Shown here: piece by piece, positions 1-64,000 of the stretch
Position numbering within the stretch: position 1 is the first letter of the stretch
Layout: each line of letters opens with the position of its first letter
Source of the DNA: Andalucia godoyi And28
Lineage: Eukaryota > Protista > Jakobida
Direction: 5' to 3'
DNA length: 64,000 nt
NCBI GenBank assembly: GCA_009859145.1
Contig: VRVR01000018.1
Coordinates: 303,923-367,922, forward strand
Program-made: the position numbers and the translations under genes
The notes under the pieces: model-generated
The model's database searches: none
The model's input: only the letters and a program-made list of their open reading frames with translations
What the model was told of the DNA's origin: nothing

Positions 1-1
1 A

Positions 2-3000
2 CGAAGTCAGTTTTTTAGACCCTTGTTACCAACCGACGGATTCGCGCTGCCAGACACGTATGTGTTTGTCGTTGTGGACGTTTCGCAATCCGGTGCTTAT
101 GTATGGGTAGACGGCAATCTTGAAATTTTTGTGCGCTTTCCTTCCAACGCTACCAGTTTGAGACTTCCCACTGGTCCCCAGACGGTTCATTTTGGACGAC
201 GGTGTCCCACAGGCGGATACTGCCCCCTTCAAGCGATCGACCATATCGCGGTATTCAGCAGGAGTCTGGGACCCGAGACGGTGGCGAAGTCATTAACGTC
301 GGACCCGCGGACCAACGCCCGTGTGAACACTTCTCTTATTGCGTTGTACTCGTTTGACGGGACAAATCTGGCGCAGAGTATGGTTCCCTCGAACGGATTG
401 TCGTTTGTCAGCTCTTCGTTGTCGAGCAAGCCATCTTACGCCAAAGTAGAAGGCATCCACTTTGCAGAGTGCCCATCACAGTCTGTGAACTGCTCCACGT
501 TTGGAGGTCACGCGTTCTTTCGAAATGACGTTGTTCTGAATCAGTGGAATGCACGACTGTCGGATTCCATGACAACTGATTTCAGAATCGTCGATCGTCT
601 CTCGTCGTGCGAACAGCTGCGAGCAATGGGATATAATCGCGATGTCGAGACTGTTCTGTACTCCAAAGGGTTAAATGCTGTTGTCGTTCACTGCAAGTAC
701 ATGTCCGGCACGACGCCGTCTGCATTCCTGAGGTTGGTCACTCCCGCGACAATGAACTTTACCGGTGGAAAGAAAATTTGGGAGAAATTGCCAATATCCA
801 TGAGTTCTAACAAAATATGTGCTTCTTGCATGGATTTTGTGACGTTTGATCCTCCCAATTCCTTTTTTAAAGGTGATTTCGGAAACTTTTCAGGCGAAGC
901 AGTTGCCACACAGAACATTCATTTTGAAGCGGATTTCATTAGCAGCCCTTTTGGGTTCGGGCAGCGATATGTCCGCCTGTTCAATGTCGGTGCTTTCAAC
1001 CAAGACTTCACGAACGGCAATCGCACGATGTCCATAACTGCATCGAATGGCGAAGGGGCGTATATACCGGGGTGCTTCGAGTACGGGGGGTTTTGCATCA
1101 CTCTCGACGCTGCTTCGAGTTCTCCAAACGTTTCTTTTCCCTGGAAACTCGTAACATTTGTTCTTCCGCCGAGCACTTCTTCTGATGGCTCTTCATTGGC
1201 GTACCCGTCGCAAAGTCTCACCGTGCAACTCGGCGGCAGGCGACCAACCGGTTCGCAGTCCTGGTACTTTTCGTTCCAGTTTCAACTGAAAACAGCACGC
1301 GCGTTTACGAATCAGCTTGCTGACAATGATGGGGATAATCCCGCAAACTGGGATGGAAGCGTTTTACCGGGCGCACAAGACACAGTGTTTGTCGGCGCTG
1401 GCACGTTGATTCGGTTTCGAACCGCGCAGCTGAGTGTGCTGAAGTTTGTCTTGTCCGGTGGCACTGTGGTTGGTCCGGGTGCGAACAACGACTCATACTA
1501 CATTCAAGCGCAGGGCGGAAGCCTGTCTACAGGGACGCTTCAGGATATACGCATCATCTTTTTGCTGCCGACAGGGACTCCAAAGTCAAATGGAGTAGAC
1601 ATGTCGCCCAAAAGTGGACCAACACTAACCCTCAACAATTCCACCCTGGAATTTGTCAACACATCCTTCTCTTTTATGACGAGGATGAATGCTTTCAACT
1701 CCCGTTTTGTTTCCAACAGTCAGTTCGAGTTTTGGCACCTTCTGTCGCCATTTGGAAATCTCTCGGATTTCACCTTGCAGATCAAATCTGGAGGAACCGG
1801 GCTGATTCGAAGCTCTGCAACCGTTGCACCGCTATCCCTGATTATCGAACCTGGAGCGATGGCTGTTGTGCCGTTTTTTAACCAGTTCACTGACGTACTG
1901 GGTTCTCAAAAGAACTTTATTGATAACAAGGGCGTGCTCATGTTCGGATACGATGCAAAGGCTGTGCAGGATGTGTACCTCACGGATGCCGATGATGGTG
2001 GTAATTTGAATGGCGCTATTTTCAAATTGTTCCGCCCTCTGAGTGAAAATGTGCGCTCTCGTATCAACTGTCCTGCTGCCAGTCCAGCGGCTTTGGTGCT
2101 CCCATCTCGTGGCATGGACGTGATGCTGACGACAAATCCCCTTCCTGTCAATCTACCGAATTCCTACATTATTGTCAATGTTTCGTTTGGTGATGGCTCA
2201 TCATACGACTGCATCCTGACAAACAGCTCGAGTACTGGTACGATTTCAATCTCAGGAGGTGTGCTTTACTCGGGTATCGGTATTTTGGATGTTGTATTTA
2301 CTCAATTGTATTCCGGGCCGCTTAGTAGCTTATCTCCATTGGGCGCGGTTCTCAACGTTTCCGTTCCACAAATTCTGCGATCTTGTGCGACGCTGATCCG
2401 CGTTACGGTGAATTCTCCGAATGCAGCCATCGCTGTTCGTAGCATTTTGATATGGTCACCGCAGAGTGTGGTGGACGTCTCCCGCTCGTCATTGCTATCG
2501 ATCGAAGCGATGAGTCTTTGCAGGAAGTCACTGCCAATTCGGTTTTCCAACGACGGTGGAATGGTGAGGAGTTCCGGTTTTGGAAGCTTGATGTTTTCTG
2601 GGGATTGGTCCCGCGGTGGTGAGAATACATTGAAAGGACAGTTTTTCTTTTCAAATGAATCCGCAGTCGTGTTTGACATCAATCGTGCTCCGGCGGTTAC
2701 CAATACGGCGACGTATTTTCTGCCATCCTCTTCCGCACTCTCGGTTTCTCTGCTGATTGTGAACCCACGTGCTCGACTTATCGTCGACGGGAGCTTGATT
2801 GCTCGGGATGCGCTGATAGCAGGACAGCTGCTGTTCACAGCCGACTGCCTTGCGAATAATCGGTCCGCGATTCCATCAATCAGCATCGCCAACATATCCG
2901 GGGTACTTGTGGGCGTTGCGCAGCAAATGTTCCGCTTCGACGGTGGCTCTTCTGCTGCATTCTCTGCGGTTAATTCTTCGAACGGATCTCCGATTTCTGG

Positions 3001-6000
3001 CGCTCTTACTGTGTCCAGCGCTGTGCAGGACGAGTGGAATCGATGGATTGAATTGACAGATGCAGATCCAACGTCGGAACTGTTTCTTCGGTTCGATCCG
3101 TCTGTCCGATCTCTGTGCAGTAATTCGTTTTCCTGCGTCCTGTCACTGGATCGGCGAGTCAAAAGGGGAGATGTCGCTGTTCCATTGAACCGGGAAATCA
3201 CGGGAGACTATTTCTTGGGTGCTCCGACATATGCCAAATCTTGGATTCTCGACCCTGCCGGTATTAGAAACTTCTCCGTTCTTCCGGATATTTGGATGGC
3301 CGAAATCGTAAGTTTTCATGCTGCGCCAGTACCTTTCAGGAACACCATCGTTTACGGACCTGACGCCGGTGATGTCGAGCAACTGAATCATGTGAGCGAT
3401 TTGTTCACCCGTGCGGAGTTCTATGCAGACGGTGGTCTTGTACAGGAAACAGTCGCCTTCGACAACGTGATTGCTGTCGGCTCGTTAATGCAGGTTGAGG
3501 ATTGCTGGATTTCCAGATTCCATCCACTCGGAGCAACCGTCAAATTCCGAGTCACGTCGAAATCCTCCACGATGAGTCTGCCTGCAAACATGACTGTCAC
3601 GATGTCACAGTTGAGCGCTCCGACCGCCAATGCGATGCTATTCAACCCTTCAACCTCCTTTTTGTCCATTCTGGACTCGCAGTTCAATTACGGATTCGAC
3701 ATCTCGTTTCTGATGTCTGTCGATGAGTATGCATTGTCCGTTAAGCCGTTCTCACCTTCCCCAGCGATTTCCGTGTGTCCCGGTGTTATCAAAGTTGGAC
3801 GGCAGTCGCTGACAGTGCTCCCCTCATTGTTGGATGCTTCTTCGTTACGGAGGATTTCTTTGCGCATCCAGGGGTTCAAGTCGTCGGATGTGAATGCGCT
3901 GCCGTCTGGACTGGCGTGCGTGTTTAATGCGCTTCAGCAGCAAAATTCTTCCGCAGTTTGGGACAGTAGTTTGGGTGTTGTCAATTGTTCCGTCCCCGTT
4001 TCTGTTGCCGCCGGCAGTGTGAATGTGATTTTGCAGAATGGGACTATTGAATTGGGTTCTGGAAATTTCAGTATCTCCAATGTCGCGACGTTTTCTGCTG
4101 CATCCGTGGACGTGAATGCGACCTTTATTCGGATTTCCTTCTCTTCTCCCACCAATATGCCTTCCTCTCCTGATTGTTCACTCCTTTTGCTCCTGGCATC
4201 TCGCCTGACTTTGGGTGAAAGGACTGGCTTGCAGTGCTCATGGCAGGATGCGTCGAACTTGGTGATTCAGCTTGGGCAGCTGGTTGTGTGGAACAAAGAT
4301 GATCCGTTTTTCAATATTTCGATAGTCCCCGGGTCCATTCGAGATGGCACCGATGTGACAGCAGCGGCGCAGATTCCAACTTTGATTCGGCTTCCGTTCT
4401 CTCCTCCGTTGCCGATGTTCCAAATCTCTCCCAGTCAAGCCGTTGTGAACATTTGTGACGCCTTTTCCCTCTCTGCAGTACTGGTTTCCGGAGGTTTGAA
4501 CCGGGCGGTGAGCAGCACTTGGAGGTTGTTGTCCACGTCCATGACTGGATTCAACCAGTCTTTGCCGTATCCCGTGTCCAGCAGTTTGGAAGTGTCACTG
4601 GGTGACCCCTTTCGACTTCCAGGATCTTTCGTATTTGAATTCACGGGAGTGAACGCGTTTGGATATCAGTTCCGCGCAACGGTGAATGTGACGAGACGTT
4701 CCAACGAAATAACGAGTGCCAGCATAGTGGGTCCGAGTCCTGCAACAGTTCGCATTTCGCAAGCTTTGACTTTGAATTCTCTTGTTGCGTCCGCCTCCTG
4801 TCTTTCTTCGCTGGGCTTCTCAGTAGACTATGAATGGAACATCTCGGGATCGACGTTGTCTGCTGTTGCAATCGGAAAGGCTGCATCTGCAAAGGGGCTG
4901 TCGTCGATCGTGTTCCCTGGGTTTGCGTTCGTTTCGGGGAACAATTACAGTGTTTCACTGCGAGTGAAGACTGTTCCGTTCCTGTCGTCCGCATTGCTTG
5001 CCGAGTTCCAATTCTCTGCATTTGCGCTGCCATTGTCTGCGGTTGTGGACCAAGGCTCCTTTGTGGAGCAAGGAGTGGCCAGCCCACTGCGACTTTCGAG
5101 TCTGGGTTCTGTTGATCCGGACAACGAGCCTGGAATCACTCCCACCTTCTTGTGGTCTTGCCTGCGGTTTGCGAACTCCACTGCAGCGAAACTCAGAGAC
5201 GAATCCCAAGGAGCTGTCTGCTCAGAGATCTCTTCCGTTGCCAAGACTGCTTCCGTTTTAGACATCCCAGCCAAAGTTCTCCAGGTCTCCTTTTCGTATG
5301 TATTTGCGATAACGTACTCGAAGGGCTCGCGCTCTTCGACGTCCTCGATTGTCGTGTTTACAAAGTCCGGAAATCCGCCGCTTGTGCGCATTTCCCAGCC
5401 GGTGACGAAGGTGTCTGCAGCCGAAAAGGTTGTGGTGACCGCGGAGGTCTCGTCTCCTGATCCACGTCCTCAAATTCAGTGGCAGTTTGTTTCGGGATCA
5501 CCGTCGTTTGATCTAACCAACAGTTCGCTAATTCTTTCGTCTGACAAGTCCGCCAACCTTGTGATCGCCCCCGGAATTCTTGTTTCTGGCCAAACTTATT
5601 CGTTTGAAGTTGTCGTCACAGATCAATGGGGTGCGAACTCGTCCGCATTCCGGAATGTCATCGTCAACACTCCACCAGCAGGTGGGTCTTGCTCCGTTAT
5701 TCCCGACTCCGGGTTCGAACTGGAAACGGAATTTACGCTGTCATGCTCCGGTTGGTCGGATGAAGATGCTCCAATCCAGTATGATGTTTATCTGGTGAAC
5801 AGGGTTGATCTTTCTGTCGTTGCGCTTCCTCTCACTGTCGAGGACCCGAACCGTGTGATACTGCTTCCGAACCAACTCATCTATAATACTCCAAAGATGA
5901 TTTTGCCTCCGTCAAAAAGCTCCACAGGAAATATGACGTTGCTGTTCAACATCAGAGATTCATTCCGATCGTCTGTTTTGGTATCTGCGAACGTCAAGGT

Positions 6001-8980
6001 CGTGCGCAAAGTGTTTGCAACCGAAGGTGCTCGAATCTCGTTCGTCAACAATGTCGTGAACACGGAACTAAAGGAAAAGCTGCAGTCTAACGACACAACA
6101 GCCATCTTGCAATTGACAACTTCTATTGCGCAGTCGCTGACTTCGAACAGTTCTGCAGCCTCGGCAGCCTCTAGCCTTATTTCGCAGTCGTCTTCTTCGC
6201 AAGACTCTTCCAAGTGCCCAGCCTCGTGCTACAACGGTGTCTGTGTTACGCAGAACAACGTCGCGTTTTGCAGATGCAATGCAGGCTGGGGTGGCCCTGT
6301 GTGCAATCTCAACCGAACGGAAATTGACGACCGAGCCCGTGTCAACGCCCAGCTCTTGCAGGGCCTTCTGCAGGTGAGTGCGTCGCCGTCGTCGACCATG
6401 GATGTAACGGAATCAAAGCAGCTTTTGCGCTCCACGATGGACGCTGTTGTAACGATCACTGAGAATCCTCTGATGATTGATGATTCGGGAGCTGCAAAAA
6501 TGGAGTCTGTTATCTCCAATGTCGTTCTTGCAGCGCAGAATACGGGGGCGGACAGTCAGTTGTTCGAGCGCATGAATTCCGCATTGTCGCAATACGTGCT
6601 CATGGTTGGATTGGGCGAGAGCTTGCAGCAGCGTCAATCGTTCTCAGAGCAAGGCAGAAATCGATCCGCGACGGCAGACAGGAAGAATGCGCAAACCGTC
6701 AATGACCTGATGCGTCAAATGGGTCAGTCAATTGCGGTGTCGTTGTCTGCTGGAGAGCGCGCCGTGGAAACATCGACCTCCGTGTTCGTCAATCGCATCC
6801 AGAAGAAGGACGCGAGTCAGCTTGGCGGTAGTCGGATCGAAGCAGGTGGTTCCCTACTTGTTGCGGATCCTTCTTCCAACGTCACGTCAGCAATGTTTGA
6901 TCTTCCTGCTTCATTTTCTCCTTGCCAGAACTCGAACGAATCATCGAACCACGTCACAAATTGGAATCGCAACCCGTATTCGTTTGCAATGGGGGCGAAC
7001 GACACGACCGCATCTACATTGGTGACCTTTAGATTTACGGACTCGAATGGGACGGAATGCTCGGTTGCCAACTTGCAGGTGCCCATCGTTTTCTATATTC
7101 CTTTGAGCGCAAATGCGTCCTCTGCGATGAACACCAGTGTGATTCCTTCTTGTTCTTTTTTCGACGATGCAGCGCAAAATTACTCAACCAAAGGTGTGCA
7201 AAGCAAGGTTCTTCGGAATTCCCGCGGTCACGCGTACGCTGTTCAGTGCAACACGACCCACTTGACCTCCTTTGTAACATTTGAAGCTGCGGCGTCTTCG
7301 GTGCCTGACGTTGCGCTCGTCGATGTGACGAGTACGAATGCGTACAATGCAGATTTGTTGACATCCGACATTTTCTATGTCGTCTTGGCGATATTGCTCA
7401 TCGGATGGAGTCTGATGATCCTTGGTTATATCAAGGATCGTCGTGCACAGCTTGATTTTCTGTCTGCAGCGGTAATCACCGTGTTGCCTAGCTCCGCTTC
7501 GGCTTCCGTGGACATGCAAAATCCTTGTTCTGCACAGCCGGATTGCGAGCAGCCGGCAGATGCACATCAGATCTTGGTGGGTGCAAAGTATGTCGCAAAG
7601 GATTCTGAATCGCAGCCGGTTTCGAGTGGAGGAGATGTTTCAAAGCCGATGGCAGAGGCGCAGGCAGACAAGGCCAATGGCCTTCCAAAGGACGAAGAAA
7701 GTGGAATTGCTCCTGCGGAAGGCGTTGTCTTCCCCGTCGGTATCTATGCATCGACAAACGCGGGAGATGTTGCCGCCTACCGTGTTGAGGGCGACGAAGA
7801 AATTGTGACCCTCAAACAAGAAGACCGTTGGGTTCAGTTCCGTCGTCGCTTGCCTCCAAAGATGAAGCACGAGCATTTGGTGCTGTCAATGTTCTTCCGC
7901 GATCCTCATGAACTTGTGACTCGTCCTCAACGGGTGATGCTTCTCATGTGCCTGATTTTCCTTGCTATGGCGATCAATGCGTTCTTTAGCCCAAGCAAGG
8001 ATGCGTCATTCGGTGCAAAGTTTGCAGTGAGCGTGCTGAGTTCATGGATGGCCGAGCCATTGGTTGTCATGATGTCGCTGTTGTTTGCTCGCATTGCCGC
8101 GGATAAGGAAAGGAATCGCCGCCGAAAGGAAAAGGTCCTGAGAGGAGAAACGACGTCGAACGCCGCGGCATTGGCGGTAGCTGCGCCTCCTGGTCTTCCT
8201 GTCCTTCAGCCGCTCACCGATACTTCGTCGCCGTCCTCCGCGTCCACGCAGCCCCAGGTTTCTGCATTTCCGACGGCGGATAACGCCGCATCCGCCCCGT
8301 TGTTTTCTCCGCGTTCTCGCGCAGCTGTGGACAATGCTGGCACGGCCCCAGAGGACCAGCAATTCGACTCGGTGATTACTCTGGATTCTGGATTCCGCTC
8401 GAGGAGGTACAATAAGCAGATGAAGAAGCTGCGCGATGGCAGACCTGTGTACGGTCCACCATCGATTGCGAACATTTTGATCATTATGTTTACCATGATT
8501 TTGTTTACCTTGTTGATCGTGTTCTGGCTTCTGCAGGCTGGAGCGGAGCCGTTTGAAATTGGCATTTGGGTGGGAGCGATGGCGCTTCTTACCATATTCT
8601 TTTTGTATGCGCAGGTTTGGAGGCGTCGACCGCGTTTAGATGAAGAAGGTGTGCGAGCGATGGCGCAAAAGCGACGTGATGACCATGATAAGGCGTTTGC
8701 GGATGACGGTGCCCAGTTTTTGTTCCCAGCGTGGTGTGTTGTGCTTGTGTACATTCTGGCGGCATTGATTCAAGCATTTGCAGTTCACGTCATCTTCATT
8801 TACGCATTGATGTTTGACGCCGACAGTCGCCACTTCTGGTACATTGATTGTGCGTTGTCTTTCTGTCAGGACATGCTTATCGTCGAACCGCTTGTGATCA
8901 TCGGTGAGGCGCTTCATGAGACATTCTTGGACACTGTCGCAGGAGAATTCGTGGACATGATCATGTCTGTCATTTGCTAA
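2..8980 (+). CDS. Polycystin-1-like giant membrane protein (LamG/ConA-like, fibrinogen-like motif, beta-helix-like region, REJ, EGF, GAIN/GPS, multi-TM); 5' end lies upstream of the window
   Basis: Frame is open from base 2, so the ORF-track TTG at 23 is not the true start. LamG-like motif (VWVDG...IDHIAVFSRSL...LYSFDG). REJ-like repeats (SVDPD...FLWSC; VNTPPAGGSCSVIPDSGFELETEFTLSCSGWSDED). EGF (CPASCYNGVC...CRCNAGWGGPVC). GPS CSFFD...CNTTHLTSF at ~7151-7273. PKD1-type membrane motifs HLVLSMFF...TRPQRV and W...SFCQDMLIVEP. Confidence 0.85.
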   Translation, partial: RSQFFRPLLPTDGFALPDTYVFVVVDVSQSGAYVWVDGNLEIFVRFPSNATSLRLPTGPQTVHFGRRCPTGGYCPLQAIDHIAVFSRSLGPETVAKSLTSDPRTNARVNTSLIALYSFDGTNLAQSMVPSNGLSFVSSSLSSKPSYAKVEGIHFAECPSQSVNCSTFGGHAFFRNDVVLNQWNARLSDSMTTDFRIVDRLSSCEQLRAMGYNRDVETVLYSKGLNAVVVHCKYMSGTTPSAFLRLVTPATMNFTGGKKIWEKLPISMSSNKICASCMDFVTFDPPNSFFKGDFGNFSGEAVATQNIHFEADFISSPFGFGQRYVRLFNVGAFNQDFTNGNRTMSITASNGEGAYIPGCFEYGGFCITLDAASSSPNVSFPWKLVTFVLPPSTSSDGSSLAYPSQSLTVQLGGRRPTGSQSWYFSFQFQLKTARAFTNQLADNDGDNPANWDGSVLPGAQDTVFVGAGTLIRFRTAQLSVLKFVLSGGTVVGPGANNDSYYIQAQGGSLSTGTLQDIRIIFLLPTGTPKSNGVDMSPKSGPTLTLNNSTLEFVNTSFSFMTRMNAFNSRFVSNSQFEFWHLLSPFGNLSDFTLQIKSGGTGLIRSSATVAPLSLIIEPGAMAVVPFFNQFTDVLGSQKNFIDNKGVLMFGYDAKAVQDVYLTDADDGGNLNGAIFKLFRPLSENVRSRINCPAASPAALVLPSRGMDVMLTTNPLPVNLPNSYIIVNVSFGDGSSYDCILTNSSSTGTISISGGVLYSGIGILDVVFTQLYSGPLSSLSPLGAVLNVSVPQILRSCATLIRVTVNSPNAAIAVRSILIWSPQSVVDVSRSSLLSIEAMSLCRKSLPIRFSNDGGMVRSSGFGSLMFSGDWSRGGENTLKGQFFFSNESAVVFDINRAPAVTNTATYFLPSSSALSVSLLIVNPRARLIVDGSLIARDALIAGQLLFTADCLANNRSAIPSISIANISGVLVGVAQQMFRFDGGSSAAFSAVNSSNGSPISGALTVSSAVQDEWNRWIELTDADPTSELFLRFDPSVRSLCSNSFSCVLSLDRRVKRGDVAVPLNREITGDYFLGAPTYAKSWILDPAGIRNFSVLPDIWMAEIVSFHAAPVPFRNTIVYGPDAGDVEQLNHVSDLFTRAEFYADGGLVQETVAFDNVIAVGSLMQVEDCWISRFHPLGATVKFRVTSKSSTMSLPANMTVTMSQLSAPTANAMLFNPSTSFLSILDSQFNYGFDISFLMSVDEYALSVKPFSPSPAISVCPGVIKVGRQSLTVLPSLLDASSLRRISLRIQGFKSSDVNALPSGLACVFNALQQQNSSAVWDSSLGVVNCSVPVSVAAGSVNVILQNGTIELGSGNFSISNVATFSAASVDVNATFIRISFSSPTNMPSSPDCSLLLLLASRLTLGERTGLQCSWQDASNLVIQLGQLVVWNKDDPFFNISIVPGSIRDGTDVTAAAQIPTLIRLPFSPPLPMFQISPSQAVVNICDAFSLSAVLVSGGLNRAVSSTWRLLSTSMTGFNQSLPYPVSSSLEVSLGDPFRLPGSFVFEFTGVNAFGYQFRATVNVTRRSNEITSASIVGPSPATVRISQALTLNSLVASASCLSSLGFSVDYEWNISGSTLSAVAIGKAASAKGLSSIVFPGFAFVSGNNYSVSLRVKTVPFLSSALLAEFQFSAFALPLSAVVDQGSFVEQGVASPLRLSSLGSVDPDNEPGITPTFLWSCLRFANSTAAKLRDESQGAVCSEISSVAKTASVLDIPAKVLQVSFSYVFAITYSKGSRSSTSSIVVFTKSGNPPLVRISQPVTKVSAAEKVVVTAEVSSPDPRPQIQWQFVSGSPSFDLTNSSLILSSDKSANLVIAPGILVSGQTYSFEVVVTDQWGANSSAFRNVIVNTPPAGGSCSVIPDSGFELETEFTLSCSGWSDEDAPIQYDVYLVNRVDLSVVALPLTVEDPNRVILLPNQLIYNTPKMILPPSKSSTGNMTLLFNIRDSFRSSVLVSANVKVVRKVFATEGARISFVNNVVNTELKEKLQSNDTTAILQLTTSIAQSLTSNSSAASAASSLISQSSSSQDSSKCPASCYNGVCVTQNNVAFCRCNAGWGGPVCNLNRTEIDDRARVNAQLLQGLLQVSASPSSTMDVTESKQLLRSTMDAVVTITENPLMIDDSGAAKMESVISNVVLAAQNTGADSQLFERMNSALSQYVLMVGLGESLQQRQSFSEQGRNRSATADRKNAQTVNDLMRQMGQSIAVSLSAGERAVETSTSVFVNRIQKKDASQLGGSRIEAGGSLLVADPSSNVTSAMFDLPASFSPCQNSNESSNHVTNWNRNPYSFAMGANDTTASTLVTFRFTDSNGTECSVANLQVPIVFYIPLSANASSAMNTSVIPSCSFFDDAAQNYSTKGVQSKVLRNSRGHAYAVQCNTTHLTSFVTFEAAASSVPDVALVDVTSTNAYNADLLTSDIFYVVLAILLIGWSLMILGYIKDRRAQLDFLSAAVITVLPSSASASVDMQNPCSAQPDCEQPADAHQILVGAKYVAKDSESQPVSSGGDVSKPMAEAQADKANGLPKDEESGIAPAEGVVFPVGIYASTNAGDVAAYRVEGDEEIVTLKQEDRWVQFRRRLPPKMKHEHLVLSMFFRDPHELVTRPQRVMLLMCLIFLAMAINAFFSPSKDASFGAKFAVSVLSSWMAEPLVVMMSLLFARIAADKERNRRRKEKVLRGETTSNAAALAVAAPPGLPVLQPLTDTSSPSSASTQPQVSAFPTADNAASAPLFSPRSRAAVDNAGTAPEDQQFDSVITLDSGFRSRRYNKQMKKLRDGRPVYGPPSIANILIIMFTMILFTLLIVFWLLQAGAEPFEIGIWVGAMALLTIFFLYAQVWRRRPRLDEEGVRAMAQKRRDDHDKAFADDGAQFLFPAWCVVLVYILAALIQAFAVHVIFIYALMFDADSRHFWYIDCALSFCQDMLIVEPLVIIGEALHETFLDTVAGEFVDMIMSVIC

Positions 8981-9363
8981 TGGAGGGGGGAAAAAGAAGA
9001 AGAAAACACCGCTGCCACTTGTTGCGATATGATGAAGCAATCTAAAGGGCATGTAAACAAAAAACACTGCCACGCGCCATGCCGCATGCGTTTGGTATCT
9101 TAGCAACTCCGTCACACGATGCACGATTCGTTTGGCCCCATTTTGATCATGAAATCCCTATATAAATACGCCACCGCGTTGCATTATGCATGTTGTTGGG
9201 TTGCAGCATTGATTATGGGTGATCAGCGATGTTTGTCCGTGGTTAGTGTACAATGTAGGCGTTCCAGTTTGGAAAATAGCTGTCCTTTTTGGGATCCTAT
9301 ATTAATAAATAAAAAATAATAATAAAAACACGTTTCTGTCTTGAGTTTCGGCTTCCCGGGGGC

Positions 9364-10638
9364 TCACTTTCTGTCCTTCCCTTTTCTTTTCTTTCCCACT
9401 TCTTTGTCCGAGTCTGAATCCGCCAATGGACGACTTCGGCTGGGTTTCGCAAGCGCTCCAGCACCAGTGTCCTCCAGCTCCTCTTCCTCCTCTTCTGGTG
9501 CGTCATCATCATCACCAGGGCTCTGCACCCCACGAGCCTTTTCCGCTTTCAAGCTCATAGCTGCAACTTTTTTCTTTAAAGCAGCCGTGCTCTCCTCTTC
9601 TGAATCCGAGAAAGCTTGCTCTTCACTGTCCTCCGAGTCTTGGATCTTACTCTTCTTGCTCTTCTTTTGCTTCTTGCTGTTCTTTTTGGTCTTCATCGTC
9701 GATGGCACGTCATCATCATCCGAATCGCTGTCACGATCTTCCTTGGACGCACCAGATTTCTTTTCCTTTTTCAAAGCTCGCTTGAGCTTCTTTTCTTCGG
9801 TTCTTGAATGCTTTGCTCCCTTATCTGCAACCTCCGATACAGCCTCCGCGGCCTTGGTGGCTGGAGGAGGCTGCTCAACCATCGATTTCGCGTGTGAATC
9901 ATCCGCAACAAACTGATCAATCCGTTTTTCTCCTTCTTCCAACACTGCGCTGTCGATAATCTCAATCGAAGATGCTTGCTGTTGGAGGACGCGATACATT
10001 TCAGGGTCAATCAGGCAGGTCACTGCAGATCCCTTTGCTCCTTGTGGCACACCGCTGTTTTCCACAAACACGCCGAGATCTTTGAGCTCGGCTTCTCCTA
10101 TCCCAAAGATGCGGACCAACATGCGAGATCGCGCAATTGGCATTGTCTTGGAAAGCAGCCTGATGACCTCCAACGCCTGTTGCTTTGCGGGCTTCGTCAG
10201 CCTGATGACGTAGTGGGAATCCTTCAATGCTCTCTCAATCGTTGGTAAAGGATACGGTCTTTTTGTAAGCGGATTGAACGCTTTTTCCGCAACAATATTG
10301 CAGACATCATGAGTTAGCTGTGTTAGAATAGCCTGCCGCTCCTTCTCAGCAACCTGCAGCTCGCCCTTTTCCAAGATTTCGAGAATAATTTTCTGCTCAT
10401 CGTGTGTTCCAAACACTTCGTACATCTCCTGCTTATTCGCCATCTCCCCCTTTCCCACATTGTCGAACACAATGCGAGTCTGGAGCACCTCGTCGAGATC
10501 CTTTTCGACTCCCGATCTCCAAGAAAGAACCTTGTTTGGATACGCTGCAATCTCGAACTTCACGCCTTGTTTCTTGTACCGAATAACCGCAACATTCGTG
10601 TGTCGCCGCTGATTGACAGGTGTGAAGTGCTGCGCCAT
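9364..10638 (-). CDS. SBDS: Ribosome maturation protein SBDS/Sdo1 with long K/D/E/S-rich C-terminal extension (424 aa)
   Basis: MAQHFTPVNQRRHTNVAVIRYKKQGVKFEIAAYPNKV...DLDEVLQ...NPLTKRPYP...KPAKQQALEVI is the SBDS signature. ATG at 10638-10636; the ORF-track extension upstream only reads through a (CT)n microsatellite. Confidence 0.97.
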   Translation of the reverse strand: MAQHFTPVNQRRHTNVAVIRYKKQGVKFEIAAYPNKVLSWRSGVEKDLDEVLQTRIVFDNVGKGEMANKQEMYEVFGTHDEQKIILEILEKGELQVAEKERQAILTQLTHDVCNIVAEKAFNPLTKRPYPLPTIERALKDSHYVIRLTKPAKQQALEVIRLLSKTMPIARSRMLVRIFGIGEAELKDLGVFVENSGVPQGAKGSAVTCLIDPEMYRVLQQQASSIEIIDSAVLEEGEKRIDQFVADDSHAKSMVEQPPPATKAAEAVSEVADKGAKHSRTEEKKLKRALKKEKKSGASKEDRDSDSDDDDVPSTMKTKKNSKKQKKSKKSKIQDSEDSEEQAFSDSEEESTAALKKKVAAMSLKAEKARGVQSPGDDDDAPEEEEEELEDTGAGALAKPSRSRPLADSDSDKEVGKKRKGKDRK

Positions 10639-10761
10639 CTTGATTGATCCAACCACCTCTCTCAACACCAGCAGAAAAAAAACCCAAAAAATATATTCCG
10701 TGGTAAAAACAACAACAACAGCAGCAGCAATAGCAGCAACAGCCAAGAAAAAGTGTTGTGA

Positions 10762-10765
<4 letters not shown>

Positions 10766-10837
<72 letters not shown>
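10766..10837. repeat. (AG)36 microsatellite in the divergent SBDS / membrane-protein intergenic region
   Basis: Direct reading of the sequence. Confidence 0.98.
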
Positions 10838-10839
<2 letters not shown>

Positions 10840-11073
10840 CGAGACACGAACTTGATCGAATCCATGACTTTTCTCTGACACGCTTTGTCTCGAACTCTGA
10901 CTTCAGCAATTTCAATAAGATAACTCAAAGGTTTCAATTTCGCCTTATTCCATTTTTGTGTCGTTGTTTTTCTTATTTTGCATTTTCTTCGGCTTTCCCC
11001 CCTTTCGTCTGTCTCCTTGTGTTTGCTGTTTCTTCTGTCTCTCGGGCTAGGTGAGATACCCGGTTCTAGGAAA

Positions 11074-11962
11074 ATGCGATTTGTAATTCTTGCAGTTGTT
11101 GTGGTGGCAGTTGCGCTTGCCTCGCAATCGGTTTGCGCTGCAGAAGCTGTGCCGGAAAAGCTCAATCTCGTCAAGTTTTTGGAAGGGTATGTCCATTAGT
11201 TGATTCTGCTATTAATGGTGATAGTGGTTATTATCATGCTTTTTCTGCTCTTCAACTCTCCCATACTTACATGCATTTCTCAGAGAGTGGATTTTCCAGA
11301 AAGTGTTGTTTGATCTTTCGGCGTCCACCGATGACGAGTCGATCATGACGGGGTCCTTGTCATTCTCGCCGGTTTCTGAGTATGCGATTGATGGAGTGTA
11401 CTATGAGAACTCGACTTCTACGTCGTTTGCCAATGTTCGGAAGGTCTCGTTGGCGATGGATTCGGAATCGACCGGTAGTTTCCTGTTTGCACCAGTCGAA
11501 TCCTACGAGTCGATCAAGAAGATCGCGTCTGCCAAAAAGACTCCCGTTGAAAATGCAGATCTGGCGGAGGCGGATGCTGACGCAGATGATGAGGTTCCGT
11601 CGACGAAATGGTTTGACGTGTCCATCGAAAAGGCTCCTGCTGGGCAGTTCTACGTCTCTCGCTCTGGAAATACCATGTTCCGTGTTGTGAGCAATGCTGA
11701 ATTTCTCATGGACACCTTGGAAAATGGGCACCTTGTGTCGATCCATGCATACCGAGTCAATGTCGAAAAGCCAAAGTCGCTTTTCCAAAAGTATATGATG
11801 CCGGGCATGCTCATTTTGTTCTTTGGAATCAACTTGTTTGTCAAGCGAAAGACCGCCGCGTCCGCAGCTCGTCCTGCCGGTACCCCTCGCCGTCCCACTC
11901 CTGCCCCGACTCGCCCTGCTGCCGGTGCTGGAACCGGACTTGCATCTTCCAAGAAGGACTGA
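11074..11962 (+). CDS. Uncharacterised type I membrane protein (signal peptide, lumenal domain, C-terminal TM, basic tail); exons 11074-11186 and 11284-11962
   Basis: Signal peptide MRFVILAVVVVAVALASQSVCAA. Removing the GTATGT...TTTCTCAG intron joins GG+A (Gly) in frame with EWIFQKVLFD... TM segment YMMPGMLILFFGINLFV followed by KRK. Confidence 0.8.
11187..11283 (+). other. Spliceosomal GT-AG intron (97 nt)
   Basis: GTATGT donor, CTTAC branch-like motif, pyrimidine tract and CAG acceptor. Splicing restores the frame between two ORF-track fragments. Confidence 0.8.
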
Positions 11963-12193
11963 AAAAAAAAAATTTCAAAAAAATTCATGAGCTGCTTCTT
12001 TTGTGTATTGCCATGTCTCTCTCTCTCTCTCTCCCTACTTTTTATTACACTGTACGTTTTCACTCGTAAACCATACGGCTCCTATATAATGGGGAAAAGG
12101 AAGCGAAAAAAGAAAAAGAAATTAATTAATTTAAAAAAATGAAGAGCAAATCAAATCAAATCAGAAAAAAAAAAAAAAACGCACATTGACGCC

Positions 12194-14374
12194 CTACAAT
12201 TCTTGATGAGAATCGGAACCGTCTCCGTCGTTCGCAGTGGCGGCCTGACCGGCTTGGGCCTGGGCGGCGGCTTGTTGCTGCTGTTGTTCCTTCAACGCAG
12301 ATCGTGACGTAGTGCCGGGACCGCGATACAGATTATAGTCCTTGTTGCGGAAGCTGGACATGTTGGCTCGCGTGGTCTTCTTGACGGAGCCTCTCTTTTT
12401 CTTCTTTTTCTTTTCTGTTCCATCGTCAGTCCCTTCTTCAGAAGAGGATTCGTCCAGATGCATTTGTGCTATGGCGGCGACATCAAAGCCGTCGAATACC
12501 ACAACTTCGACACGCGACCGACCAATTCGATAAGCCGGAGCAGGCATGAAACACCCACAGTTGCACTGCGCACCAAATGGATTCGCCTTTCCGAGCTTCG
12601 CTTCGCAGTGGGGGCAATCGATCTTGTCATCCTCGCCAACTTCAAAGACGTCATTGAATGCTTCTTCCGAGATGAAAAACGAGTCGCAGTCCAGCGCCTC
12701 CTGGCTCTTTGATCCGGAAGATTTCTTTCCAAAGTCGCGACTTCCTTTCACACCTTGAGAATGCGACAAAACATCAGTTTCGCAAAAAAGAATCTTTCTG
12801 CACATCTTGCATGCGTACTCCAGGGCTTCACGTGTCTGGAGAGCCGGTTTGAGAGCAGACTTTGACGACCCAGCAATCTTGGAATCTTCTGAGTTCTCTG
12901 CAAATTTCGTTCCTTCTTCCTGATCCTCTTCCTGATCCTCCTCCAGCACATCATCCTCACTCGATTCTTGTGTCTTCTTTGTCTTTGTCTTTGTCTGCTG
13001 CTTCTGTTTCTTTGCGGCTACAGCGGGTTCCTCTTCTGAATCATCGTCATTCACTCGAGGCTTGTTTTTTTTCCCTCCCTTCTTGGGCTTCATGGAAGCA
13101 CGAACGTTCTCCGCATCATCATCATCATCACTGTTTGCCGCTGCAGACTTTTTCTTGGCCAAAGCAGCGCTGTCCTCATCATCACTGCTGTCGCCTCGTC
13201 TCTTTCCCTTCTTGTTCTTCTTTTTCTTGTCATTGGCATCTGTGATCGATTCCGTCTTGGCGTCCTTTTCTTTTTCCTTTTCCTCATTCTTCTTCTTGGA
13301 TTTCGACTCCTTTGAAGCCGCCGAATGCGCAACAGCACCCACAGCTTGGGCTGTAGAGGTTGCAACCGAGGCACCCGAGGACGCAGCGCTTCCGGCTGCG
13401 GTTGTCGTCGTCGTTGTCGATGCGAATGACTCTGCTGCTTGAAGTGCCGCATCCTTTGTAGGATCGTACTCGGAAAGACCATAGAATTGGATAGCGTTTT
13501 CCAATGTTGTTGCGGCGATTTGCTTGACGGTCACACCGAGTTTTGCAGCCACGGTTTCCAAAATGTACGGGAAATTGGAGGGTTCGTTTCTGGTTTCTCG
13601 GATGAATGCATCTGGAATGTTCTGTGGCGTGTCAAACGGCGAATTGGACGCCAGCAAGAGCTTCGAAGCAGGGATCCTGGGCAGCAGATCCAGAACGGGA
13701 TGCGGCTTCAGCGGATCGCAGATGACACCGGTGATCATGATGTAGCAATCAAGATCGAGGAACGCCTGAAGCTCCGTTTCGGAGCCCTGAAAGTTGAATA
13801 CTGCCACACTTGGTGCATCTTCCTGGAACAACTCCTTTCCGGCAACAAGCAACTCGACTAATTTTTCGTGTGCAGATGCATGCTGCACGACAACAGGCAG
13901 TCGGATCTCGGTCGCAAGCTTGATCTGCCCCTCGACGCACTTTTCCTGCGCATAATGCGTGGCAAGGTCTCTGGTGAAGTCCAATGCACAATTCATTGCA
14001 ACGGCATGCGAGACCAAGGCATGGTCATGCAGCTCCTCCAGCCACTTGTCAATCTGTTTCTCATTGTTTCGCTTAATATTATCTGGATGGATTCCAACAG
14101 CAGCGTACAGCTCACCAGCATTCAGCTTGCATAGATTGAGCAAATCACCAATCTTTTCAAAATCCGATGTCGACACAATCACAGCGCGCACACCGCTGTT
14201 GCGCGACCGTCGCAGGACTGCTTCCAAGTCACGATCAAACTTCCTGGAAACCAAATTGGCCATGCAGTCAATCATCGATGCATCCGACTCGCATTTGTTC
14301 AGCGACGGAGGATCAAGAGTATACAGCGGCCGCTCGACTGCAGGGCCTGATTCAAGCTTCTTCTGGGCATCCAC
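12194..14374 (-). CDS. TatD-fold pseudo-nuclease + acidic/basic linker + Yvh1/DUSP12-type C-terminal zinc-binding domain (726 aa)
   Basis: N-terminal part aligns colinearly with E. coli TatD as I recall it (MIDCMANL, GIHP, CALDF, ITGVICD, RNEP). C-terminal part YACKMCRKILF...H...CDSFFI...CPHCEAKLG...GAQCNCG...PAYRIGRSRVE matches the DUSP12/Yvh1 zinc domain. Confidence 0.88.
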   Translation of the reverse strand: MDAQKKLESGPAVERPLYTLDPPSLNKCESDASMIDCMANLVSRKFDRDLEAVLRRSRNSGVRAVIVSTSDFEKIGDLLNLCKLNAGELYAAVGIHPDNIKRNNEKQIDKWLEELHDHALVSHAVAMNCALDFTRDLATHYAQEKCVEGQIKLATEIRLPVVVQHASAHEKLVELLVAGKELFQEDAPSVAVFNFQGSETELQAFLDLDCYIMITGVICDPLKPHPVLDLLPRIPASKLLLASNSPFDTPQNIPDAFIRETRNEPSNFPYILETVAAKLGVTVKQIAATTLENAIQFYGLSEYDPTKDAALQAAESFASTTTTTTAAGSAASSGASVATSTAQAVGAVAHSAASKESKSKKKNEEKEKEKDAKTESITDANDKKKKNKKGKRRGDSSDDEDSAALAKKKSAAANSDDDDDAENVRASMKPKKGGKKNKPRVNDDDSEEEPAVAAKKQKQQTKTKTKKTQESSEDDVLEEDQEEDQEEGTKFAENSEDSKIAGSSKSALKPALQTREALEYACKMCRKILFCETDVLSHSQGVKGSRDFGKKSSGSKSQEALDCDSFFISEEAFNDVFEVGEDDKIDCPHCEAKLGKANPFGAQCNCGCFMPAPAYRIGRSRVEVVVFDGFDVAAIAQMHLDESSSEEGTDDGTEKKKKKKRGSVKKTTRANMSSFRNKDYNLYRGPGTTSRSALKEQQQQQAAAQAQAGQAATANDGDGSDSHQEL

Positions 14375-14860
14375 TATCGCTTGCTTGTTCTTTCGAAGAC
14401 TCTTCTTGCCTTCACGACTTCCGCGGCGCTACACACACACACACACACAAACACGCAAACACACAAACACAAGTGCAACACCAATTAAAAAACCCATACA
14501 AATCAGTAATTTCCCTTTTGAATAAAATGGCTGAACACAACCTAACTTGAAAGCAATTTAAACAACACTTTTGCCCAGGAATGATGCAAAACAAAAGGCC
14601 CGCAGTCGGGAAAGTGCATACATCTACTTGGAACATGACGGTCAATTTCTCTACTTGGTGCTGGGCAATAATCAAAGGAAACGGGAAGAGAGAAAGCGAG
14701 GAAGCGAGAAGAAAGGTACAAAAAAGAAAACCTGAAAGACCGGATGTGAGGTTGAAGGACTGAAACGCACGCCCTTTTTCGCGGGGTTCCTCCAGTCGTA
14801 TGGGGTTGGAGGGTATAGATAGAACAAAATGAGAATGACATGCGGAGGCCTCACATGAAG

Positions 14861-14933
14861 TGCCCCATCGTCTAGTTGGTTAGGACATAAGACTCTGAAT
14901 CTTAGGGCCACGGTTCGAATCCGTGTGGGGCAA
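14861..14933 (+). tRNA. tRNA-Gln(CUG), copy 1
   Basis: Acceptor stem TGCCCCA/TGGGGCA. D arm GTCT-AGTTGGTT-AGGAC. Anticodon arm TAAGA-CT CTG AA-TCTTA. T arm CACGG-TTCGAAT-CCGTG. T-run terminator downstream. Confidence 0.96.
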
Positions 14934-14939
14934 AAGCTC

Positions 14940-14947
14940 TTTTTTTT
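14940..14947 (+). terminator. Pol III oligo(T) terminator of tRNA-Gln copy 1
   Basis: T8 run 6 nt after the discriminator base. Confidence 0.8.
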
Positions 14948-15592
14948 GTTCTTTGGTCTTCCTTTTGCCGCCGATCTACGACAGCGGCGAAGCGTCCGTT
15001 CTTTTGCAATCTTCTGGTCGCTCCCTTTCCATAATGCAATTAACTGACGGCCTTCGTTGGCAGCAGTCATTAAGCTGGAGTGTTGGCAACCATGCATTCA
15101 TTGCTGCGAAATTTACAGGCTGAAAAGTTGTGGATCAATTTGTCGCTGTGAACATCGATTCTCTCTGGCTCTCTCCTCACCCACACACACGCACACACGT
15201 ATCGTCTGCTGCATGCCGGTTTGTCGCGAGCCGAACCCCCGCTGCGCACTCCACGGTCAACAGTCAACAGCCCTCGCACGGGAGGGAGGAGGGAGAAAGA
15301 GGGAGGGGAGGGGAGGAGGGGTTCGACAAGCAAAGCCCCAAATCGGGCATTCTTTTGGAATTGTCAATCCGAAATCCCAGCTGCCAAGATGTTCTTGGAA
15401 GCTTCGCCGTCAGAGCAAAAAAGAAAAAAGAAAACAGCAAAAGACCGGGGGGAACAGAGGGAAAACCGCCCACGGTCATCACACAAACCCCGGGAGCGCA
15501 TAGGAGCAAACCCGTTTTTGCATGCATGGTCCGTCGTTCTCAAAGACCTGGGGGCGTCGTCCTTGAAGAATAAAGACGCACCAAGCAAAGCA

Positions 15593-16204
15593 CTAAGCAG
15601 CGCATTTCTTGCAGAGGATGAAATAGTCGTATTTCCTGGCTTCCAACGGGTTCTTTTTCAGCACAATGTCTGGAGACGTCTCGTCGATTTCATATCCAAG
15701 TTTCGCATAAAACTCGCGCGCAGACTTGTTGTGGTAAAAAACAGTGAGGAGGACCCTGCTTCGGCATGGCGTGCGCAGAGCAATCTGTTCGACGCAGCGC
15801 ATCAGCATGGATCCCAAGCCCTTTCTCTCAAACGCCTGCGCAACCTGCACTTCATACACGTACACGCATTCTTCCGCAGGTTCATAGTCGTCTTCGTGCG
15901 TGAATCGAAATGCAGCGAATGCCACGAGAACGCTGTCGTGGAAGGCAAGAATGAGGCGGTGATCGGGATGCACCATTTCTCGGCGCTTCTTCTTCGCATT
16001 CCAACCCCAGGAGGACTGCTGGTACAGCGACCGCATGTTATCGCCCGTCAGCTTCATCACGGCGTCCAACACACCGGCGCTCATCGTCTTTCCGTGCTCA
16101 AACTGCACCGAATAGCCACGACTGTTGCTGCCTGCCCATTGAGAAAGCTCATGCTGTGCAAGCGCCGCGATGTCAGATGGCTCTCGGAGCTTCGTTGTCG
16201 ACAT
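15593..16204 (-). CDS. NAA40: N-alpha-acetyltransferase 40 (NatD, GNAT family)
   Basis: NMRSLYQQSSWGWNAKKKRREM...FAAFRF...VYVYEVQV...RKGLG...VLLTVF...N...FYAKLGYEIDETSP. Confidence 0.92.
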   Translation of the reverse strand: MSTTKLREPSDIAALAQHELSQWAGSNSRGYSVQFEHGKTMSAGVLDAVMKLTGDNMRSLYQQSSWGWNAKKKRREMVHPDHRLILAFHDSVLVAFAAFRFTHEDDYEPAEECVYVYEVQVAQAFERKGLGSMLMRCVEQIALRTPCRSRVLLTVFYHNKSAREFYAKLGYEIDETSPDIVLKKNPLEARKYDYFILCKKCAA

Positions 16205-16894
16205 TGTTTTTTTTTTTTTTTTGGCTTTCTTTCTTGCTCCCCCTTAATCCACGAAGAAAACACCAATCAATGCATGCCAAACACACGAGCCAGATAGTAA
16301 ACACTGTTCGTAGTCCATATCCTTGTCTCAAGTCTCTCCATTAAAGGCGCGGAATGGAATGTCCTTCCTGTGTGTGTGTGCATTTGGAGGAAAAGGCCGC
16401 CGTTTCCAAACCCCCGCCTTGGAAGCACGGGGGAGCTGGAGATCCGCATTTCCGCAAAAAGGATAGACTGAGCAGATTCGGCAATCGTAGTGTCATCATC
16501 CGTTAATCCTGACTGCCGTTGATGCTTTCTCCCGCCAGTCCTGCTTCTACGACAGCCCAACGGCCCAACGCTTCGAAACGAGTTTTGCTCATACGCTGGT
16601 GGGCCGCGTCCCTGGGAGTCATAGCGAACGTCAAGAATCCGTGTTCTTGTGGAATCCCCAAATGGCCTGATTACAACGTTGTAAGGCATCTTTTTGAAAG
16701 TTTCCTTCCCACCCTCCTCTGCGAATCTCCCACTTACTTTTCCACTTCTCCCTCTGATAAGTTTTCGTTTCCTTTCTTTCCCTCTTCTATCTTTTCCCGT
16801 TCTCTTCTCTTTTCTCCTGTTCTTATTATTTTGTTTTAATTCTTTGTTGTTATCCCGTATCCTCTCCGAGCAGTGCGTTCCCCACACAGTTGCA

Positions 16895-17155
16895 ATGGAT
16901 CCTCTCATGTTCAGCCCAGCTACGTCCGTTGCCTTTGAAAGACTAAGCTCGAGTCCAAGCCAGTCCAGCCTCTTAATAGTACGGCGCAATCGGACGTCCT
17001 CGTTCATGAAGAGAAGGTCCATTCGGTTCAACCCGGTCGTTTGGATGTTCAAGTACGAGCCAGAAGGCATGCAGCACTCAAGCGAAGTCTGCAATCTACA
17101 ACAAGGCGGACATACTACTAGAGCCACGACAACTTCAGCATCCGTGAACGTGTAA
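16895..17155 (+). CDS. Putative small disordered protein (86 aa) with RVxF-like PP1-docking motif
   Basis: ATG follows a pyrimidine-rich leader like those of other genes here. Ser/Thr-rich sequence with KRRSIRFNPVVWMFKY. No homology evidence. Confidence 0.45.
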   Translation: MDPLMFSPATSVAFERLSSSPSQSSLLIVRRNRTSSFMKRRSIRFNPVVWMFKYEPEGMQHSSEVCNLQQGGHTTRATTTSASVNV

Positions 17156-17380
17156 CGGCGCTGAACAGAAGAAGGAAATACGAAAATTGTATTCATCTCA
17201 TTCTGCTACATATGCAGCAAGATTCAGGCTTGCTTTCTTTTTGGGGAGGGTTTTTGTTTAACGAGCCAAGTGTCACAATGTATCATATTAATAATTAAAT
17301 TATTTTTTAAAAAAAAGAATGTCAACGGAGCGCAAGAGAATTTGAATTTTCTTCCCAAAGGTTTACTACTACTCATACGA

Positions 17381-19114
17381 CTACTGATGAATTCTGCAAA
17401 TTGGGTTCGATCGAATCTTTCCAATGTCCTGTTTGTGTCCCAAGAGATCTCGGATGTTGTCGATTTCGTACAGAATCATGGTGGGTCGCTCCAGCGAAAG
17501 ACCCCACGCAACGACCTTCACGTCGGCCGGGAGGCCCATTGGCAGCAACATTTCCGGTCGAAAGACACCCGAGTTCCCAATTTCAACCCAGCGCTTCAGC
17601 TGTGGATGGAATCCAAAGATCTCCATCGACGGCTCTGTGTAAGGATTGTAGGCCGGTTTGAAGCGGACGTTGTGGATACCGATTTTCGAGAAGAACTGCT
17701 TGATCACACCCATCAGAGTTCCGAGATTGATCTTGTTGTCGACAACCATGCCCTCCACTTGATGGAACTCGCACAAGTGGGTCGCATCCATCATTTCGTT
17801 TCGGAACACACGATCAATCGAAAAGAACTTGCGCGGTTGAAACTCCACGGTCTTTCCAGCCTTGGTGCATTCCGCCTTCCAGTCGTCGGCCAATCGCTTG
17901 AGCACACGTGAAGAAACTGCCGTGGTATGTGTACGCAAAACATTCTTTGAAGCCTCCTCCTGCCTCCAGTTGTATCGGTATCCAATAGACCCATATCCAC
18001 CCTTTTCGTGGACGTCCTTCACTCTTTGCACATAAGCATCGTCCATCACAATGGCGGGCTTGTCGTCCTCCGACTGCTTCTTGGTCTTGTCTGCAGGACC
18101 CAAGCGGTCCATGGAGGGCATCAACGGCGAGAGGGTGAGCGCCGGGGCAGTCGCTGGATCGGACAGGAAGAACGTGTCGTGTGCATCACGCGCAGGATGT
18201 TGTTGCGGCTGGAACAGCGCATCGAAGTTCCAAAAGGAAGACTCTACAAACGCATTCGTGGGCATTTCCTCGAATCCAAGTTCCAGGAAGATTTCTCGGA
18301 ACTGTGCGCGAACCTTCAGCAACGGATGCAAGCAGCCACCAGCAGGAGGCTGGCCAGACGCGGCGAAGTTGTACGGTTTAAACTCTGCGGTCTTCCACGA
18401 ACCTGTCGCAATCATCTGCGGCGTCAAATCAAGCTCCAGCTTCTTTCGCTCAAGTGCGAATTCTGCACCTTTTGTGATGGAAAAGAACTTCTTCGTTGAC
18501 AGCTGCACAAGCTTTCGCTTCTTCAGCGAGTCAAGCACTTTAGCATCCACGGCATCCTGGGATCCGTTCTCCTGGATCTTCAGCAGCGCGCTCTTTGTTT
18601 GGTCCTCAAGAGAAATATCCGCTGCACACTGAACCATAACAGTATCCGTCGACGTCTTCTTTTCCTTCTTCTTCTGCTTGTCCGTGCCATCCGCAGCAGG
18701 TTCGACAGCAGGTGCGTCGGCTGGTGCGTTTGGGTTTGGGACGGTAAATGTTGAGAGCCATTTGTTTCGCAGAGCAGCAGCAAGACCGAACTTGCCAATT
18801 TCTCCCAGTTTTGCATTGATTTCGTCCACAGAAATCTTGTGTTCCGGGCTTGCATGCACGAACGACAGCACGCGAGCTTCGGGAGACCCGTCCTTTGCAT
18901 AGGAGGATCCTTCGGATGTAAGCTCGAGGGCCGTTGAAGACTCGAGCGTAGTCGCGACCATCTGTGCTGTTTCAAGCGATTTCAGCGTCCCAACAAGTGC
19001 TTCGTGAGAAACCGACAGTAAAGCTGCATACGCCAAGGAACTCGCGATCTTGGAATTCGACTGCAGATCATGCAACAATCGCTGCTCGATGGCCTCAGAC
19101 GTTAGCGATGACAT
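17381..19114 (-). CDS. FARSA: Cytosolic phenylalanyl-tRNA synthetase alpha subunit
   Basis: HPLLKVR...[36 protein letters not shown]; LRTHTTAVS; [22 protein letters not shown]; [14 protein letters not shown]; [11 protein letters not shown]. First ATG at 19114. Confidence 0.98.
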
Positions 19115-19891
19115 TTTTCTGTTTTCTTCTGTTTTCAACCTTTTTTCTCCGTGCCTTGTACTCCAGCACTATCCAACAAACACAAGAAGCAGATAAAGAC
19201 GAGAGAACCAGGAGGTATAAAAAGGAAAGGAAAAGAAAAGAAAAAGAAAAGAAAAGAGGAGACAAAGAAGAAGAAGAAGAAAAATAATGCTGAATCTAAT
19301 TGATGTGTTTTGGACGTCCTTTAATCTTGGTTTTTCGCATTTTATTTTTTTGGTGTCCAATTGTTTAAAGTGGAGCATCAATCGCAATTTTAGAAAAAAG
19401 TCGTGTCTCGGGTTTTATTTATTTTATGTTTTGTTTTGCTTTTGTCGATTCGTAATCGTCGAAGACGCATCTTCGTTTTTCCCTTTTCCGTTCCTCCTTT
19501 TTGTTTTTATTATTATTATATATATATATATATATTTTTTTTTCTTCTTCTGAAGTCGTGCTCCCTGCGTAAGATGTTGCTCTCTGGGCGTGTTTGTACA
19601 CTTCGATTGCGCTCGTCCTGCGGATAATGGACGGGGTGGAGTCCAGTCGTTTTTCCTGTCATCCGCTCTCAGCAGGCAGTCCCACCGCGAGCTCTGTTGA
19701 TGATGAAGGCCAATTCCTTCAGCAATAGGATTCGTCTGCTCACGGTATCCTACAAAAAGAAAACACCCACCTAAACAATACCAGCTCGTCCATTTTTGTC
19801 TCCCTCTTCTCTTCTTATTGTTATTCTTGTTTCTTATTATTATTCTTGTTCTTTTCCTTTTTTTATGACATCATGACGACGAACGTTGTTG

Positions 19892-20362
19892 TTATTCTTC
19901 GTCCCAAGTAGCTTCTACGATCTCCTTTACTCGGCGTTCATACTCGTCCTTGTTCGAGGAGTAGAGCTGTGCAGCCTCTGAATTTGCGGGCGACGCAGGA
20001 TTTGGATCTGCCAGAAGTGAGCGGATCGACGTTAGAATAGCCGACACATCATATATAGGCGACCACATATTTTGGAGGATATCCAGACATATTCTGCCGT
20101 CATTGTAGATGTTTGGATGAAACATTTTAGATAGAAACTTGACCTCGGGAGGCTTTTGTGGGTAGGATTCCGAAAAGGAAAGCGAAAGCTTAAACGTGCC
20201 GTCTTCCCAAATTGTGCCGGATGGCCCAAACATCACTGCAGACCACTTCATAACATCTGCCTCTTCGGGGGATGCAGAATACCCTGCCTCGTGAGGATCC
20301 TGTGTCTCCTTTTTCAGGTTCATGAAGTCTCGCATGAGTCGACGCCGTGCCGGAGTTGTCAT
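19892..20362 (-). CDS. RAD6: Ubiquitin-conjugating enzyme E2 RAD6/UBC2
   Basis: [13 protein letters not shown]...[53 protein letters not shown] at 20362; the upstream ORF-track extension reads through (CA)n. Confidence 0.97.
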
Positions 20363-20394
20363 TTCCTTCGATTCGTGCTTTCTCTGTGCGTGCT

Positions 20395-20397
<3 letters not shown>

Positions 20398-20435
<38 letters not shown>
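20398..20435. repeat. (GT)19 microsatellite in the RAD6 5' leader region
   Basis: Direct reading of the sequence. Confidence 0.95.
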
Positions 20436-20440
<5 letters not shown>

Positions 20441-20959
20441 TCCTCGGTCTGTTTGTTCTCTTTCTTTTTTTCCTGAACACCTCTCGTCACTTTGTGATGC
20501 GCGAACAGTCTCTGCGAAATTTCCCAAAAAAAAGCCGGGGGGAAGAAGAGATAAAAAAGACAAAGAGAAGACAAAGAGAAGAGAAAATAGAAGAAGAAAA
20601 TGAGAAAAAAGAAGAGAAGGGGAAAAAAAAAGGCGGGCACGCAAAACCAGTCCCATCATCCTCTTCAGCCCCGGTGTCACACTTGAGGCGTCTTCCACAA
20701 AGTCCGAAACTCTGCGATTCTCGTTTTGAATGACGTCAGTCAACGTGAGTCTGCGTGGCCGTGGGGAGGTTACGACAGCTTTAATTCGGTCGCTATTCGA
20801 TTCAGCCGCCGGGCATCACAGGCATCATTGCTCCGACTTTGGAGGTTTTAAAGAAAGAGCATTCAACACTATTCAGCGGTCCATTGGTATTTCGAAAGCA
20901 AGCATCCGGACAGAAGAATATTATAATAATAATATATTTTTGAAAAACAAAAGGAGCGG

Positions 20960-23900
20960 ATGACTGGCAGACGGACCCGAGTCCTTCTGGAAATCTTGAC
21001 GGTGGCTTTGCTGGTTCCACTCCTGGTTGCTGCAGATCCTACAGTTGATTTTGTAAGCTGTTCCAGCAGTGCAACTGTGCAGGACACGTCGATGTGCTCC
21101 ACGGACGGGTCTTCGTCCATGTACATATTTGGATCGAACTTTGGCAATGATTCGACGGTTGTGGAGATTACAGTGGACGGGACAGTTTTGGTCGACCCTG
21201 ACATTGCATCGGTTTCAGACACTCTGCTGGAAATACAGCTTCCTGCAGGCCCCACTAATGCAGCGCCAACTGTGGAAGTCAGCGTGGGAGGAGTGCTAAG
21301 CACAGCGGTATCCTTTACGTATGCAGTTCCGGTAATATCTTCAGCTGTGTGTTCTTCTGGAGGATCGACTTGTCCTACGTCAGAGTCTGGGCTGACGATT
21401 CACGGTGTGAATTTTGGAAATACTGCGTCTGGGTCTTTGATTGTGCTCTCATCTGCATCAGGAACAATATCGGCAGTTTCTTGTCAGACGGATTCGCACA
21501 CGCTAATCACATGCGGGGCGTTTGAGGGTGCCGGGACGGCCGTGGCGGTGAGCCTTACAAGGGCAGTCGATTCTGCCCAGGCGACGAAGAATGCAGCGTT
21601 TTCGTTTAAACTACCAGTTGTTAGTTCTTACTCCTGCGATCCAAAGTGCAGTACAGACGGCTCTGCCGCGATAACAATCTCCGGATCCGACTTTTCGCAG
21701 ACTCTCGACAATGTCGACTACGTGAAGGTGTCCGGGGTGGATTGCAAGACCTCTGGGATCACGGCAGTCTCGGGGCACAATCGACTGGTATGCCAGCTGC
21801 CAGCCGGACCTGGGGCGGTGAACGACATTGTCGTCAGAATTGGGGGCCAGACATCTGCTTCTGTTGACTTTACATACGCTGCAGTGCAGATTTCAGATGC
21901 ATTCTGCACTGCGGTTGGAGGTCGCTGTCATACATCCGGCGACACCCTCACGATCCGCGGAAGCGATTTAGGAAAAGGGACACCCGCTGGAACAATTACT
22001 CTTCCTGGAGCGCTTGTTGGAGGACACCCGACCGCCTGCACCGTCACCGACTCGACTCACACGGAAATCCACTGCTCGGGGTTTGTCGGTGCAGGATCAG
22101 GCGTCGACGTCTCGATCACAAGGTCCTACGAAGACGACAGTGCAGCGACCAGTGCATCAAAGCTTGCAGCGTTTTCTTTCTTCTCGCCCGTTCTGCTCTC
22201 GTACGAATGCAAAACGGCTGGCGGATCGTCGACGGATCCCACGGCGGCCAATCCGCACTGCACCACTGATGGAGCAGCCACGATCACTCTGAAAGGAACA
22301 GATTTTGGCCCGGCAGTCGCAAACTTGGAGCACGTCTTCATTGACGGCGAGGAGTGCTTGGGCCTGACAGCAAACGGCTTGCCGACGGTTTCTGCTGGAC
22401 ATGATAAGATTGTGTGCAACCTGCCTGCGGGGACAGCAGCCTCTGCACCGCAGCTGATTGACGTTCAGATTGGCGGTCAGGCACTGGGCTCATCCGTTGT
22501 CTTTTCATATTCTGCCCCTACAATAACAGCAGCCACGTGCGGCGCAGGTGCTGGCCTGTGCGACACTTCTGGAGACACGATCACCATCTTGGGCACCAAT
22601 TTTGGAAGGCGAGCGCCTCGCATTACTCTTTCTGACACATCCAGTGGAAACAACTATGTTCAACTGGATCCCAGTTTTCCAGGCACGGCGGCGATATCTT
22701 CCAGTGCCCATGACTGCCACGTAGATGGTACACACACGCAGATAACGTGCAAAAACTTCAAAGGTGCCGGAGCTTCCGTGACCGTAGTGCTGAATCGGGC
22801 TGATGGGACAACTGCCTCCGGAACGATGGGATTCCGAGCGCCTGCCATTTCCTCCTATTCCTGCTCGACGGATCCCACCAAGATGGGAGACAACAACTGC
22901 GGAACGGATGGCACGGCTACCGTGACGCTGGTCGGTACTGGATTCCCGCACACTGTTCAAAATCTGGATGAAGTCACATTCGGAAATGTCGGAACGCAGC
23001 ACAGCTGTCGCTCAACGGCAGTGATCCTGTCAGACACCAGTCTGGAGTGCGTTCTTCCGGAGGGACCCGAGATCGGACCCAATACAGCATCCGTGGAAGT
23101 TGGATTGCAGACCACTGCTTCCCCCGCACCCTTTTCGTATGCGAGGCCCTCTATCTCCGCTGCGAACTGCAATGGCGGCGTCTGCAAGACCGTGTCGGAC
23201 ACCATCACGCTGACTGGCAGAAACTTCGGCAAACATATCCCAGCTACCGGGAGTGGTGCAAGCATTCAGTTGTCTTCCGGCACCTACGCATTTATCGATC
23301 CATCATCATGCCAGAGCACTGCTCTCGGAAAGCACTTCGGCCTCACATGCTCCGGGTTTGAAGGAGCCGGAGTGGACATCAATGTGCTGTTGTCCCGAGC
23401 TGACGCAGCTTCCGTTCAGCGAAACAGATCCTTTTCATTCATTCCTCCAGTGGTTACCGCTTACTGGTGCTCCACCGGCTCGAACGGACCTGTTATCTTA
23501 CAGGGCTCTGGTGCAATCACCGATCCGCAGCGATTTTCGTTCTGTAGAACCGACGGGACTGCAGTCATCACGTTCTACGGTCAAAACTTTGGATTCCACG
23601 CGGGGCATGTCGACACGATTTCCGTCGGAGGGCAGAGCTGCTCGGGGTCTGTGTCTCGGGTTGTGGACGCAGCCGACCCCGAGTACACCCACAAACATGT
23701 GACGTGCACACTGCCGGAGCAAGCAGTGTCTCAGGGCACTGCAACGCTGAACCAGGATCTCGTGATGACAGTTGGGAGCCAGCTGACCACACTTGCAGGC
23801 GCATTCCAGTACAGACCTCCCACAATTCTCGGGACGTTTTGCGGGGGGTCTTCAGCATTCGGCCACTTTGCCGCGAATGCGTATGATTTGACAGTTGCAC

Positions 23901-25792
23901 CGGGCCAGCGATGCAGGACGATTTCAGATACGCTGACGATCATCGGGGACGATTTCGGACCGTCCAATGCGACTGTATGGCTCTCTCGATCTGGCATTAT
24001 TTATTCGCTGGGGACAAGCAATCTTTCTTGTTCACATGATGCGCATACTTCTACCACGCGCCATCAGATTATGTACTGCACATCATTATGGGGCGTTGGC
24101 ATCAATGTGGACGTCTCCCTGCGCCGTGCCGATACGAAATCATTCAGCTTTCCGAGCGGCTTTTCTTTTGCAGCACCAGTGATACAGTCCTACAACTGTT
24201 CGTCGAGTGGTGTTTCCGGCTCCTTGTCTTCGTGCGACACGCACAACTCTACGATCACTGTGCTCGGCGCAAATTTGCCAGTCGTGATGTCGGATCTTCA
24301 GTCGCTTTCGTTCGGCGGGCTCCGATGCGATAGCCAGCAAGGAAGCATTCCCAACTGGGCATTCATGGACGGAAACCATAATATGAATCAGTCTGCGCGG
24401 ATAATCGCGTCGCATTCTGCAGTCACATGCCGATTGCCCATACAGTCCGGGACCAAGAACATCGAGATTACGGTTGCCGATCAGTCGTCTGCACCGTTTT
24501 CGTTCCAGTACTCGCCTCCCCAAGTTTTCAACTACTCTTGTTCGTATTCGGACGGCTGGGACGAGGGCAGCTGGAAAAAAGGGATCTGCGGGACCCACGA
24601 CACGGTGGTCACATTAAGGGGAGTCAATTTTGGCAGAGGAGACGAGACCCTTGATATCACCATCGGCGGGCTAGTGTGCGCTCTGCATGGAACTCGGCAC
24701 GTCGTTCCGCTGGATTATCCCACGGAGCACTTTATTTCGTATTGTCGGGCCCCCGAGCAGACGGGAGCAAATCTGACCATTTTAGTGGCCGCGAGTGGTC
24801 AAACTGGCCCTCCCTTGAACGCATTTACCTATTCACAGCCCGTTCTTCGAGCAGTAAGTTGTTCTGGGAGACCGGAGGCGGGTCTCGCGTCGTGGTGCGG
24901 GTCGGAGGGCACTACTTTAACGGTCCTCGGAGATCACTTCGGGAACGATCCACAGCTGCTGACCATGAACATTTCCAACAAGATTGGCAGTGCCACGGCC
25001 ACGAACTTTTCCGACTGCATTGTTGGGCAATCCGACTGCGGTCCCTACGTTTGTACGTCCCTCCAGCTGGAACGATACCAGCCCTCTCGATCCCCTTATT
25101 CTGCTCTGGGACATTTCGCATTCTCGTGCATCATCGATCATGGCTATGGAGCCAACATGGAAGCCGCAGTGACTCTTCGTGGTCAGACGGTCGTCCTCCC
25201 GTTCCGGTTTGATCAAGAGCCGTACACGACCAACGCTCGGAAAAGCAACGAGGAGGACTTTCTGTTCGTTGACACTCTCGACGGGGGCGATATCGTGGCG
25301 TCGGCCGTCGACATGACGCGGGCCTTGTTGTTTGCAGGCTACAGTCGATCGTCGACCATTCACACCTTTGAGCCGAGTGTTCCGTACACAGCAGCGACCT
25401 TGGAAGCTGCAAAGGACATTGTTGGGTTCCAGATCAACGCGTCGATCGCTCTGTTTCATACTCTGAACAGCCAGAACCCGGCGTTGCCAGTGGACTTGTG
25501 TTTCCTGCAGATCACTGACCGCTCTTCGTGGCCGTCCTCGCGGGAGCTGAACTACCAAACTCTTCTCTATGCAGCCTCTTTGCTGTCCTCCCACTCCACG
25601 GACACGTATCCTCGATGCACCACCGTTGGGCTGCTCATGGACTGGGAAGTTTGGAAGTCTGCATTTGGCGATCCGCGCCACGACGAAATGTACAACGGAA
25701 CCTTTGCTCTCCGTCAGCATCCGGTTTTTGTGCTGTCTCAAGACGAAATACTGCGGAAAGAAGAGCATTTTCCTTTTGAGCTTCTTGATTGA
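20960..25792 (+). CDS. Secreted protein with ~13 Cys-containing IPT/TIG domains and a C-terminal degenerate GH25 lysozyme-like domain (1610 aa)
   Basis: Signal peptide (VLLEILTVALLVPLLVAA). Repeated P-x-I-x-S...C..TxG..ITIxGxNFG...C.LP.G...V.V.G...FxY units. C-terminal LCFLQITDRSSWPSS...N...VGLLMDWEVWKSAFG. No TM or clear GPI signal. Confidence 0.85.
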   Translation: MTGRRTRVLLEILTVALLVPLLVAADPTVDFVSCSSSATVQDTSMCSTDGSSSMYIFGSNFGNDSTVVEITVDGTVLVDPDIASVSDTLLEIQLPAGPTNAAPTVEVSVGGVLSTAVSFTYAVPVISSAVCSSGGSTCPTSESGLTIHGVNFGNTASGSLIVLSSASGTISAVSCQTDSHTLITCGAFEGAGTAVAVSLTRAVDSAQATKNAAFSFKLPVVSSYSCDPKCSTDGSAAITISGSDFSQTLDNVDYVKVSGVDCKTSGITAVSGHNRLVCQLPAGPGAVNDIVVRIGGQTSASVDFTYAAVQISDAFCTAVGGRCHTSGDTLTIRGSDLGKGTPAGTITLPGALVGGHPTACTVTDSTHTEIHCSGFVGAGSGVDVSITRSYEDDSAATSASKLAAFSFFSPVLLSYECKTAGGSSTDPTAANPHCTTDGAATITLKGTDFGPAVANLEHVFIDGEECLGLTANGLPTVSAGHDKIVCNLPAGTAASAPQLIDVQIGGQALGSSVVFSYSAPTITAATCGAGAGLCDTSGDTITILGTNFGRRAPRITLSDTSSGNNYVQLDPSFPGTAAISSSAHDCHVDGTHTQITCKNFKGAGASVTVVLNRADGTTASGTMGFRAPAISSYSCSTDPTKMGDNNCGTDGTATVTLVGTGFPHTVQNLDEVTFGNVGTQHSCRSTAVILSDTSLECVLPEGPEIGPNTASVEVGLQTTASPAPFSYARPSISAANCNGGVCKTVSDTITLTGRNFGKHIPATGSGASIQLSSGTYAFIDPSSCQSTALGKHFGLTCSGFEGAGVDINVLLSRADAASVQRNRSFSFIPPVVTAYWCSTGSNGPVILQGSGAITDPQRFSFCRTDGTAVITFYGQNFGFHAGHVDTISVGGQSCSGSVSRVVDAADPEYTHKHVTCTLPEQAVSQGTATLNQDLVMTVGSQLTTLAGAFQYRPPTILGTFCGGSSAFGHFAANAYDLTVAPGQRCRTISDTLTIIGDDFGPSNATVWLSRSGIIYSLGTSNLSCSHDAHTSTTRHQIMYCTSLWGVGINVDVSLRRADTKSFSFPSGFSFAAPVIQSYNCSSSGVSGSLSSCDTHNSTITVLGANLPVVMSDLQSLSFGGLRCDSQQGSIPNWAFMDGNHNMNQSARIIASHSAVTCRLPIQSGTKNIEITVADQSSAPFSFQYSPPQVFNYSCSYSDGWDEGSWKKGICGTHDTVVTLRGVNFGRGDETLDITIGGLVCALHGTRHVVPLDYPTEHFISYCRAPEQTGANLTILVAASGQTGPPLNAFTYSQPVLRAVSCSGRPEAGLASWCGSEGTTLTVLGDHFGNDPQLLTMNISNKIGSATATNFSDCIVGQSDCGPYVCTSLQLERYQPSRSPYSALGHFAFSCIIDHGYGANMEAAVTLRGQTVVLPFRFDQEPYTTNARKSNEEDFLFVDTLDGGDIVASAVDMTRALLFAGYSRSSTIHTFEPSVPYTAATLEAAKDIVGFQINASIALFHTLNSQNPALPVDLCFLQITDRSSWPSSRELNYQTLLYAASLLSSHSTDTYPRCTTVGLLMDWEVWKSAFGDPRHDEMYNGTFALRQHPVFVLSQDEILRKEEHFPFELLD

Positions 25793-26183
25793 CACACGCA
25801 CACACACCCCCACTCTCTCATACCACTAGTATTACTTTTTTTTCTCCCTTCTCTCTTTTGCCATTATCACGCAATTGAAAGCGGTATCTCTCCCTTCACG
25901 CTTGGTCCGCTGTGTCTGCTGTGTCCACTGTCCGTCGTCCATTGTCCAAACTCCAAGAATTCCGTCTGCTTCTTTGGCTGTCGTAATTCTGAGCTGGGAA
26001 AACCCGAATCGATTGTTCGAGTTTTTTTGTGTTTTGAACTTCAAAAGCTGCTTTGACCAAGTCGAGAAAAGCAATCGAGCCTTCTTTTCTTTTTCCAGTT
26101 GTTTTTCTGCTCGTTGTTTTTTTATATCCTTTCTTTCGTTATTAGAACTTTTTATCAAACAAAAAGTGAGGAATAGGAAGAAA

Positions 26184-27398
26184 ATGTTTGCAAAGTTGGG
26201 AAAGCTCGTTGATAAGGCGTCGGAAGCAGTAAACGAAAAAAAGAATGAGGTTTTGCACAAGGTGAATGCGAAGCGTGACTTTTCTTCGACTCGTGATTTG
26301 CAAACGGAGGTGCAAGAGCTGCGTTCCAATACGCTGAAGTATCACGAGCAGACGCGGGATGCTGTGAGTGCAATTATTGGGTTTGCGATTGTGAACCATG
26401 GGCTTTCTTCGGCCATCCATGCGCAGATTACGAGTCCGTTGCAGTCGTCAATGAGTGCGTTGCAGCCGATCCTTGACCAGCTGTCGCAAGCAGCGTTTGT
26501 TCTGGATGGGTACATCCAGGAGGAAGGTGCAGCGCGGAAAGCAGCACCGAACCAAGGTAAGCCGCTGCAGCCAGTGGAGAATGGTCCCGAAGAAGACATG
26601 CAGTTCACTGCGACGCGGCTCGCGATTCGCCATGCAAAGCTGCGAGATTTCACGACGAAGTTCCTTGCTGCATTGGACTCGTTGCACACGCTGCTGTTCA
26701 ATGCAATGGATGCAACGTACAAGGCTGCAGACGCAGCGCTTCCAAAGACATGCCCGAGGCAAACGGTTCCTTGGGAGCAGTTGTGGGATGAGTTCCGCCC
26801 GGCAACCGGGGCCTCTGCATCGAAGCCCCCTGGCAATGTGGCTGCTTCGGACCCGTCTGTGAACTCGGGGAAGCCAACGCCTGCGGACGAGCTTGCCGCG
26901 TTTGTGAGGCCGACGGACGGCGATGTGCGTGCAAAGTACGCGAAGCAGTGGGATTTGCTGGTTGCCGGGGTCATTGAGACCGCCCGTGAGCAGCAGCAAC
27001 GGACCGACAAGCTTGTCGGACGCGTGAAGAAGGTGCTCGAGTATGCGTCGGTGTGGGTCCAGTCGGATATGTCTGGGCTTCCTGCGATCGAAAAGACAAC
27101 AAAGTTCTTTGGAATCTACGCCACGCAGTTTGACACGAAACATCTTCCCGAGTTCCATGCAAACTATGAAAACTTTGTGAAGAAACTCGAGGGCCACAGT
27201 GCGTATGTGCCGACCCCGAACATCACTCCGCCAACCACCGAGGCGCATCTCGAGATCCCCAGACGCAGAACAGGAGATGTTCGAGAGGCGATTCTGGCTG
27301 CGTTTTCTGCATTGGCAACCTTTTATGGGCGCTCCGTCTCGGAAGTCAAGATGTTTGGACCTGCTCTTCTCAACGCCATTGGAGAACCTGGGCGCTAA
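26184..27398 (+). CDS. Uncharacterised alpha-helical / coiled-coil protein (404 aa), possibly BAR-like
   Basis: Long ORF with coding-like composition between AT-rich flanks. Starts MFAKLGKLVDKASEAVNEKK. Amphipathic helices throughout; family not recognised. Confidence 0.7.
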   Translation: MFAKLGKLVDKASEAVNEKKNEVLHKVNAKRDFSSTRDLQTEVQELRSNTLKYHEQTRDAVSAIIGFAIVNHGLSSAIHAQITSPLQSSMSALQPILDQLSQAAFVLDGYIQEEGAARKAAPNQGKPLQPVENGPEEDMQFTATRLAIRHAKLRDFTTKFLAALDSLHTLLFNAMDATYKAADAALPKTCPRQTVPWEQLWDEFRPATGASASKPPGNVAASDPSVNSGKPTPADELAAFVRPTDGDVRAKYAKQWDLLVAGVIETAREQQQRTDKLVGRVKKVLEYASVWVQSDMSGLPAIEKTTKFFGIYATQFDTKHLPEFHANYENFVKKLEGHSAYVPTPNITPPTTEAHLEIPRRRTGDVREAILAAFSALATFYGRSVSEVKMFGPALLNAIGEPGR

Positions 27399-27571
27399 CA
27401 ACGTAGTGTTCTGTCCCTCTCGCTGCTTCTTGTCTTGTCTAGTCTTGTCTTTCTTTCTTTCTTTTGTTTTTGTTTTTGTTTTTGTTTTTGTTCTTGCTGA
27501 AAGTCCGGTTGTCTTTATTAAACGTGATTCTCTCCTTGCAAACTCGCATCTTCTTTCTGTTTCTTTCCCTC

Positions 27572-27572
<1 letters not shown>

Positions 27573-27636
<64 letters not shown>
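27573..27636. repeat. (CTGT)16 tetranucleotide microsatellite
   Basis: Direct reading of the sequence. Confidence 0.95.
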
Positions 27637-28351
27637 GCATCACCATTGCCTGCCGTAACCTCGAGTGCGGTCTGCAATCTGCATGGACAGAGGAGGAAAA
27701 AGGGGTCCCCCGGCAGGAGGCGGAAGCGAGCTGGTGGCACAGCGGCTTTTGAGAAGCAAGCGTGAAGCCAGACGATAAGGTTCAGTCTGAGCAAAAGGAG
27801 CGATCGCACGAGCGAACCCTACCCAGTCGTCTCGTCTCTGCTACGACGCCTCTTTCGTCCGCTCGATCTCCAGCAAAAAGACAAGAAGACTCTCACCCCC
27901 GTCTCACTGTTCCCCGGAACACTCCTTTTCTGCATGGACAGCATGTCAAATGCACCTTTCAGTCCGCTATACCAACAATGCTCCGTGTCCCGGCACCCCA
28001 GAAATCCAGAATCCTCCCGAATGTGGATAGCGCAGTAAGCTACCAGAGTTCCCAGAAGCCGAGTCCTTCAGGCGCAGAATCCTCCGTCAAAAAAGGCTTC
28101 GTGCAGCCTTCCCCGTGCAGAACAAAAAGAAAAACGGCCTCACTTTCGGTTCGAATCCACCGTTGTTGTCTCTTATTTCCCAACGTCTTTCTCCTTCTTG
28201 CAAATCTCAGTCAGTCCAACAGCTTCTTTTCTCTTTTCTTTTTTCTCTTTTCCTTTTTTTCCCTTTCTCTTTTTTTTTTCTTTCCTTCTTCTCTTTTCTT
28301 TCTCTTGTAACTTTGTATATTTTAAATCATTACTGTTTATTGATATCGACC

Positions 28352-28669
28352 ATGGGATTGTGCTGCTGCTGCTGCAAGAAGCCGGACCGTAAGTGCACGG
28401 ACTACACGAAGGGAGCCTCGGGCTTCTTCTTCTGCCCGAAAGACTGCCCGTACCGCAATTCGGGTTCCGTTTGGGGTTCTGGCCCTTATACTTCGGACTC
28501 GTGCTCGTGCCGTGCCGCACGCCATGCAGGTGTCATTGGAGACAATGGTGGTGTCTACAAGGTCTCCACTGCTCCGGGACAAGCCTCGTACGAATCCACC
28601 ACCGCCAACGGTGTCACGACTTCTTCGTACGGATCCTATGACTCGTCCATCTCCGTCTCGCGATTCTAA
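28352..28669 (+). CDS. Stand-alone LCCL-domain protein with N-terminal MGLCCCCC acylation motif (105 aa)
   Basis: CPKDC...VWGSGPYTSDSCSCRAARHAGVI...GG...V...PGQASYESTTANGVTTSSYG is the LCCL signature. Confidence 0.9.
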   Translation: MGLCCCCCKKPDRKCTDYTKGASGFFFCPKDCPYRNSGSVWGSGPYTSDSCSCRAARHAGVIGDNGGVYKVSTAPGQASYESTTANGVTTSSYGSYDSSISVSRF

Positions 28670-29451
28670 GTTATCAGACCCGCTCCAGCACTGAGAAGGA
28701 AGGAAGAAAGGTAAAGGTAAAAGGAAAAAAATTACGGAGGAAAGTACACACACTCACAACAGAACAAATATACACGCTGTTTTCTTTCATTTGCAAAACA
28801 GACGCTCAGCTCGTTTACGTTGCCGATGAGAACCACTGCCGTTGCGACTTGGGACGATTGGCTGACGGGAGGCGGTGGGCAGGTAGACAAAGAGGACGCG
28901 CGTCCGCCTCCATTGTAGACTGATCCTTCATCGTCGTCGTCGGGCCCTGCATCATTCACCACTGCTCTAATCACCACCATCGATTCCAGCGTTCGATATG
29001 CTCCGTTTAAAAATTCAAAGAAGAACCCATCCGAAACCATCAACTCGCTCCTGTCGTACAAGCAGAATGGGCTGTCCCGTCGACCGTAGTCAACATCTAA
29101 AAAATCCAGTTAAAAAAAATTCCTTTCAATTCTCTTTTTCTCTGCCATTCAAGTCCGTTTTCTCCATACCTTTTCGTTTTACTTTTTCTTATCTCAACTG
29201 TCATTCTGAATCTCGTATTTTATTTATTTATTTACTTATCCGTATTTTTTTCTCTTTCTTTCTTTCTTTCTATTATTATTATTATTATTTAAATTACGGT
29301 TTTCATTGTGATAATAATATTATATATACGTATATATACTTTTTTTTTTTTTTTTTTGGGCGCGGTTCTTCTTTGTACATTTTCTTTTCTTGGGTTGTTT
29401 GTGGTGGGCGTATAGTGCAGCGACAAACAAGAGAGAAGGTGTTGGGGGAGG

Positions 29452-32400
29452 ATGGGTTGTGGAGCTTCGAAGAATGCAAATGACGGAACTGCTCCACAGG
29501 ATCCGCAGCAACAGTCCCAGACCCAGTCACAGTCCCAGTCACAGTCGGCTCCGAGTTCGAACCAAGGGTCCACTGCGAGTCTTACGAAGCCGACGAATGC
29601 TGCTTCGGACTCGTCTGGGAAGCCGCCGGCAGCGGGAGGAGCGGGAGGAGCAGGAGGGGCAGATCCGAATGCGGGTCTTCCGTTTGTGCCGTTTGAAAAG
29701 CTTGTGATTCGGGATTTGGACTTTGCGCTTCTGAAGCGGATCACGAATGTGTTTTCGCACTTTGATCCTGCAAAGGACAGACGGCTTTTTGTGTGTGGAC
29801 GGGCTCGTGGGGGCTTTAATCTGCGGACGCTGCTGATTTCGGACACGGCTTCGGCAACTGTGTGGAAGTGCGATGTGTCAGCGATCGATGAATTCGTCGA
29901 CTCGGTGACGGCGTACACAATTCTCACAGAGTCCTTGGTGAAACGATCGTTCAAGATTGTGGGATCTCGGCGAATTGCAGATGTGATTGCACTTCGAAAG
30001 GAAAAAGAAGCTGCTACTGCTGCTGCTAAGAACGACAACGGCAACGGCAACGGCAACGGCAACAAGAGCAATCCGGAAATTGACCAAAGCTTGGCCGTAG
30101 ATACGACGTCTGCGTCGTCTTCTGCGTCGTCTTCTGGTTCTGCATCTGCATCGCCTGCACCGAGAAAGGCGAGCAATGCATCGGGAATTGTTCTTGTAAA
30201 TCACGAGGCACCGGCGCTTGTGTTGCAGCTTCCGATCGCTCCATACATGCCCGAGGAAGTGCAGCGGACGTCCAGCGGACTGTGGCCCGAAGATGTGCCA
30301 TGCTCGCTGAATGCACGCAATCAGTTGTGCTTTACGTGCGAGCGAATCGAGTCCATTGAAGAGACGCAGAGATTGATTGCAGAGATGGCCATTGCAATGT
30401 ACGAATCCATTCCGACCCGCAAGTCCTCACTCGCGCATCAGCAATATCATTCTCAAAATGAATTTGCAGATGACGAAATGCGGTCACCAGACAAGTTTAG
30501 AATTGTGCCGGGTGTTCAGTACACACCGTCGTCAGCCGCGCCAGAGCACGCAGATCACTTGCCTCCAGTTAGCCCGAATGCAATGGAACTTGTGAATCAG
30601 TCTGCAGAGGTTCGCAAAGTGGACGACAAGAAGACAGACGGTGCTCCTTCTGCTGAAGCCGCTGTCACTGCTGCAGCGCCGGCACCAGCTCCAGCCTCGG
30701 GCGTTTCACCAATGTACCTTCCGATGCCTCTTCCCGTTCCTGCAGCGACAGATTCATCCGCGGCGTCCCCACACTCTGATGCATCTTCGCGATCTGACAA
30801 GGGGCAGCCAGAGGCAATTCGTGAACGAAGGAAACAGCTGGAAACAGACATTTCGAGCACGGAACAGGAAATCAAAAAACAGTGGAAGAAATTGTACGAA
30901 CTGCGTGCGTCCAAATGGGATCTTGGAAGAGCCACTGTTCCGGAGGGTAGCGATGTACATCTCCAGCGCAACCCATGGCGGGATCGTCACGGAACACTAG
31001 AAGTACGCAAGTATGGAGACGACACGTCGCTGCCTATTGTGCGCATTCTTGCACTCATTTCCGATCTTCGCGAGATGTTCCACGAAAGGCCAGATCTTTC
31101 CGAGTATTCAAAGAATGTTCGGGTGCAAGATCTTGACTACGTTGAAGAAGTCCTTGCAAAGAACAAGCAGTACAACCCAGAGTTTATTGCTCGCAACCGC
31201 GACACAACCCCCGACGAAGAAACCGGAGAGTTCCTTATCCAGGAGCTCACCCCGTATCAGAAGTCTGCGGTGGAAACGCTGTCCATCTCTCTCACAACCA
31301 TCAAATCAGTGCTGGCGTTCACGCGTGTCATCCGAAAACATGCCGCGGTGACGTACATGCAAAAGGAAATGAGCTCTGTGTTTCGAGAGAACTTCCCGGA
31401 ATTGAAGGCGTTCCTGGACGACAATGTCCGATGGGACTGGAACGTCTTTGAGTTTTCGCATGTTGCTCGCGGTCGTCCCCTGTACACATTGGCAATGGCC
31501 ATGATGTTCCGTTACGAACTGTTTGAAAAGCTTGGACTCAACTTTGAGAAAGTCAAAAACTTCTTTATGGATGTCGAAAACAACTACCTGAACAATCCGT
31601 ATCACAACCGCATCCATGGAAGTGATGTGTTGCAGACAATGCTGTACTTTATCGAACATGGCGGGTACAAGCAGTTCTTGACGTCGGTTGATATCCTCGG
31701 TGTGATTATTGCTTCTGCAGCCCACGACGTTGGCCATCCAGGCTTAGCAAACCCGTTCCAGATCAAGACGATGAGCAGTCTGGCTCTTCGGTTTAACAAC
31801 CAATCTGTGCTCGAAAACTTCCACTGTGCGTTCACATTTGAGCTGCTGCTGAAGGATAACAACAACTTCCTTGCAGATCTAGAGATGGAGAATCGATTGT
31901 ACCTGCGTGACTTGATCATCAACCTCATTTTGGCTACGGACATGGGTCGCAACTTTGAGTATCTCGGAAAGTTCCAGACGCAATTGATTCGTGCAGACGG
32001 ATCCAAGTTTCGGCCAGCTAACCCAGACGAGCTCAAGCTTATGCTTCAGCTCTTCATCAAGGCGGCAGACGTATCCAATCCTGCAAAGTCGATGCCGCTG
32101 TATGCTGGTTGGGTCAGCCGGGTTATGGAAGAGTTCTTTGAGCAGGGCGACAAGGAGCGCAGTATGGGCATGTCCATTTCACCGTTTATGAACCGGGAAA
32201 CCACTGATATTGGAAAGTGCCAGCTTGGATTCATGGACTATGTCACGCTGCCTTTGTACGAAACACTTGGCAACTTTGACAAGTTGTTCATGCCGTGCCT
32301 TGACCAGTTGCTCAAGAACAAGGCATACTGGAAGGAGAAGGTTTCTATTGGTCAGAATCCCATTACTCCGGAGATGAACCGCGCTTCGTCTACCGCGCAG

Positions 32401-32688
32401 TTGCTGCCTTCCAAAGAGGATGACGAGGCGGCGCGAATTGCGCAAGACGCAGAAAATCAGAAACCGCAAATCACCGACGAGTGGAAGAACGAACCGTCTC
32501 ACGAAGTTGGCGCTCCTGTTGTGGAGACTCCGTTCGGAACAGTTGCAGCCGGATCCGATGGCACAGCGCCGCAAAATCCGCCACCAACTGCACCCTCGGC
32601 GACGAGCCCTGCCTCAGCGCCCGTCCCTTTGGAAGCCGCAGCGCCAGCATCCAATGCTGTGTCTGACCCGCCACTCGATAAGATTTAA
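29452..32688 (+). CDS. Class I 3',5'-cyclic nucleotide phosphodiesterase with N-terminal MGCGAS acylation motif (1078 aa)
   Basis: NPYHNRIHGSDV, AAHDVGHPG, LENFH, ILATDM, KAADVSN, EEFFEQGD, invariant Gln in CQLGF. Confidence 0.96.
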   Translation: MGCGASKNANDGTAPQDPQQQSQTQSQSQSQSAPSSNQGSTASLTKPTNAASDSSGKPPAAGGAGGAGGADPNAGLPFVPFEKLVIRDLDFALLKRITNVFSHFDPAKDRRLFVCGRARGGFNLRTLLISDTASATVWKCDVSAIDEFVDSVTAYTILTESLVKRSFKIVGSRRIADVIALRKEKEAATAAAKNDNGNGNGNGNKSNPEIDQSLAVDTTSASSSASSSGSASASPAPRKASNASGIVLVNHEAPALVLQLPIAPYMPEEVQRTSSGLWPEDVPCSLNARNQLCFTCERIESIEETQRLIAEMAIAMYESIPTRKSSLAHQQYHSQNEFADDEMRSPDKFRIVPGVQYTPSSAAPEHADHLPPVSPNAMELVNQSAEVRKVDDKKTDGAPSAEAAVTAAAPAPAPASGVSPMYLPMPLPVPAATDSSAASPHSDASSRSDKGQPEAIRERRKQLETDISSTEQEIKKQWKKLYELRASKWDLGRATVPEGSDVHLQRNPWRDRHGTLEVRKYGDDTSLPIVRILALISDLREMFHERPDLSEYSKNVRVQDLDYVEEVLAKNKQYNPEFIARNRDTTPDEETGEFLIQELTPYQKSAVETLSISLTTIKSVLAFTRVIRKHAAVTYMQKEMSSVFRENFPELKAFLDDNVRWDWNVFEFSHVARGRPLYTLAMAMMFRYELFEKLGLNFEKVKNFFMDVENNYLNNPYHNRIHGSDVLQTMLYFIEHGGYKQFLTSVDILGVIIASAAHDVGHPGLANPFQIKTMSSLALRFNNQSVLENFHCAFTFELLLKDNNNFLADLEMENRLYLRDLIINLILATDMGRNFEYLGKFQTQLIRADGSKFRPANPDELKLMLQLFIKAADVSNPAKSMPLYAGWVSRVMEEFFEQGDKERSMGMSISPFMNRETTDIGKCQLGFMDYVTLPLYETLGNFDKLFMPCLDQLLKNKAYWKEKVSIGQNPITPEMNRASSTAQLLPSKEDDEAARIAQDAENQKPQITDEWKNEPSHEVGAPVVETPFGTVAAGSDGTAPQNPPPTAPSATSPASAPVPLEAAAPASNAVSDPPLDKI

Positions 32689-32888
32689 GCAGTGGTCGTT
32701 TTTTCTTTCCATTTTCTTTCGTCAGCTTCTTCTTTCGAATGAATCGCAATGGCCAAAAAAACAAAAAACAATAATAATTCATAAATTCATTAAAAAGTTA
32801 TTGAATGAAAATCGCTACTGGTATGAAGCAAGTCCAAAATCCAAGTGTTCTCTGCTTTTGTATCGCTGGGGCAATGGGACGTCAGCCA

Positions 32889-33578
32889 TCACTGACCAAG
32901 CGCAGCAAAAAAGCAGAATGGAAATGCTGACTTGAACGACGTTTCATGGACGGTGGAGGATGAATCCGTGCGACATCTGCGAACACAGTATTCCCATCCG
33001 TCGTCGGCGTGTTCATAGTATTTCGCGCGTTTTCCGCCCTCCGTCTTTAATCTGAAAAGCATGTCGGCATTGGTATCCCGATACTCTGGTCTTAGACAAC
33101 ACGCCACACACATTGCATGGTCCACACAGCACTTGGACGCAACGTCGCACACCCGGTTGTTCTTGGCACTCGTGCAATGCAAAGCAAGCTGCCCCACATG
33201 TTCCGCGGTGCTGCCGGTATCGGGACAGCATCCCGTGCGAAGCGAATGCGGCGAAACCGAGCACACTCTACCAGAGTCGTCAACAAGTTGCCCGGCAGAT
33301 TCCGTGCTGCTTCTGCAGTGTTCGGCGCTGACGTCCATCTGATCGACTGCGAGTGACGCATTGGACAGCTCCAAGCGTGAGATTTCCTCTTGAATCACGG
33401 CCACAGACGACGACGAAAACAAGGGTGATGACGAGGACGAAGGCGACGCTGACGATGAGGACGCAGACGTTGCTGTCAGAACAATGAGGAACGCCGCGGA
33501 CAGGAGCGACAGAACCCACAGGTTGCGCAGGAACACAGCACGAGACCACGACCAGCTATTGCGAAACCGCGAAATCAT
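32889..33578 (-). CDS. SPRING1/C12orf49-like type II membrane Cys-rich protein
   Basis: N-terminal TM (LWVLSLLSAAFLIVLTA), then VDDSGRVC...GCC...C...CC..HAMCVACCLRP...WEYCVRRCRTDSSSTVHETSF...CF. Confidence 0.75.
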   Translation of the reverse strand: MISRFRNSWSWSRAVFLRNLWVLSLLSAAFLIVLTATSASSSSASPSSSSSPLFSSSSVAVIQEEISRLELSNASLAVDQMDVSAEHCRSSTESAGQLVDDSGRVCSVSPHSLRTGCCPDTGSTAEHVGQLALHCTSAKNNRVCDVASKCCVDHAMCVACCLRPEYRDTNADMLFRLKTEGGKRAKYYEHADDGWEYCVRRCRTDSSSTVHETSFKSAFPFCFFAALGQ

Positions 33579-33679
33579 TCATCTTTTTAATTATTAAACG
33601 GCCAAAATACGGACGATCAAACAAAACAAACTGAAATGATACATTATCTAATTATTAATACAAACTAAAACACGAAAAC

Positions 33680-33691
33680 AAAAAAAAAAAA
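33680..33691 (-). terminator. Pol III oligo(T) terminator of tRNA-Gln copy 2
   Basis: A12 on the plus strand (T12 on the minus strand), 6 nt after the tRNA 3' end. Confidence 0.8.
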
Positions 33692-33697
33692 GAGCTT

Positions 33698-33770
33698 TTG
33701 CCCCACACGGATTCGAACCGTGGCCCTAAGATTCAGAGTCTTATGTCCTAACCAACTAGACGATGGGGCA
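33698..33770 (-). tRNA. tRNA-Gln(CUG), copy 2, identical to copy 1 and inverted
   Basis: The reverse complement matches 14861-14933 base for base. Confidence 0.96.
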
Positions 33771-33872
33771 CTTCATGTGAGGCCTCCGCATGCGCACTCT
33801 TCTAATATTCACCGTTCAGTGTACTCTTAAAAAGACAAGAACAGCCATTTCCACCCTTTCAATCGTAAGTAT

Positions 33873-34410
33873 GCCTACATTATACACTGAGCATGCATAT
33901 CTACGAATGGACATGCATACCCAGTCTTGTATCCCGTTGCCGGGAAGGGGATAGGCACCAACACGCATCACGGCGCTCTTCAGATAGATGTTCCGCGCTC
34001 CGTTCCCAATCTCGATCAATCGGTGAGCCGCTTTCTCAGCGTGACACGTTGTTCCTGAGAAGGGTGCATTTTGATGCTGACGGCCCTAGCAGCAGGCGCT
34101 TTCGTGTCCTCAGTTGCAGCGATTGATGCAGCTGGAGATATGAGAGTAGGAAGAGGCGGCAGGCGTAGTGACACGTGGCCTCTTAGGAGGTCTGCGGGAC
34201 CTAGGAGGCCTGTATCGAGCGGCGTAGGCGCAGGCGAATGCGTCATCCCAGCGCACTCACGCCGGAGCCTGTGTCACCGGCTGAATTCTGGCCGAGCGTG
34301 TGTAAGCACGAATGCCTGTGAAACAAACGTGCTGGTGTCGGCCAGTATTGACCGTGTCTGTTTATGTATACTTCCGTATGCATGACAATGGCGTGTTATT
34401 ATTCAACGGT
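33873..34410 (+). repeat. Dispersed ~0.55 kb hairpin-rich repeat, copy A
   Basis: Highly similar to 46704-47310 (roughly 85-90% by eye). The 3' boundary is fuzzy. Confidence 0.9.
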
Positions 34411-34548
34411 GGACATGGATTTTTCCTATTCGATTGTCGGAGAAGTTCTGAATTTAGCGCGAGAGGAGCCAACCAGACGTGGAGACATGAATGATCTGTT
34501 TCAGTAAACAGAGCAAAAAAACGAGAACGAGACGCAGTGAAGGGGTGA

Positions 34549-35262
34549 TCATGTGCATGTCGTTTCAGCACTGCAGTGCGTCATGGTTGAGGGGATTTTG
34601 AGGACCTGGAGAGGGCATCCGGAACCTCCTCGCAGAACAATGGGCGCGAGGACGACGGTGGCAGGGCTTCGGAATGAGCAGTGGGTCTTCTCAAGCTTGA
34701 GACATTCGATGGACAGCATCTCTTGATCTGCAAGATACGTGTTCACAGAGAGACTTGGATTCGCACTGCCATCCGTTCCATGCGTGTCGATTCCAATTCC
34801 TAATATGTGGTGCGCAGCGAGGTGTTCGGCGAGCGAGCGAGATATTCCGGGAAAGCCAGAGCCAATGTACGCTGCGGTGCCTCTGGTCCAGTACTTCTCG
34901 GACCACCCTGTGTAGAAGAACACGAGACAGTCCTTGAACACAGATGCATCAAGGACGGAGTCCGACAGATGACGCCATTCAATGAGCGTGTCCGGAGCTG
35001 TGCAACATGCAGAAACGTCGAGGATCCAACATGAGAAGAAGGTTGACAGCACAGAGCGTTTGTGGATTAGAGTCTCAACGTCGATCCCGTCTCTACGAAA
35101 ACATAATGGAGCATTCAGATGGGTGCCGGTGTGTTCTCCAATGCATAGCTGACGAAGGAAGTACCCGTCGCGTTCGTGGGAAGAAATGATCGGAAATGCT
35201 ACGACCGGATCACCGGGCCACAATGGGATGTCCAAGGAAAACGCGTGAGACAGAGATTCCAT
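34549..35262 (-). CDS. Cyclase / kynurenine formamidase (KynB)-family hydrolase, variant motif (237 aa)
   Basis: LSHAF...PLWPGDP...GEHTGTHLNAP...VFFYTGWS...PG...GIGIDT...IECL...APIVLRGGSGCPLQV. ATG at 35262. Confidence 0.88.
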   Translation of the reverse strand: MESLSHAFSLDIPLWPGDPVVAFPIISSHERDGYFLRQLCIGEHTGTHLNAPLCFRRDGIDVETLIHKRSVLSTFFSCWILDVSACCTAPDTLIEWRHLSDSVLDASVFKDCLVFFYTGWSEKYWTRGTAAYIGSGFPGISRSLAEHLAAHHILGIGIDTHGTDGSANPSLSVNTYLADQEMLSIECLKLEKTHCSFRSPATVVLAPIVLRGGSGCPLQVLKIPSTMTHCSAETTCT

Positions 35263-35449
35263 GGTAAACCCGGCACTTGGACAATCAACAAAAAAGGTGC
35301 AACAAGTATAGAACTCAAAAAAGAGTGACACACTAATACGCATTCCGCACAGCGTGCGCGCAAAAGAGAAAGACACACACAGAGAGCAGCCACGTTTCCT
35401 TTTTTTTTTTCTTCCCAATTTCTTTACGCATTCACGATCTAACACAATT

Positions 35450-36504
35450 TTATCCAAAGCGTGCAGAGAGCTCAGCCTTGACAGCCTTCTCGCGCTTGGC
35501 GATCTTGGCCTGCGAGCGATGTCCGAGGATTCCACCACCCCACTGCTTGCGGAGGTCATCATAACGGTCGTTGAATGAGGCAGTCAGGAGGTCAACAATC
35601 TTGCCAAACTCTGCCTTATCCTCGTTGCGAACGTCAGTGATCGCCAAGCAAGTCGCGTTCTTCTGATGAACAATTTGTCCGAGGCGAGACTTGCCCTTGA
35701 CGATGCAGTATGGGATTCCGAGCTTCTTGCACAGAGTAGGGATGTACAGAACGAGATCAATGGGGTCAACATCGTGTGCAAGGACAACGAGCTTGGCCTT
35801 CTTGGACTCGATCAACGAGACGACGTGGTTCAATCCAAACTTGACAAATGCAGGCTTGGTCTTGGACTCGGTCTTCTCACCCTTTGCTTTGGCTTCAGCC
35901 TCGGTCTGGAGACGCGCCTTCTTGGCAACCTTATCCTCAGGCTTGTACTTGACGAGGAACTTGAACAGCTGAACTGCAGTTGCCTTGTCGACAGTCTTGG
36001 AGAACTGGTTGATGGTAGGGGGCACCTTCAGGCGCATGCGCAAAATACGCTTCTGGCGCTGCATGCGCACGTAGCGCGGCCACTTGACGAAGTGGCGGAG
36101 ATCGCGCTTGGGTTGGATGGCTCCACCAACTCCAAAGTTGCGAGGAGCAGAGGCAATCTGGGTAGACTCGGCCTTGGCATCCTTCTTGGCGTACGGGGCA
36201 GCAGCTCCACGGGCCTGGGTGGTCTTCTTGGCAGCAGCAGACTTAACTTCCTTGGGCTAAACATGAATGTGGCAAAAAAAAAAAAATAACAATAAAAAAT
36301 AAAATAGAAAAGGGAAACAAACCATTGAAATGGAAGGTCTCAGGTTAGTGACACTGGTACATAAGAAAGGGTCATCGCTTGCAAATAAAAACATCCCCTG
36401 GGTACGCAAGCCGTGGCTGTTTCACAACAGACACGAGGGCGGATGCGTACTCCAACGGAATTTGCAAACTATGGCACATGAAGGAGAAATGCGCCGCATA
36501 CCAT
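35450..36504 (-). CDS. RPL7A: 60S ribosomal protein L7a (eL8); exon 1 is ATG only (36504-36502), exon 2 is 36256-35450
   Basis: PRNFGVGGAIQPKRDLRHFVKWPRYVRMQRQKRIL...VPPTINQF...AHDVDPI...CIVKGKSRLG...WGGG. The frame is open up to TTTAG|CCC at 36256. The best upstream ATG|GTATGC follows a pyrimidine-rich leader; the alternative ATG|GTTTGT is at 36325-36323. Confidence 0.93.
36257..36501 (-). other. Probable RPL7A intron 1 (245 nt) containing a long hairpin and GAUGA/CUGA boxes
   Basis: GTATGC donor and TTTAG acceptor give an in-frame ATG-CCC junction. Confidence 0.65.
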
Positions 36505-36973
36505 TTGAATGTGTCCTCGCCTGGCGTGGAAAATATGACAAGTGCAAGACAACAGAACAGAAGAAGAAGAAAAGAGAGAGAGAGAAAGAGAGAGAAAGGG
36601 GGAAAAAAAAGGAAAAGGAAACGCACACAGCACGAGTCGGTGAAGAGGCCCATTGGAAACTAATTGAAAGACGATCGAATAGGAGAATAGAGAGGAAAGA
36701 GGGGTCTCGTGCACAAAGTTCTAGGGTTACGGGGTGAGGGGTGAGGGGGACACTTGTTACGATAACAACAGCCCCTGACTCCTGTGGTCCATTACTTGAG
36801 GTAAACCATCCGTCTGAAAGGACTCAACTCCAGCAAAGCTTCAAACTTGAAAAGGTTTTCACACAGACTAAAATCCCCCGCCAAACTCCCCGATTTTTGT
36901 GTCGTTGTGGACCATTTTTTTCAATTCTTTCTTTTCCGAGTATCATTGGAAAGGAACTCACGAAAACGATCAA

Positions 36974-37855
36974 ATGAATACCGCAGTTTCGACACTTCCG
37001 CTGCTTGTTTACCACGAAACGCAGCAGTTCGCGCTGTGCGGACTGCATGCAGTGAACTCCTTGCTACAGTCGTCGTATTTTACAGCAGCTGACTTCTCTA
37101 CATTTGCTCAGGAATGCGACCAACAGGAACGCGGAATGCTGTACGGATCGCACAGTGCCAAACACCATGGCGACGATGACGATGGCAGCAACGCCACTTC
37201 CAAAAATGTGAGCGATGATGGGAACTTTTCAATTCAGGTGATTGAAAAGGCGCTTTCCGTGTTTGGCTTGACACTTTCGATGTACACAACAGATCGAAAC
37301 AGAGAGATTCGCGAGGATCCCTGCAGAGCATGTGCGTATTTGTGCAACCTAGAAAGCCACTGGCTGACGCTCCGGAAATTCGGAAACCGCAGCACCGACG
37401 ATCTCGCAGCGCTTCCTGAAGAGGCGTTCCCATGGATGAATCTGGACTCGCTGCAGCCAGAGCCTACGCTGTTGAGCGCGACACACTTGGCGCTGTTCAT
37501 CGAGCAACTTGCCACGCAAGGGTACACGGTGTTTGTGGTGGAGGGCAAGCTTCCTGCTGCAGCGGCGGATGAAGCCGCAGCTGAGACCTTGAGAGTCCAG
37601 CTTCAAACTACGGCACGAAGACCTTCCAACAAGAGCGCAGAGGTCAAGGTGGCTGTCAAGTTCCCGGACGAGCGAATCTTCGAGTTTGAGTTTTCGCAGT
37701 CAGATCGAACCGATGATGTCCTGGCGTTTGCAGAGTCGTTTGCAGGCAGGACTGTCGTGATCGACGACCATTCGTTCATTCCTGGGCTGTCTCTCGGCGA
37801 ACTGCGACAGCTTACTGGCAACCCGGCATTTGAATGGACAGCCTCGTTTCCATAA
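36974..37855 (+). CDS. Josephin (ataxin-3-like) deubiquitinase with C-terminal UBX/ubiquitin-like segment (293 aa)
   Basis: YHETQQFALCGLHAVNSLLQ (catalytic Gln/Cys), GNFSIQVIEKAL, NLESHWLTLRKF (His), WMNLDS (Asn). Confidence 0.92.
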   Translation: MNTAVSTLPLLVYHETQQFALCGLHAVNSLLQSSYFTAADFSTFAQECDQQERGMLYGSHSAKHHGDDDDGSNATSKNVSDDGNFSIQVIEKALSVFGLTLSMYTTDRNREIREDPCRACAYLCNLESHWLTLRKFGNRSTDDLAALPEEAFPWMNLDSLQPEPTLLSATHLALFIEQLATQGYTVFVVEGKLPAAAADEAAAETLRVQLQTTARRPSNKSAEVKVAVKFPDERIFEFEFSQSDRTDDVLAFAESFAGRTVVIDDHSFIPGLSLGELRQLTGNPAFEWTASFP

Positions 37856-37997
37856 AAATGAAAAGGCTTTTCGAAATCGGGCATCGGCATCGCATTCAAA
37901 AGCGAAAAGCGAAAAGCGAAAAAGAGAAAAAAGAAAAAGAGAAAAGAGAAAAAGAGAGTGTGAGTATGAGAGAGAGAAAGGTTAGAGTTGGGTTCGA

Positions 37998-39161
37998 TCA
38001 GAATCTGGCTCGTGCCCTAATGCCACTTCCTTTGGCCTCAAAGTAGACTCCCAATACATCCGCATGCTCTTGGCAGAACACTTTGGTGTTCACAGCCATG
38101 GATGCCACACGGCAATCGTCCGGCATATCGGGGCAGCATACGGTCTGAATTGCAGCCCAGAATTCGTTGAACTGGACGATTTCCTCGTCGGAAAGGACGG
38201 CGGAGGGTGATTTCAAAAGTCTGTTTCTGAGGAACCAATTGAGACAGAGTGCCTTGCTGCATTTCCACAAGTGAACAGAGTATGCATTCATGTCGGCGCA
38301 AACATACTCCAATCCATGGTCGAACTCGGCATCCAACGAACACATTTGAGGAAACATCTCTAACGCGTCGAATCCTCTTTCAAGAGCCGCAAACACGCCA
38401 ACTTGCCCATTGCAGACTTGCTGATCCCTGTAAAACCGGTCAGCATGCGCCAGATCATGAAGCATAAACTCGAATGCATCCATCTTCTCATGAATGTACC
38501 CGTTCAACATGCGGTCTTTTTGGACCACCATGGACACAATCCGACGACCGATGCCCTGTGCTCGCAGCATCTGTAGCCCACTGGGGACCTCCTCTCCGGC
38601 ATCGAGAATCAGCGGATACGAACCTGCAATCCAGCCACAAATCACAGAATTGACAAACAGTGGCAAAGACTTGAGCTGGAAGGTCGCAAACAGCTCATAC
38701 AGAGTCACATCCATTGATTTGATGCGCGGATGCTCGAGCGACAGAACTGCGGAAGGTATTCGATTCAGAGGAGCAGATATGGACTGGCCAACTGCGCGTT
38801 CGGGCGCTGGCCGAAGACTGGAAGGCAGGACTCCACCAATCCAAAATTTTCTTCGCTTCTGCAGAAACAGCAGAATGTAACACGCAGCCATCTCGCCGTC
38901 GCTTAGGACTCTGGAATTCCACATTCTCAGTAGCACCTCCAGCTTCGGGAACAGATGCTCAGCCTCTTCTCGCAGCTCGCACGCCGGAATTGCAAGGTTC
39001 TTGTACCTTCCCTGAGGCTTCCATGTGTGCTGGTTTCGACGGACATGATCATCATGATCATCATCACCACCACCACCACGGTCACCACCACCTCCATCGT
39101 CTCCGCGTCCTGAATTCACGGATGCGGCCGCCGCTTTCTCAGGCACTGCTTCTAACAGCAT
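37998..39161 (-). CDS. Uncharacterised protein with DAFEFMLHDLAHA...GQ...DMN...HL motifs (387 aa)
   Basis: Long ORF with globular-looking composition and a candidate metal-binding HDxxH motif. Family not named. Confidence 0.75.
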   Translation of the reverse strand: MLLEAVPEKAAAASVNSGRGDDGGGGDRGGGGDDDHDDHVRRNQHTWKPQGRYKNLAIPACELREEAEHLFPKLEVLLRMWNSRVLSDGEMAACYILLFLQKRRKFWIGGVLPSSLRPAPERAVGQSISAPLNRIPSAVLSLEHPRIKSMDVTLYELFATFQLKSLPLFVNSVICGWIAGSYPLILDAGEEVPSGLQMLRAQGIGRRIVSMVVQKDRMLNGYIHEKMDAFEFMLHDLAHADRFYRDQQVCNGQVGVFAALERGFDALEMFPQMCSLDAEFDHGLEYVCADMNAYSVHLWKCSKALCLNWFLRNRLLKSPSAVLSDEEIVQFNEFWAAIQTVCCPDMPDDCRVASMAVNTKVFCQEHADVLGVYFEAKGSGIRARARF

Positions 39162-39374
39162 TCTTGTCCCATCGTTGACCGCACCTCTACAATAAAACCA
39201 AAGCAGTAAACAGTCGGCATGTCGCGTAACTCGTTGGGGCGGGCGCGTGACGAGTCCAAAACGACCAAGGAAAGGGCCGTCTTACGGCAGTTGTGCTGCG
39301 TATAGTTTTTCCCCTTCCCCTTTTTTCTTCTTTCCCGTTGGCTCTCGAGTCTCGACAGACGTGACCGGGAAACG

Positions 39375-41117
39375 CTACTCGCCGTGCCGTTGCTCCTGGA
39401 GGATGTACTCTGCAGCCCGCTCGGCAATGATAACGGTAGGATAGTTTGTGTTGCCAGAGGTAATGCGCGGCATGATGCTGGCGTCTGCGACGCGCAATCC
39501 GTCGATTCCAAAGACTTGCAATCGACTGTTGACCACCGCTTCCGGGTCTGAATCATGGCCCATTTTACACGTACCGACTGGGTGAAAAATGGTGGTACCC
39601 AGCGAGCGTGCGGCATCTAGCAGCTGTTCAGGAGTAGAAAACTCCGGACCCGGTCGAAACTCCTCGGGTTTGTACTTTGCAAGCGCTGCAGATTTCATGA
39701 TTCTTCGTGTAAATTGCAGTGCATCCACTGCAACCGTTCTGTCTTCTTCCGTTGAAAGGTAGTTTGTGGTGATCGACGGATGTGCATAAGGATCCATGGC
39801 AGGGTTTGCCAGAACCGATCCGCGGCTCGTAGGTCGCAGGTTACAGACAGACGGAGTGATCGCATCAAACGTATCGAGAGGATCCGAGAATTTGGGAAGG
39901 GAAAGAGGCTGAACGTGCCACTCAATATTGCAATATTCCTGAGACGGGTCGCTTTTCGCAAATGCACCGAGAGTCGAAGGAGGCATCGTGAGTGGGCCTT
40001 TTCTTTGTAGCAAGTACTCGAGACCCATCCGCGCTCTGGTAAGATAGTTGTGGTACAGAGTATTGAGCGTGGGAACCCCGCGGACTTTGTAGCAGGTACG
40101 AATTTGCAGATGATCCTGCAGGTTTCTCCCAACGCCGATCAAGGGCCGGGTGACCTCTTGGCCAATCTTCTCAAGGTCTTCGGGATGTCCTACTCCAGAG
40201 TGCTGAAGTACTGTCGGCGTATGAATGGCACCCGCGGCAAGAATAATTTCTTTTCTCACAGAGATTGTCGAAAATGACGAGGTGTGGCCCTTGGCAACTC
40301 GGACACCAACAGCACGGAGTCTCCCATTCGTTGCCTTGTTTTTCGCGAACACCACACGCTGGCAAGCAGTCGAGGTCTGCACTTCCAGGTTCTTTCTCGT
40401 GCGCACAGGATGCAAAAACGCATCCGCCATGGACCATCTTTTCCCATTCTTCTGATTCACATGAAAATACGCACAGCCAAAGTTGTCTCCGCGATTGAAT
40501 TCCCGTACGGACGGAATACCGCATTCGGCAGCAGCTTCTCTCCAGCGGTCCAGAATGTCCCACTGCACCCGGGGATTCTCGATTCGGAACGGACCGCCTT
40601 TGCCGTGCACCACAGCATCATTCTCGGCCTCACTGAAAGGAACGTAGTCCTCGATCCGACGAAACAGCGGAAGCAATGCGTCCCAGGACCAGTCATTCGA
40701 CCGTGTCGAGCTGGCCCAGAAATTGTAGTCCCATCGTTGGCCGCGCATCGCGATCATTGCATTGATGGACGAGCAGCCGCCCAGTACAAAGCCGCGGGCA
40801 TACGGATACAACGACCGGCCGTTCAGCCCGGGGTCCGGCACGGTTTTCATGCACCAGTCTGTTCGCGGATTTCCGATGGTGAAGAGATACCCAACTGGAA
40901 TCTTGATCCAGAAATAGTCATCGCTGGTTCCCGCCTCCAACAGAAGCACTCGGTTCTTCGGGTCTGCAGAGAGCCGATTTGCAAGGACACATCCCGCCGA
41001 ACCACCGCCAACAATCACATAGTCGTACACATTCGCAACAGTCCGTTGAAACACTTGGCGCACACCTGCGAAAACTCCGCAGCGCCCGTGATGAAATCCA
41101 GTCAGCACATTTTTCAT
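39375..41117 (-). CDS. GMC oxidoreductase (choline dehydrogenase-like), bacterial-type, with possible mitochondrial presequence
   Basis: DYVIVGGGSAGCVLANRLS..P..RVLLLEAG; GGCSSINAMI; GVGRNLQDHLQ; HPVGTCKMG; LRVADASIMPRITSGNTN.PT..IAERAA. First ATG at 41117. Confidence 0.95.
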   Translation of the reverse strand: MKNVLTGFHHGRCGVFAGVRQVFQRTVANVYDYVIVGGGSAGCVLANRLSADPKNRVLLLEAGTSDDYFWIKIPVGYLFTIGNPRTDWCMKTVPDPGLNGRSLYPYARGFVLGGCSSINAMIAMRGQRWDYNFWASSTRSNDWSWDALLPLFRRIEDYVPFSEAENDAVVHGKGGPFRIENPRVQWDILDRWREAAAECGIPSVREFNRGDNFGCAYFHVNQKNGKRWSMADAFLHPVRTRKNLEVQTSTACQRVVFAKNKATNGRLRAVGVRVAKGHTSSFSTISVRKEIILAAGAIHTPTVLQHSGVGHPEDLEKIGQEVTRPLIGVGRNLQDHLQIRTCYKVRGVPTLNTLYHNYLTRARMGLEYLLQRKGPLTMPPSTLGAFAKSDPSQEYCNIEWHVQPLSLPKFSDPLDTFDAITPSVCNLRPTSRGSVLANPAMDPYAHPSITTNYLSTEEDRTVAVDALQFTRRIMKSAALAKYKPEEFRPGPEFSTPEQLLDAARSLGTTIFHPVGTCKMGHDSDPEAVVNSRLQVFGIDGLRVADASIMPRITSGNTNYPTVIIAERAAEYILQEQRHGE

Positions 41118-41482
41118 CCTCCTTGCTCCCTTTTGGAGTCGTGCCTCGTGCCGACTTTTTCTTCTTCTTCCTTTCCAAACAAAAAAAAACAAAAAAAAAC
41201 AACAAACGTCGACTAGCGTATTAGCGTGTTTATGATAAGATCTCGTGCTGCTCGTAAGTCATGACATGCAGCCATCTTCCTTTTGTGACCAAACGCGCAT
41301 GTACAGTGAGTGCATTGTTGCCAGACTGCTCTGGAGTGCGGACGGATGGCAGCCTTTTTCACGACAGCATTACCGGTATGACGAATTCTGCAAGCACATA
41401 GCGGCACATGCGGGGCGTGTATGAATGCAGGACAGCGGGGCGGGGGGGAGAAAGGGAGGTGGGGTGCTGGGAAGTTCAGCCC

Positions 41483-42136
41483 CTAGCTGGCTCCAGCGGA
41501 ACCGCGAACCAGTCGTCGAAAGAACGACATGTCAGACGACGCGGTCTGGGTCTGAGCGAGCATCTGTTCGATACCGGGCATTGTAATGTCAAATGGATAC
41601 GACGCGCCCTTTTCGTCTTCCACAACCGTGATAGGAGGCAGATGGTCCTTCTTTGCATCTGCCAGTTTGACGACTTCCAGCATGCGCTTGACAACGAGTC
41701 CGTGGATCGACGAGGATGCCGATCCACTGAGTGCGGATCCCTGCAGCGTCCCACCTGCCGCAGTTCCATGAACCAGTTGGATGGGCACGATCCACTGTTC
41801 AAACACAACCCGCTCCTCGGACTTTCCAAATAGCCCCTTTCGAACATGGCGCTCGTAAAACGTCACGTGGATCTGAACATGTTCCGGCATATTTGCGGTG
41901 GTTTCCAGAGCCTTGTTGAACAGATTCAGCTTTTCTTCCACGATCGCATCCAGTTCCGGATCGTCGTTTTGGACAAACGTCACTCCAGGCAGAGACTCGG
42001 GCTCCATCTCTCGAGGCTTCACGATGCCCACGGCCCGTTGAAACAAGATGGTGTGCAACAAACACCGAAGCACATCGCAAAACAGCGATTTCGGAACTCC
42101 AGTCACATCCAACGTGAACACTTGGTGCGACGACAT
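41483..42136 (-). CDS. ATG101: Autophagy-related protein 101 (HORMA fold)
   Basis: DVLRCLLHTILFQRAVGIVKP...DDPELDAIVEEK...FYER...GLFGKSEERVVFEQW...HLPPI...YPFDI. Confidence 0.9.
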   Translation of the reverse strand: MSSHQVFTLDVTGVPKSLFCDVLRCLLHTILFQRAVGIVKPREMEPESLPGVTFVQNDDPELDAIVEEKLNLFNKALETTANMPEHVQIHVTFYERHVRKGLFGKSEERVVFEQWIVPIQLVHGTAAGGTLQGSALSGSASSSIHGLVVKRMLEVVKLADAKKDHLPPITVVEDEKGASYPFDITMPGIEQMLAQTQTASSDMSFFRRLVRGSAGAS

Positions 42137-42565
42137 TGTGCACCAGTAAGAGAATGTGTATATGCGTATGCGCGTGTGTGTATGTGTATGTGTGTATGTG
42201 TATGTGTGTGTGTGCGTGTACGTGTGTACGTGTGCACGTGTCGAGTGGTCGATCGGCCCCATCAGGAAAAGCATTGGGCCAAACGAGAGTGAAAGATTCG
42301 GATTCGCAAAGCTCCCCTTGTTCAGACTTGAGCCTTGGAAGTTGAGACTAACAGAAAGAAGAAACCTCTGTTGGAAAGAACGCAAACTTGACTCAACTTG
42401 AGGCACCTTGTTTCCGGGTGTCCTGAGAACACTGCGTGGGTCACGCGCCCTGCGATATGCCGTGTACTGATTGTTTGGAAAAGTTGGAATAAATCAAGGT
42501 AAGATTCAGAAAGGCACTTCGCACGAAAGCAATAGGAGGAGGCGGCGTACGGTGATGATTTCATA

Positions 42566-44311
42566 ATGTCGGGCCCGACGCAGCGATTTCGCACCTTGTT
42601 TGACGAAGTGTTCTTCAACGGATCTCATCCGTTACTGAACGAGCTCCTGCTACAGCCATTTGACGGACGATATGTGCGACGGACGGTGTCGGCCAGCATA
42701 GCCAGGATCACCGCTGCTGCCACTTCCACTTCCACTTCCAATTCCACAGCCGCTGCTGCTGCTGCTGCTGCTGGTGGAGGGGGAGGGGGAGGAGGGGGTA
42801 GCCATACGGAGAGGATGATGCACTCCATGCTAATGTCCGTGCTGACGGATGAAAATGTAGTCCGCAAGCACAATGCAATTCGGCTAATCTCTGCGATTGT
42901 GTTTTTGCTGCAGGAATCGTCGTTCGAGTCTCTAGCGCGCGTGATTGCCGCACACCATATGCCCGAGTACTTTCGGAAGCTGATTGATGTCTTGGTGAAC
43001 AAGACGGTCGATGAGGAAAATGGCTCTGCGCTGGTGTTGAAGAGCTTGGCGCTTCTTTGCACCGTCGAATGCGCGAGAATTACTGTCGAGCAGCAGCCGT
43101 CGCTTCAATTCCTGTCCAGTCGCCCCCTCGGAAGACTCGAAGTCCATCTGTTTCTCATGTTCTGCGCGTCATGTCCTTCCGTTATTCCACGATATAACAC
43201 GGGCACCATGCACCGGTTCCTTGCTCGCGAGTGGGAATACTTTTTGGAAGTCGAAGAAGAAAACAGGCAGCACGGTGACCTGGCGTCTCCCACGCCGCGA
43301 GTGCCGGATTCTCCTGGTGATCAGCCTGCGGCGTCATCTACTTTTAGTGTCGAGGAGGAGCCGTGGTACTATTTCTCTACCTGGCCACGATGGCTGAACT
43401 TTATGAGCCAGAAGAAGGCTCCAATCAAGGAAAAGACTCCTGTGGCGGCCGGCAAAGAAGTGGTGAATCCAGCACCGTCGTTGGTTGTGATGTATCATCT
43501 TCCACCGCTAGTGGCCCCCGAGTTGTTGAGTGCTTTCGAGAGTGTGGTCTCCGAGCTCTTTGTTTCTTCGCAGCTGTCCTCCATGATGGCGCTCTGTAAG
43601 CTCGCCCTTCACTTGGTCCGACTGCTGATTGACAGCAAGCACATTCTTCCATCCTACTTGTGGACCATATTCGATGTTTGGAAGAACTTGGCCTCCAGAC
43701 AATTGCTTCCCTCTTCGGATCTTGAGCCGATGCGACTCACAATTTGCATCTTCCACCAATTCTTCCTTTCTCCGTCCTTGTTCTCAAAACTTGAACACAC
43801 ATCTCCGCTATCAATGATTACCAGCCTGGTTGCATTCTCTGAAAAGTGCCTTGCTGCGGAGCTGGATGCCGAGTCGCAGTGGCTGGTCCAGCTTGACATT
43901 GTCGCTGCACTCTCTGCGTTCTCCGTGTATGGCGGGCGCATCTTTTCCCGTCCAATGCATGAGGAGGGTTTGGTCGCTATCGCCAAGAAAGGGCTGCATA
44001 TTCGAACGGTGTACTTGAGACTCGAAGCAATCCATGCGAATCGGATCGAGGCTCTAGAGCGCGTGTTCTATATACTTTTCAACATGGAGAAGCACTTCGT
44101 TGGGCCGTCTGGAGCGAAGAGTTTGCTCAAGCTGCACGACGATCGCATTGCCACAGAGATTATTGCACCGCGCTATGAAGGCTGGCTCAAAGATCATCAC
44201 GTGGTTCCTCATGGCATTGGGGGAGTGTGGTCCATGCCCAACCCGTTTCGAGCGGTTCCTTCGCTGTGCAGACAGTTAACACCCTTGAAAGCGGTGCTGG
44301 ATGTGCTCTAG
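42566..44311 (+). CDS. ARMH3/DUF1741 (C10orf76)-like helical protein (581 aa)
   Basis: Intact long ORF. Motifs resemble ARMH3 as I recall it: LFDEVFF...ELLL at the N-terminus, CKLALHLV.LL, SAFSVYGG.IF, and I...RYE.WLK near the C-terminus. Confidence 0.5.
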   Translation: MSGPTQRFRTLFDEVFFNGSHPLLNELLLQPFDGRYVRRTVSASIARITAAATSTSTSNSTAAAAAAAAGGGGGGGGGSHTERMMHSMLMSVLTDENVVRKHNAIRLISAIVFLLQESSFESLARVIAAHHMPEYFRKLIDVLVNKTVDEENGSALVLKSLALLCTVECARITVEQQPSLQFLSSRPLGRLEVHLFLMFCASCPSVIPRYNTGTMHRFLAREWEYFLEVEEENRQHGDLASPTPRVPDSPGDQPAASSTFSVEEEPWYYFSTWPRWLNFMSQKKAPIKEKTPVAAGKEVVNPAPSLVVMYHLPPLVAPELLSAFESVVSELFVSSQLSSMMALCKLALHLVRLLIDSKHILPSYLWTIFDVWKNLASRQLLPSSDLEPMRLTICIFHQFFLSPSLFSKLEHTSPLSMITSLVAFSEKCLAAELDAESQWLVQLDIVAALSAFSVYGGRIFSRPMHEEGLVAIAKKGLHIRTVYLRLEAIHANRIEALERVFYILFNMEKHFVGPSGAKSLLKLHDDRIATEIIAPRYEGWLKDHHVVPHGIGGVWSMPNPFRAVPSLCRQLTPLKAVLDVL

Positions 44312-44678
44312 CGAGTGGTTTCTGATGTCAAGACTGCCAGTCGCGGGACCTTGCGAGACCCGTTCACAGTAACCAGCTGCGCTTTCGCGCGGTGTTTTCG
44401 AACCTGATATGTGGTGGTGACCTTGTCTTTTTACTACGTGAATGAGCGTGTCCCGCGTGGTCCATTGGTGTGATCATCTTTTTTAAATTTAATTTAATTT
44501 TTTGTTGGTTTGTTTTGTTTTCAGCAAAGGCATGTGTTTTCGGATTCTGCAGTTTGGGTAGTTTGTTATTATGCATTCTGTATACGCAATTTTGATTCAT
44601 TACTTTTTTATTACTTCACACACACACACACACTCGCACACGCATGTCTACTATTTTCTCTCCCCTCCTTGAAATTGA

Positions 44679-45809
44679 CTACTGGTCCGCCTTCGCCTTC
44701 TTCTTCGACTTCTTGTCAGCAAAGGCTGCGGCAAGGAGATCCTTGAGCTCATCTGACGGCGGGCTTGCAAGAATATCCTTGCTGGGCTTGGTGGGGAACG
44801 TGCTGAAATCAACGGAGAGGCCGGTGACACGAGATGTTCCGGACGGCAACAAAAGAACTGTTGTCTTGAACTGCGCAACAAACTCGCCTGGCTTCTCAGT
44901 CAAAACAGGGTACGCATGCACAAGTTGGTGCTCCACAATCTCCTTCATTCCGAGGCGCGACTTGGCATCAGGGAAGTATCGGACTGCGAACGGGAATGTC
45001 GGGTACTCCGCGTTGATTTCCGAGAAGAGGGCTCTGGACGCCTTCAGCTTAAGATCATAGTTGTTCTCCACTGCGCGCTTGTAGATGGTGGTGCGTGATT
45101 CCGTTTGCTTGAGCTTTCCGTCTCCGGTGGTATAGACAACATCAATGGAATACACTTCGTTGTTCTCGAATGTAACCTCGTCAACCTTTTGGTCGATCGA
45201 CGGACGAGCAAGAATCGTCTTGTTTCCGTCAATGATGTACTGCTTCATTTGGTGCGACAACACTCCTTCTGCGACCTGGACACCATAGAAGGTTGCAACT
45301 TCCTGGATGACTTTGGCAACATCTGAGTTGGTGCGTCCGGCACGAGTTGCTTCTGCAGCAGCAAGCGAGCCGTAGTAGGCAGCCGCAAGAACATCGACGG
45401 CCTTCTGGGGAACTGAATCTCCAGCAAGAATGACAGTGTGTGCTGCAGCGGCAACATATCCGTCAATGTGGCATGCCATGTCAATCTTGACGAGGTCTCC
45501 TGCACGCAAAACCGTGGACTCCTCCTTCAATGGAGAGAAGTGACCGGCAATGTTGTTGACTGAAATCGAGGTGGGAAACGCGACACCCTTCAGAATCTTA
45601 CCCTTGTTGTAGCACCCCTTCAGCTTCTCGTTCAGAAATCCATCTCCAGCTTCGCAGATCTCGAAAACGTTCTGTCCAGCGGCGACAGACTTGACAACCT
45701 GGCCAAGTGCATAGTTGACAATTTCGCATGCAGTCTTGTACTTTGTCGTGACGGCAGGATCGCGCAAATCCGCAATCTTCTCCTCGTCAACTTGCATGGG
45801 ATCAGACAT
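44679..45809 (-). CDS. PA2G4: Proliferation-associated 2G4 / EBP1 (MetAP-fold pseudo-peptidase, Arx1 relative)
   Basis: VTTKYKTA.EIVN; KGVAFPTSISVNN...HFSPL; GDLVKIDMACHIDGY; LSHQMKQYIIDGNK; TTIYKR...Y.LKLKASR; PFAVR; VAQFKTTVLL. Confidence 0.96.
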   Translation of the reverse strand: MSDPMQVDEEKIADLRDPAVTTKYKTACEIVNYALGQVVKSVAAGQNVFEICEAGDGFLNEKLKGCYNKGKILKGVAFPTSISVNNIAGHFSPLKEESTVLRAGDLVKIDMACHIDGYVAAAAHTVILAGDSVPQKAVDVLAAAYYGSLAAAEATRAGRTNSDVAKVIQEVATFYGVQVAEGVLSHQMKQYIIDGNKTILARPSIDQKVDEVTFENNEVYSIDVVYTTGDGKLKQTESRTTIYKRAVENNYDLKLKASRALFSEINAEYPTFPFAVRYFPDAKSRLGMKEIVEHQLVHAYPVLTEKPGEFVAQFKTTVLLLPSGTSRVTGLSVDFSTFPTKPSKDILASPPSDELKDLLAAAFADKKSKKKAKADQ

Positions 45810-46703
45810 TTTCCTCTTTCCACTCCGAAACTGAATTTAAAAGAATAAAGAAACGGAACTTCATAAAGTATTCGTGCAGACACGGTTGTGGGAAAGCGTG
45901 TTGTTTCTTTCCTTTTCTTCGGGTTGCGCATTCGGCAGTAGAACTCAATTGGAAGAGCTGATTAATCAGGGAGCGTCAAATCGCGTTTGTGCGTGCGTGT
46001 CAAAAGGGTTTTTGTATTTTGTCCAGGGTTTTTTCCAACTCTCCGTCTGCTTCACGCAGAGAGAGAGAGAGAGAGAGGAACACCCACAAGTTCAGAATCA
46101 CTGAGATCTGCACGCATTGAAAAGCGATTTTCGCCTTCATTGTGTTTTTGGGACGTAGGTATCCCACTCGTGCCGAGTGGTTATCGTCAGCTCTTTGGAA
46201 GCACCGCACCAAAAACCCTCTACGGTGTCCAGTTCTCAGCTTCAGCGTCCGAGATCGAGCGCCCGGACGGGTGGACTGGGGCGAGTCGAGGTCGCTTCGG
46301 CTGACTTCCTCTCCTTTCGTCTCCCTCCTCGTGCCCACGTATATTTCAGATCCTGACCGCGCAGTTCGCGACTATGTCGAGGTTATGCGGGGGAGAAACC
46401 ATACGTGTGTCAGCTTTTCTTTTTTCCCCTCCCGCACCCTGTCACCGCTGGCACGAAAGATCGGTTGGCCACACAGAAACTTTCGCGTCTCTTCCTGCTG
46501 GCGGCGGGTGAGGAGGGGGCAACTGTTGCCCGATTGTTTCTTTCGTCGTTTCTTCTCTCGCCAACAGAGGCATTACGCCCTCCTCAGAACAAACATATCA
46601 AAAAGAACTCCCCGATCCGATGGAATGAACCAGAGCTGTCGTAGGGACCGCGCCTTTTTGGAGGGGAGGAGTGTGTGCGTGTGTGTTAACACCCCTGAAC
46701 CGC

Positions 46704-47310
46704 GCCTACATTATGCACTGAACATGCATATCTACGAATAGACATGCATATTCAGTCTTGCATCCCGTTGCCGGGAAGGGGATAGGCCCCCAACACGCCT
46801 CTCGGCGTTCTTCAGATAAATGTCCCGCGCTCCGTTCCCAATCTCGATCAATCTGCGAGCTACTTTCTCAGCGTGACACGTTGTTCCTGAGAAGGGTGCA
46901 TTTCGATTCTGACGGCCCTTGCAGCAGGCGCTTTCGTGTCCTCAGTTGCAGCGATTGATGCAGCTGGAGACACGAGAGGAAGAGGCGGCAGGCGTAGTGA
47001 CACGTGGTCTCTTAGGAGGTCTGCGGGACCTAGGAGGCCCTGCATCGAGCGGCGTAGGCATAGGCGAATGCGTCATCCCAGCGCACTCACGCCCATATTT
47101 GAATAAAATGTGAAACCGGCGAATGATAGAATAGATGGCTATGGATGCTGCGCTAAAGAGTGTCGAAAATGCAGAGCCTGTGTCGCAGGCTGAATTCTGG
47201 CCGAGCGTGCGTAAGCACGAATGCCAGTGAAGCAAACGTGCTAGTGTCGGCCAGTATTTTGACCGTGTCTGTTTATGGACACAATGACATGTTACTATTC
47301 AGCAGTTGCA
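46704..47310 (+). repeat. Dispersed hairpin-rich repeat, copy B (with a ~78 nt extra segment at ~47094-47171)
   Basis: Direct-orientation match to 33873-34410. Confidence 0.9.
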
Positions 47311-47437
47311 GTATCATTGTGCGAACTGTAAGACCTTTGCTTTCTCTTGTTTCCGATTGGAGAACAAGAATTCCGGAAGAAAACCGTGGATACTTTGTGT
47401 GCATGTGCATGTGCGTGTGCGTGTTTTTTAATTAACG

Positions 47438-50254
47438 ATGGAAGATCGAGTCCGGAAACTGCTTTCGTCCTCGGCGATTGTCAAGTGCCGGCGGGGATGC
47501 TACTTGTGGAAGCAGGGTGCACATGTGAAGTCGTGGAAAAGGAGATTCTTTGTGCTGGATGGCGTGAACAAGATCCTGTACTTTGAAACGGAGGAATCAT
47601 ATCGCAAGGGAGTTGGAGCGAAAGGAGTTATTTTATTGCAAGACGATTGCGAAATTGTGCTGAACGTTTCAGATGCTTTGAGTGGATCGAAACATGCGAC
47701 GTTTGCTTTTGGCCTAAATGCGACGGACGGTGCGCGTGGCCAACACCGCACATATTTTATCGATGCTGGTAGCGATGAATTGCGACAACAATGGCAGCAT
47801 TCGATCATGCATGTTACGGGACTCTACGAAAAGAGGTATCTGTTTTTGGACGAGAAACTGCATGGTTTCTGGAAAAAGGGCGATCTTGCCGGGTATGAGC
47901 AGTGCATTGACAAGGAGATTTCAGAGAAGCCAAGTGACGCTTTTCTGCGGTTCAAGAGGGCGGTCATGTTTCTGCACCCGGATGCCTCTGCTCGCTTTGC
48001 TTCTCGACTGGTTCCCACAGTATCCGTGTTTGAAGAGCACCCTGAAGCGGATCCTTTACACATGGGAGTGGAGTCGCTGATACAGTCTGTCGTTGCAATG
48101 AAGAAGAGAGTGATGTCTTCTCGATTTGCGGTGCAAGGCTCACTTTCATCCTCCGGGCCGGTTTGGGGTCTGTGCAGGGATGAGCTTGTCGAGGCGCTGT
48201 CTCGCGATCCTGACTTTGCAGTTGCGCATGGATTGCGTGGTTTTGTCCTGTTTCAAGAAGCAGAGAATTTTTCGGACCCAGGAAGCGACGTCCTCCGAAA
48301 AAGTATATTGCTGGATGATGCAAAGGTTGCCTTCGAATGTGCACTTGCCTTGCTTCCTAACGAATACCATGCGTCACTTGGTTCTGCTCGAATGCAGATG
48401 CAAGAAGGGAACTTCGCGGAAGCGGAAAAGCTGCTCCTGAAGATCTCCCGGTTGTATCCATCCGATCCCTTCATTCTAGAAAGCCTTGCAAATCTTTCTG
48501 TGGAACGCTCTCGGAATGAGGATGCGTCGCGGTACTTTTCCGAGTACATCCACTGCGTGGTCGTTTCAGAATCCTCGCCATCCTCGCCCCCTATTTCCAG
48601 CAGAGCAACCCTCTCCGAAGCGTCGAAATGGAGGCCGGAAGACGATGTCGAAGCCTTCAACAACTTCCTTATTTCGCCGGAAACGTTCTATCGGCGGGGA
48701 CTAGCTTTTGCTGCGCAAAAGGACTATGCGTCTGCGCACCGAGACCTCGGATTCACAGTCCAGATGATGGACGCTCTTGCGCAAGATCCATCGTCGCGAG
48801 ACATGATGTTTGCCAGCATGCCTTTTGCCACAGCGATGTTGCAGGTGTCATACGACTTCGCTTGCGCTCTTTTCGCGGACAATCGCCATCAGGATTGCAT
48901 TAACGCCTGTTCCCGTTTCGACTGGAGCTCTTTCCGAGACAGATCTTCAGTCGTGTATATGTTGAAGACTTCATTTCGGGAACTCAAGGATATGCAGAAC
49001 GTTCATCGAATGATATTGTGGGAAGTCCAACAGTCATGGCTCGAGCATCCGCGGCCGGTCCCCGCTGCCATTTCCCACGCCTTATCCATGGTTGATGACT
49101 CTGGTGTCTTGACGGCTGCAGGTATCGACGAAGATCTGATTCTAACGTTCTTTTGTGGCGACGGTCGCATGTGTACATTAACAACGAGCATCGTTGCGGA
49201 AGCCTTTGTGCTCTCGGAGCAATATGACAAGGCGTTGGAGCTCAATCCTCGAGCCCTCGATCTGTTTGACCGGCATCGAACCCGCCTTCAGCTGCGCAAA
49301 TGGAATCGCGATTTTGTGGAAACTATGGTGTTTCAACAGCAGCAGGCGGCATCTAGTCCAGTCCTGCGAAGTGTTCGGACAAATATCGATGTCAACGCAG
49401 AAACAGAGAACCAGATGAAGGGATTGTTTTGGTGGTCTCCATGCGAGGAGATCGTGCAGTTCATGAAGTTCCGACACGGCATGAATAGTTTGGAGTTCCG
49501 AACGTGGGTGTTTTTGTTTCTCTCTGACAAGTACCGCAATTCCACGGACGTTGATGTAGATTTGTTTTTACCAAGAGATTCTGTTCAAATGGAGTCGCAA
49601 GAGTGGAAGGGAATTCTATTGGGGCTGCAGGCTGTCCAAGAATTTTCCAAAGGAAACGAAGACGAGGGATTCTCGCTGCTTGGTACAGCGTTAGATGCGG
49701 TTTTCCATTCGTTCGCACCATTGTTGTGTCTCAGTGCGCTATGGAATCAACAGCGAGGACACTTGGACAAGGCAGAGAAGGACCTGCGTCATGCCGTCAA
49801 AATTGACCCGAGCAATCTGCGTGCACAACTGCAGTTAGCCAGTCTGCTTATCGTCACAAGCGTTGACGCTGATGCGGACGCAGCGTTGGAAAAGAGTCGA
49901 CTCGTCTTGTCGGCATATCCGCACTCTGCCGAGGCGCACATTATCATCGCCACATATCACCTCAGGATGAAAGATTTTGCTGGAGCAGCCGATTCGTACA
50001 AGCTTGCTCTGAGAATGGAGGCTGACATTCGGACCAACTGGAGGCAGCCCGATGCGGTGTGCATTGAATCAATTTATCGAAAATTGGCGGAGATCCAATT
50101 GGCGTCCGGACAAGATGCATCGGACATGGAGAGTGCTGCAAACGAGTGGGGAAGCCTGAAGCGTCAGTGGCGCCTTCGAAGAGGCTCGAAGAAAATGCCG
50201 AGCTATCCAGCAGAATCGCCTGTGTCTGCGCAATCGAATGTTCCAAAACCTTGA
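47438..50254 (+). CDS. PH-domain + TPR-repeat protein (938 aa)
   Basis: GCYLWKQGAHVKSWKRRFFVL...LYFE...KGVILL...F...RTYFIDA.SDELRQQW is a PH domain, followed by multiple TPR-like units (A...G......A...F..AL.L.P). Confidence 0.88.
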   Translation: MEDRVRKLLSSSAIVKCRRGCYLWKQGAHVKSWKRRFFVLDGVNKILYFETEESYRKGVGAKGVILLQDDCEIVLNVSDALSGSKHATFAFGLNATDGARGQHRTYFIDAGSDELRQQWQHSIMHVTGLYEKRYLFLDEKLHGFWKKGDLAGYEQCIDKEISEKPSDAFLRFKRAVMFLHPDASARFASRLVPTVSVFEEHPEADPLHMGVESLIQSVVAMKKRVMSSRFAVQGSLSSSGPVWGLCRDELVEALSRDPDFAVAHGLRGFVLFQEAENFSDPGSDVLRKSILLDDAKVAFECALALLPNEYHASLGSARMQMQEGNFAEAEKLLLKISRLYPSDPFILESLANLSVERSRNEDASRYFSEYIHCVVVSESSPSSPPISSRATLSEASKWRPEDDVEAFNNFLISPETFYRRGLAFAAQKDYASAHRDLGFTVQMMDALAQDPSSRDMMFASMPFATAMLQVSYDFACALFADNRHQDCINACSRFDWSSFRDRSSVVYMLKTSFRELKDMQNVHRMILWEVQQSWLEHPRPVPAAISHALSMVDDSGVLTAAGIDEDLILTFFCGDGRMCTLTTSIVAEAFVLSEQYDKALELNPRALDLFDRHRTRLQLRKWNRDFVETMVFQQQQAASSPVLRSVRTNIDVNAETENQMKGLFWWSPCEEIVQFMKFRHGMNSLEFRTWVFLFLSDKYRNSTDVDVDLFLPRDSVQMESQEWKGILLGLQAVQEFSKGNEDEGFSLLGTALDAVFHSFAPLLCLSALWNQQRGHLDKAEKDLRHAVKIDPSNLRAQLQLASLLIVTSVDADADAALEKSRLVLSAYPHSAEAHIIIATYHLRMKDFAGAADSYKLALRMEADIRTNWRQPDAVCIESIYRKLAEIQLASGQDASDMESAANEWGSLKRQWRLRRGSKKMPSYPAESPVSAQSNVPKP

Positions 50255-50295
50255 AGACCCGTCCTCCTCCTCCTCCTCCTTCTCCCTTTTCTTTT

Positions 50296-51600
50296 TCAGC
50301 TTGCTCCCGTGCCTCCTCTTCTTCTTATATAGTGCTGCTTACCGCGTGCTCTAACTGGATCTGCTGGAGGCCCACGAGGCTCTGTTCGCTGCTCGAACCC
50401 GGACTCTGCCTTCATTTCTGGCTCTTCAGATGCGGCACGGTCAACGTTTGCAATGGCCTCGTCCAAGACAAGGTCTTCCATAGTGTCGTCATCCTCGTCT
50501 GCGTACATGTCAAAGATTTTCTTCTTCAACTGTGGATCCCGTGAGAAGTCCTCCTGCGCAGGCTGTCTTGTTTTCATGTACAGTTTGTGATGGATACCCA
50601 GTGAACCGGCAAACGAGGTTGCAAAGATGGTTCCTTCGAACAACTCGTAAAATCCGGAATCCAATTCTTTCTTCCCATTGCCTGCAAGAACTGCAGATTG
50701 CGAATCAGAAGCCACGGCTACTCTTCCTTCTAGGATCAATGTCGCAGCGTTCTCCACATTGTTTGTGGATGCATTCAAGGCGGTCACGATCAAATCCCTT
50801 GGGACTTCCGGGAAAATCCCCTGCAAATCTTGTACCAGCGATTCGTTTGGATCACCACCGCGCACGTCCATCGAAATATTAAATTGGTCAAATCCGTTCT
50901 GTGCATAAACCAGTTTCAGGATTTCCGTTCCCTTCAGAGCGCTCATGAAGGCTCGCAGGCCCGAGTCATCAATCGACATGAAATTCGTCAGCATCAGCAA
51001 AACACCCGATACAAATATAGAGCACAAGGAACGATGCGTAGCATCTTGGCTTTCCTCGAAGGAACGAGAGATGAACGAGAGAACATCCTCGGAAATCAAA
51101 GGCAACAACGGTTCACCAACACAAACCAGAACGGAAACCAGGGAGCCGACGCCTGAGCATCTCTCTCGCCGATCTGAAACCACGGCTTGAAGATAAGCAG
51201 AAATGCTCTTGGATGGAATCTCCAAAGTAGAAACAAAAAATCGACACTGACGGACATTCCACAGCCAGAAGATGTTGCAAAAATCCTTCACACGTTCAAA
51301 ATCACCTTGAAAATACGCTCGAATTTTCGGAAACGAAGACCAGCTGGCTGCCAGCCGATTCAGCAATGTGAATACAAGCTGCAAAGACGTTGTCGATGAC
51401 GAGTCCATATCCGATGTGTTGTCGAGAAGTAAAGTTGTTGAGCGAGGAGCATTGTGCAAAAAGGAGTCGAGAAACACGGCGAACTCATCGTTGTTCACTT
51501 CATTCTTTAGAATGTGGTCCTCAACAGACAGCAGACGAGAAATAGTCGTTTGCGTCCACGACAAGCATCGTGGCACATTGGAATATGTGATAAACCGCAT
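50296..51600 (-). CDS. ASCC2/Cue3-like CUE-domain protein
   Basis: FLDSFLHNAPR N-terminal motif. CUE domain LQGIFPEVPRDLIVTALNASTNNVENAATLILEG. Acidic YADEDDDTMED motif. Confidence 0.65.
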   Translation of the reverse strand: MRFITYSNVPRCLSWTQTTISRLLSVEDHILKNEVNNDEFAVFLDSFLHNAPRSTTLLLDNTSDMDSSSTTSLQLVFTLLNRLAASWSSFPKIRAYFQGDFERVKDFCNIFWLWNVRQCRFFVSTLEIPSKSISAYLQAVVSDRRERCSGVGSLVSVLVCVGEPLLPLISEDVLSFISRSFEESQDATHRSLCSIFVSGVLLMLTNFMSIDDSGLRAFMSALKGTEILKLVYAQNGFDQFNISMDVRGGDPNESLVQDLQGIFPEVPRDLIVTALNASTNNVENAATLILEGRVAVASDSQSAVLAGNGKKELDSGFYELFEGTIFATSFAGSLGIHHKLYMKTRQPAQEDFSRDPQLKKKIFDMYADEDDDTMEDLVLDEAIANVDRAASEEPEMKAESGFEQRTEPRGPPADPVRARGKQHYIRRRGGTGAS

Positions 51601-51977
51601 TTATGCTGTAAGCTGCACAATACATTACAAAACACCAATTCTTATAATTTAAATGATAAATTTAATTACCAATATAAATAAATTTGAATTTAAACTAATT
51701 AAAAGAGGAATATGCTGAGTGATAATGCCTGCACTTCTTGAAGGATGGAAAACGAAGCCTGCGCTCGACTGACGAACTTCCCCACATCTAATCCTGTGGA
51801 GACACGATTTTCCTACCGTAGTCAAGCCGACCTTAGACAAAGCATCTCATGGCTCCAAAGAGGGATCTTCCCAACGAACTCAAACCGGCCATGCCCTGAA
51901 GATAGCGAGAACCAAGAAACTCGTAGTTGCGATGACCTTTTGATGCCCAGCAATCTGCATTGAAGAGCTGGTGTTCG

Positions 51978-51998
51978 CCCCCCCCCCCCCCCCCCCCC
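51978..51998. repeat. C21 homopolymer
   Basis: Direct reading of the sequence. Confidence 0.95.
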
Positions 51999-52413
51999 AA
52001 ACCATAAAAAAACACTTGGCTTGGATGTGTCTTTGGTGACAGCTTAGCCGACGATCCATAATGATTCATGTCTTTGACGAGCGGTGTTGATGCTGACATT
52101 TGTACATTGATCATGATATATATCACTGCTAACCATCCATATTCAATCTTGCACCCGAATCGAATATAAATTCAATTCAGCAGGCCCCAGGACGCCGAGG
52201 CGTTTTTCAAGTTGACATTGCGCGCATCACTCCAATCTCGATCCAGACATGCTGATCGCCGGACAAGACCGGCATCCGGAATGGCGATTGCTGCAATAGG
52301 CTGACAAGTCGAGGATGGGGGATATTTCTTGAAAACGGAATACAGCTTGCGCATGCACGCAGGACGGTGGATGTCAAGGCTCACTTTTGCTTGCCAATGG
52401 CTCTGCACACAAT

Positions 52414-55400
52414 CTACAACAAACCGAAGCAGACGATAGAAAACTCCACGTTGACACTGGACCAATCATACCATCCGTAGCTGGAATGCAGCATTCCGGC
52501 ATACATCTCTGTTGCAGTCTGGACTCGGACATTGATCGACAATCCTGCAGCATAGAATCCCGCCAAGCTGCAGACACAGCTGGGCACTTTCGAGTATGGA
52601 GCACCGAAATTGAATTGCAGCTGATACGACGACTGACCAGCAAAGACAAAATTGTATACAGAATACGTCACGAGAGAACCACCATTCCATCGGCCGCGAA
52701 ACACGGAGCTTCGGAAGAAGGACGACGCTTGGGAACCGTCTCCAAGGGAGGGAACAATCGAGAGCGGATACAGGTTTTGAAAGTACAGTGAGCCTTGAGC
52801 AAACATGTCTCCTTCAAAGCGGGAACTGCCTGCGACGTGCAACGAAGCTGTTGGACTTTGTGTGTTGATTCCAATTCTTACATCGGAAGTCACGCCCAGA
52901 ATCGTCAACGCAGACGCAAACTGGAGACTGCCGATCTTGCTTCCAATGGCGAACCGGACACCATTCGGTCCGTTGTACTGCTGCATCCGCAAATACGAAG
53001 AGTCTACCAGTACGCGCGACACAGATCCTCCATCGACGTACACGAGCCCGCGATCTTCGACGGTCGAGTCCTGCATTACATTTGCAGCCCCATTGACATG
53101 AAACTGCGCAGACGGTAAAGATGAATATGGAAATCCGATACCCACAACAGAAGATGGATACAGGAGGAATACGGATGTATACATTTGGAGAATCTTCGAG
53201 ATCTGGAGCCGCAGAAAGCTATCCGTAGAGGATATGAGAAACGAAGCGCCGTTGGAAGCATGAGAAAAGAACTGATTTGCAATGGCCGCATCATGAACAA
53301 CCACGGTCTGATCAGAAATGAGCATTCCTTGAACGGTTCCCTTGCCATTGATCTCCAAATTGAAATTTGGAAACAGAGTCCCGATGCCTACCAGTCCTGA
53401 TGATCCCAAAAAGAAATCAGGACGGGATGCTCCGAATGTATTCGCAGTGAATACTGTGTTCCGCGATTGCTGCTCGAACACAAAGGAGTCATATTGGGCA
53501 CCAGATCCAGCAATGTACGACACTGAAGTTCGCAGCAGTCTATACTCTTGTCCACTCGATGGTAGGAACAGCAGACAGGTTGGATCAGACGCAGTTATCT
53601 TGGAAAAGTACACTCCATTATCCACATCCACATCCGCAAAAATCTTCATGGCCCCAAAAACATCAAGTTGAGCGGTAGGAGGCGCTCCGGATCCCTTGAC
53701 GGCGACATATCCGCTGGGATACACAGAGAGTACTTCTGTACCTCCCGAGAAAAAGGAGATACACCCTGATGTACCAGTGTTTGTATTTCGTTTCTCGAAG
53801 AAGACGTCTCCGGAAGTGGATTGCGTGTGAATGATCCGAAATCCGGTTTCGGACGGAAAGGCATCCAATAGTACTCGTCCGTTAGTGGAATTTTGGAAAC
53901 TGACCGCTCCAAACAACGAAACCTCGGGCTGAAAGCTGGAGATACCGTGAAACGCAATCGGAGCTGACATCGATGTCTGGGTCAGGGGACCAGAAACGGA
54001 GACAGATCCTTGCGATGAGAGCAGCAAACTCGGAATTGAAGCAGGGTCGGAAGACACGAAGGCATGCCCACCGTTCAACATGTGATTGTCGAACAGTATA
54101 TTTCTGGCGGAATCTGTCGACACCGCAAGACTGAAAGATCTCGTGGAAATCAGTGGTCCACCACAGAGACTACATGCAGCAGCGGATCTTACGTCCACAG
54201 TCGATTTTGCATAGAATACGGACTCCGAGCCCCTGACTTGCAGCGATCCAGCAACTGCGAAGTCATGCACTGTCCACGAGGATGGCGCCGCCGTATTGCC
54301 AATAAAAACGGACCCGTTGGCTGCCGACATTCGTAAAGTGTTTCCATACAGCAAGGAAGTGCCATCCACATTGATCTTGGCATTGTTGAGGAACACGGCT
54401 GATGCAATAGTCAATTTCCGCGAAGCAGTCAACGAAGTTCCGCCAAACGAAACTTCTCCTTCTTCGGATATAGTCATGGGAGCCGAGTAGAAAGCGCGAG
54501 GAGAAGAGCAAAAGGACCATAGGCTTGAAACATTGAGGCAATCGGAGCTGAACACAATGGACGATATGTTCAACCGAATGGTTGTCGAGGACAGCTGAAC
54601 ATCGTTGGAGTTCAGCGTCACGAAATGAGATGAAGACATTGAAACAGACAGCTGTCCGTGTACGGTGGAGATGCCACGTATGTCTACGCGAAACTCCGCA
54701 GTTAAACTCCCCCCTGTGAGATTCACGGAGCCGCTAACGACATTCGGAGCACTATTGCTGAACGACCCGGATGAGTTTAGTGAATGCATTGTGATGCCCC
54801 GTAAGACGTCTGCCGAGCCGTACAAAAACGAATTATTCAGCAGCGTCACGCTTCCCGAAGAAGACAGTGACGCATTTCCGAATACGGAACCATGAATAAA
54901 TGCATTCGGAGCAACGGCAATTCTGCTTTTCGTCTGCAGATCTCCCGCTACGATCCCACGCTCTTCGGCCAAAAGATTCGTTTTTAACATCACGGAAACG
55001 GTGGCCAAAGACGAAGTGGACAAATCGCCAGGAGAGAGTACACGAGATTGCACGGATGTGAGATTTCCCGCAGCAAGGACTGTACCAACACTAACACTGC
55101 TGTGCAAACTTGAGAGAGAAGACACGAATAAGGAGCCAACATGAGCTCTGTTAGCGTACTCGACGGATCTGGATATATTAAGAAATGGAGACAACAGCTG
55201 GTTCGTCCAGCTGCTGCAGTTCATCGAGGATGTGCAAATTGCCACGGGACCATCAGCGATGTTGAAAGAATCCAAGAAAGAAACGACAGAAGCAGCGATG
55301 TTACCTTGCTGAGCAAAAAGCTCGTCAGCCATTACATCGCCGTGAACGGACAGCAATGTTCCCACAGACACCATCGCATGGGAAACAAGCACTTGAGACC

Positions 55401-57765
55401 CAAATGTACCGCTGATGACGGCCTCGCCTGTCACAAACACGCTAGATGGCCCCACGACACTTGAGCACAGAAGCGGTGGTGAAATGCTCAACGTGGATGC
55501 AGATATATTGGAGGAAACGGTCAAGGACTGGGTAGACAAATATCCGCATGTAGTTGATCCACTGACACTTAGAGAGCCAATGCTGGCGTTCACGATCGAA
55601 AGACGAAAGTCTGTGTTTAATTCCATGCCAGTCGAAAAAGCAAAGTTTTGTGCTGCAAGAACTGCAGAGCCTCCGGCACAAGTAACGTCTCCGAAGGTTG
55701 CGATTCCTGAAACGTGCCCAACGTGCACAGACATGTTGGCAGTCTGCAGTGTCGAAACCACAGAACGCACTGACCCATCTAAGATAAGGGTGTCAGTGGA
55801 AGTGTCAGAAGCGACGGTATTCGTACCTCTCGCGACAAAAGTATGAGAAACAACTGCCCCTCTGACCACGATGCCAGAAGCTCCAACCGAGGAACTTACC
55901 GAAACAGCACCACCCACTTGGGTTGCAAAGGAAAGCACGTGTGCGGCCGACATGTTTGCAGTGCCGTAAAGAAACAGAGAAGAAAGCGCCCGAATCTCGA
56001 GGAAGCCGTACGAATGGAGGAGAATGTTGTTGCGAAGTGTAAAGTTGGCGACAGACATGACGGACAAGTGAGAAGAATTCACATTGTGAATCAGTGCTTT
56101 GTGTATCCACAATGCACTTGTCGCATTTGGTGCCAGCTGGCCCAAGGAAACGAAGAAACAAGAGCGAAGGACCGATATGTTGTGAGAAACAGACAGTGAT
56201 GAAGATCGCATCAAGTCCGCAGAAGTGTTGCTTGTTATAGACATTTGTCCAGAACCCGACAAAATCATTAAATTCAGATTCTGACAGCTGACGTTCCCCA
56301 AAACGAGGATGTCTGTGAACAAACAACTGCTACACTGAGAATGCACAGATCCGGAAGTTCCCACATGATCTGCAACCCGCAAGTTGGAAAATGTATTGGG
56401 TATGGTGGACGCATTGAATACGGCGCTGCCCTGCACCACAAGACTGCATGCGGTGTTGGAAGAAGCCCCCGAGATCATAAATTTCTCGGAAGTCAAAGAA
56501 GAGGCTGAAAAAAGACTGCATGAAATTGAAGCGCTCTCTGTGGCAGCGAGGACATCAATATCTGTTCGATTCGCGCTTCGCGCATCTAAAAAAGACAAAC
56601 TGTCAGAACGATCTATGAACAGAAACGACGCAGATAAATTGGAAAAAACTTGCAAATGCTGAAGCTGAGACGGAAACTTCGGAGACGGGCTCGAAGCCAC
56701 AGCCAGGAAGGGTGTAGTCAACTGGCCAATAACGAGCATGGAATGCGATGCGAAAAAGGAAGTGCACGTCAAGGACCCGCCGTCAAAGGAAGAAGAATTT
56801 GTCAGCACGTCGCGAGAAATGGCGGTAGAAGATGCAACGCTTGTTTCATTGGAAAGAAAGACGAACGCAGTGGCACAAAACTCGTCGGCAATGAGTGACA
56901 AGCTGGAGATGTTGCCTGTGATTGAAATATTCCCAGTACGCACATCTGCATCTGTTAGCTCCAGGCTTTCCAAGCTGGATGTCGAACCTACCACGAGCGA
57001 TTCTGAAATGTTGAAAACCGATGAATTCGCGAACATGTCTCCACCAACAGTGACGTTGCCCAGCGACACGTCCTTTGAAACCTCCAAACATTGATTCACG
57101 ATCACGTGTGAGGCAGTAACATTCGCATCACCATTCCAAGAGCGCGCATACCATGGTCCATCGGAATGACCATCACGAACACGCATGTCATTCGCAATTG
57201 TTAGTGTCGTCTCTCCACGAACTGACAAACTGCGGATGCATGCACTCTCAACAGACGACGCAAACGTGGTGAACTGGCCACGAACCTCGCTGGATATCGC
57301 AAGGACTGCATCGTTGAACACAAACAAGTCCCCGCCAATCGTCCCCACCGGTACGGCGAAGTGGGTACCAAGCGAATTCACAATATTCAAGTTGGTCAGC
57401 GACATAGCACCAGCGTTAATGTCGCCGGATAACAAGGCCGAGGACGCGGCAAGGCGATGCAACTCTGTATTCCCATCAATGGAAAGAGATCCATAAGTAT
57501 CAAACGTGTCGGACACGAATCGTCCACCAACTCGAGCACCATCCGTTGAAAGCACACTGCGGATTTCCAAGCTGCGAAACGACGCCGGGCCAAGAGAATT
57601 CAGATCGTTTGCAATAGTATGCCCTGAAACAGAGACGTCACTATTCCATTCCTTTTGCACAAGTACATACAAACAAACGAAGCTGGCGCAGACGATTAGC
57701 AACAGCAAAACCGAAAGCACGCTGACCAGTCGACGAAATCGTTTGTGCCAGTTGACCAGCCGCAT
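52414..57765 (-). CDS. Type II membrane protein with long beta-rich stalk, four VGIG(T)-P-L-V-G tail-fibre-type repeats and a tail-fibre-like C-terminal tip (1783 aa)
   Basis: ATG at 57765, then basic HKRFRR and one TM (LVSVLSVLLLLIVCASFVCLYVLV). About 1250 aa Ser/Val/Gly-rich stalk. Repeats VAVKGSGAPPTAQLDVFG, VGIGTLFPNFNLEING, VGIGFPYSSLPSAQFHVNG, IGINTQSPTASLHVAG. Terminal YQLQFNFGAPYSKVPSCVCS...FSIVCFG. Confidence 0.8.
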   Translation of the reverse strand: MRLVNWHKRFRRLVSVLSVLLLLIVCASFVCLYVLVQKEWNSDVSVSGHTIANDLNSLGPASFRSLEIRSVLSTDGARVGGRFVSDTFDTYGSLSIDGNTELHRLAASSALLSGDINAGAMSLTNLNIVNSLGTHFAVPVGTIGGDLFVFNDAVLAISSEVRGQFTTFASSVESACIRSLSVRGETTLTIANDMRVRDGHSDGPWYARSWNGDANVTASHVIVNQCLEVSKDVSLGNVTVGGDMFANSSVFNISESLVVGSTSSLESLELTDADVRTGNISITGNISSLSLIADEFCATAFVFLSNETSVASSTAISRDVLTNSSSFDGGSLTCTSFFASHSMLVIGQLTTPFLAVASSPSPKFPSQLQHLQVFSNLSASFLFIDRSDSLSFLDARSANRTDIDVLAATESASISCSLFSASSLTSEKFMISGASSNTACSLVVQGSAVFNASTIPNTFSNLRVADHVGTSGSVHSQCSSCLFTDILVLGNVSCQNLNLMILSGSGQMSITSNTSADLMRSSSLSVSHNISVLRSCFFVSLGQLAPNATSALWIHKALIHNVNSSHLSVMSVANFTLRNNILLHSYGFLEIRALSSLFLYGTANMSAAHVLSFATQVGGAVSVSSSVGASGIVVRGAVVSHTFVARGTNTVASDTSTDTLILDGSVRSVVSTLQTANMSVHVGHVSGIATFGDVTCAGGSAVLAAQNFAFSTGMELNTDFRLSIVNASIGSLSVSGSTTCGYLSTQSLTVSSNISASTLSISPPLLCSSVVGPSSVFVTGEAVISGTFGSQVLVSHAMVSVGTLLSVHGDVMADELFAQQGNIAASVVSFLDSFNIADGPVAICTSSMNCSSWTNQLLSPFLNISRSVEYANRAHVGSLFVSSLSSLHSSVSVGTVLAAGNLTSVQSRVLSPGDLSTSSLATVSVMLKTNLLAEERGIVAGDLQTKSRIAVAPNAFIHGSVFGNASLSSSGSVTLLNNSFLYGSADVLRGITMHSLNSSGSFSNSAPNVVSGSVNLTGGSLTAEFRVDIRGISTVHGQLSVSMSSSHFVTLNSNDVQLSSTTIRLNISSIVFSSDCLNVSSLWSFCSSPRAFYSAPMTISEEGEVSFGGTSLTASRKLTIASAVFLNNAKINVDGTSLLYGNTLRMSAANGSVFIGNTAAPSSWTVHDFAVAGSLQVRGSESVFYAKSTVDVRSAAACSLCGGPLISTRSFSLAVSTDSARNILFDNHMLNGGHAFVSSDPASIPSLLLSSQGSVSVSGPLTQTSMSAPIAFHGISSFQPEVSLFGAVSFQNSTNGRVLLDAFPSETGFRIIHTQSTSGDVFFEKRNTNTGTSGCISFFSGGTEVLSVYPSGYVAVKGSGAPPTAQLDVFGAMKIFADVDVDNGVYFSKITASDPTCLLFLPSSGQEYRLLRTSVSYIAGSGAQYDSFVFEQQSRNTVFTANTFGASRPDFFLGSSGLVGIGTLFPNFNLEINGKGTVQGMLISDQTVVVHDAAIANQFFSHASNGASFLISSTDSFLRLQISKILQMYTSVFLLYPSSVVGIGFPYSSLPSAQFHVNGAANVMQDSTVEDRGLVYVDGGSVSRVLVDSSYLRMQQYNGPNGVRFAIGSKIGSLQFASALTILGVTSDVRIGINTQSPTASLHVAGSSRFEGDMFAQGSLYFQNLYPLSIVPSLGDGSQASSFFRSSVFRGRWNGGSLVTYSVYNFVFAGQSSYQLQFNFGAPYSKVPSCVCSLAGFYAAGLSINVRVQTATEMYAGMLHSSYGWYDWSSVNVEFSIVCFGLL

Positions 57766-58064
57766 CAGAGAACGCAAACACACACACACACACACACCAA
57801 GAAATGCGGTTCCTGGTTGGAATGACTTGTAACAGACCACCAGACCAATAGAAGGGGATTATGATTCCTGCCGATGCAAACCTATTTTTTTGATGATCGC
57901 AACACGAAAACGCTTTCTTCTAAAACGGCGTGATGTTGTCGAAACTCGAAAAGCAGCAGGGTGACAAAACGCTGGGATATGTTGCTTGCACCAACCTATC
58001 CTTCGCAATCAACGAGCACCGACTTTGTTTGCGTGCATTGTTCTGGGGCACAAACTTGTCCGTT

Positions 58065-58069
58065 TCTCT

Positions 58070-58157
<88 letters not shown>
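58065..58157. repeat. Compound microsatellite (TC)n-(TG)26-(TC)12-(TG)n
   Basis: Direct reading of the sequence. Confidence 0.95.
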
Positions 58158-58915
58158 AGCACACGCCATTGCCAATCAACAATCAATACAATATCCGCTC
58201 GACTGAAAACAGAGAATGAAGGATCGAGAGAGAGAATGAACAAGGGGATTAAAAATGCGGAATGGCTCAAATGAAACTCGTTGAAATCCCTAGTTTCCTG
58301 GTTCCCAAAGTCCAAACGGTTTCTAATGAATGCATTAATTAATCCATTCGAGAGCTCTGACGAAAGAACAAGTTGTTTCTGTTTTGGGGTGCGGACACCC
58401 ACGAATGTCCCACTCAAAAAGAGAAACTCGTGTGATGCGCTGATGCGGATTGTAAAAGTCACTTTACGCCAAATAATCTGTTTTTGATGCACAGCATGCG
58501 AGACAAATGTTTGGGAGAGGTTTTGGGTTGGAAGGTAATTCCCTAGAACAAACCCACAACAACGCTCGAGTATGCTGGGGAATCGAGTTCCGTGAGCCGT
58601 CGTACATAACCAGTGAGTGTAACCGGAGGAGGCAAAAAAAAAAAAAGAGAGAAACTTCGGCCGCACGCGGGGTTTGGAGACAGTGAATGTTTGAGAAAGC
58701 CGACTTTCGCGTGACAAACGAGAATCTTCTATTGAGAATATATCTCATTATGTTTGTTTATTTATTTTATTTTTTGTTATTGCTATCATCATTATCATTA
58801 CCACTGGCATTATCACTGATATTTACATTCATATTGTTGTTGTTATTGCTATTGCTGTGTGTGGATCGGTCTGGGTGTTCGATTTCTGAAAGGCGAGCTG
58901 TGTGTTCCTCGGCGA

Positions 58916-61900
58916 ATGATACCCAGTTTGGTTCTTTCCCTGGTGCTGGTGTTGCTTCTTCCTTCGGTGTCTCTTCTACTGGTGAGCGGCACGGAACCAA
59001 ATGTTGTCTTCGACGGGAAAATAGGATTGCTTCCTCGAGCGGTCGTGGAGCAGGTTTCTCGAGATGTGTTTGGACAGTCTCTGCAGCGAGTGGATGATTC
59101 TAGTTTCGTGCTGCAGGCGACTGTCGGAAACGCGAGTTGGTGGGCCGAACTGGAGCCGAGGCTGCAGCCAACGGTGTTTTTGATGTTGAAGGACAGTATT
59201 CTTGGCTTTGCTGGAGGCTTGATTTTCCAGTTCCAACGAGATTCGTTTGAAGATTCAACCGCATTTGCAGAGACAATGCCAGCAAACGAGGGAGTTGCAT
59301 TGATGAATGTTGCAGGCGATGTTGCAGGAGAGGCTCTTGATACGGAAGTGGAGCTCGCTGTATACAGACCTCAACCGAGGGAGACGTCTCTTGATCAAAT
59401 CATTGCCAGAAGCCAGCATTCACTGAGGCAACGCATGCGGAACCGAGTGCATTACAGCCACGAATTGCATCACGGGCACCGAATGCATCATAGACACACG
59501 CGGGAATTTGAAGTACAGAAACTTTTGCTTGCGAATGAAGGCGTCGACAAGACTGCTTCGGACGCTTTCAACGTTCGCTCGTATGCCCCAGACTGTGCAG
59601 TGCTTGCAGATTTATATTTGAGTACCAATGGATCCAACTGGCAGCCGATCAACTGGGGACAGTCTTTGCCCGAGGAGTTCTTGTCCTCGTGTTGCTCTCT
59701 GCCGCTCTACGGTTATGCATGTGATTCATCCGGAAGGGTTGCAGCTTTGGATTTAAGTGCGAATCAGCTGATAGGATCGATTCCACCGTCGCTCGGCAAC
59801 CTGTCGCATCTTCAATTCCTCGATTTGTTCTCCAACCAGTTGACCGGATCGATTCCAAGTTTGGGATTGCAGCTTCAATTCTTGATTCTGTCTTCGAACA
59901 GGCTGGAAGGGTCGATTCCGGAATCTCTTGGCAACCTAGTGCTGCTGCAGTACTTGGATCTGGACTCAAATGAACTGTCCGGGACGATACCTGACTCTCT
60001 TGGGAGACTAACGGAGCTCGTGTATTTGGATCTGGATTCCAACAACCTTGATGGTTCGATTCCGCCATCTCTGGGCAACCTCCGGAAGCTTCAGCAATTG
60101 TACCTCTTTTCAAACCAATTGACTGGGCCAATTCCGGATACATTTGGAAATCTAACACAGCTTCAAATTTTATATCTATTTTCCAACCAGTTGAGCGGTT
60201 CGATTCCCATATCCCTGGGCAACCTGCAAGAAATTCAGGAACTGTATCTCTTTTCAAACCAATTGACTGGATCAATTCCGGATACATTTGGAAATCTGAC
60301 ACAGCTTCAAGATTTGTACCTCTTCGCCAACCAGTTGACCGGCTCGATTCCAGCGTCTCTGGGAAATTTGACAATGCTGGAGGCTTTCCTGCTGAACAAC
60401 AACGAACTTTCTGGAGAACTGAGCTGCGGATCTCTGGGCCCAAGTTTGACGACCCTGAATCTGCAAGGAAATGCTCTCGTTGGACCCATCCCGTCATGTT
60501 TTTGTAGTCAGAATGGCTTGCAGTTCGCGTTTTTGGGTAACAACAATTTTACTTCGTTCCCTAACTGCTCGTTGTCCTCTGTAATTTTATTGGATCTTTC
60601 CAGCAACCGAATTTCGTCATTTCCTTTCTCCATGATATCCGGGTTCTCCGGGTTGGTTACTTTGGATCTAAGTTACAATCAGTTTACGGGAAAGTTCCCC
60701 TTGAATGTTTTCGTCGGTCGCTCAGCTCTTCGATCGCTCTCACTTGCGTACAATATGTTCGTTGACAATTTTCCATTGTACTTATGCAACTATGTTTCAG
60801 ACACTGGAATCGTCATGAACACTGAGTCAAAGCTGAAAACCATCGATCTTTCTGGAAACACAATTACTGGAGTTCCCGGAATCATGGACTACAGCAATGT
60901 CAATTGTGAAATCTGCAGCAATTTCTTGTATTACTCATTGACAACGCTGAACATGAGGGATACTAAAATGCCAGCGCTGTTCAGTCCGTTCTCGTACGAG
61001 GTGAACGGTACCAGTGTCTGTTCCATTCAGACGCTGTCATTCTTTGAGGTACTGCCATTCCTCAGTGGCCTGTCGGCTCTGGATGTCTCGTCGAACGATC
61101 TGGTCGTGGATCTTGATTTCGTGGTTGCCCTTCCTTTGTTATCGTCATTTGATATCAGAAAAAATCCGAATGCGCGTAAGTCATTGTTGTCGTACACAAA
61201 CCAGCAGCGATTCCTTTTCGATGCGAAGACCAATTATCCCTTCAGCACAAGCATGTCGTGTGTGCAATTCACAGTGGGTAAGCTGTCATTTGAAGCAGAT
61301 CCAGTGTTTTTTGACTATGAAAATTGTGTTTGTCGTCCTGGATTCTACGGCAAACCCCCGGGCTGCTTGCCTTGCTTTCCCAATGCCGATTGCTCGTTCC
61401 AAAGCGAATCTGATATTTCCTTCCGTAATCTTTCGATGGCATTCAGAGAAAGCGGCAACATTATTGCCCAACCTGGCTATTATGCATCTCCTTCTGTCAC
61501 ATTTGCAGAAATGATGAACAACCAGTCTTACCCAAAGTTGGTCGAAATCTGTTCGCACGCGGGAACGGATTTGACTCCGTGTCATGCCACGCGCTCCGGG
61601 GCGTGCAGATTGGGGTATGATGGACGACTGTGCTCCGCATGCTCCTCTGGCTATTTCCGAACTGGCGATCGCTGCGTGGAATGTCCAGACACTGTCGGGC
61701 TTGTTTTCTTTGCCATCTTTTTCTTCTTTGCTATTTTCTTACTGTTCGCGTGGTCGTTCTTTGTTGGTTCTTCATCTTCCGGTCTTGTCAAGGTACTTGT
61801 GTTCTTCTGGCAAGCACTGTTCTTCATTCGCACACCTATGTCCTCTGGATTGTATATTTTCACACATGGAACGTCGACAGCGACTGCGCTCTCTGTTGCT

Positions 61901-62782
61901 GGCCCAGAGTGTTTCTTCTCAACGTGGACGTATACTTCAAGTTACGTGGCGTCTGTCCTCTCTCCTTTCATTGTCGTGTTCATTGTCGTTTGCATCTGGA
62001 TTGTTGGAACTTTCAAAATGAAAGCGTCCGACGTCCAGCGCCGAAAGGCGTGGCTTGACCGATGTCGCCGATCGGCCATTTTCCTATTCCTACTTATGTT
62101 CATGTCCGCTATCTCTGCAGTCCTTTCGTCGCTGTCTTGTACCACTGATGCTGGTGACGGAAAGTCGTATCTGGTGTACTATCCCAACGAGAGATGTTCT
62201 CAAACGCTGCTGGCCGTCTCATCTTTTCTGCTCTTGCTGTACGCTCTTGTCATCCCTGGTGTGTTGTCTTTTCTTGTATGGCGCAGCGGAGTTCTCGCGA
62301 AGGATGCAAAATCCGATACACGAAGAATGTACGTATATTCACTGTTGTTTGGATCATATCTTCCAAATAGGAGATGGTGGGAACTCGTAGTAACGCTTCG
62401 ACGAATTTTATTTGTTGCTGCGTATGTTACGATTCCGCCTCTCTCGGAATACAGAACGATGTTGGTTGCAAGTGTGTTGGTGGGTGCAGCAACTGTTCAG
62501 GCAGTCGCAACCCCATACCTCCGCAAAGTTGAGAATTCGGTGGAAGTTGCGTCGCTTGGGATTCTCCTGGTCAATCTTGTATGTTCCGTTCAATCGCAAG
62601 TCCTTGCAGTGCGAGATGTTGACGGCGCAGGAACGATTGTGTTTCTCATGAACATTGGATTTTCCGCGATTCTGGTTGGGATGCTGCTGTCTCATTTCGG
62701 AAGACGGTGGCGGAAGCACATCAGCCTTGGAGGTGATGCGGTTCTTACCGAAAACCTGCTGGAGACGAATGGAGCACTGTAG
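58916..62782 (+). CDS. LRR receptor-like protein: signal peptide, N-terminal extension, plant-type 24-aa LRRs, Cys-rich region, ~7 TM (1288 aa)
   Basis: Signal peptide MIPSLVLSLVLVLLLPSVSLLLVSG. LRRNT (LADLYLSTNGSNW...CC..LYGYACD). LxxLxxLxLxxNxLxGxIPxxLGNL repeats. CVCRPGFY...C; CRLGYDGRLCSAC..GY. TM block with KVLVFFWQ and FGSY...WWELV..LRR. Confidence 0.92.
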   Translation: MIPSLVLSLVLVLLLPSVSLLLVSGTEPNVVFDGKIGLLPRAVVEQVSRDVFGQSLQRVDDSSFVLQATVGNASWWAELEPRLQPTVFLMLKDSILGFAGGLIFQFQRDSFEDSTAFAETMPANEGVALMNVAGDVAGEALDTEVELAVYRPQPRETSLDQIIARSQHSLRQRMRNRVHYSHELHHGHRMHHRHTREFEVQKLLLANEGVDKTASDAFNVRSYAPDCAVLADLYLSTNGSNWQPINWGQSLPEEFLSSCCSLPLYGYACDSSGRVAALDLSANQLIGSIPPSLGNLSHLQFLDLFSNQLTGSIPSLGLQLQFLILSSNRLEGSIPESLGNLVLLQYLDLDSNELSGTIPDSLGRLTELVYLDLDSNNLDGSIPPSLGNLRKLQQLYLFSNQLTGPIPDTFGNLTQLQILYLFSNQLSGSIPISLGNLQEIQELYLFSNQLTGSIPDTFGNLTQLQDLYLFANQLTGSIPASLGNLTMLEAFLLNNNELSGELSCGSLGPSLTTLNLQGNALVGPIPSCFCSQNGLQFAFLGNNNFTSFPNCSLSSVILLDLSSNRISSFPFSMISGFSGLVTLDLSYNQFTGKFPLNVFVGRSALRSLSLAYNMFVDNFPLYLCNYVSDTGIVMNTESKLKTIDLSGNTITGVPGIMDYSNVNCEICSNFLYYSLTTLNMRDTKMPALFSPFSYEVNGTSVCSIQTLSFFEVLPFLSGLSALDVSSNDLVVDLDFVVALPLLSSFDIRKNPNARKSLLSYTNQQRFLFDAKTNYPFSTSMSCVQFTVGKLSFEADPVFFDYENCVCRPGFYGKPPGCLPCFPNADCSFQSESDISFRNLSMAFRESGNIIAQPGYYASPSVTFAEMMNNQSYPKLVEICSHAGTDLTPCHATRSGACRLGYDGRLCSACSSGYFRTGDRCVECPDTVGLVFFAIFFFFAIFLLFAWSFFVGSSSSGLVKVLVFFWQALFFIRTPMSSGLYIFTHGTSTATALSVAGPECFFSTWTYTSSYVASVLSPFIVVFIVVCIWIVGTFKMKASDVQRRKAWLDRCRRSAIFLFLLMFMSAISAVLSSLSCTTDAGDGKSYLVYYPNERCSQTLLAVSSFLLLLYALVIPGVLSFLVWRSGVLAKDAKSDTRRMYVYSLLFGSYLPNRRWWELVVTLRRILFVAAYVTIPPLSEYRTMLVASVLVGAATVQAVATPYLRKVENSVEVASLGILLVNLVCSVQSQVLAVRDVDGAGTIVFLMNIGFSAILVGMLLSHFGRRWRKHISLGGDAVLTENLLETNGAL

Positions 62783-63168
62783 CGATGAGTCTCTATCAGG
62801 TGCTAAATGGACAGTCGACAAATGCACAACAGCCCGCGCGCTGTACGGATTGAGCACTTTTAAAATTTCAAAATGCGATATCCTGTTAGCAAAGACGTCA
62901 CGCGCTATTAATGATGTTTTGCAGAGTTGTGGATTGCGCGAATGCTAATGCGTCGTAGCGCGGATCAGAAGCGTCCTATGCAGCTGCGGCGCAATTTCCC
63001 AACGCTCGCGTCCACATTCGCTGCTGTTGGGTAGTTCATGCACTCTCTGGAACGCATTTCTCCCCTTTGATGTCAGACGGTTTTTTGTGCCAGTGTTGTA
63101 CGTTATCATAGAATTGTTTCTTCTACTCCAATAAAATAGGGAGTCTGAAATCCGACGAATTCCAAGAC

Positions 63169-63390
63169 TAGGGTTCGCCACGCGACGTCAAAGAAGCCGT
63201 GACGTCGCGTCATATTGACGTCAAATGCGACGGCCGAAAGCTCGCCCTTCCCGTCGTTCCATCATATGACGCTGACTACAGCAGGTGTCACTTCTGCATA
63301 TCCTGCCAAGAAACTGGCGGGAAAATGCACTTTTGCCGCCGCGCATCATGCCGCCGAAAGCACTCCCCCTTTTTGATTTCGTTCTGCATT

Positions 63391-63421
<31 letters not shown>

Positions 63422-64000
63422 CCCGTGCGTGTAACTTCTTTTTGTATCTCGCGTTGTTCATTTGTGTGACGTGCGAATGGGGGGCAGTCTTGGTATCAAG
63501 GATAAATGGTTCAGTGAAAAACGCCCAAAGGTAACGAAGGGAGGAAAGCCTTCTTCCGAGTTCAAATGCTGCAAATGTGATGAATGGGTTTCCAATCATC
63601 CAGAGCGTATGTACAATCACGTCTTCGTGCACTGTAAGAACGTGACTGAGACGGACCGCGATATGTTATTGACGTCTTTGCCGGTGGGCGAAGTTGAGAA
63701 CTGGGCCCCGATGCGATTTCGCAAGCGTGCTCGGGCGGCGTCGAGCACTGAGGATTTTTCTGGCAACAGGAGCCAACTGGAAGACATGTTTGAACAAGCC
63801 GAGGTCAAAAAGACAATGTTGGATCGTTCGCTGTGCGATGCTTTGGTGTCTGCAAACATCCCGTTCCATGTTTTGGAGAACATCAAGATCCAGGCGTTTT
63901 TGTCTCACTTGGGGTACACGGCGCCTTCGCCATCAACTGTGCATCGCCGTATTCTACCAGAGACTGTTTGCCTCGCTCGCCATAAAATCGTTGAAAAAAT
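63169..64000 (+). mobile_element. Left end of a hAT-superfamily DNA transposon (truncated by the window end)
   Basis: Candidate TIR TAGGGTTCGCCA at 63169, GACGTC subterminal repeats at 63184, 63201 and 63217, then a transposase ORF. The boundary is inferred. Confidence 0.65.
63477..64000 (+). CDS. hAT transposase N-terminus (BED zinc finger + dimerisation-like region); runs off the window and is missing from the ORF track
   Basis: Manual translation from ATG 63477: MGGSLGIKDKWF...FKCCKCDEWVSNHPERMYNHVFVHCKNV...LCDALVSANIPFHVLENIKIQAFLSHLGYTAPSPSTVHRRILPE. No stop before 64000. Confidence 0.88.
   Translation, partial: MGGSLGIKDKWFSEKRPKVTKGGKPSSEFKCCKCDEWVSNHPERMYNHVFVHCKNVTETDRDMLLTSLPVGEVENWAPMRFRKRARAASSTEDFSGNRSQLEDMFEQAEVKKTMLDRSLCDALVSANIPFHVLENIKIQAFLSHLGYTAPSPSTVHRRILPETVCLARHKIVEK

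Follow-up and report, generated by a model that had tools for sequence, protein, structure and literature searches.

The gene ANDGO_04370 of the jakobid Andalucia godoyi lies on the reverse strand of the window, by which we mean the whole stretch of 64,000 nucleotides that was analysed (contig VRVR01000018.1, positions 303,923 to 367,922). The ORF listing gives it a single open frame of 726 amino acids at 12194..14374 (-). An earlier note on this DNA had taken these positions as the extent of the gene; they do hold one continuous frame, but the start of the coding sequence is predicted to lie across an intron, at 14636 (Table 1). The predicted splice yields VDRRGSREGKKSLRKNKQ, which resembles P0051 (VDRRGSREGKKSSLRRNKQ) and Pelomyxa P0071 (VDRSGAREGKKSLRKNKQ). 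The deposited A. godoyi model P0001 likewise has the MFQVD start, and the deposited model appears to be mis-spliced at its 5′ end. Introns of A. godoyi have a mean length of 151 nt and range from 55 to 756 nt (PMC7050145), and the predicted intron is therefore consistent with them in its length of 193 nt and its GT..AG ends. Exon 1 and exon 2 together encode a product of 749 aa. A gene for SBDS/Sdo1 is located about 1.3 kb from ANDGO_04370, an observation of little weight in a eukaryote without operons.

Could two neighbouring genes have been read through as one ORF, as an artefact of annotation or assembly? The 218-residue low-complexity linker, for which no homology was detectable, and the apparently wrong 5′ end of the deposited gene model would be in keeping with such an error. 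Against it stand the exon-2 frame, in which none of the 744 codons is a stop, and the identical domain order in 54 representatives. These include orthologues in two other genomes, each a single uninterrupted ORF with both domains on an unrelated contig, and Trinity transcripts of Cavostelium and Clastostelium in which the TatD domain and the zinc module are found on the same transcript. Full-length members, moreover, carry the N- and C-terminal motifs together. We regard the artefact as barely credible, and the earlier view that this is a single gene is upheld by the continuous frame, the orthologue ORFs and the transcripts.

Table 1. Features of ANDGO_04370 in the window, with coordinates in window positions.
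Feature	Position	Strand	Details and basis
Exon 1	14636..14622	(-)	ATG TTC CAA GTA GAT = MFQVD, opening the N-terminal conserved motif; sequence read and spliced translation
Intron, 193 nt (predicted)	14621..14429	(-)	GTATGC...(GT)n...TAG, GT..AG ends
Exon 2	12194..14428	(-)	remaining coding sequence, 744 aa + stop
N-terminal basic motif, exon-2 part, RRGSREGKKSLRKNK	14384..14428	(-)	family consensus M(G)DRxGGRExK..SLKKSKKNP
TIM barrel of TatD type, group I (N-terminal HxH absent), acidic metal ligands lost	13478..14272	(-)	Pfam, AF2, Foldseek
Codon equivalent to E. coli E91 = Asn	13991..13993	(-)	alignments
Span covering Gln (13883-13885) in place of H127 and Phe (13796-13798) in place of H152	13796..13885	(-)	alignments
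Codons equivalent to E. coli E201-T202-D203 = Ala-Ser-Asn	13643..13651	(-)	alignments
Loop particular to the family, covering the former active site, SPFDTPQNIPDAFIRETRNEP	13580..13642	(-)	residues 263-283 of the 744-aa exon-2 translation
Low-complexity linker, 218 aa, Lys-rich alternating with Asp/Glu/Ser-rich runs	12821..13474	(-)	composition K37 A35 S27 E24 D22
Two-zinc beta-tent module, Yvh1-type (CxxC...H...C...CPxC...CxC)	12497..12820	(-)	ligands, fold, profiles
Acidic, then Lys-rich stretch (…EEGTDDGTEKKKKKKRGSVKKTTR)	12368..12496	(-)	disordered in both AF2 models
C-terminal family motif ANMSSFRNKDYNLYRG	12320..12367	(-)	consensus GNFS(S/N/E)(F/Y)RNK
Gln/Ala-rich C-terminal extension, lineage-specific	12197..12319	(-)	ORF, alignment

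The first domain is matched by the Pfam profile PF01026 (TatD_DNase) over residues 35-299 with an E value of 1e-36 (127 bits; cut-off 27), and the match covers profile positions 1-253 of 253. Its best sequence matches in the PDB are TatD from P. putida (3rcm; 3.5e-30) and E. coli (1xwy/4p5u; 1e-28), and the match to human TATDN1 is weaker (1e-13). The AF2 model of the barrel has a pLDDT of about 90, and a Foldseek comparison with 3rcm, 4p5u and 1xwy results in target-normalised TM scores of 0.80-0.86 (E values of 5.5e-18 to 5.8e-17); together with the full-length Pfam match, this bears out the earlier observation that the fold motifs are intact. The AF2 models used here, those of the barrel and near-full-length protein as well as that of the zinc module, derive from shallow alignments of 7-9 sequences and contain no inter-domain information. 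Like the E. coli and Pseudomonas TatD proteins and eukaryotic TATDN1, which are group I 3'-5' exonucleases, the Andalucia barrel is complete, lacks the N-terminal HxH and retains H62, R98 and the RNEP elements. It differs from them in the replacement of E91, E201, D203, H127 and H152, in the family-specific loops HPDN, THxxQE and TPQNIPD, and in its fusion to a linker and a zinc module.

All substitutions listed in the earlier note were reproduced by pairwise alignments and a MAFFT table, and its E. coli TatD numbering was found to be right when recounted on the 4p5u sequence. The segment VAIGECGLD of E. coli TatD becomes VAMNCALD in Andalucia (E91N), FMHCRDAH becomes VVQHASAH (H127Q, with a histidine one position downstream), VLHCFTG becomes AVFNFQG (H152F) and LIETDAPY becomes LLASNSPF (E201A and D203N); H62 is retained, within GIHPDN. 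In E. coli TatD the mutations E91A, E201A and D203A each abolish activity, and H127 and H152 are metal ligands whose alanine mutants nevertheless remain active (PMC4176340). According to the MAFFT table, glutamate is found at the E91 position in 0 of 40 family members and likewise at the E201 position in 0 of 40. In most members a large hydrophobic side chain (F, L, I, Y or W) takes the place of E91, and the D203 position is occupied by Asp in 23, by Asn in 15 and by Leu or Met in 2. The residue loss behind the description of the domain as catalytically dead is thus confirmed, with the essential triad replaced by N, A and N and both histidines exchanged, and we infer from the sequences that the barrel is not a nuclease. 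A residual or altered metal site may nonetheless persist in some lineages, because two residues, H62 and an Asp peculiar to the family at position 64, are each conserved in 35 of 40 members and a stramenopile-type subgroup retains H62, H127 and D203, with Cys at position 201. The names "3'-5' ssDNA/RNA exonuclease TatD", "TatD-related deoxyribonuclease" and "hydrolase TatD" probably misreport the activity of the members that bear them.

The equivalent of R98, which together with R219 contacts DNA in E. coli TatD, is invariant in a 9-sequence alignment and present in at least 80% of the 40 members, and the RNEP and TPQNIPD loops are likewise conserved in at least 80%. The most conserved stretch of the barrel across the 40 members is the family loop S.sP..TPQNipD...R..RNEPSNlp, for which the model has a pLDDT below 50. 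It is the counterpart of the E. coli TatD loop that bears the DNA-binding R219.

The zinc module had been placed by the earlier note at about 12500-12820 as a complete Yvh1-type domain, and it is indeed complete and a true Yvh1/DUSP12 homologue. All eight ligand positions are present (equivalent to C232, C235, H248, C280, C307, C310, C324 and C326 of Yvh1), and none of these ligands varies among 32 TatD-class and 23 phosphatase-class cores. In sequence the module matches residues 197-342 of yeast Yvh1 (6n8m_Y) with an E value of 6.4e-6. The same chain is the top PDB match in a Foldseek search (E 2.9e-5, target-normalised TM 0.63, 25% identity) with the AF2 model, the core of which has a pLDDT of 84-93 from an alignment of 7 sequences. 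An hhalign comparison of TatD-class with phosphatase-class modules gives a probability of 99.8% at an E value of 1.8e-30. Yvh1 is followed in the Foldseek list by Mis18/Yippee, by YPEL5 of the CTLH E3 ligase and by the cereblon CULT domain; MsrB and the RNA-end-binding C-terminal domain of RIG-I are further fold neighbours. These proteins belong to the same beta-tent fold class, but the likeness is weak and at the level of the fold only (E 3e-3 to 0.1, 9-18% identity).

The module shares with Yvh1/DUSP12 (6n8m chain Y and human DUSP12) the set of seven Cys ligands and one His ligand, the order of the elements and the conserved F284, the hydrophobic pair F283/F284 being retained as FF in Andalucia. 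The N-terminal partner, however, is a dual-specificity phosphatase with the motif HCxxGxxR in Yvh1/DUSP12 and a TatD barrel in Andalucia. Pfam finds no DSPc domain in the ANDGO_04370 protein at E<=1, and the HCxxGxxR motif is absent from every TatD-class protein examined. The zinc domain of Yvh1 binds rRNA directly, and its W329 stacks on H43 of the P stalk (PMC6393466). This position is W in 22 of 23 phosphatase-class cores, whereas TatD-class cores have V, I, A, L, F or H there (F in Andalucia), and the other two invariant Trp residues of the phosphatase class are missing from the TatD-class consensus. The internal loop of the TatD class is variable and unrelated to that of Yvh1, where F260 and R269 contact the SRL and H89, respectively; it cannot be aligned, its length varies greatly and the F260 and R269 columns are gaps in most sequences of both classes. 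A basic tail with the motif GNFSxFRNK is a further difference, as it is missing in Yvh1, and phosphatase-class matches stop at profile position ~167, upstream of the tail. The earlier note had pointed to the binding of pre-60S and the release of Mrt4 by the Yvh1 domain; because W329 is missing from the TatD-class modules, a role of this specific kind, at the P stalk and in Mrt4 release, is unsupported for them.

A Yvh1-type zinc module without an active phosphatase is also seen in the plant [quoted passage not shown]. Such plant proteins comprise 125-200 aa and are essentially the module alone; found with a mixed-class profile, they differ from the Andalucia protein in standing alone, with neither TatD barrel nor GNFSxFRNK tail.

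The linker between barrel and zinc module, described earlier as a K/D/E-rich segment of about 220 aa, agrees with that description (Table 1); its pLDDT is 29-39 in the AF2 model, and its sequence and length vary widely among family members. The N-terminal basic motif is found at the extreme N-terminus in 22 of the 57 representatives of the TatD class, and many of the remaining ones are 5′-truncated; its D, R, G, R, E and K residues are invariant in a 17-sequence alignment. The C-terminal motif is present in 32 of the 57, with N, S and R invariant in an alignment of its own; in Andalucia it reads ANMSSFRNK, with M in place of F. Neither of these conserved motifs nor the spliced N-terminus had been recorded in the earlier note. 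Five N-terminal and three C-terminal peptides have no Pfam match at E<=10, and profile searches with the terminal motifs against all PDB chains return chance matches only (E>1). The N-terminal motif is reminiscent of TMA7, a small ribosome-associated protein; this lead was dropped, as neither the Pfam nor the PDB searches gave a genuine match. Intramolecular docking of the terminal motifs gains no support from the near-full-length AF2 model, a weak test based on pLDDT, in which the motifs still score below 50 and the sole "helix" of the tail is poly-Q/A.

A homologue profile built solely from TatD-fused zinc modules matched 2164 representatives at E<=1e-3, the best 150 of them all at 3.1e-17 or better. 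Among these best 150 cluster representatives of the 2164, at least 54 have the combined TatD and zinc-module architecture. Of 109 scanned top matches of at least 230 aa, 47 contain TatD_DNase, 34 contain DSPc and 1 contains Pfam Yippee-Mis18; none of the scanned top matches contains TatD_DNase and DSPc together. Within the TatD class the order is always TatD followed by the zinc module. The word-indexed searches gave 9 matches for the full-length query, which was probably swamped by low-complexity words, and 1 for the zinc module with tail; with the zinc-core profile they gave mostly stand-alone plant modules, with no protein of A. godoyi, a canonical Yvh1 included, among the matches.

Members of the TatD class span four supergroups (Discoba, Chlorophyta, Amoebozoa and Stramenopiles), and those named are Andalucia, Volvox africanus, Pelomyxa schiedti, Mallomonas, Tieghemostelium, Cavostelium and Clastostelium, with no animal, fungal or land-plant member among the named matches. 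In a neighbour-joining tree of the zinc modules, the TatD class and the phosphatase class are cleanly separated (36/36 vs. 0), which places the TatD-class modules as a sister group of the Yvh1/DUSP12 modules and not nested within them. Judged from these sequences, the family is ancient and widespread in eukaryotes, and the spliced 749-aa product carries every one of its elements: the N-terminal motif, the barrel without E91 and E201, the linker, the zinc module and the basic tail with its C-terminal motif. The earlier note had suggested that a pseudo-nuclease replaced the phosphatase partner. Such a local domain swap is disfavoured, because the architecture is conserved across the family and its zinc modules are sister to the phosphatase-linked ones.

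The family is apparently undescribed, and the earlier statement that no description of this fusion was known agrees with our search of a paper library, in which no paper names TatD and Yvh1 together. Where TatD and DUSP12 are co-mentioned, in two papers with 1-4 occurrences of each, the titles concern unrelated subjects (iPSC reprogramming, uterine implantation). Combining TatD with "ribosome biogenesis" or "pseudoenzyme" brought up no pertinent paper among the 12 of 48 matches listed, At4g18593 led to unrelated topics only, and neither TatD nor Yvh1 appears in the genome paper of A. godoyi.

What, then, might such a protein do? We consider it slightly more likely than not that this 749-aa member of an ancient family is no nuclease and instead binds nucleic acid or a ribonucleoprotein, or serves as an adaptor for one, without catalysis. 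The protein combines, in a fixed architecture, the M..DRxGGRExK motif, a TatD barrel without catalytic ligands, a disordered acidic/basic linker, the zinc module and a Lys-rich tail with GNFSxFRNK. By analogy with the Yvh1 module on the 60S, the zinc module may dock on structured RNA or on an RNP surface, but presumably elsewhere or by another mode of contact, since it has lost the Trp that stacks on the P stalk. The dead barrel retains the loops that face the substrate (H62, the equivalent of R98, the RNEP and TPQNIPD loops) and would grip a ligand without cutting it; a nucleotide or the 3′ end of a single strand is the most plausible candidate. Nuclear or nucleolar targeting, or additional RNA contacts, could come from the charged linker and the basic termini. 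Our leading guess is that the protein takes part in ribosome assembly or in quality control at the ribosome. Several observations count against this explanation: the loss of W329 and of the two other Trp residues removes the sole mechanistic link to the P stalk; beta-tent modules also make protein-protein contacts, as in Mis18, YPEL5 and cereblon, so that RNA binding is not assured; the conserved H62 and Asp64 and the residues kept by the stramenopile-type subgroup may point to a residual or altered metal site in some lineages; and the AF2 models are shallow.

The second of these observations leads to a different kind of adaptor, one unrelated to ribosomes or RNA, in which the protein would be a chromatin, DNA-repair or ubiquitin-ligase factor using the beta-tent for protein-protein contacts. 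The fold neighbours that follow Yvh1 (Mis18/Yippee, YPEL5 of the CTLH E3 ligase, cereblon CULT) and the loss of the Trp with which Yvh1 contacts rRNA would fit this view, as would the processing of DNA 3′ ends in repair by TatD enzymes (PMC4176340). In sequence, however, the module is far closer to Yvh1 (by the hhalign comparison) than to Yippee types, which reach fold-level E values of 3e-3 and worse, and the single Yippee-Mis18 hit among the 109 scanned proteins argues in the same direction. We think this possibility rather unlikely. A protein equivalent in function to Yvh1, with its zinc module on the pre-60S particle at the P stalk, sarcin-ricin loop and Tif6, releasing Mrt4, and with the pseudo-nuclease in place of a dispensable phosphatase, seems to us improbable. 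The homology of the zinc modules, the retained F283/F284 pair and the charged linker, of a kind common among ribosome-biogenesis factors, are in its favour, as is the nearby SBDS/Sdo1 gene, although in a eukaryote this is probably coincidence. In yeast, moreover, the phosphatase domain of Yvh1 is dispensable and the zinc domain alone is functional (PMC9404827). These points are opposed by the exchange of the near-invariant W329 for variable residues, by the unalignable F260/R269 loop of very variable length, by the position of the TatD-class modules in a separate clade outside Yvh1 and by conserved family motifs that Yvh1 lacks.

It is quite improbable, in our estimate, that the barrel is still an enzyme, either a hydrolase with alternative ligands (H62, D64, the His beside position 127 and, in certain lineages, D203 or C201) or an enzyme that needs no metal, targeted by the zinc module. 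H62, which is critical for catalysis in E. coli TatD, and Asp64 are widely kept, no part of the barrel is better conserved than its pocket loops, and the stramenopile-type combination of H62, H127, D203 and C201 could make a zinc site. The Andalucia protein, however, has lost all three essential carboxylates as well as H127 and H152, any one of the three alanine mutations is enough to abolish activity in E. coli TatD (PMC4176340), and the bulky hydrophobic residue at the E91 position of most members would occupy the metal site.

Returning to the non-catalytic RNA or RNP binder, we can sketch a more specific form of it, which is speculative and which we would give only a small chance of being right. 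The family may be a paralogue of Yvh1 as old as LECA that works in the assembly or surveillance of ribosomes or other RNPs, with the zinc module on rRNA and the dead 3'-5' exonuclease barrel holding, protecting or sensing an RNA 3′ end that it does not cut.

To our knowledge, no carrier of this zinc domain other than Yvh1/DUSP12 has been recognised, and knowledge of the domain comes from yeast and human. In the family described here, the Yvh1-type module is joined to a different and equally old partner, a nuclease-derived pseudoenzyme, and the combination is conserved, with terminal motifs of its own, in jakobids, amoebozoans, stramenopiles and green algae. If the protein is not ribosome-associated, the Yvh1 zinc module would be a general docking device, and the barrel a clean example of a TatD pseudoenzyme with long-term purifying selection on its substrate face. 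If it is ribosome-associated, it would be an additional eukaryotic assembly or quality-control factor, one that the usual model organisms may lack; its absence from animal, fungal and land-plant models, should that hold, would explain how such a factor escaped notice.

On its minus strand, the window, which is from the jakobid Andalucia godoyi, encodes a protein (ANDGO_04370) in which a TatD barrel is joined through a charged linker to a Yvh1-type zinc module. The EukProt entry ANDGO_04370, named '3'-5' ssDNA/RNA exonuclease TatD', matches the ORF at 100% identity. A Pfam scan of the ORF returns TatD_DNase as the sole domain, matched end to end (1e-36, aa 35-299), and no Pfam model recognises the zinc module. 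The nearest solved relatives by sequence are P. putida TatD (PDB-code: 3rcm; 3.5e-30) and E. coli TatD (1xwy/4p5u; about 1e-28), whereas human TATDN1 is a far weaker match (1e-13). Because the E-values favour gamma-proteobacterial TatD over both TATDN1 and the Entamoeba TatD-family protein 3ipw (8e-4), there is a hint that the barrel, possibly bacterial-derived, has an origin separate from the canonical eukaryotic TATDN1 line.

Coordinates of the gene, its parts and its surroundings (window positions)
Feature	Position	Strand	Basis
ORF, 726 aa	12194..14374	-	ORF listing
Candidate intron, 193 nt, GT..AG	14621..14429	-	Sequence reading and spliced translation
(GT)n microsatellite at the intron 3' end	14431-14460		
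TatD barrel	13478-14272		
Zinc-module core, EYACKMC...SRVEVVV	12497-12820	-	Mapped translation
Unannotated ORF, 219 aa, between the SBDS homologue and the TatD-zinc gene	11303-11962	+	
Long (GA)n-type dinucleotide microsatellite, intergenic; RERERE / SLSLSL frames near 10800-10900	10758-11174		
SBDS/Sdo1 homologue	9364-10881	-	SBDS_N 2.3e-29, domain II 8.6e-21
GNAT acetyltransferase, upstream neighbour	15593-16204	-	6.7e-17
Phenylalanyl-tRNA synthetase alpha chain, upstream neighbour	17381-19138	-	4.2e-82

The predicted barrel fold is intact: pLDDT in the AF2 model is about 90 throughout, and Foldseek superimposes it on 3rcm, 4p5u and 1xwy with target-normalised TM scores of 0.80-0.86. E. coli TatD binds its metals through E91, H127, H152, E201 and D203; activity is lost in each of the mutants E91A, E201A and D203A, badly impaired in H62A and kept in H127A and H152A (Chen et al. 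2014, PMC4176340). At these positions the alignment gives E91N, H127Q, H152F, E201A and D203N, precisely the changes listed in the earlier note, while H62 is kept. With E91N, E201A and D203N, all three decisive carboxylates are absent from the Andalucia barrel, and we consider the protein likely to be nuclease-dead.

For the zinc module, a PDB sequence search matches yeast Yvh1 (6n8m chain Y, residues 197-342) to ORF residues 488-623 (E 2.7e-5 with the whole protein, 6.4e-6 with the C-terminal part only), and all eight Yvh1 zinc-ligand positions (8/8) are present. In an AF2 model of the module built on a 7-sequence alignment the core has a pLDDT of 84-93. The top PDB fold match of the module is Yvh1 in the pre-60S particle (6n8m_Y; E 2.9e-5, TM 0.63, 25% identity), followed by Mis18/Yippee, YPEL5, cereblon-CULT, MsrB and the RIG-I C-terminal domain, all of them beta-tent zinc folds.

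This fusion, which the earlier note had described for Andalucia, holds up as an architecture, but Andalucia is not its only bearer. An initial search for homologues brought up long TatD proteins with the same CxxC...CPxC...CxC module. A profile of TatD-fused zinc modules only (A3), searched exhaustively against 1.84 billion cluster representatives, matched 2164 proteins with a cut-off of E<=1e-3, of which 982 also passed E<=1e-10. The best 150 of the 2164, every one scoring 3.1e-17 or better, include 54 TatD-class proteins (barrel fused to zinc module; median 598 aa) and 28 with a phosphatase motif (median 312 aa), and none of the 150 combines TatD with a phosphatase motif. Pfam scans of the 109 of these 150 that reach 230 aa or more found TatD_DNase in 47 and the dual-specificity phosphatase domain DSPc in 34. 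Wherever both landmarks could be located (32/32), TatD lies N-terminal to the zinc module. Named members come from Volvox africanus (GIL43496.1), Pelomyxa schiedti (KAH3763698.1), Mallomonas annulata, Tieghemostelium lacteum (KYQ89994.1), Cavostelium apophysatum and Clastostelium recurvatum, the last two being Trinity transcripts, so that with Andalucia the spread covers Discoba, Chlorophyta, Amoebozoa and Stramenopiles. We hold the architecture and the family with high confidence. The metagenome gene models P0006, P0007 and P0009 and their cluster members end mid-module just past CHKCRAFLFSQTSVLSHALDAVRTIFKV and then run on into sequence with no relation to the family; the predicted proteins are probably cut short there by an intron that gene calling overlooked.

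Active-site states were tabulated over 40 family members in E. coli TatD numbering. Glu occurs in 0/40 at E91 (F, L, I, Y, W, M, N, S, T or A instead) and in 0/40 at E201 (A, C, G, S, I or V instead). Position 203 is D in 23/40, N in 15/40 and L or M in 2/40; His is found at H62 in 35/40 and at H127 in 21/40, and H64 is a family-specific Asp in 35/40. Conservation in the barrel is highest in the old substrate-face loops (G.HPDN, GL...R...tHfaQE and S.sP..TPQNipD...R..RNEPSNlp), the second of which contains the equivalent of the DNA-contacting R98 of E. coli TatD. Because these loops are the best conserved and E91 and E201 are never Glu, the alignment indicates that selection preserved the barrel pocket, not the catalytic metals.

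When TatD-class cores are compared profile to profile with phosphatase-class (Yvh1/DUSP12-like) cores, the match spans 100 columns with a probability of 99.8% and E 1.8e-30, which places the homology of the two module classes, as judged by sequence, beyond doubt. They are nevertheless distinct: over 102 alignment columns the nearest neighbour of every core belongs to its own class, a neighbour-joining split has 36/36 TatD-class and 0 phosphatase-class cores on one side, and mean distances are 0.61 and 0.51 within the two classes and 0.74 between them. Land plants have stand-alone Yvh1-type modules of about 125-200 aa (P0190-P0263), named 'probable inactive dual specificity protein phosphatase-like At4g18593', which are a third architecture for this module; in the literature searched, At4g18593 is mentioned only in papers about unrelated topics.

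The 5' end of the gene was read on the minus strand upstream of 14374 as ATG TTC CAA GTA GAT // GTATGC ... (GT)n TAG // CGC CGC GGA AGT CGT GAA GGC AAG AAG. Splicing out the candidate intron yields a protein of 749 aa that begins MFQVDRRGSREGKKSLRKNKQAIV... and whose N-terminus closely resembles those of its homologues (VDRRGSREGKKSSLRRNKQ in P0051, VDRSGAREGKKSLRKNKQ in Pelomyxa). The intron fits the published properties of A. godoyi introns, which are all GT..AG, average 151 nt (range 55-756) and mostly occur once per intron-containing gene (PMC7050145). The deposited model (P0001, 758 aa) has an N-terminal insert here, LGCVQPFYSKGKLLIC, without conservation in homologues, and on inspection by eye seems to require two introns (window 14429-14636). 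Because a single intron restores the family N-terminal motif, the public model looks mis-spliced at its 5' end. The upstream neighbours confirm that genes are compactly packed and mostly lack introns. The homologue of SBDS/Sdo1, a late cytoplasmic 60S maturation factor, is about 1.3 kb away from the gene's 3' end; the genome being eukaryotic, this proximity is probably a coincidence.

Two motifs mark the ends of TatD-class proteins. M(G)DRxGGRExK..SLKKSKKNP stands at the extreme N-terminus in 22/57 representatives, many others being 5'-truncated, and a Lys-rich tail ends in GNFS(S/N/E)(F/Y)RNK, often followed by SF(I/V)PNA, in 32/57 (ANMSSFRNKDYNLYRG in Andalucia), whereas phosphatase-class matches end at profile position about 167, short of this tail. 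Neither motif matches Pfam families or PDB chains, both have pLDDT <50 in a near-full-length AF2 model, and their probable role is that of short linear motifs recognised by an external partner. Basic termini and alternating runs of Lys and Asp/Glu/Ser typically occur in nucleolar proteins and ribosome-biogenesis factors.

From the fixed architecture, the lost catalytic triad, the kept pocket loops, a Yvh1-type zinc module in its own clade, the conserved basic termini and the charged disordered linker, we infer that the protein has no catalytic role and serves as a binder or adaptor for nucleic acid or RNP. Could the protein instead be a Yvh1 equivalent that releases Mrt4? Yvh1 contacts the 60S subunit through three stacking residues, W329 with H43 of the P stalk, R269 with H89, and F260 with the sarcin-ricin loop (Zhou et al. 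2019, PMC6393466). The W329 position is W in 22/23 phosphatase-class cores but V, I, A, L, F or H in the TatD class (F in Andalucia), and two further Trp invariant in the phosphatase class (EPxxWM, FNWSG) are missing from the TatD-class consensus. The F260/R269 loop is unalignable, and its length in the TatD class varies between a few and several hundred residues. F284 is conserved in both classes and position 283, where F283L is a loss-of-function allele of Yvh1 (PMC9404827), is hydrophobic in both. The W329 result and the clade separation weaken this reading, which we regard as improbable.

An altered yet active hydrolase is slightly less probable still for the Andalucia protein. It gains ground for the stramenopile-type subgroup: this less-decayed set (P0020, P0010, P0021, P0048, P0066, P0102 and P0143), to which the Mallomonas protein belongs, retains H62, H127 and D203 with Cys at 201 (..LHxxD.., ..CSDSPW..). 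Because zinc might still be bound by these His, His, Cys and Asp residues, the barrel may be unequally dead across lineages. An adaptor without an RNA link, comparable to Mis18, YPEL or cereblon, is unlikely, though the best placed of these alternatives. That two genes have been read as one is scarcely credible; in both orthologues, P0002 and P0004, a single ORF runs through without a break, and their neighbouring called genes have typically eukaryotic domains.

The overall explanation, a family of putative nucleic-acid or RNP binders built from a dead TatD barrel and a Yvh1-type zinc module, we rate at slightly better than even, and the RNA/RNP-binding function taken by itself at somewhat less than even. 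Since the nearest relative of the zinc module is a direct rRNA-binding wedge, the most economical guess is that the module would dock on structured RNA; with the Trp residues missing, its docking site or mode would have to differ from that of Yvh1. The barrel might hold a single-stranded 3' end or a nucleotide without cleaving it, because it derives from a 3'-5' exonuclease gripping such ends and keeps the R98 equivalent, H62 and the RNEP loop.

No paper treating TatD and Yvh1 together was found in the literature searched, other literature searches on the family were also negative, and public databases name its members as plain TatD nucleases. The TatD and Yvh1-type zinc domains are each well known already; their combination, its age, the separate zinc-module clade and the two terminal motifs appear to be undescribed. 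At the level of the family, the finding is solid and fairly surprising.

Follow-up and report, generated by a model that had tools for sequence, protein, structure and literature searches.

The window examined here, a stretch of 64,000 nucleotides of the Andalucia godoyi genome, contains a gene that a first-pass annotation described as encoding a secreted rod of about 13 TIG domains tipped with an inactive GH25 lysozyme-like domain, which raises the question of whether the C-terminal domain is indeed related to a lysozyme and, if so, what it may do at the end of a stalk. We consider it probable that the window protein is a secreted 13-TIG protein ending in a remote, catalytically dead relative of GH25, which would most likely serve as a binding or attachment module.

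The reading frame is complete (Table 1), with no continuation in other frames and no downstream exon. Residues 5 to 24 are the sole hydrophobic segment of the window protein (Kyte-Doolittle mean of >1.6), and by hydropathy the protein has neither a transmembrane segment nor a hydrophobic C-terminal tail, its C terminus being hydrophilic. As claimed originally, the protein is of the secreted type, with a putative signal peptide and without a membrane anchor; in a relative, P0002, an N-terminal signal peptide is likewise plainly recognizable. A giant REJ-domain surface protein is encoded near the gene, a proximity that is not evidence of linkage.

Table 1. Features of the window gene and its product, numbered from the first nucleotide of the window
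Feature	Position	Strand	Basis
Complete single-exon ORF, 1610 aa + stop	20960..25792	+	ATG to TGA
Signal-peptide-like N terminus (MTGRRTR + VLLEILTVALLVPLLVAA)	20960..21034	+	Hydropathy, inspection
TIG units U1-U10, five A-B cassettes	21038..24175	+	PF01833, unit alignment, permutation
Starts of U1-U10	21038, 21329, 21614, 21884, 22187, 22517, 22841, 23147, 23447, 23819		
TIG units U11-U13 (starts 24176, 24518, 24839)	24176..25210	+	Cysteine pattern, unit alignment
C-terminal alpha/beta domain, aa 1418-1610	25211..25789	+	Family search, AF2 model, hhalign
Q1517-I-T1519, equivalent of the GH25 catalytic D-x-E	25508..25516	+	hhalign register
Junctions of two internal deletions relative to the family	25739..25756	+	Family alignments

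The only Pfam family recognized in the window protein is IPT/TIG (PF01833; E = 2.7e-47, 159 bits against a cut-off of 20.9 bits). Pfam alone resolves 8 stretches, and the count of 13 comes from a four-cysteine periodicity, the 54 cysteines being arranged by fours, together with self-alignment, which resolved 13 such units (starting at aa 27, 124, 219, 309, 410, 520, 628, 730, 830, 954, 1073, 1187, and 1294) and so bears out the proposed number. The alternation of two types among the first ten units was likewise recovered: pairwise identity is 26 to 48% among the odd units of U1 to U9, 32 to 42% among the even units of U2 to U10, and 17 to 35% across types, with means of 35.8% within and 24.2% across types (P = 0.008 by relabelling permutation of U1 to U10), and both motif sets quoted earlier, C.TDG ... 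C.LP.G for type A and C.TS.D-T ... C..F.GAG for type B, can be seen in the unit alignment. The alternation does not extend to U11 to U13, each of which is either A-like or idiosyncratic, U13 being atypical in having six cysteines and an insertion. These data agree with the suggested duplication of a two-domain cassette, of which U1 to U10 hold five copies, and the duplication must be ancient, since no DNA-level repeats were found within the gene except for one 20-nt match. Searched against the PDB, the TIG-unit profile matched the IPT domains of MET (E = 3e-7) and plexin-A1 and an entry named "TLP-IPT" (E = 1.2e-8), and judging from IPT arrays of solved structure, the tandem units may form a stiff, disulfide-stabilized stalk of roughly 50 nm.

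The C-terminal domain defines a very small family. An exhaustive HMMER search of 1.84 billion cluster representatives yielded five proteins, with TIG-like sequence preceding the domain in four, i.e., in every copy that extends N terminally, and the domain at the C-terminal end; the remaining member, P0005, is a 128-aa fragment without an N-terminal extension. A word-index homologue search with a two-sequence alignment gave no match, and a search with the full-length protein, swamped by TIG-like candidates, retrieved 3 proteins only. The one named member, ANDGO_03344 of the jakobid A. godoyi, is the product of an intronless gene and is annotated as a hypothetical protein; it is 41% identical to the window protein and colinear with it over 1,613 columns, the units being kept in the same order one by one with 32 to 54% identity each. 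P0002 has a larger number of TIG units and, at its N terminus, an additional EGF-like module. The literature search found no paper on a TIG-GH25 architecture or on ANDGO_03344.

Neither the window domain nor its four relatives matched PF01183 in Pfam, even at E values of ≤1 to 10, and searches with the domain and its relatives against PDB sequences and profiles and against PHROGs gave no match even at E ≤ 10. Compared with a GH25 profile of nine phage endolysins, Cpl-1 among them, the family reached an hhalign probability of 0.2%. A homologue search seeded with Cpl-1 returned relatives at ≥80% identity only. The set representing protist-type GH25 consisted of nine real sequences from metagenomes, five of which pass Pfam PF01183; L019 and L023 match these five at E values of 1e-48 and 3e-22, respectively. 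A nematode-LYS-like sequence was used solely as a probe for fishing out real sequences.

Against these nine sequences, the alignment of the five family members gave an hhalign probability of 80.3% (E = 1.4e-5; score, 42.0) over 179 colinear columns, and 86.3% when the window sequence was left out. In comparison, 200 column shuffles scored at most 26.8, the reversed alignment scored 12.9, and seven unrelated window proteins, including a TatD TIM barrel, scored 10.7 to 18.9. With GH25 HMMs, P0006 scored 19.5 bits, obtained with the HMM of Pfam-confirmed sequences only, and P0004 scored 6.9 to 8.5 bits, both exceeding all 400 shuffles. The motifs W.S...N, GI....W.SI.G, PL.Y.xY, SF.DF, and F.GW occur in the same order in the family and in GH25. 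The strings from which the resemblance had been read are all present in the window protein, namely, VDLCFLQIT (aa 1511 to 1519; nt 25490 to 25516), SWPSSRELN (aa 1523 to 1531), VGLLMDWEVWKSAFG (aa 1556 to 1570), and HPVF (aa 1587 to 1590). The proposed GH25-like C terminus is supported, in the proposed register, for the family but not for the window sequence alone, which is indistinguishable from shuffles (hhalign, 0.3%; HMM, 0.8 bits); since this sequence is not by itself recognizable as GH25, its link to GH25 runs through the relatives. The signal fell to 19.6% (E = 1.2e-3) without L023, the best single match of the family (66%; E = 5.5e-5), and to 8.8% (E = 3.8e-3) with the five Pfam-confirmed sequences only, while the alignment stayed colinear over about 175 to 180 columns in all leave-one-out subsets. 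The similarity of the domain family to GH25 of the protist type (Entamoeba/nematode LYS type) is remote but significant, and the putative homology has moderate support, the strength of which depends on the divergent bridging sequence L023.

Structure prediction points to a beta/alpha domain. The AF2 model of the window domain (pLDDT, 73.9; pTM, 0.75; pLDDT of >80 over most of residues 21 to 160) has a (beta-alpha)4-beta core, whose order of elements, beta-alpha-beta-alpha-beta-alpha-beta-alpha-beta, agrees with the aligned GH25 segments; in a model of the full-length domain, the last third is poor (pLDDT, <50). Foldseek found no match at E ≤ 0.001 for either model against the PDB or for the window model against BFVD, the best matches (E = 0.015 to 0.04; TMq up to 0.51) being weak, generic, and almost all TIM barrels. 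GH18 chitinases rank first and GH25 is absent among the top 50 PDB matches, and in BFVD, two matches are named "lysozyme," none of them significant. A vWA or Rossmann-like fold, which the beta/alpha pattern had suggested, was rejected because the folds listed by Foldseek are TIM barrels rather than vWA domains and because a MIDAS-like motif is missing.

The domain could alternatively be an unrelated, lineage-specific alpha/beta fold (TIM-like or a half-barrel) that resembles GH25 by chance or convergence, a reading favored by the absence of a GH25 match in Pfam, the PDB, PHROGs, and the phage profile comparison, by the weak, generic Foldseek matches headed by chitinases, and by the strong dependence of the hhalign signal on L023 alone. 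On the other hand, chance resemblance would have to account for a score above the null maximum and above all the unrelated proteins, for colinearity that survives every leave-one-out subset, for the bit score of P0006 against confirmed GH25 sequences, and for shared motifs in order, and we regard this explanation as unlikely.

If the domain is a GH25 relative, it has lost the catalytic apparatus. In the hhalign register, W-I-D-V-E-T of GH25 corresponds to F-L-Q-I-T-D of the window copy, so that the D-x-E motif reads Q-I-T, as had been proposed, with both residues replaced. Across the five members, the Asp has become R/R/K/Q/K and the Glu L/S/M/T/V (R/K-x-L/S/M/V in the relatives), and the catalytic pair is therefore lost family-wide. 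The first Asp (strand 1) is replaced in 4 of the 5 members and is kept only in ANDGO_03344, at a place where the alignment is of low confidence, and 32 of the 49 conserved GH25 positions are lost in the family and 41 in the window copy, which keeps 8. We infer that the GH25-derived domain would be unable to cleave peptidoglycan by the GH25 mechanism. Other residues might have taken over catalysis, for example, the acidic residue of FEP together with the Asp that follows the former Glu: an E or D precedes the invariant Pro at the strand end in all five members, and the Asp directly after the Glu position is found in four. However, the second site is Asn in ANDGO_03344, most of the aromatic and polar residues that GH25 members have in common are replaced, and no hydrolase family was matched, which leaves a surviving enzyme very improbable.

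The domain comprises about 190 aa and begins at roughly nt 25199 to 25211, about 20 aa ahead of the start given at first (25256). The suspected truncation of the barrel ends was found at the C-terminal end. Two internal blocks of the four relatives are missing from the window copy, one of about 18 aa after Q1594 (the NGG..TDATF..V block) and one of about 16 aa after L1598 (the PGP..NYxGW block), as are about 25 terminal residues past its stop. A tblastn search of the window with the tails of the relatives found no hidden exon or frameshift that supplies the missing motifs. The window copy is thus without the last third of the domain, the part that, in the alignment, would be equivalent to the last GH25 strands. 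Such a domain could be a decaying relic on a protein in which selection acts on the TIG stalk only: no other part of the window protein is conserved as poorly (identities of 34.7% and 28.4%, compared with 32 to 54% in the TIG units), the deletions and the truncation take out the most conserved motifs of the family, and few of the conserved GH25 positions are left. Nevertheless, the frame is intact across the entire domain, most of the core that remains is modeled by AF2 with a pLDDT of >80, and the residues that are invariant in the family (R, FAGY, P, C...C, W, and N) are kept, so that decay appears to us distinctly unlikely.

We favor a non-enzymatic role for the GH25-derived domain, as a module for binding or attachment at one of the stalk's ends, which could take two forms: (i) the domain may bind a glycan ligand, for which bacterial wall material would be the first choice in a flagellate that feeds on bacteria, or (ii) it may fasten the stalk onto the surface coat of the cell itself. 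Peptidoglycan or glycan binding, prey capture, and an opsonin role, all suggested in the first-pass annotation, appear weakened by the loss of most conserved GH25 positions. The boldest version of (i), in which a deep-branching, jakobid-like lineage of bacterivorous flagellates converted a GH25 lysozyme used in digestion into a non-catalytic recognition head, on a stalk of ~50 nm, that catches or sorts bacterial prey, is speculative and improbable; if true, it would represent an independent invention of the enzyme-to-receptor route taken by animal PGRPs and GNBPs. A variant of (ii), in which the domain is the base, attached to the protist's glycocalyx, flagellar surface, or extracellular matrix, while the work is done at the N-terminal end of the TIG array, is conceivable, if doubtful. 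The window protein has no membrane anchor and therefore needs non-covalent attachment if it stays on the cell, the EGF-like module of P0002 (its working end in this variant) and the additional TIG units suggest variation at the distal end, and most of the conserved GH25 positions, catalytic ones included, are replaced; the nearby REJ-domain gene would also suit such a role, with the reservation about proximity made above. A third of the domain is missing in the window copy, however, which would be odd for an essential anchor.

If the homology holds, the combination of a TIG stalk with a pseudo-lysozyme derived from GH25 is an architecture so far unannotated, in a lineage that bears on the early evolution of eukaryotes, and it adds to the known cases in which a hydrolase fold has been reused as a binding module. 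Molecular data on the binding of bacteria by suspension-feeding flagellates, or on the making of their surface coats, are almost non-existent to our knowledge, and the window protein would be a candidate for either task. If the homology fails, the gene would be of modest interest, its product being a rare extracellular TIG protein specific to its lineage. Annotation by Pfam, the PDB, and Foldseek misses the C-terminal domain, for which subfamily-specific profiles are needed.

Among known systems, the closest to the C-terminal domain is protist-type GH25 (Entamoeba type/nematode LYS; PF01183), the fold of which is a (beta/alpha)5-beta3 barrel. The two share colinear profile similarity over nearly the whole domain, the order of beta/alpha elements, and secretion. 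In contrast to GH25, the family fails the Pfam model, has the catalytic Asp and D-x-E replaced and 32 of the 49 positions lost, is fused to a TIG array, and carries two insertions (the YPRC and LPGP loops). Of the nine GH25 sequences used, the eight with short ORFs have the appearance of free-standing secreted proteins of ~200 aa, and L018 has extra Cys-rich repeats. L023, which is GH25-like but lacks DxE, and the Rv2525c-like domains (PF08924) resemble the family in having a GH25-related scaffold without the canonical catalytic pair, but L023 is still clearly GH25 by its match to the confirmed members and has no TIG fusion, and the family did not match PF08924 in the Pfam searches.

The stalk is comparable to the IPT arrays of MET and plexins, a likeness supported by profiles, in being a tandem array in an extracellular protein; fibrocystin/PKHD1-type and Dictyostelium Tgr proteins also have extracellular IPT/TIG arrays. 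Unlike these proteins, the window protein lacks a transmembrane segment as well as sema, PSI, PbH1, and kinase parts, and it shows a strict four-cysteine pattern and A-B cassettes. As for function, the closest parallels are the non-catalytic PGRPs, GNBP/betaGRP (inactive GH16), and chi-lectins (inactive GH18), in which binding by a dead hydrolase fold has been demonstrated; for the GH25-derived domain, with its different fold and lineage, such reuse is proposed as a working analogy and not as a claim of homology.

Searches of the C-terminal ~190 aa of the window protein against Pfam, PDB (sequence and profile), and PHROGs were empty even at E <= 10. With a two-sequence profile, HMMER was run exhaustively over 1.84 billion cluster representatives and recovered five proteins only: the window protein itself (P0001), P0002 from Logan run SRR15116022, the Andalucia protein P0004, and the metagenomic fragments P0005/P0007 and P0006. 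The domain forms the C terminus, behind TIG or TIG-like sequence, of every copy that has an N-terminal extension (P0001, P0002, P0004, P0006, and the longer P0007). The window domain matches the family profile, which contains the window sequence, at E 8.8e-94 and P0002 pairwise at 31% identity (E 2e-30).

The first-pass annotation had proposed a GH25-type domain here. A profile built on nine GH25 catalytic domains from phages, among which the protist/nematode type that it named is not represented, showed no similarity to the family (0.2%). An approximate nematode-LYS-like sequence served as a probe only; Pfam recognized it as GH25 (E 3.6e-13), and its comparison with the family was suggestive. 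Scanning metagenome contigs with it yielded 15 real loci, and the majority of the full-length loci resemble, in frame, short secreted GH25-type proteins. Since 5 of the 7 loci tested score above the Pfam PF01183 gathering threshold and the other two, L019 and L023, match those five (E 1e-48 and 3e-22, respectively), we take the recovered protist-type sequences to be genuine GH25. Aligned with hhalign, the family and nine of these real sequences share 179 colinear columns (family 8-242, GH25 10-188).

hhalign comparisons of the five-member family with protist-type GH25 sequences, with controls
Comparison	Probability	E	Score
Family (5) vs 9 GH25	80.3%	1.4e-5	42.0
Family without window sequence	86.3%	4.8e-6	44.8
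Window sequence alone	0.3%	0.19	14.7
One GH25 sequence other than L023 omitted	69-86%		
L023 omitted	19.6%	1.2e-3	30.1
Five Pfam-confirmed GH25 only	8.8%	3.8e-3	26.8
Phage GH25 vs protist-type GH25 (positive control)	98.5%	2e-15	100.4
200 column shuffles of family			mean 13.8, max 26.8
Reversed family alignment	0.1%	0.48	12.9
Seven unrelated window proteins, including TatD TIM barrel	<=0.8%	>=0.066	10.7-18.9

An independent HMM-versus-sequence test, in which scores were judged against 400 shuffles, agreed with this result: P0006 reached 19.5 bits against an HMM of the Pfam-confirmed sequences only and Andalucia 6.9-8.5 bits against the GH25 HMMs, each above 400/400 shuffles, and the window sequence failed to exceed all 400. 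This moderate evidence suggests that the family is probably a remote homologue of protist-type GH25. The proposal holds to that degree for the family but not for the window sequence taken alone, whose link to GH25 would run solely through the family, to which it clearly belongs. The best single bridge from true GH25 to the family is L023 (hhalign, 66%, E 5.5e-5). Members of the subfamily are also found in fusion with other extracellular modules, as in L018, which encodes such a protein in one ORF. L014, L015, and L017 carry one or two in-frame stops at conserved positions in otherwise intact GH25 frames, as expected if their hosts, e.g., ciliates, decode those codons as an amino acid; in L014 and L015, the stops were entered as Q.

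AlphaFold2, given the five-sequence alignment, predicted the core of the window domain to be (beta-alpha)4-beta (pLDDT 73.9, pTM 0.75); the full-length Andalucia domain modeled more poorly, with pLDDT <50 in the last third. Foldseek with the domain models returned no match at E <= 0.001. The weak matches (E 0.015-0.2, TMq <= 0.51) are nearly all TIM barrels, led in PDB by GH18 chitinases, and two in BFVD carry the name "lysozyme"; GH25 was missing from the top 50 PDB matches.

In the alignment, GH25 W-I-D-V-E-T pairs with F-L-Q-I-T-D of the window protein, the same register in which the first-pass annotation had read DxE as QIT. In the five family members, R/R/K/Q/K stand at the Asp position of D-x-E and L/S/M/T/V at the Glu position; the strand-1 Asp is retained in Andalucia only, where the alignment is of low confidence. 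Counting positions shared by 8 or all 9 of the protist-type GH25 sequences gives 49; most family members retain 17 of them and the window copy 8, chiefly in motifs that recur (AG, P, W.S...N, G, W, L, Y, F, and GW). Because the catalytic acids are replaced, catalysis by the GH25 mechanism is, as far as sequence can tell, excluded. Also replaced are several residues of the conserved set, aromatic and polar (Y56, Y127, W152, H155, K177, and Q178), which by analogy with GH25 structures in general would line the substrate groove, so peptidoglycan binding in the canonical groove is not safe to assume.

Truncated barrel ends had likewise been suspected, and the window copy indeed lacks, relative to its four relatives, ~18 aa (NGG..TDATF block), ~16 aa (PGP..NYxGW block), and ~25 terminal residues. 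The gaps are flanked by clean anchor matches (PV.., DE(T/I)(I/L), and R...E.FP), the missing segments are those aligned with the last GH25 strands, and they are encoded in no other frame and no downstream sequence. Two rationales may account for this: (i) the domain is a reduced but folded form, as the confidently predicted core would have it, or (ii) it is a decaying relic, the C-terminal domain being the least conserved region of the protein.

The sole Pfam domain in the window protein is IPT/TIG (E 2.7e-47, 8 stretches), and a profile of the units matches the IPT domains of MET and plexin in PDB. The 54 cysteines are grouped in fours, and this grouping and self-alignment bear out the earlier count of ~13 TIG domains, giving 13 units. 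Units 1 to 10 alternate between two types, as had been claimed (mean identity, 35.8% within and 24.2% across types; relabelling test, p=0.008), the best matches of every unit being of its own type and the quoted A/B motifs being visible in the alignment; units 11 to 13 lack the alternation. No DNA-level direct repeat was found within the gene except one 20-nt match, and units of the window protein, Andalucia, and P0002 are orthologous one by one (32-54% identity per unit), which together point to an ancient cassette duplication and a fixed array order. Array length differs between lineages at the N-terminal end, since P0002 carries additional TIG units there.

The surrounding sequence is eukaryotic, compact, and mainly intronless (G+C, ~50%), with genes on both strands for a REJ-domain giant protein, SBDS, TatD, PheRS-alpha, a Rad6-type E2, a cyclic-nucleotide phosphodiesterase, a PH/TPR protein, and an LRR protein. 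The closest named homologue of the window protein is the "hypothetical protein" ANDGO_03344 of the jakobid Andalucia godoyi (41% identity, colinear, 1613 alignment columns), and the gene layout is in the style of the A. godoyi genome, which is ~20 Mb, compact, and intron-poor (PMC7050145). Both points make a relative of jakobids the probable source of the window.

Coordinates of features in the window and in metagenome loci
Feature	Position	Strand	Remarks
REJ ORF	23-8980	+	>=2985 aa, open at window start; polycystin-1/REJ-like giant surface protein because of REJ domain PF02010 (E 3e-50); 12 kb upstream of TIG gene
(GT)19 microsatellite	20398-20435		divergent intergenic region, Rad6-type E2 gene/TIG gene
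Purine-rich tandem repeats, short	20542-20632		same region; with the microsatellite, source of a TH-repeat "extension" lengthening the mechanical E2 ORF
TIG gene	20960-25792	+	1610 aa, unbroken ATG to TGA
20-nt repeat	21587-21606/22160-22179		85% identity; spacing 573 nt, about one A+B cassette; AAFSF motif, ends of units 2 and 4
F-L-Q-I-T-D	aa 1515-1520		window protein
ORF adjoining TIG gene downstream	25875-27398	+	507 aa; no Pfam match at E <= 1e-4
ORF	52414-57840	-	1808 aa; no Pfam match at E <= 1e-4
P0002	L001:379-7191		2270 aa; signal peptide and EGF-like Cys-rich module at N-terminal side; ~600 aa of additional TIG units N-terminal of section colinear with window protein
L023	68-604		contig Ga0006571J49611_1050988; stand-alone secreted GH25-like protein; D-x-E to V-I-K (WLVIKD)
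L018	1501-2091 + upstream		JACCDO010392014.1; 415 aa; two Cys-rich repeats, then intact protist-type GH25 domain

The sole hydrophobic segment is at the N terminus, where MTGRRTR precedes a hydrophobic stretch of 18 residues, and a hydrophobicity scan over the whole length found neither a transmembrane helix nor a hydrophobic C-terminal tail. The protein is a secreted-type, Cys-rich TIG array of fixed unit order that ends in a probably GH25-derived domain stripped of its catalytic residues. At the ~4 nm that an IPT domain usually measures, the array would form a rigid stalk ~50 nm long outside the cell, with the terminal domain as a putative non-enzymatic binding or attachment module. Since there is no membrane anchor, the protein would be held on a surface by its pseudo-lysozyme end or its N-terminal end, or else released whole. 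A prey-capture or opsonin role is attractive for a bacterivore and is rather unlikely in our estimation. A literature search, within the library covered, found no paper linking TIG and GH25 and none mentioning ANDGO_03344. The evolution of PGRP, GNBP, and chi-lectins offers a parallel for the prey-capture or opsonin reading; what would be new is the combination of an IPT/TIG stalk with a pseudo-enzyme of GH25 lineage, both kinds being already known.

Follow-up and report, generated by a model that had tools for sequence, protein, structure and literature searches.

A candidate membrane-anchored, phage-type trimeric fibre with a new tip in the jakobid Andalucia godoyi

The standard device by which phages, contractile injection systems and predatory bacteria recognize a target is a trimeric beta-helical fibre whose tip can be exchanged. 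A gene of the jakobid Andalucia godoyi And28 raises the question of whether a eukaryote can place such a fibre on its own surface. The gene occupies 52414..57765 on the minus strand of the window analysed here, a stretch of 64,000 nucleotides (contig VRVR01000018.1, positions 303,923 to 367,922), and it drew attention in a sequence-only reading of that stretch. Our analysis suggests that this is probably a case of a eukaryote displaying a MAT/phage-type fibre on its own membrane. We consider it reasonably likely that the product is a trimeric surface fibre of a MAT-like, non-S74 kind, attached by a type II anchor, coated with glycans and ending in a new tip. Positions below are those of the window, and every segment of the protein is encoded on its minus strand.

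An ORF scan places an open reading frame at 57840..52414, in which the first ATG, at 57765, starts an intact single-exon frame of 1783 aa plus stop; EukProt contains an identical 1783-aa model. The sequence-only reading had noted the lack of a stop or intron, and it had proposed a basic N-terminus and a single transmembrane segment in type II orientation; both descriptions hold. The short cytoplasmic N-terminus (aa 1-11, MRLVNWHKRFR, 57733..57765) has four basic residues, with a fifth, R12, opening the hydrophobic stretch as delimited, and the positive charge thus lies on the N-terminal side of the hydrophobic segment. That segment (aa 12-36, 57658..57732) is the only hydrophobic stretch that a Kyte-Doolittle scan finds in the protein. 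We interpret it as a signal anchor, as opposed to a signal peptide that is cleaved off, because the homologous segment of a full-length relative, P0003, lies about 90 aa from the N-terminus. The juxtamembrane ectodomain segment that follows (aa 37-110, 57436..57657) is conserved with P0003, aa 8-102 of the window protein aligning with residues 90-192 of the relative at E=2e-9 (BLASTP). The N-terminus has no match in Pfam, NCBIfam or the PDB, the segment after the anchor being conserved with P0003 only, and by description it is set apart from the ~130-aa beta-rich domain that follows the signal peptide of Bdellovibrio MAT proteins.

The link to fibres comes from the distal part of the protein. 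MAT modules are intertwined trimers for which a capping-loop consensus has been defined (Caulton et al. 2024, PMC10769870), and four capping-loop motifs bound the MAT-like beta-helix modules of the window protein (aa 1341-1660, 52786..53745). These overlap the four spaced motifs picked out by the earlier reading. We scored them with an HMM of the motif, for which 302 instances were taken from unrelated proteins of prokaryotes and phages. Motif 1 (aa 1352-1371, 53653..53712) scores 4.1 bits and aligns with the first loop of the Bd2133 construct; motif 2 (aa 1457-1474, 53344..53397) scores 22.2 bits and aligns with Bd2133 and the MYRF stalk; motif 3 (aa 1540-1558, 53092..53148) scores 6.2 bits and is aligned by hhalign; and motif 4 (aa 1629-1646, 52828..52881), the strongest at 32.6 bits, aligns with both Bd3182 loops and the last Bd2133 loop. 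Since the maximum reached in 200 shuffles of the sequence was 3.7 bits, two of the copies are strong and two weak. A regular expression for the motif matched three of the four, against 0.0015 matches expected in shuffled sequence.

Comparisons at the level of profiles point the same way. When searched against the PDB, the family profile A1 matched Bd3182 (8OJN/8ONB/8ONC) at E=2.3e-6 across both capping loops and Bd2133 (8OND) at E=9.3e-6, the latter including a 150-residue stretch that spans a complete beta-helix domain, and also taking in the final loop and the linker; the match to the MYRF stalk (7DC3) was weak (E=0.047). The similarity to solved fibres consists largely of short motifs and one stretch of ~150 aa. 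An hhalign comparison of A1 with fibre segments from prokaryotes, phages and metagenomes placed three modules in register over 209 columns (98.8%, E=6e-17), a score that is somewhat inflated because the partner alignment, A4, was picked from matches of the same query family. The sequence matches include tail-fibre proteins with an S74 domain, and one of the matching proteins lies on a phage-like contig. Taken at the sequence level, these results support the view that aa ~1340-1680 are homologues of the beta-helix modules with capping loops that occur in phage and bacterial trimeric fibres. Immediately before them, aa 1091-1340 (53746..54495, alignment A1) form the proximal end of the C-terminal region that is conserved in the family; here up to three degenerate capping-loop-like copies are visible solely through the alignment of the relatives and are individually not significant.

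Relatives of the whole protein are very few. An exhaustive HMMER search of 1.84 billion representative proteins recovered two true relatives, so that the family comprises three clusters in that collection; word-indexed protein searches had returned the query itself, nothing, or motif-level matches, and the true relatives emerged through exhaustive HMMER only. P0003, a Logan sequence, is full-length: anchor, juxtamembrane segment, modules and tip are all retained, and it shares the C-terminal 720 aa with the window protein. P0002/P0064, from JGI, are C-terminal fragments with modules and tip, and the N-terminal anchor is therefore confirmed in P0003 alone. Sequence searches of the whole protein and of pieces of it against Pfam, PHROGs, NCBIfam and the PDB gave nothing beyond a sub-threshold Bactofilin match; a weak match to Ntox24 (E=0.014) and another to superoxide dismutase (E=1.9) were set aside as chance. 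No family member turned up when collections of metagenomes, viral sequences and prokaryote genomes (185,579 of the last) were scanned by pattern, a tip-based scan of IMG/VR matched the capping loop only, and tblastn against GenBank phages found no relative. We suggest that the window protein, P0002/P0064 and P0003 form a new eukaryotic family, recognizable by its anchor, juxtamembrane segment, sequon-rich shaft, modules and two-cysteine tip.

These searches bear on the proposal that the protein is a domesticated viral or bacterial fibre. The part of it that concerns aa ~1340-1680 is upheld by the Bd3182 and Bd2133 profile matches and the hhalign result, and the type II anchor, the lack of S74 and the setting among host genes are likewise borne out; the searches for a prokaryotic or viral relative of the tip or of the family as a whole, which might have indicated the direction or source of a transfer, returned none.

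Beyond the modules lie a short linker (aa 1661-1680, 52726..52785), delimited approximately by alignment with the stalk-like linker of Bd2133 and by family alignment A3, and a family-specific C-terminal tip (aa ~1681-1783, 52417..52725) that is conserved in P0064 and P0003. The C-terminal sequence quoted from this region by the earlier reading is present, and both relatives end in the same way. The tip contains two invariant cysteines, at aa 1730 and 1779. It has no significant Pfam match and no relative in the PDB, in phages or on viral contigs. As first proposed, there is no S74 chaperone: Peptidase_S74 (PF13884) gives no match even at E<=10 and the S[DE]xxxK motif is missing, which excludes such a domain at the C-terminus and, with it, autoproteolytic maturation. 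Fibres of the non-S74 MAT type end instead in diverse, independently folding tips (PMC10769870), and the window protein has in this position a conserved tip of ~100 aa that would fold independently.

Between the juxtamembrane segment and the conserved C-terminal region runs a shaft (aa 111-1090, 54496..57435) that is rich in S, V, L, G and A and in N-x-S/T, and poor in charge and proline; the composition of the shaft-side region is 17.7% S, 9.9% V and 9.8% L. Sequence searches of Pfam, PHROGs, NCBIfam and the PDB, self-BLAST and autocorrelation revealed neither homologues nor repeats nor a known fold for the first ~1050 aa, the Bactofilin match (E=0.025-0.09) falling in this part below threshold. 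The sequence-only reading had seen ~1250 aa of G/V/S/L-periodic beta repeats here. That description was not confirmed: self-BLAST detects no internal repeats in the protein, and hydropathy autocorrelation gives a weak short-range signal only, with no repeat period and no significant lag-12. The region is rich in S, V and L but not detectably repetitive, and we reject periodic shaft repeats. In aa 40-1300 we count 32 N-x-S/T sequons where 19.5 are expected (P=0.0025); the shaft of P0003 is enriched as well (40 against 15.7 expected), whereas the distal ~480 aa have none against 4.0 expected (P=0.013), as do those of P0064 (0 against 7.2 expected). Such a pattern is typical of a protein that passes through the eukaryotic secretory pathway.

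Putting these elements together, we envision an N-in, C-out single-pass protein, three copies of which would form a homotrimeric fibre that projects from the surface of the protist cell. Trimerization is deduced from the homologous modules, which are obligately intertwined trimers. From the membrane outwards, the fibre would begin with the conserved juxtamembrane segment and continue as a beta-rich shaft of ~1000 aa that probably bears a coat of N-glycans, followed by three well-defined triple-beta-helix modules between capping loops and possibly by further degenerate ones upstream of these. It would then pass through the short linker into the ~100-aa family-unique tip, probably disulfide-bonded and lacking glycosylation sites. 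By analogy with the non-S74 MAT fibres of Bdellovibrio, this independently folding tip would take the place of S74 and present a binding surface at the distal end. Scaled from Bd2133 (370 aa, about 14-15 nm) and Bd3182 (about 55 nm; PMC10769870), such a fibre would measure roughly 70-120 nm, provided that the ectodomain is fibrous throughout. We infer the trimeric state, the surface location, the glycosylation and a role in adhesion or recognition (of prey, a partner cell, a host or a substrate) from this architecture. The full proposal, that phage/bacterial-type receptor-binding modules with a new tip have been made into a plasma membrane-anchored, glycan-sheathed trimeric fibre for the cell's own recognition of prey, partner or host, is one that we advance tentatively, with a chance slightly short of even.

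A structural role deserves the most weight among the alternatives, even if we regard it as unlikely. The protein could be a coat component or "hair", or a shed or secreted glycofibril of a glycocalyx, scale or matrix, in which the tip serves as a folding nucleus only and not in specific adhesion. The long sequon-rich shaft fits such a role, trimeric triple-beta-helix glycofibrils have been described in alveolates (bioRxiv 10.1101/2025.09.30.679562), and the conserved juxtamembrane segment could serve as a shedding site. However, the distal ~480 aa of both the window protein and P0064 are without glycosylation sites, and no family-specific domain is better defined than the tip, as would fit an exposed interaction surface. 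Nor does the protein have the 12-residue or any other periodicity of glycofibrils, and its gene appears to be single-copy and not part of an expanded structural family.

The topology itself admits another reading, which we consider improbable, namely that the fibre faces an internal lumen (the ER, a Golgi-derived vesicle, an extrusome or a food vacuole) and not the cell exterior. A type II protein has its C-terminus on the lumenal side in any secretory compartment, and no feature of the sequence specifies the plasma membrane. Yet the 11-aa cytoplasmic tail carries no evident retention motif, and the homologous fibres are all displayed outwards. It is marginally more improbable still that the protein is a beta-rich monomer in the membrane, one that has ceased to assemble a trimeric fibre and keeps the motifs as relics. 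This would accommodate the two weak motifs, the absence of the S74 chaperone and the AlphaFold2 monomer predictions, which gave no confident fold either for the C-terminal 495 aa with a 12-sequence alignment (pLDDT 34) or for the tip alone (pLDDT 39). It is less easily squared with three modules that stay in register with those of prokaryotic fibres and are kept across the relatives at 24-31% identity, or with the spacing of the four motifs (105, 83 and 89 aa), which matches the ~96 aa that separate the capping loops of Bd3182 (PMC10769870); and non-S74 fibres trimerize without a chaperone.

The surroundings of the gene are host-like. As the sequence-only reading had it, the flanks are ordinary host genes, with core eukaryotic housekeeping genes on both sides on the same contig, and the leader contains a host-like microsatellite, an (AC)10 tract at 57778..57797, 12 nt upstream of the ATG, with similar ones in most intergenic regions of the window. 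Codon usage (RSCU correlation r=0.75, GC3 0.51) is inside the host range by both measures, and the 64-kb window has neither terminal repeats around the gene nor integrase-like neighbours. An endogenous viral element or a bacterial or phage contaminant of the assembly, conceivable in that this type of module is commonest in phages and bacteria, is thus largely refuted and very improbable, since neighbours, codon usage, microsatellites and missing terminal repeats speak against a recent insertion or contamination, the family has no relative in IMG/VR, GenBank phages or 185,579 prokaryote genomes, and the sequons are distributed as is usual for proteins of the eukaryotic secretory pathway; nothing marks the gene as a viral insert.

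If the reading of a membrane-anchored surface fibre is correct, the window protein would found a very rare family and be the first case described in eukaryotes of an extracellular MAT-like fibre with a transmembrane anchor. A eukaryotic version with a transmembrane anchor, an N-glycan sheath and an unglycosylated tip would show that these modules have been reused in cell-surface recognition, and the protein would supply a tip domain without detectable relatives. It would also offer a concrete candidate protein for surface fibres, so far unidentified, that serve protists in feeding, mating or attachment. The earlier claim that no such fibre had been described in a protist needs tempering, since the motif is known from eukaryotic MYRF, the module has more recently been reported in giant alveolate glycofibril proteins, and modules of this kind also occur in a secreted protein of a green alga.

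The last of these, represented by P0013/P0093 in the transcriptome of Dolichomastix tenuilepis, matches at the motif level only (E=1.3e-6). Like the window protein, these proteins are eukaryotic and secretory; capping-loop modules recur along them and their C-terminal tips vary. Unlike it, they have a cleavable-looking signal peptide, no anchor or long shaft, and unrelated tips. The alveolate TLP-12 glycofibril candidates are likewise eukaryotic: they are trimeric beta-helical fibres located outside the cell, with heavy glycosylation and a relationship to the folding modules of phage tailspikes, and they reach ~20,000 aa with GSxxSx7 dodecapeptide repeats and a C-terminal ICA domain (bioRxiv 10.1101/2025.09.30.679562). 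The window protein differs in having a membrane anchor and another tip and in lacking 12-residue periodicity and ICA; with no lag-12 signal, internal repeats or ICA/S74 domain, it was rejected as a dodecapeptide glycofibril of the TLP-12 type. MYRF (7DC3) is the main known eukaryotic case, in which the module acts intracellularly in trimerization and self-cleavage (PMC3742443, PMC8326128). It too is a eukaryotic membrane protein with the same beta-helical stalk motif, aligning with motif 2, but it is a transcription factor with a cytosolic stalk, then an S74/ICA domain and a C-terminal anchor, whereas the window protein would hold its modules on the lumenal or extracellular side, has no ICA and is anchored at its N-terminus.

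With the S74 tail fibres and tailspikes (PF13884; Bd3182, 8OJN) the window protein has the capping-loop motif and module in common, and it differs from them in lacking the domain with the S74 Ser-Lys dyad. Compared with the MAT fibres of Bdellovibrio, its host is a eukaryote, a transmembrane anchor replaces the signal peptide and conserved ~130-aa N-domain, a sequon-rich shaft of ~1000 aa without homologue is present, and none of the MAT tips solved so far is related to its own. The resemblance to the non-S74 fibre Bd2133 (8OND) extends to the overall plan: in both, successive modules bounded by capping loops lead through a short linker to an unrelated tip of ~100-120 aa, with the N-terminus proximal to the cell and the tip distal.

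An uninterrupted reading frame on the minus strand (57840 to 52414, first ATG at 57765) encodes the 1783-aa window protein. EukProt lists an identical 1783-aa product, so this is a eukaryotic gene annotated with a single exon. The protein is weighted towards Ser (17.7%), Val, Leu, Gly and Ala, with little Lys, Glu or Pro, a composition that points to a folded, beta-rich chain rather than a disordered mucin. The protein carries type II anchor features: the single hydrophobic stretch found by a hydropathy scan of its whole length (aa 12-36) is preceded by MRLVNWHKRFR, with four basic residues, and a fifth, R12, is the first residue of the stretch as delimited. The sequence-only reading had described the first ~1250 aa as periodic repeats, a description that did not hold up, as self-BLAST detected no internal repeat and hydropathy autocorrelation was weak and short-range. 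For the first ~1050 aa, our searches returned neither a homologue nor a recognisable fold.

The four spaced motifs that drew attention to this gene are all real. Two are strong (aa 1457-74, window 53344-53397, 22.2 bits; aa 1629-46, window 52828-52881, 32.6 bits) and two are weak (aa 1352-71, window 53653-53712, 4.1 bits; aa 1540-58, window 53092-53148, 6.2 bits), all on the minus strand and scored with a motif HMM built from 302 instances in unrelated proteins, for which the top score among 200 shuffles was 3.7 bits. By chance, the motif regex should match 0.0015 times in a shuffled sequence. Alignment with relatives points to up to three extra degenerate copies upstream (aa ~1093 to ~1275), none significant singly. 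The spacing of 83-105 aa agrees with the ~96 aa between the two capping loops of Bd3182, a fibre of Bdellovibrio bacteriovorus.

This fibre was also the best-scoring of the solved structures reported here when they were compared with a profile of the family alignment (8OJN/8ONB/8ONC, E=2.3e-6), with both capping loops matched. A second, Bd2133 (8OND, E=9.3e-6), matched over a 150-residue stretch that spans a whole beta-helix domain between two loops, and in addition at the last loop and the linker ahead of the Bd2133 tip; the match to the MYRF ICA-stalk structure 7DC3 was weak (E=0.047). Profile-profile comparison with six prokaryote or metagenome segments aligned three successive modules in register (98.8% probability, E=6e-17, 209 columns), a score flattered by the segments having been drawn from the family's own matches. 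On this profile evidence, solved trimeric fibres contain capping-loop beta-helix modules homologous to aa ~1340-1660. AlphaFold2 monomer predictions, made without the true relatives as input, reached pLDDT of only 34 and 39. The tip sequence reported earlier is indeed there. For the tip (aa ~1681-1783), no relative turned up in the PDB, GenBank phages or IMG/VR, and its sole Pfam match was sub-threshold and was taken as chance.

When the last 650 aa served as query in an exhaustive HMMER search of 1.84 billion representative proteins, only two true relatives emerged: P0002 (JGI metagenome, 701-aa fragment, E=2e-81) and P0003 (Logan assembly, 2160 aa, E=6e-31). Word-indexed searches had missed them because candidates that share the motif or are of low complexity displaced them. 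P0064, a longer sequence from the P0002 cluster, extends to 761 aa. Over ~720 aa the three family members can be aligned (identity with the window protein 31% and 24%); they have in common the modules, the linker, a tip with two invariant cysteines and an equivalent C-terminus. The membrane segment and ~65 residues beyond it are also conserved in P0003 (E=2e-9), where the segment lies ~90 residues from the N-terminus, a position that marks it as a signal anchor rather than a cleaved signal peptide. Judged by alignment, the order anchor, shaft, modules and tip is common to the window protein and its one full-length relative, and since it is kept there it is no accident of a single gene model.

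The remaining ~60 matches share the repeated motif only, mostly in several stretches. They include a Streptosporangium Peptidase_S74 "tail fiber domain-containing protein", additional S74 proteins, a protein encoded on a phage-like Tara Oceans contig and, from the green alga Dolichomastix tenuilepis, a secreted protein. Two transcript products of this alga (P0013 and P0093, MMETSP0033) have the same signal peptide and all capping-loop modules and diverge totally after the last capping loop, one ending in a tip of ~130 aa and the other in one of ~210 aa with an EGF-like Cys pattern, which looks like tip swapping. Another motif-level match, P0070 (contig L001 of marine metagenome ERZ976285, gene 3194-6493), lies among 16 co-directional, tightly packed genes nearly devoid of Pfam matches, a block typical of a phage structural module.

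Core eukaryotic neighbours, host-like codon usage and absent terminal repeats largely rule out that the window gene is a contaminant or was recently inserted by a virus. The window encodes SBDS, TatD, cytosolic PheRS alpha, Josephin and ATG101, as well as an M24 peptidase, a GMC oxidoreductase and a cyclic-nucleotide phosphodiesterase, and a CUE-domain protein gene lies directly downstream. Codon usage correlates with that of the pooled neighbours (r=0.75), and GC3 is 0.51 (neighbours 0.51-0.61). The leader contains (AC)10, and similar microsatellites occur in most intergenic regions of the window. We found no terminal repeats flanking the gene, no paralogue within the window and no close paralogue in the protein collection. 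Together these features identify a resident host gene. Long perfect intergenic microsatellites include (AG)36, (GT)19, (TCTG)16 and (TG)26(TC)12 (10766-10837, 20398-20435, 27572-27636 and 58073-58149), and a C21 run (51978-51998) separates the gene from its CUE-domain neighbour. Upstream and divergently transcribed, a gene at 58859-62782 (plus strand) encodes plant-type leucine-rich repeats, specified by 72/144-nt tandem DNA repeats (60053-60351), then a Cys-rich region (DUF7630) and a multi-pass membrane C-terminus. Near the window edge, a reading frame of at least 2985 aa (23-8980, plus strand) opens at base 23 after an upstream stop; its REJ domain (E=3e-50), together with weak EGF/PKD-like matches, suggests a giant surface protein of the polycystin-1/REJ-like type. 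Two tRNA-Gln(CTG) genes with equal Rfam scores lie 19 kb apart on opposite strands (14861-14933, plus; 33698-33770, minus).

The shaft carries more N-x-S/T sequons than expected, both in the window protein (aa 40-1300; 32 observed vs 19.5 expected, P=0.0025) and in P0003 (40 vs 15.7, a count reached in none of 2000 shuffles). In the distal ~480 aa they are significantly depleted in the window protein (1301-1783; 0 vs 4.0, P=0.013) and P0064 (0 vs 7.2, as low in none of 2000 shuffles), with a non-significant difference in P0003 (2 vs 4.3). This pattern fits passage of the ectodomain through the secretory pathway of a eukaryote, with a predicted glycan sheath on the stalk and bare distal modules and tip, and argues that the relatives, too, are eukaryotic.

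We envision a scenario in which the window protein trimerises, because homologous modules fold only as intertwined trimers. The N-terminal anchor would tether the fibre to the membrane and leave the tip at the far end, a polarity shared with phage fibres and the mosaic adhesive trimeric (MAT) fibres of Bdellovibrio. The tip could take the place of the S74 chaperone as folding nucleus and bear a putative binding site, and the fibre could serve in adhesion or recognition, with prey bacteria, partner cells, a host or a substrate as candidate targets. If the entire ectodomain is fibrous, it would extend for roughly 70-120 nm when scaled from Bd2133 and Bd3182.

The original observation is thus confirmed, and its interpretation as a tail-fibre-like surface protein is supported in part only. 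We found no description of a eukaryotic transmembrane-anchored extracellular fibre of this type in open-access full text. As the sequence-only reading had noted, there is no S74 chaperone: the domain is undetectable even at E<=10 and the S[DE]xxxK motif is absent from the protein, which is not an S74 tail fibre because this defining domain is missing. MYRF differs in topology, domain content and presumed role. Alveolate TLP-12 glycofibril candidates have dodecapeptide repeats and an ICA domain, whereas the window protein has neither. Another pond-water glycofibril class, TLP-IPT, has tandem IPT domains as its core (CryoSeek preprint, bioRxiv 10.1101/2025.09.30.679562); elsewhere in the window, a 1610-aa reading frame (20960-25792, plus strand) contains at least four IPT/TIG domains (Pfam E=3e-47). 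The modules of Bdellovibrio fibres are intertwined trimeric beta-helices, and the study that described them defined the capping-loop consensus, pointed out its occurrence in MYRF and split MAT fibres into S74 and non-S74 subgroups (PMC10769870). Non-S74 members carry terminal tips of varied kinds that fold on their own (new beta-sandwiches, TNF-like and C-type lectin domains), and MAT fibres were shown on the predator's surface, with prey glycan bound by one tip (PMC10769870). The window protein is not a strict Bdellovibrio MAT member, because a transmembrane anchor and long shaft replace the defining N-terminal domain; the non-S74 MAT fibre is its closest working likeness.
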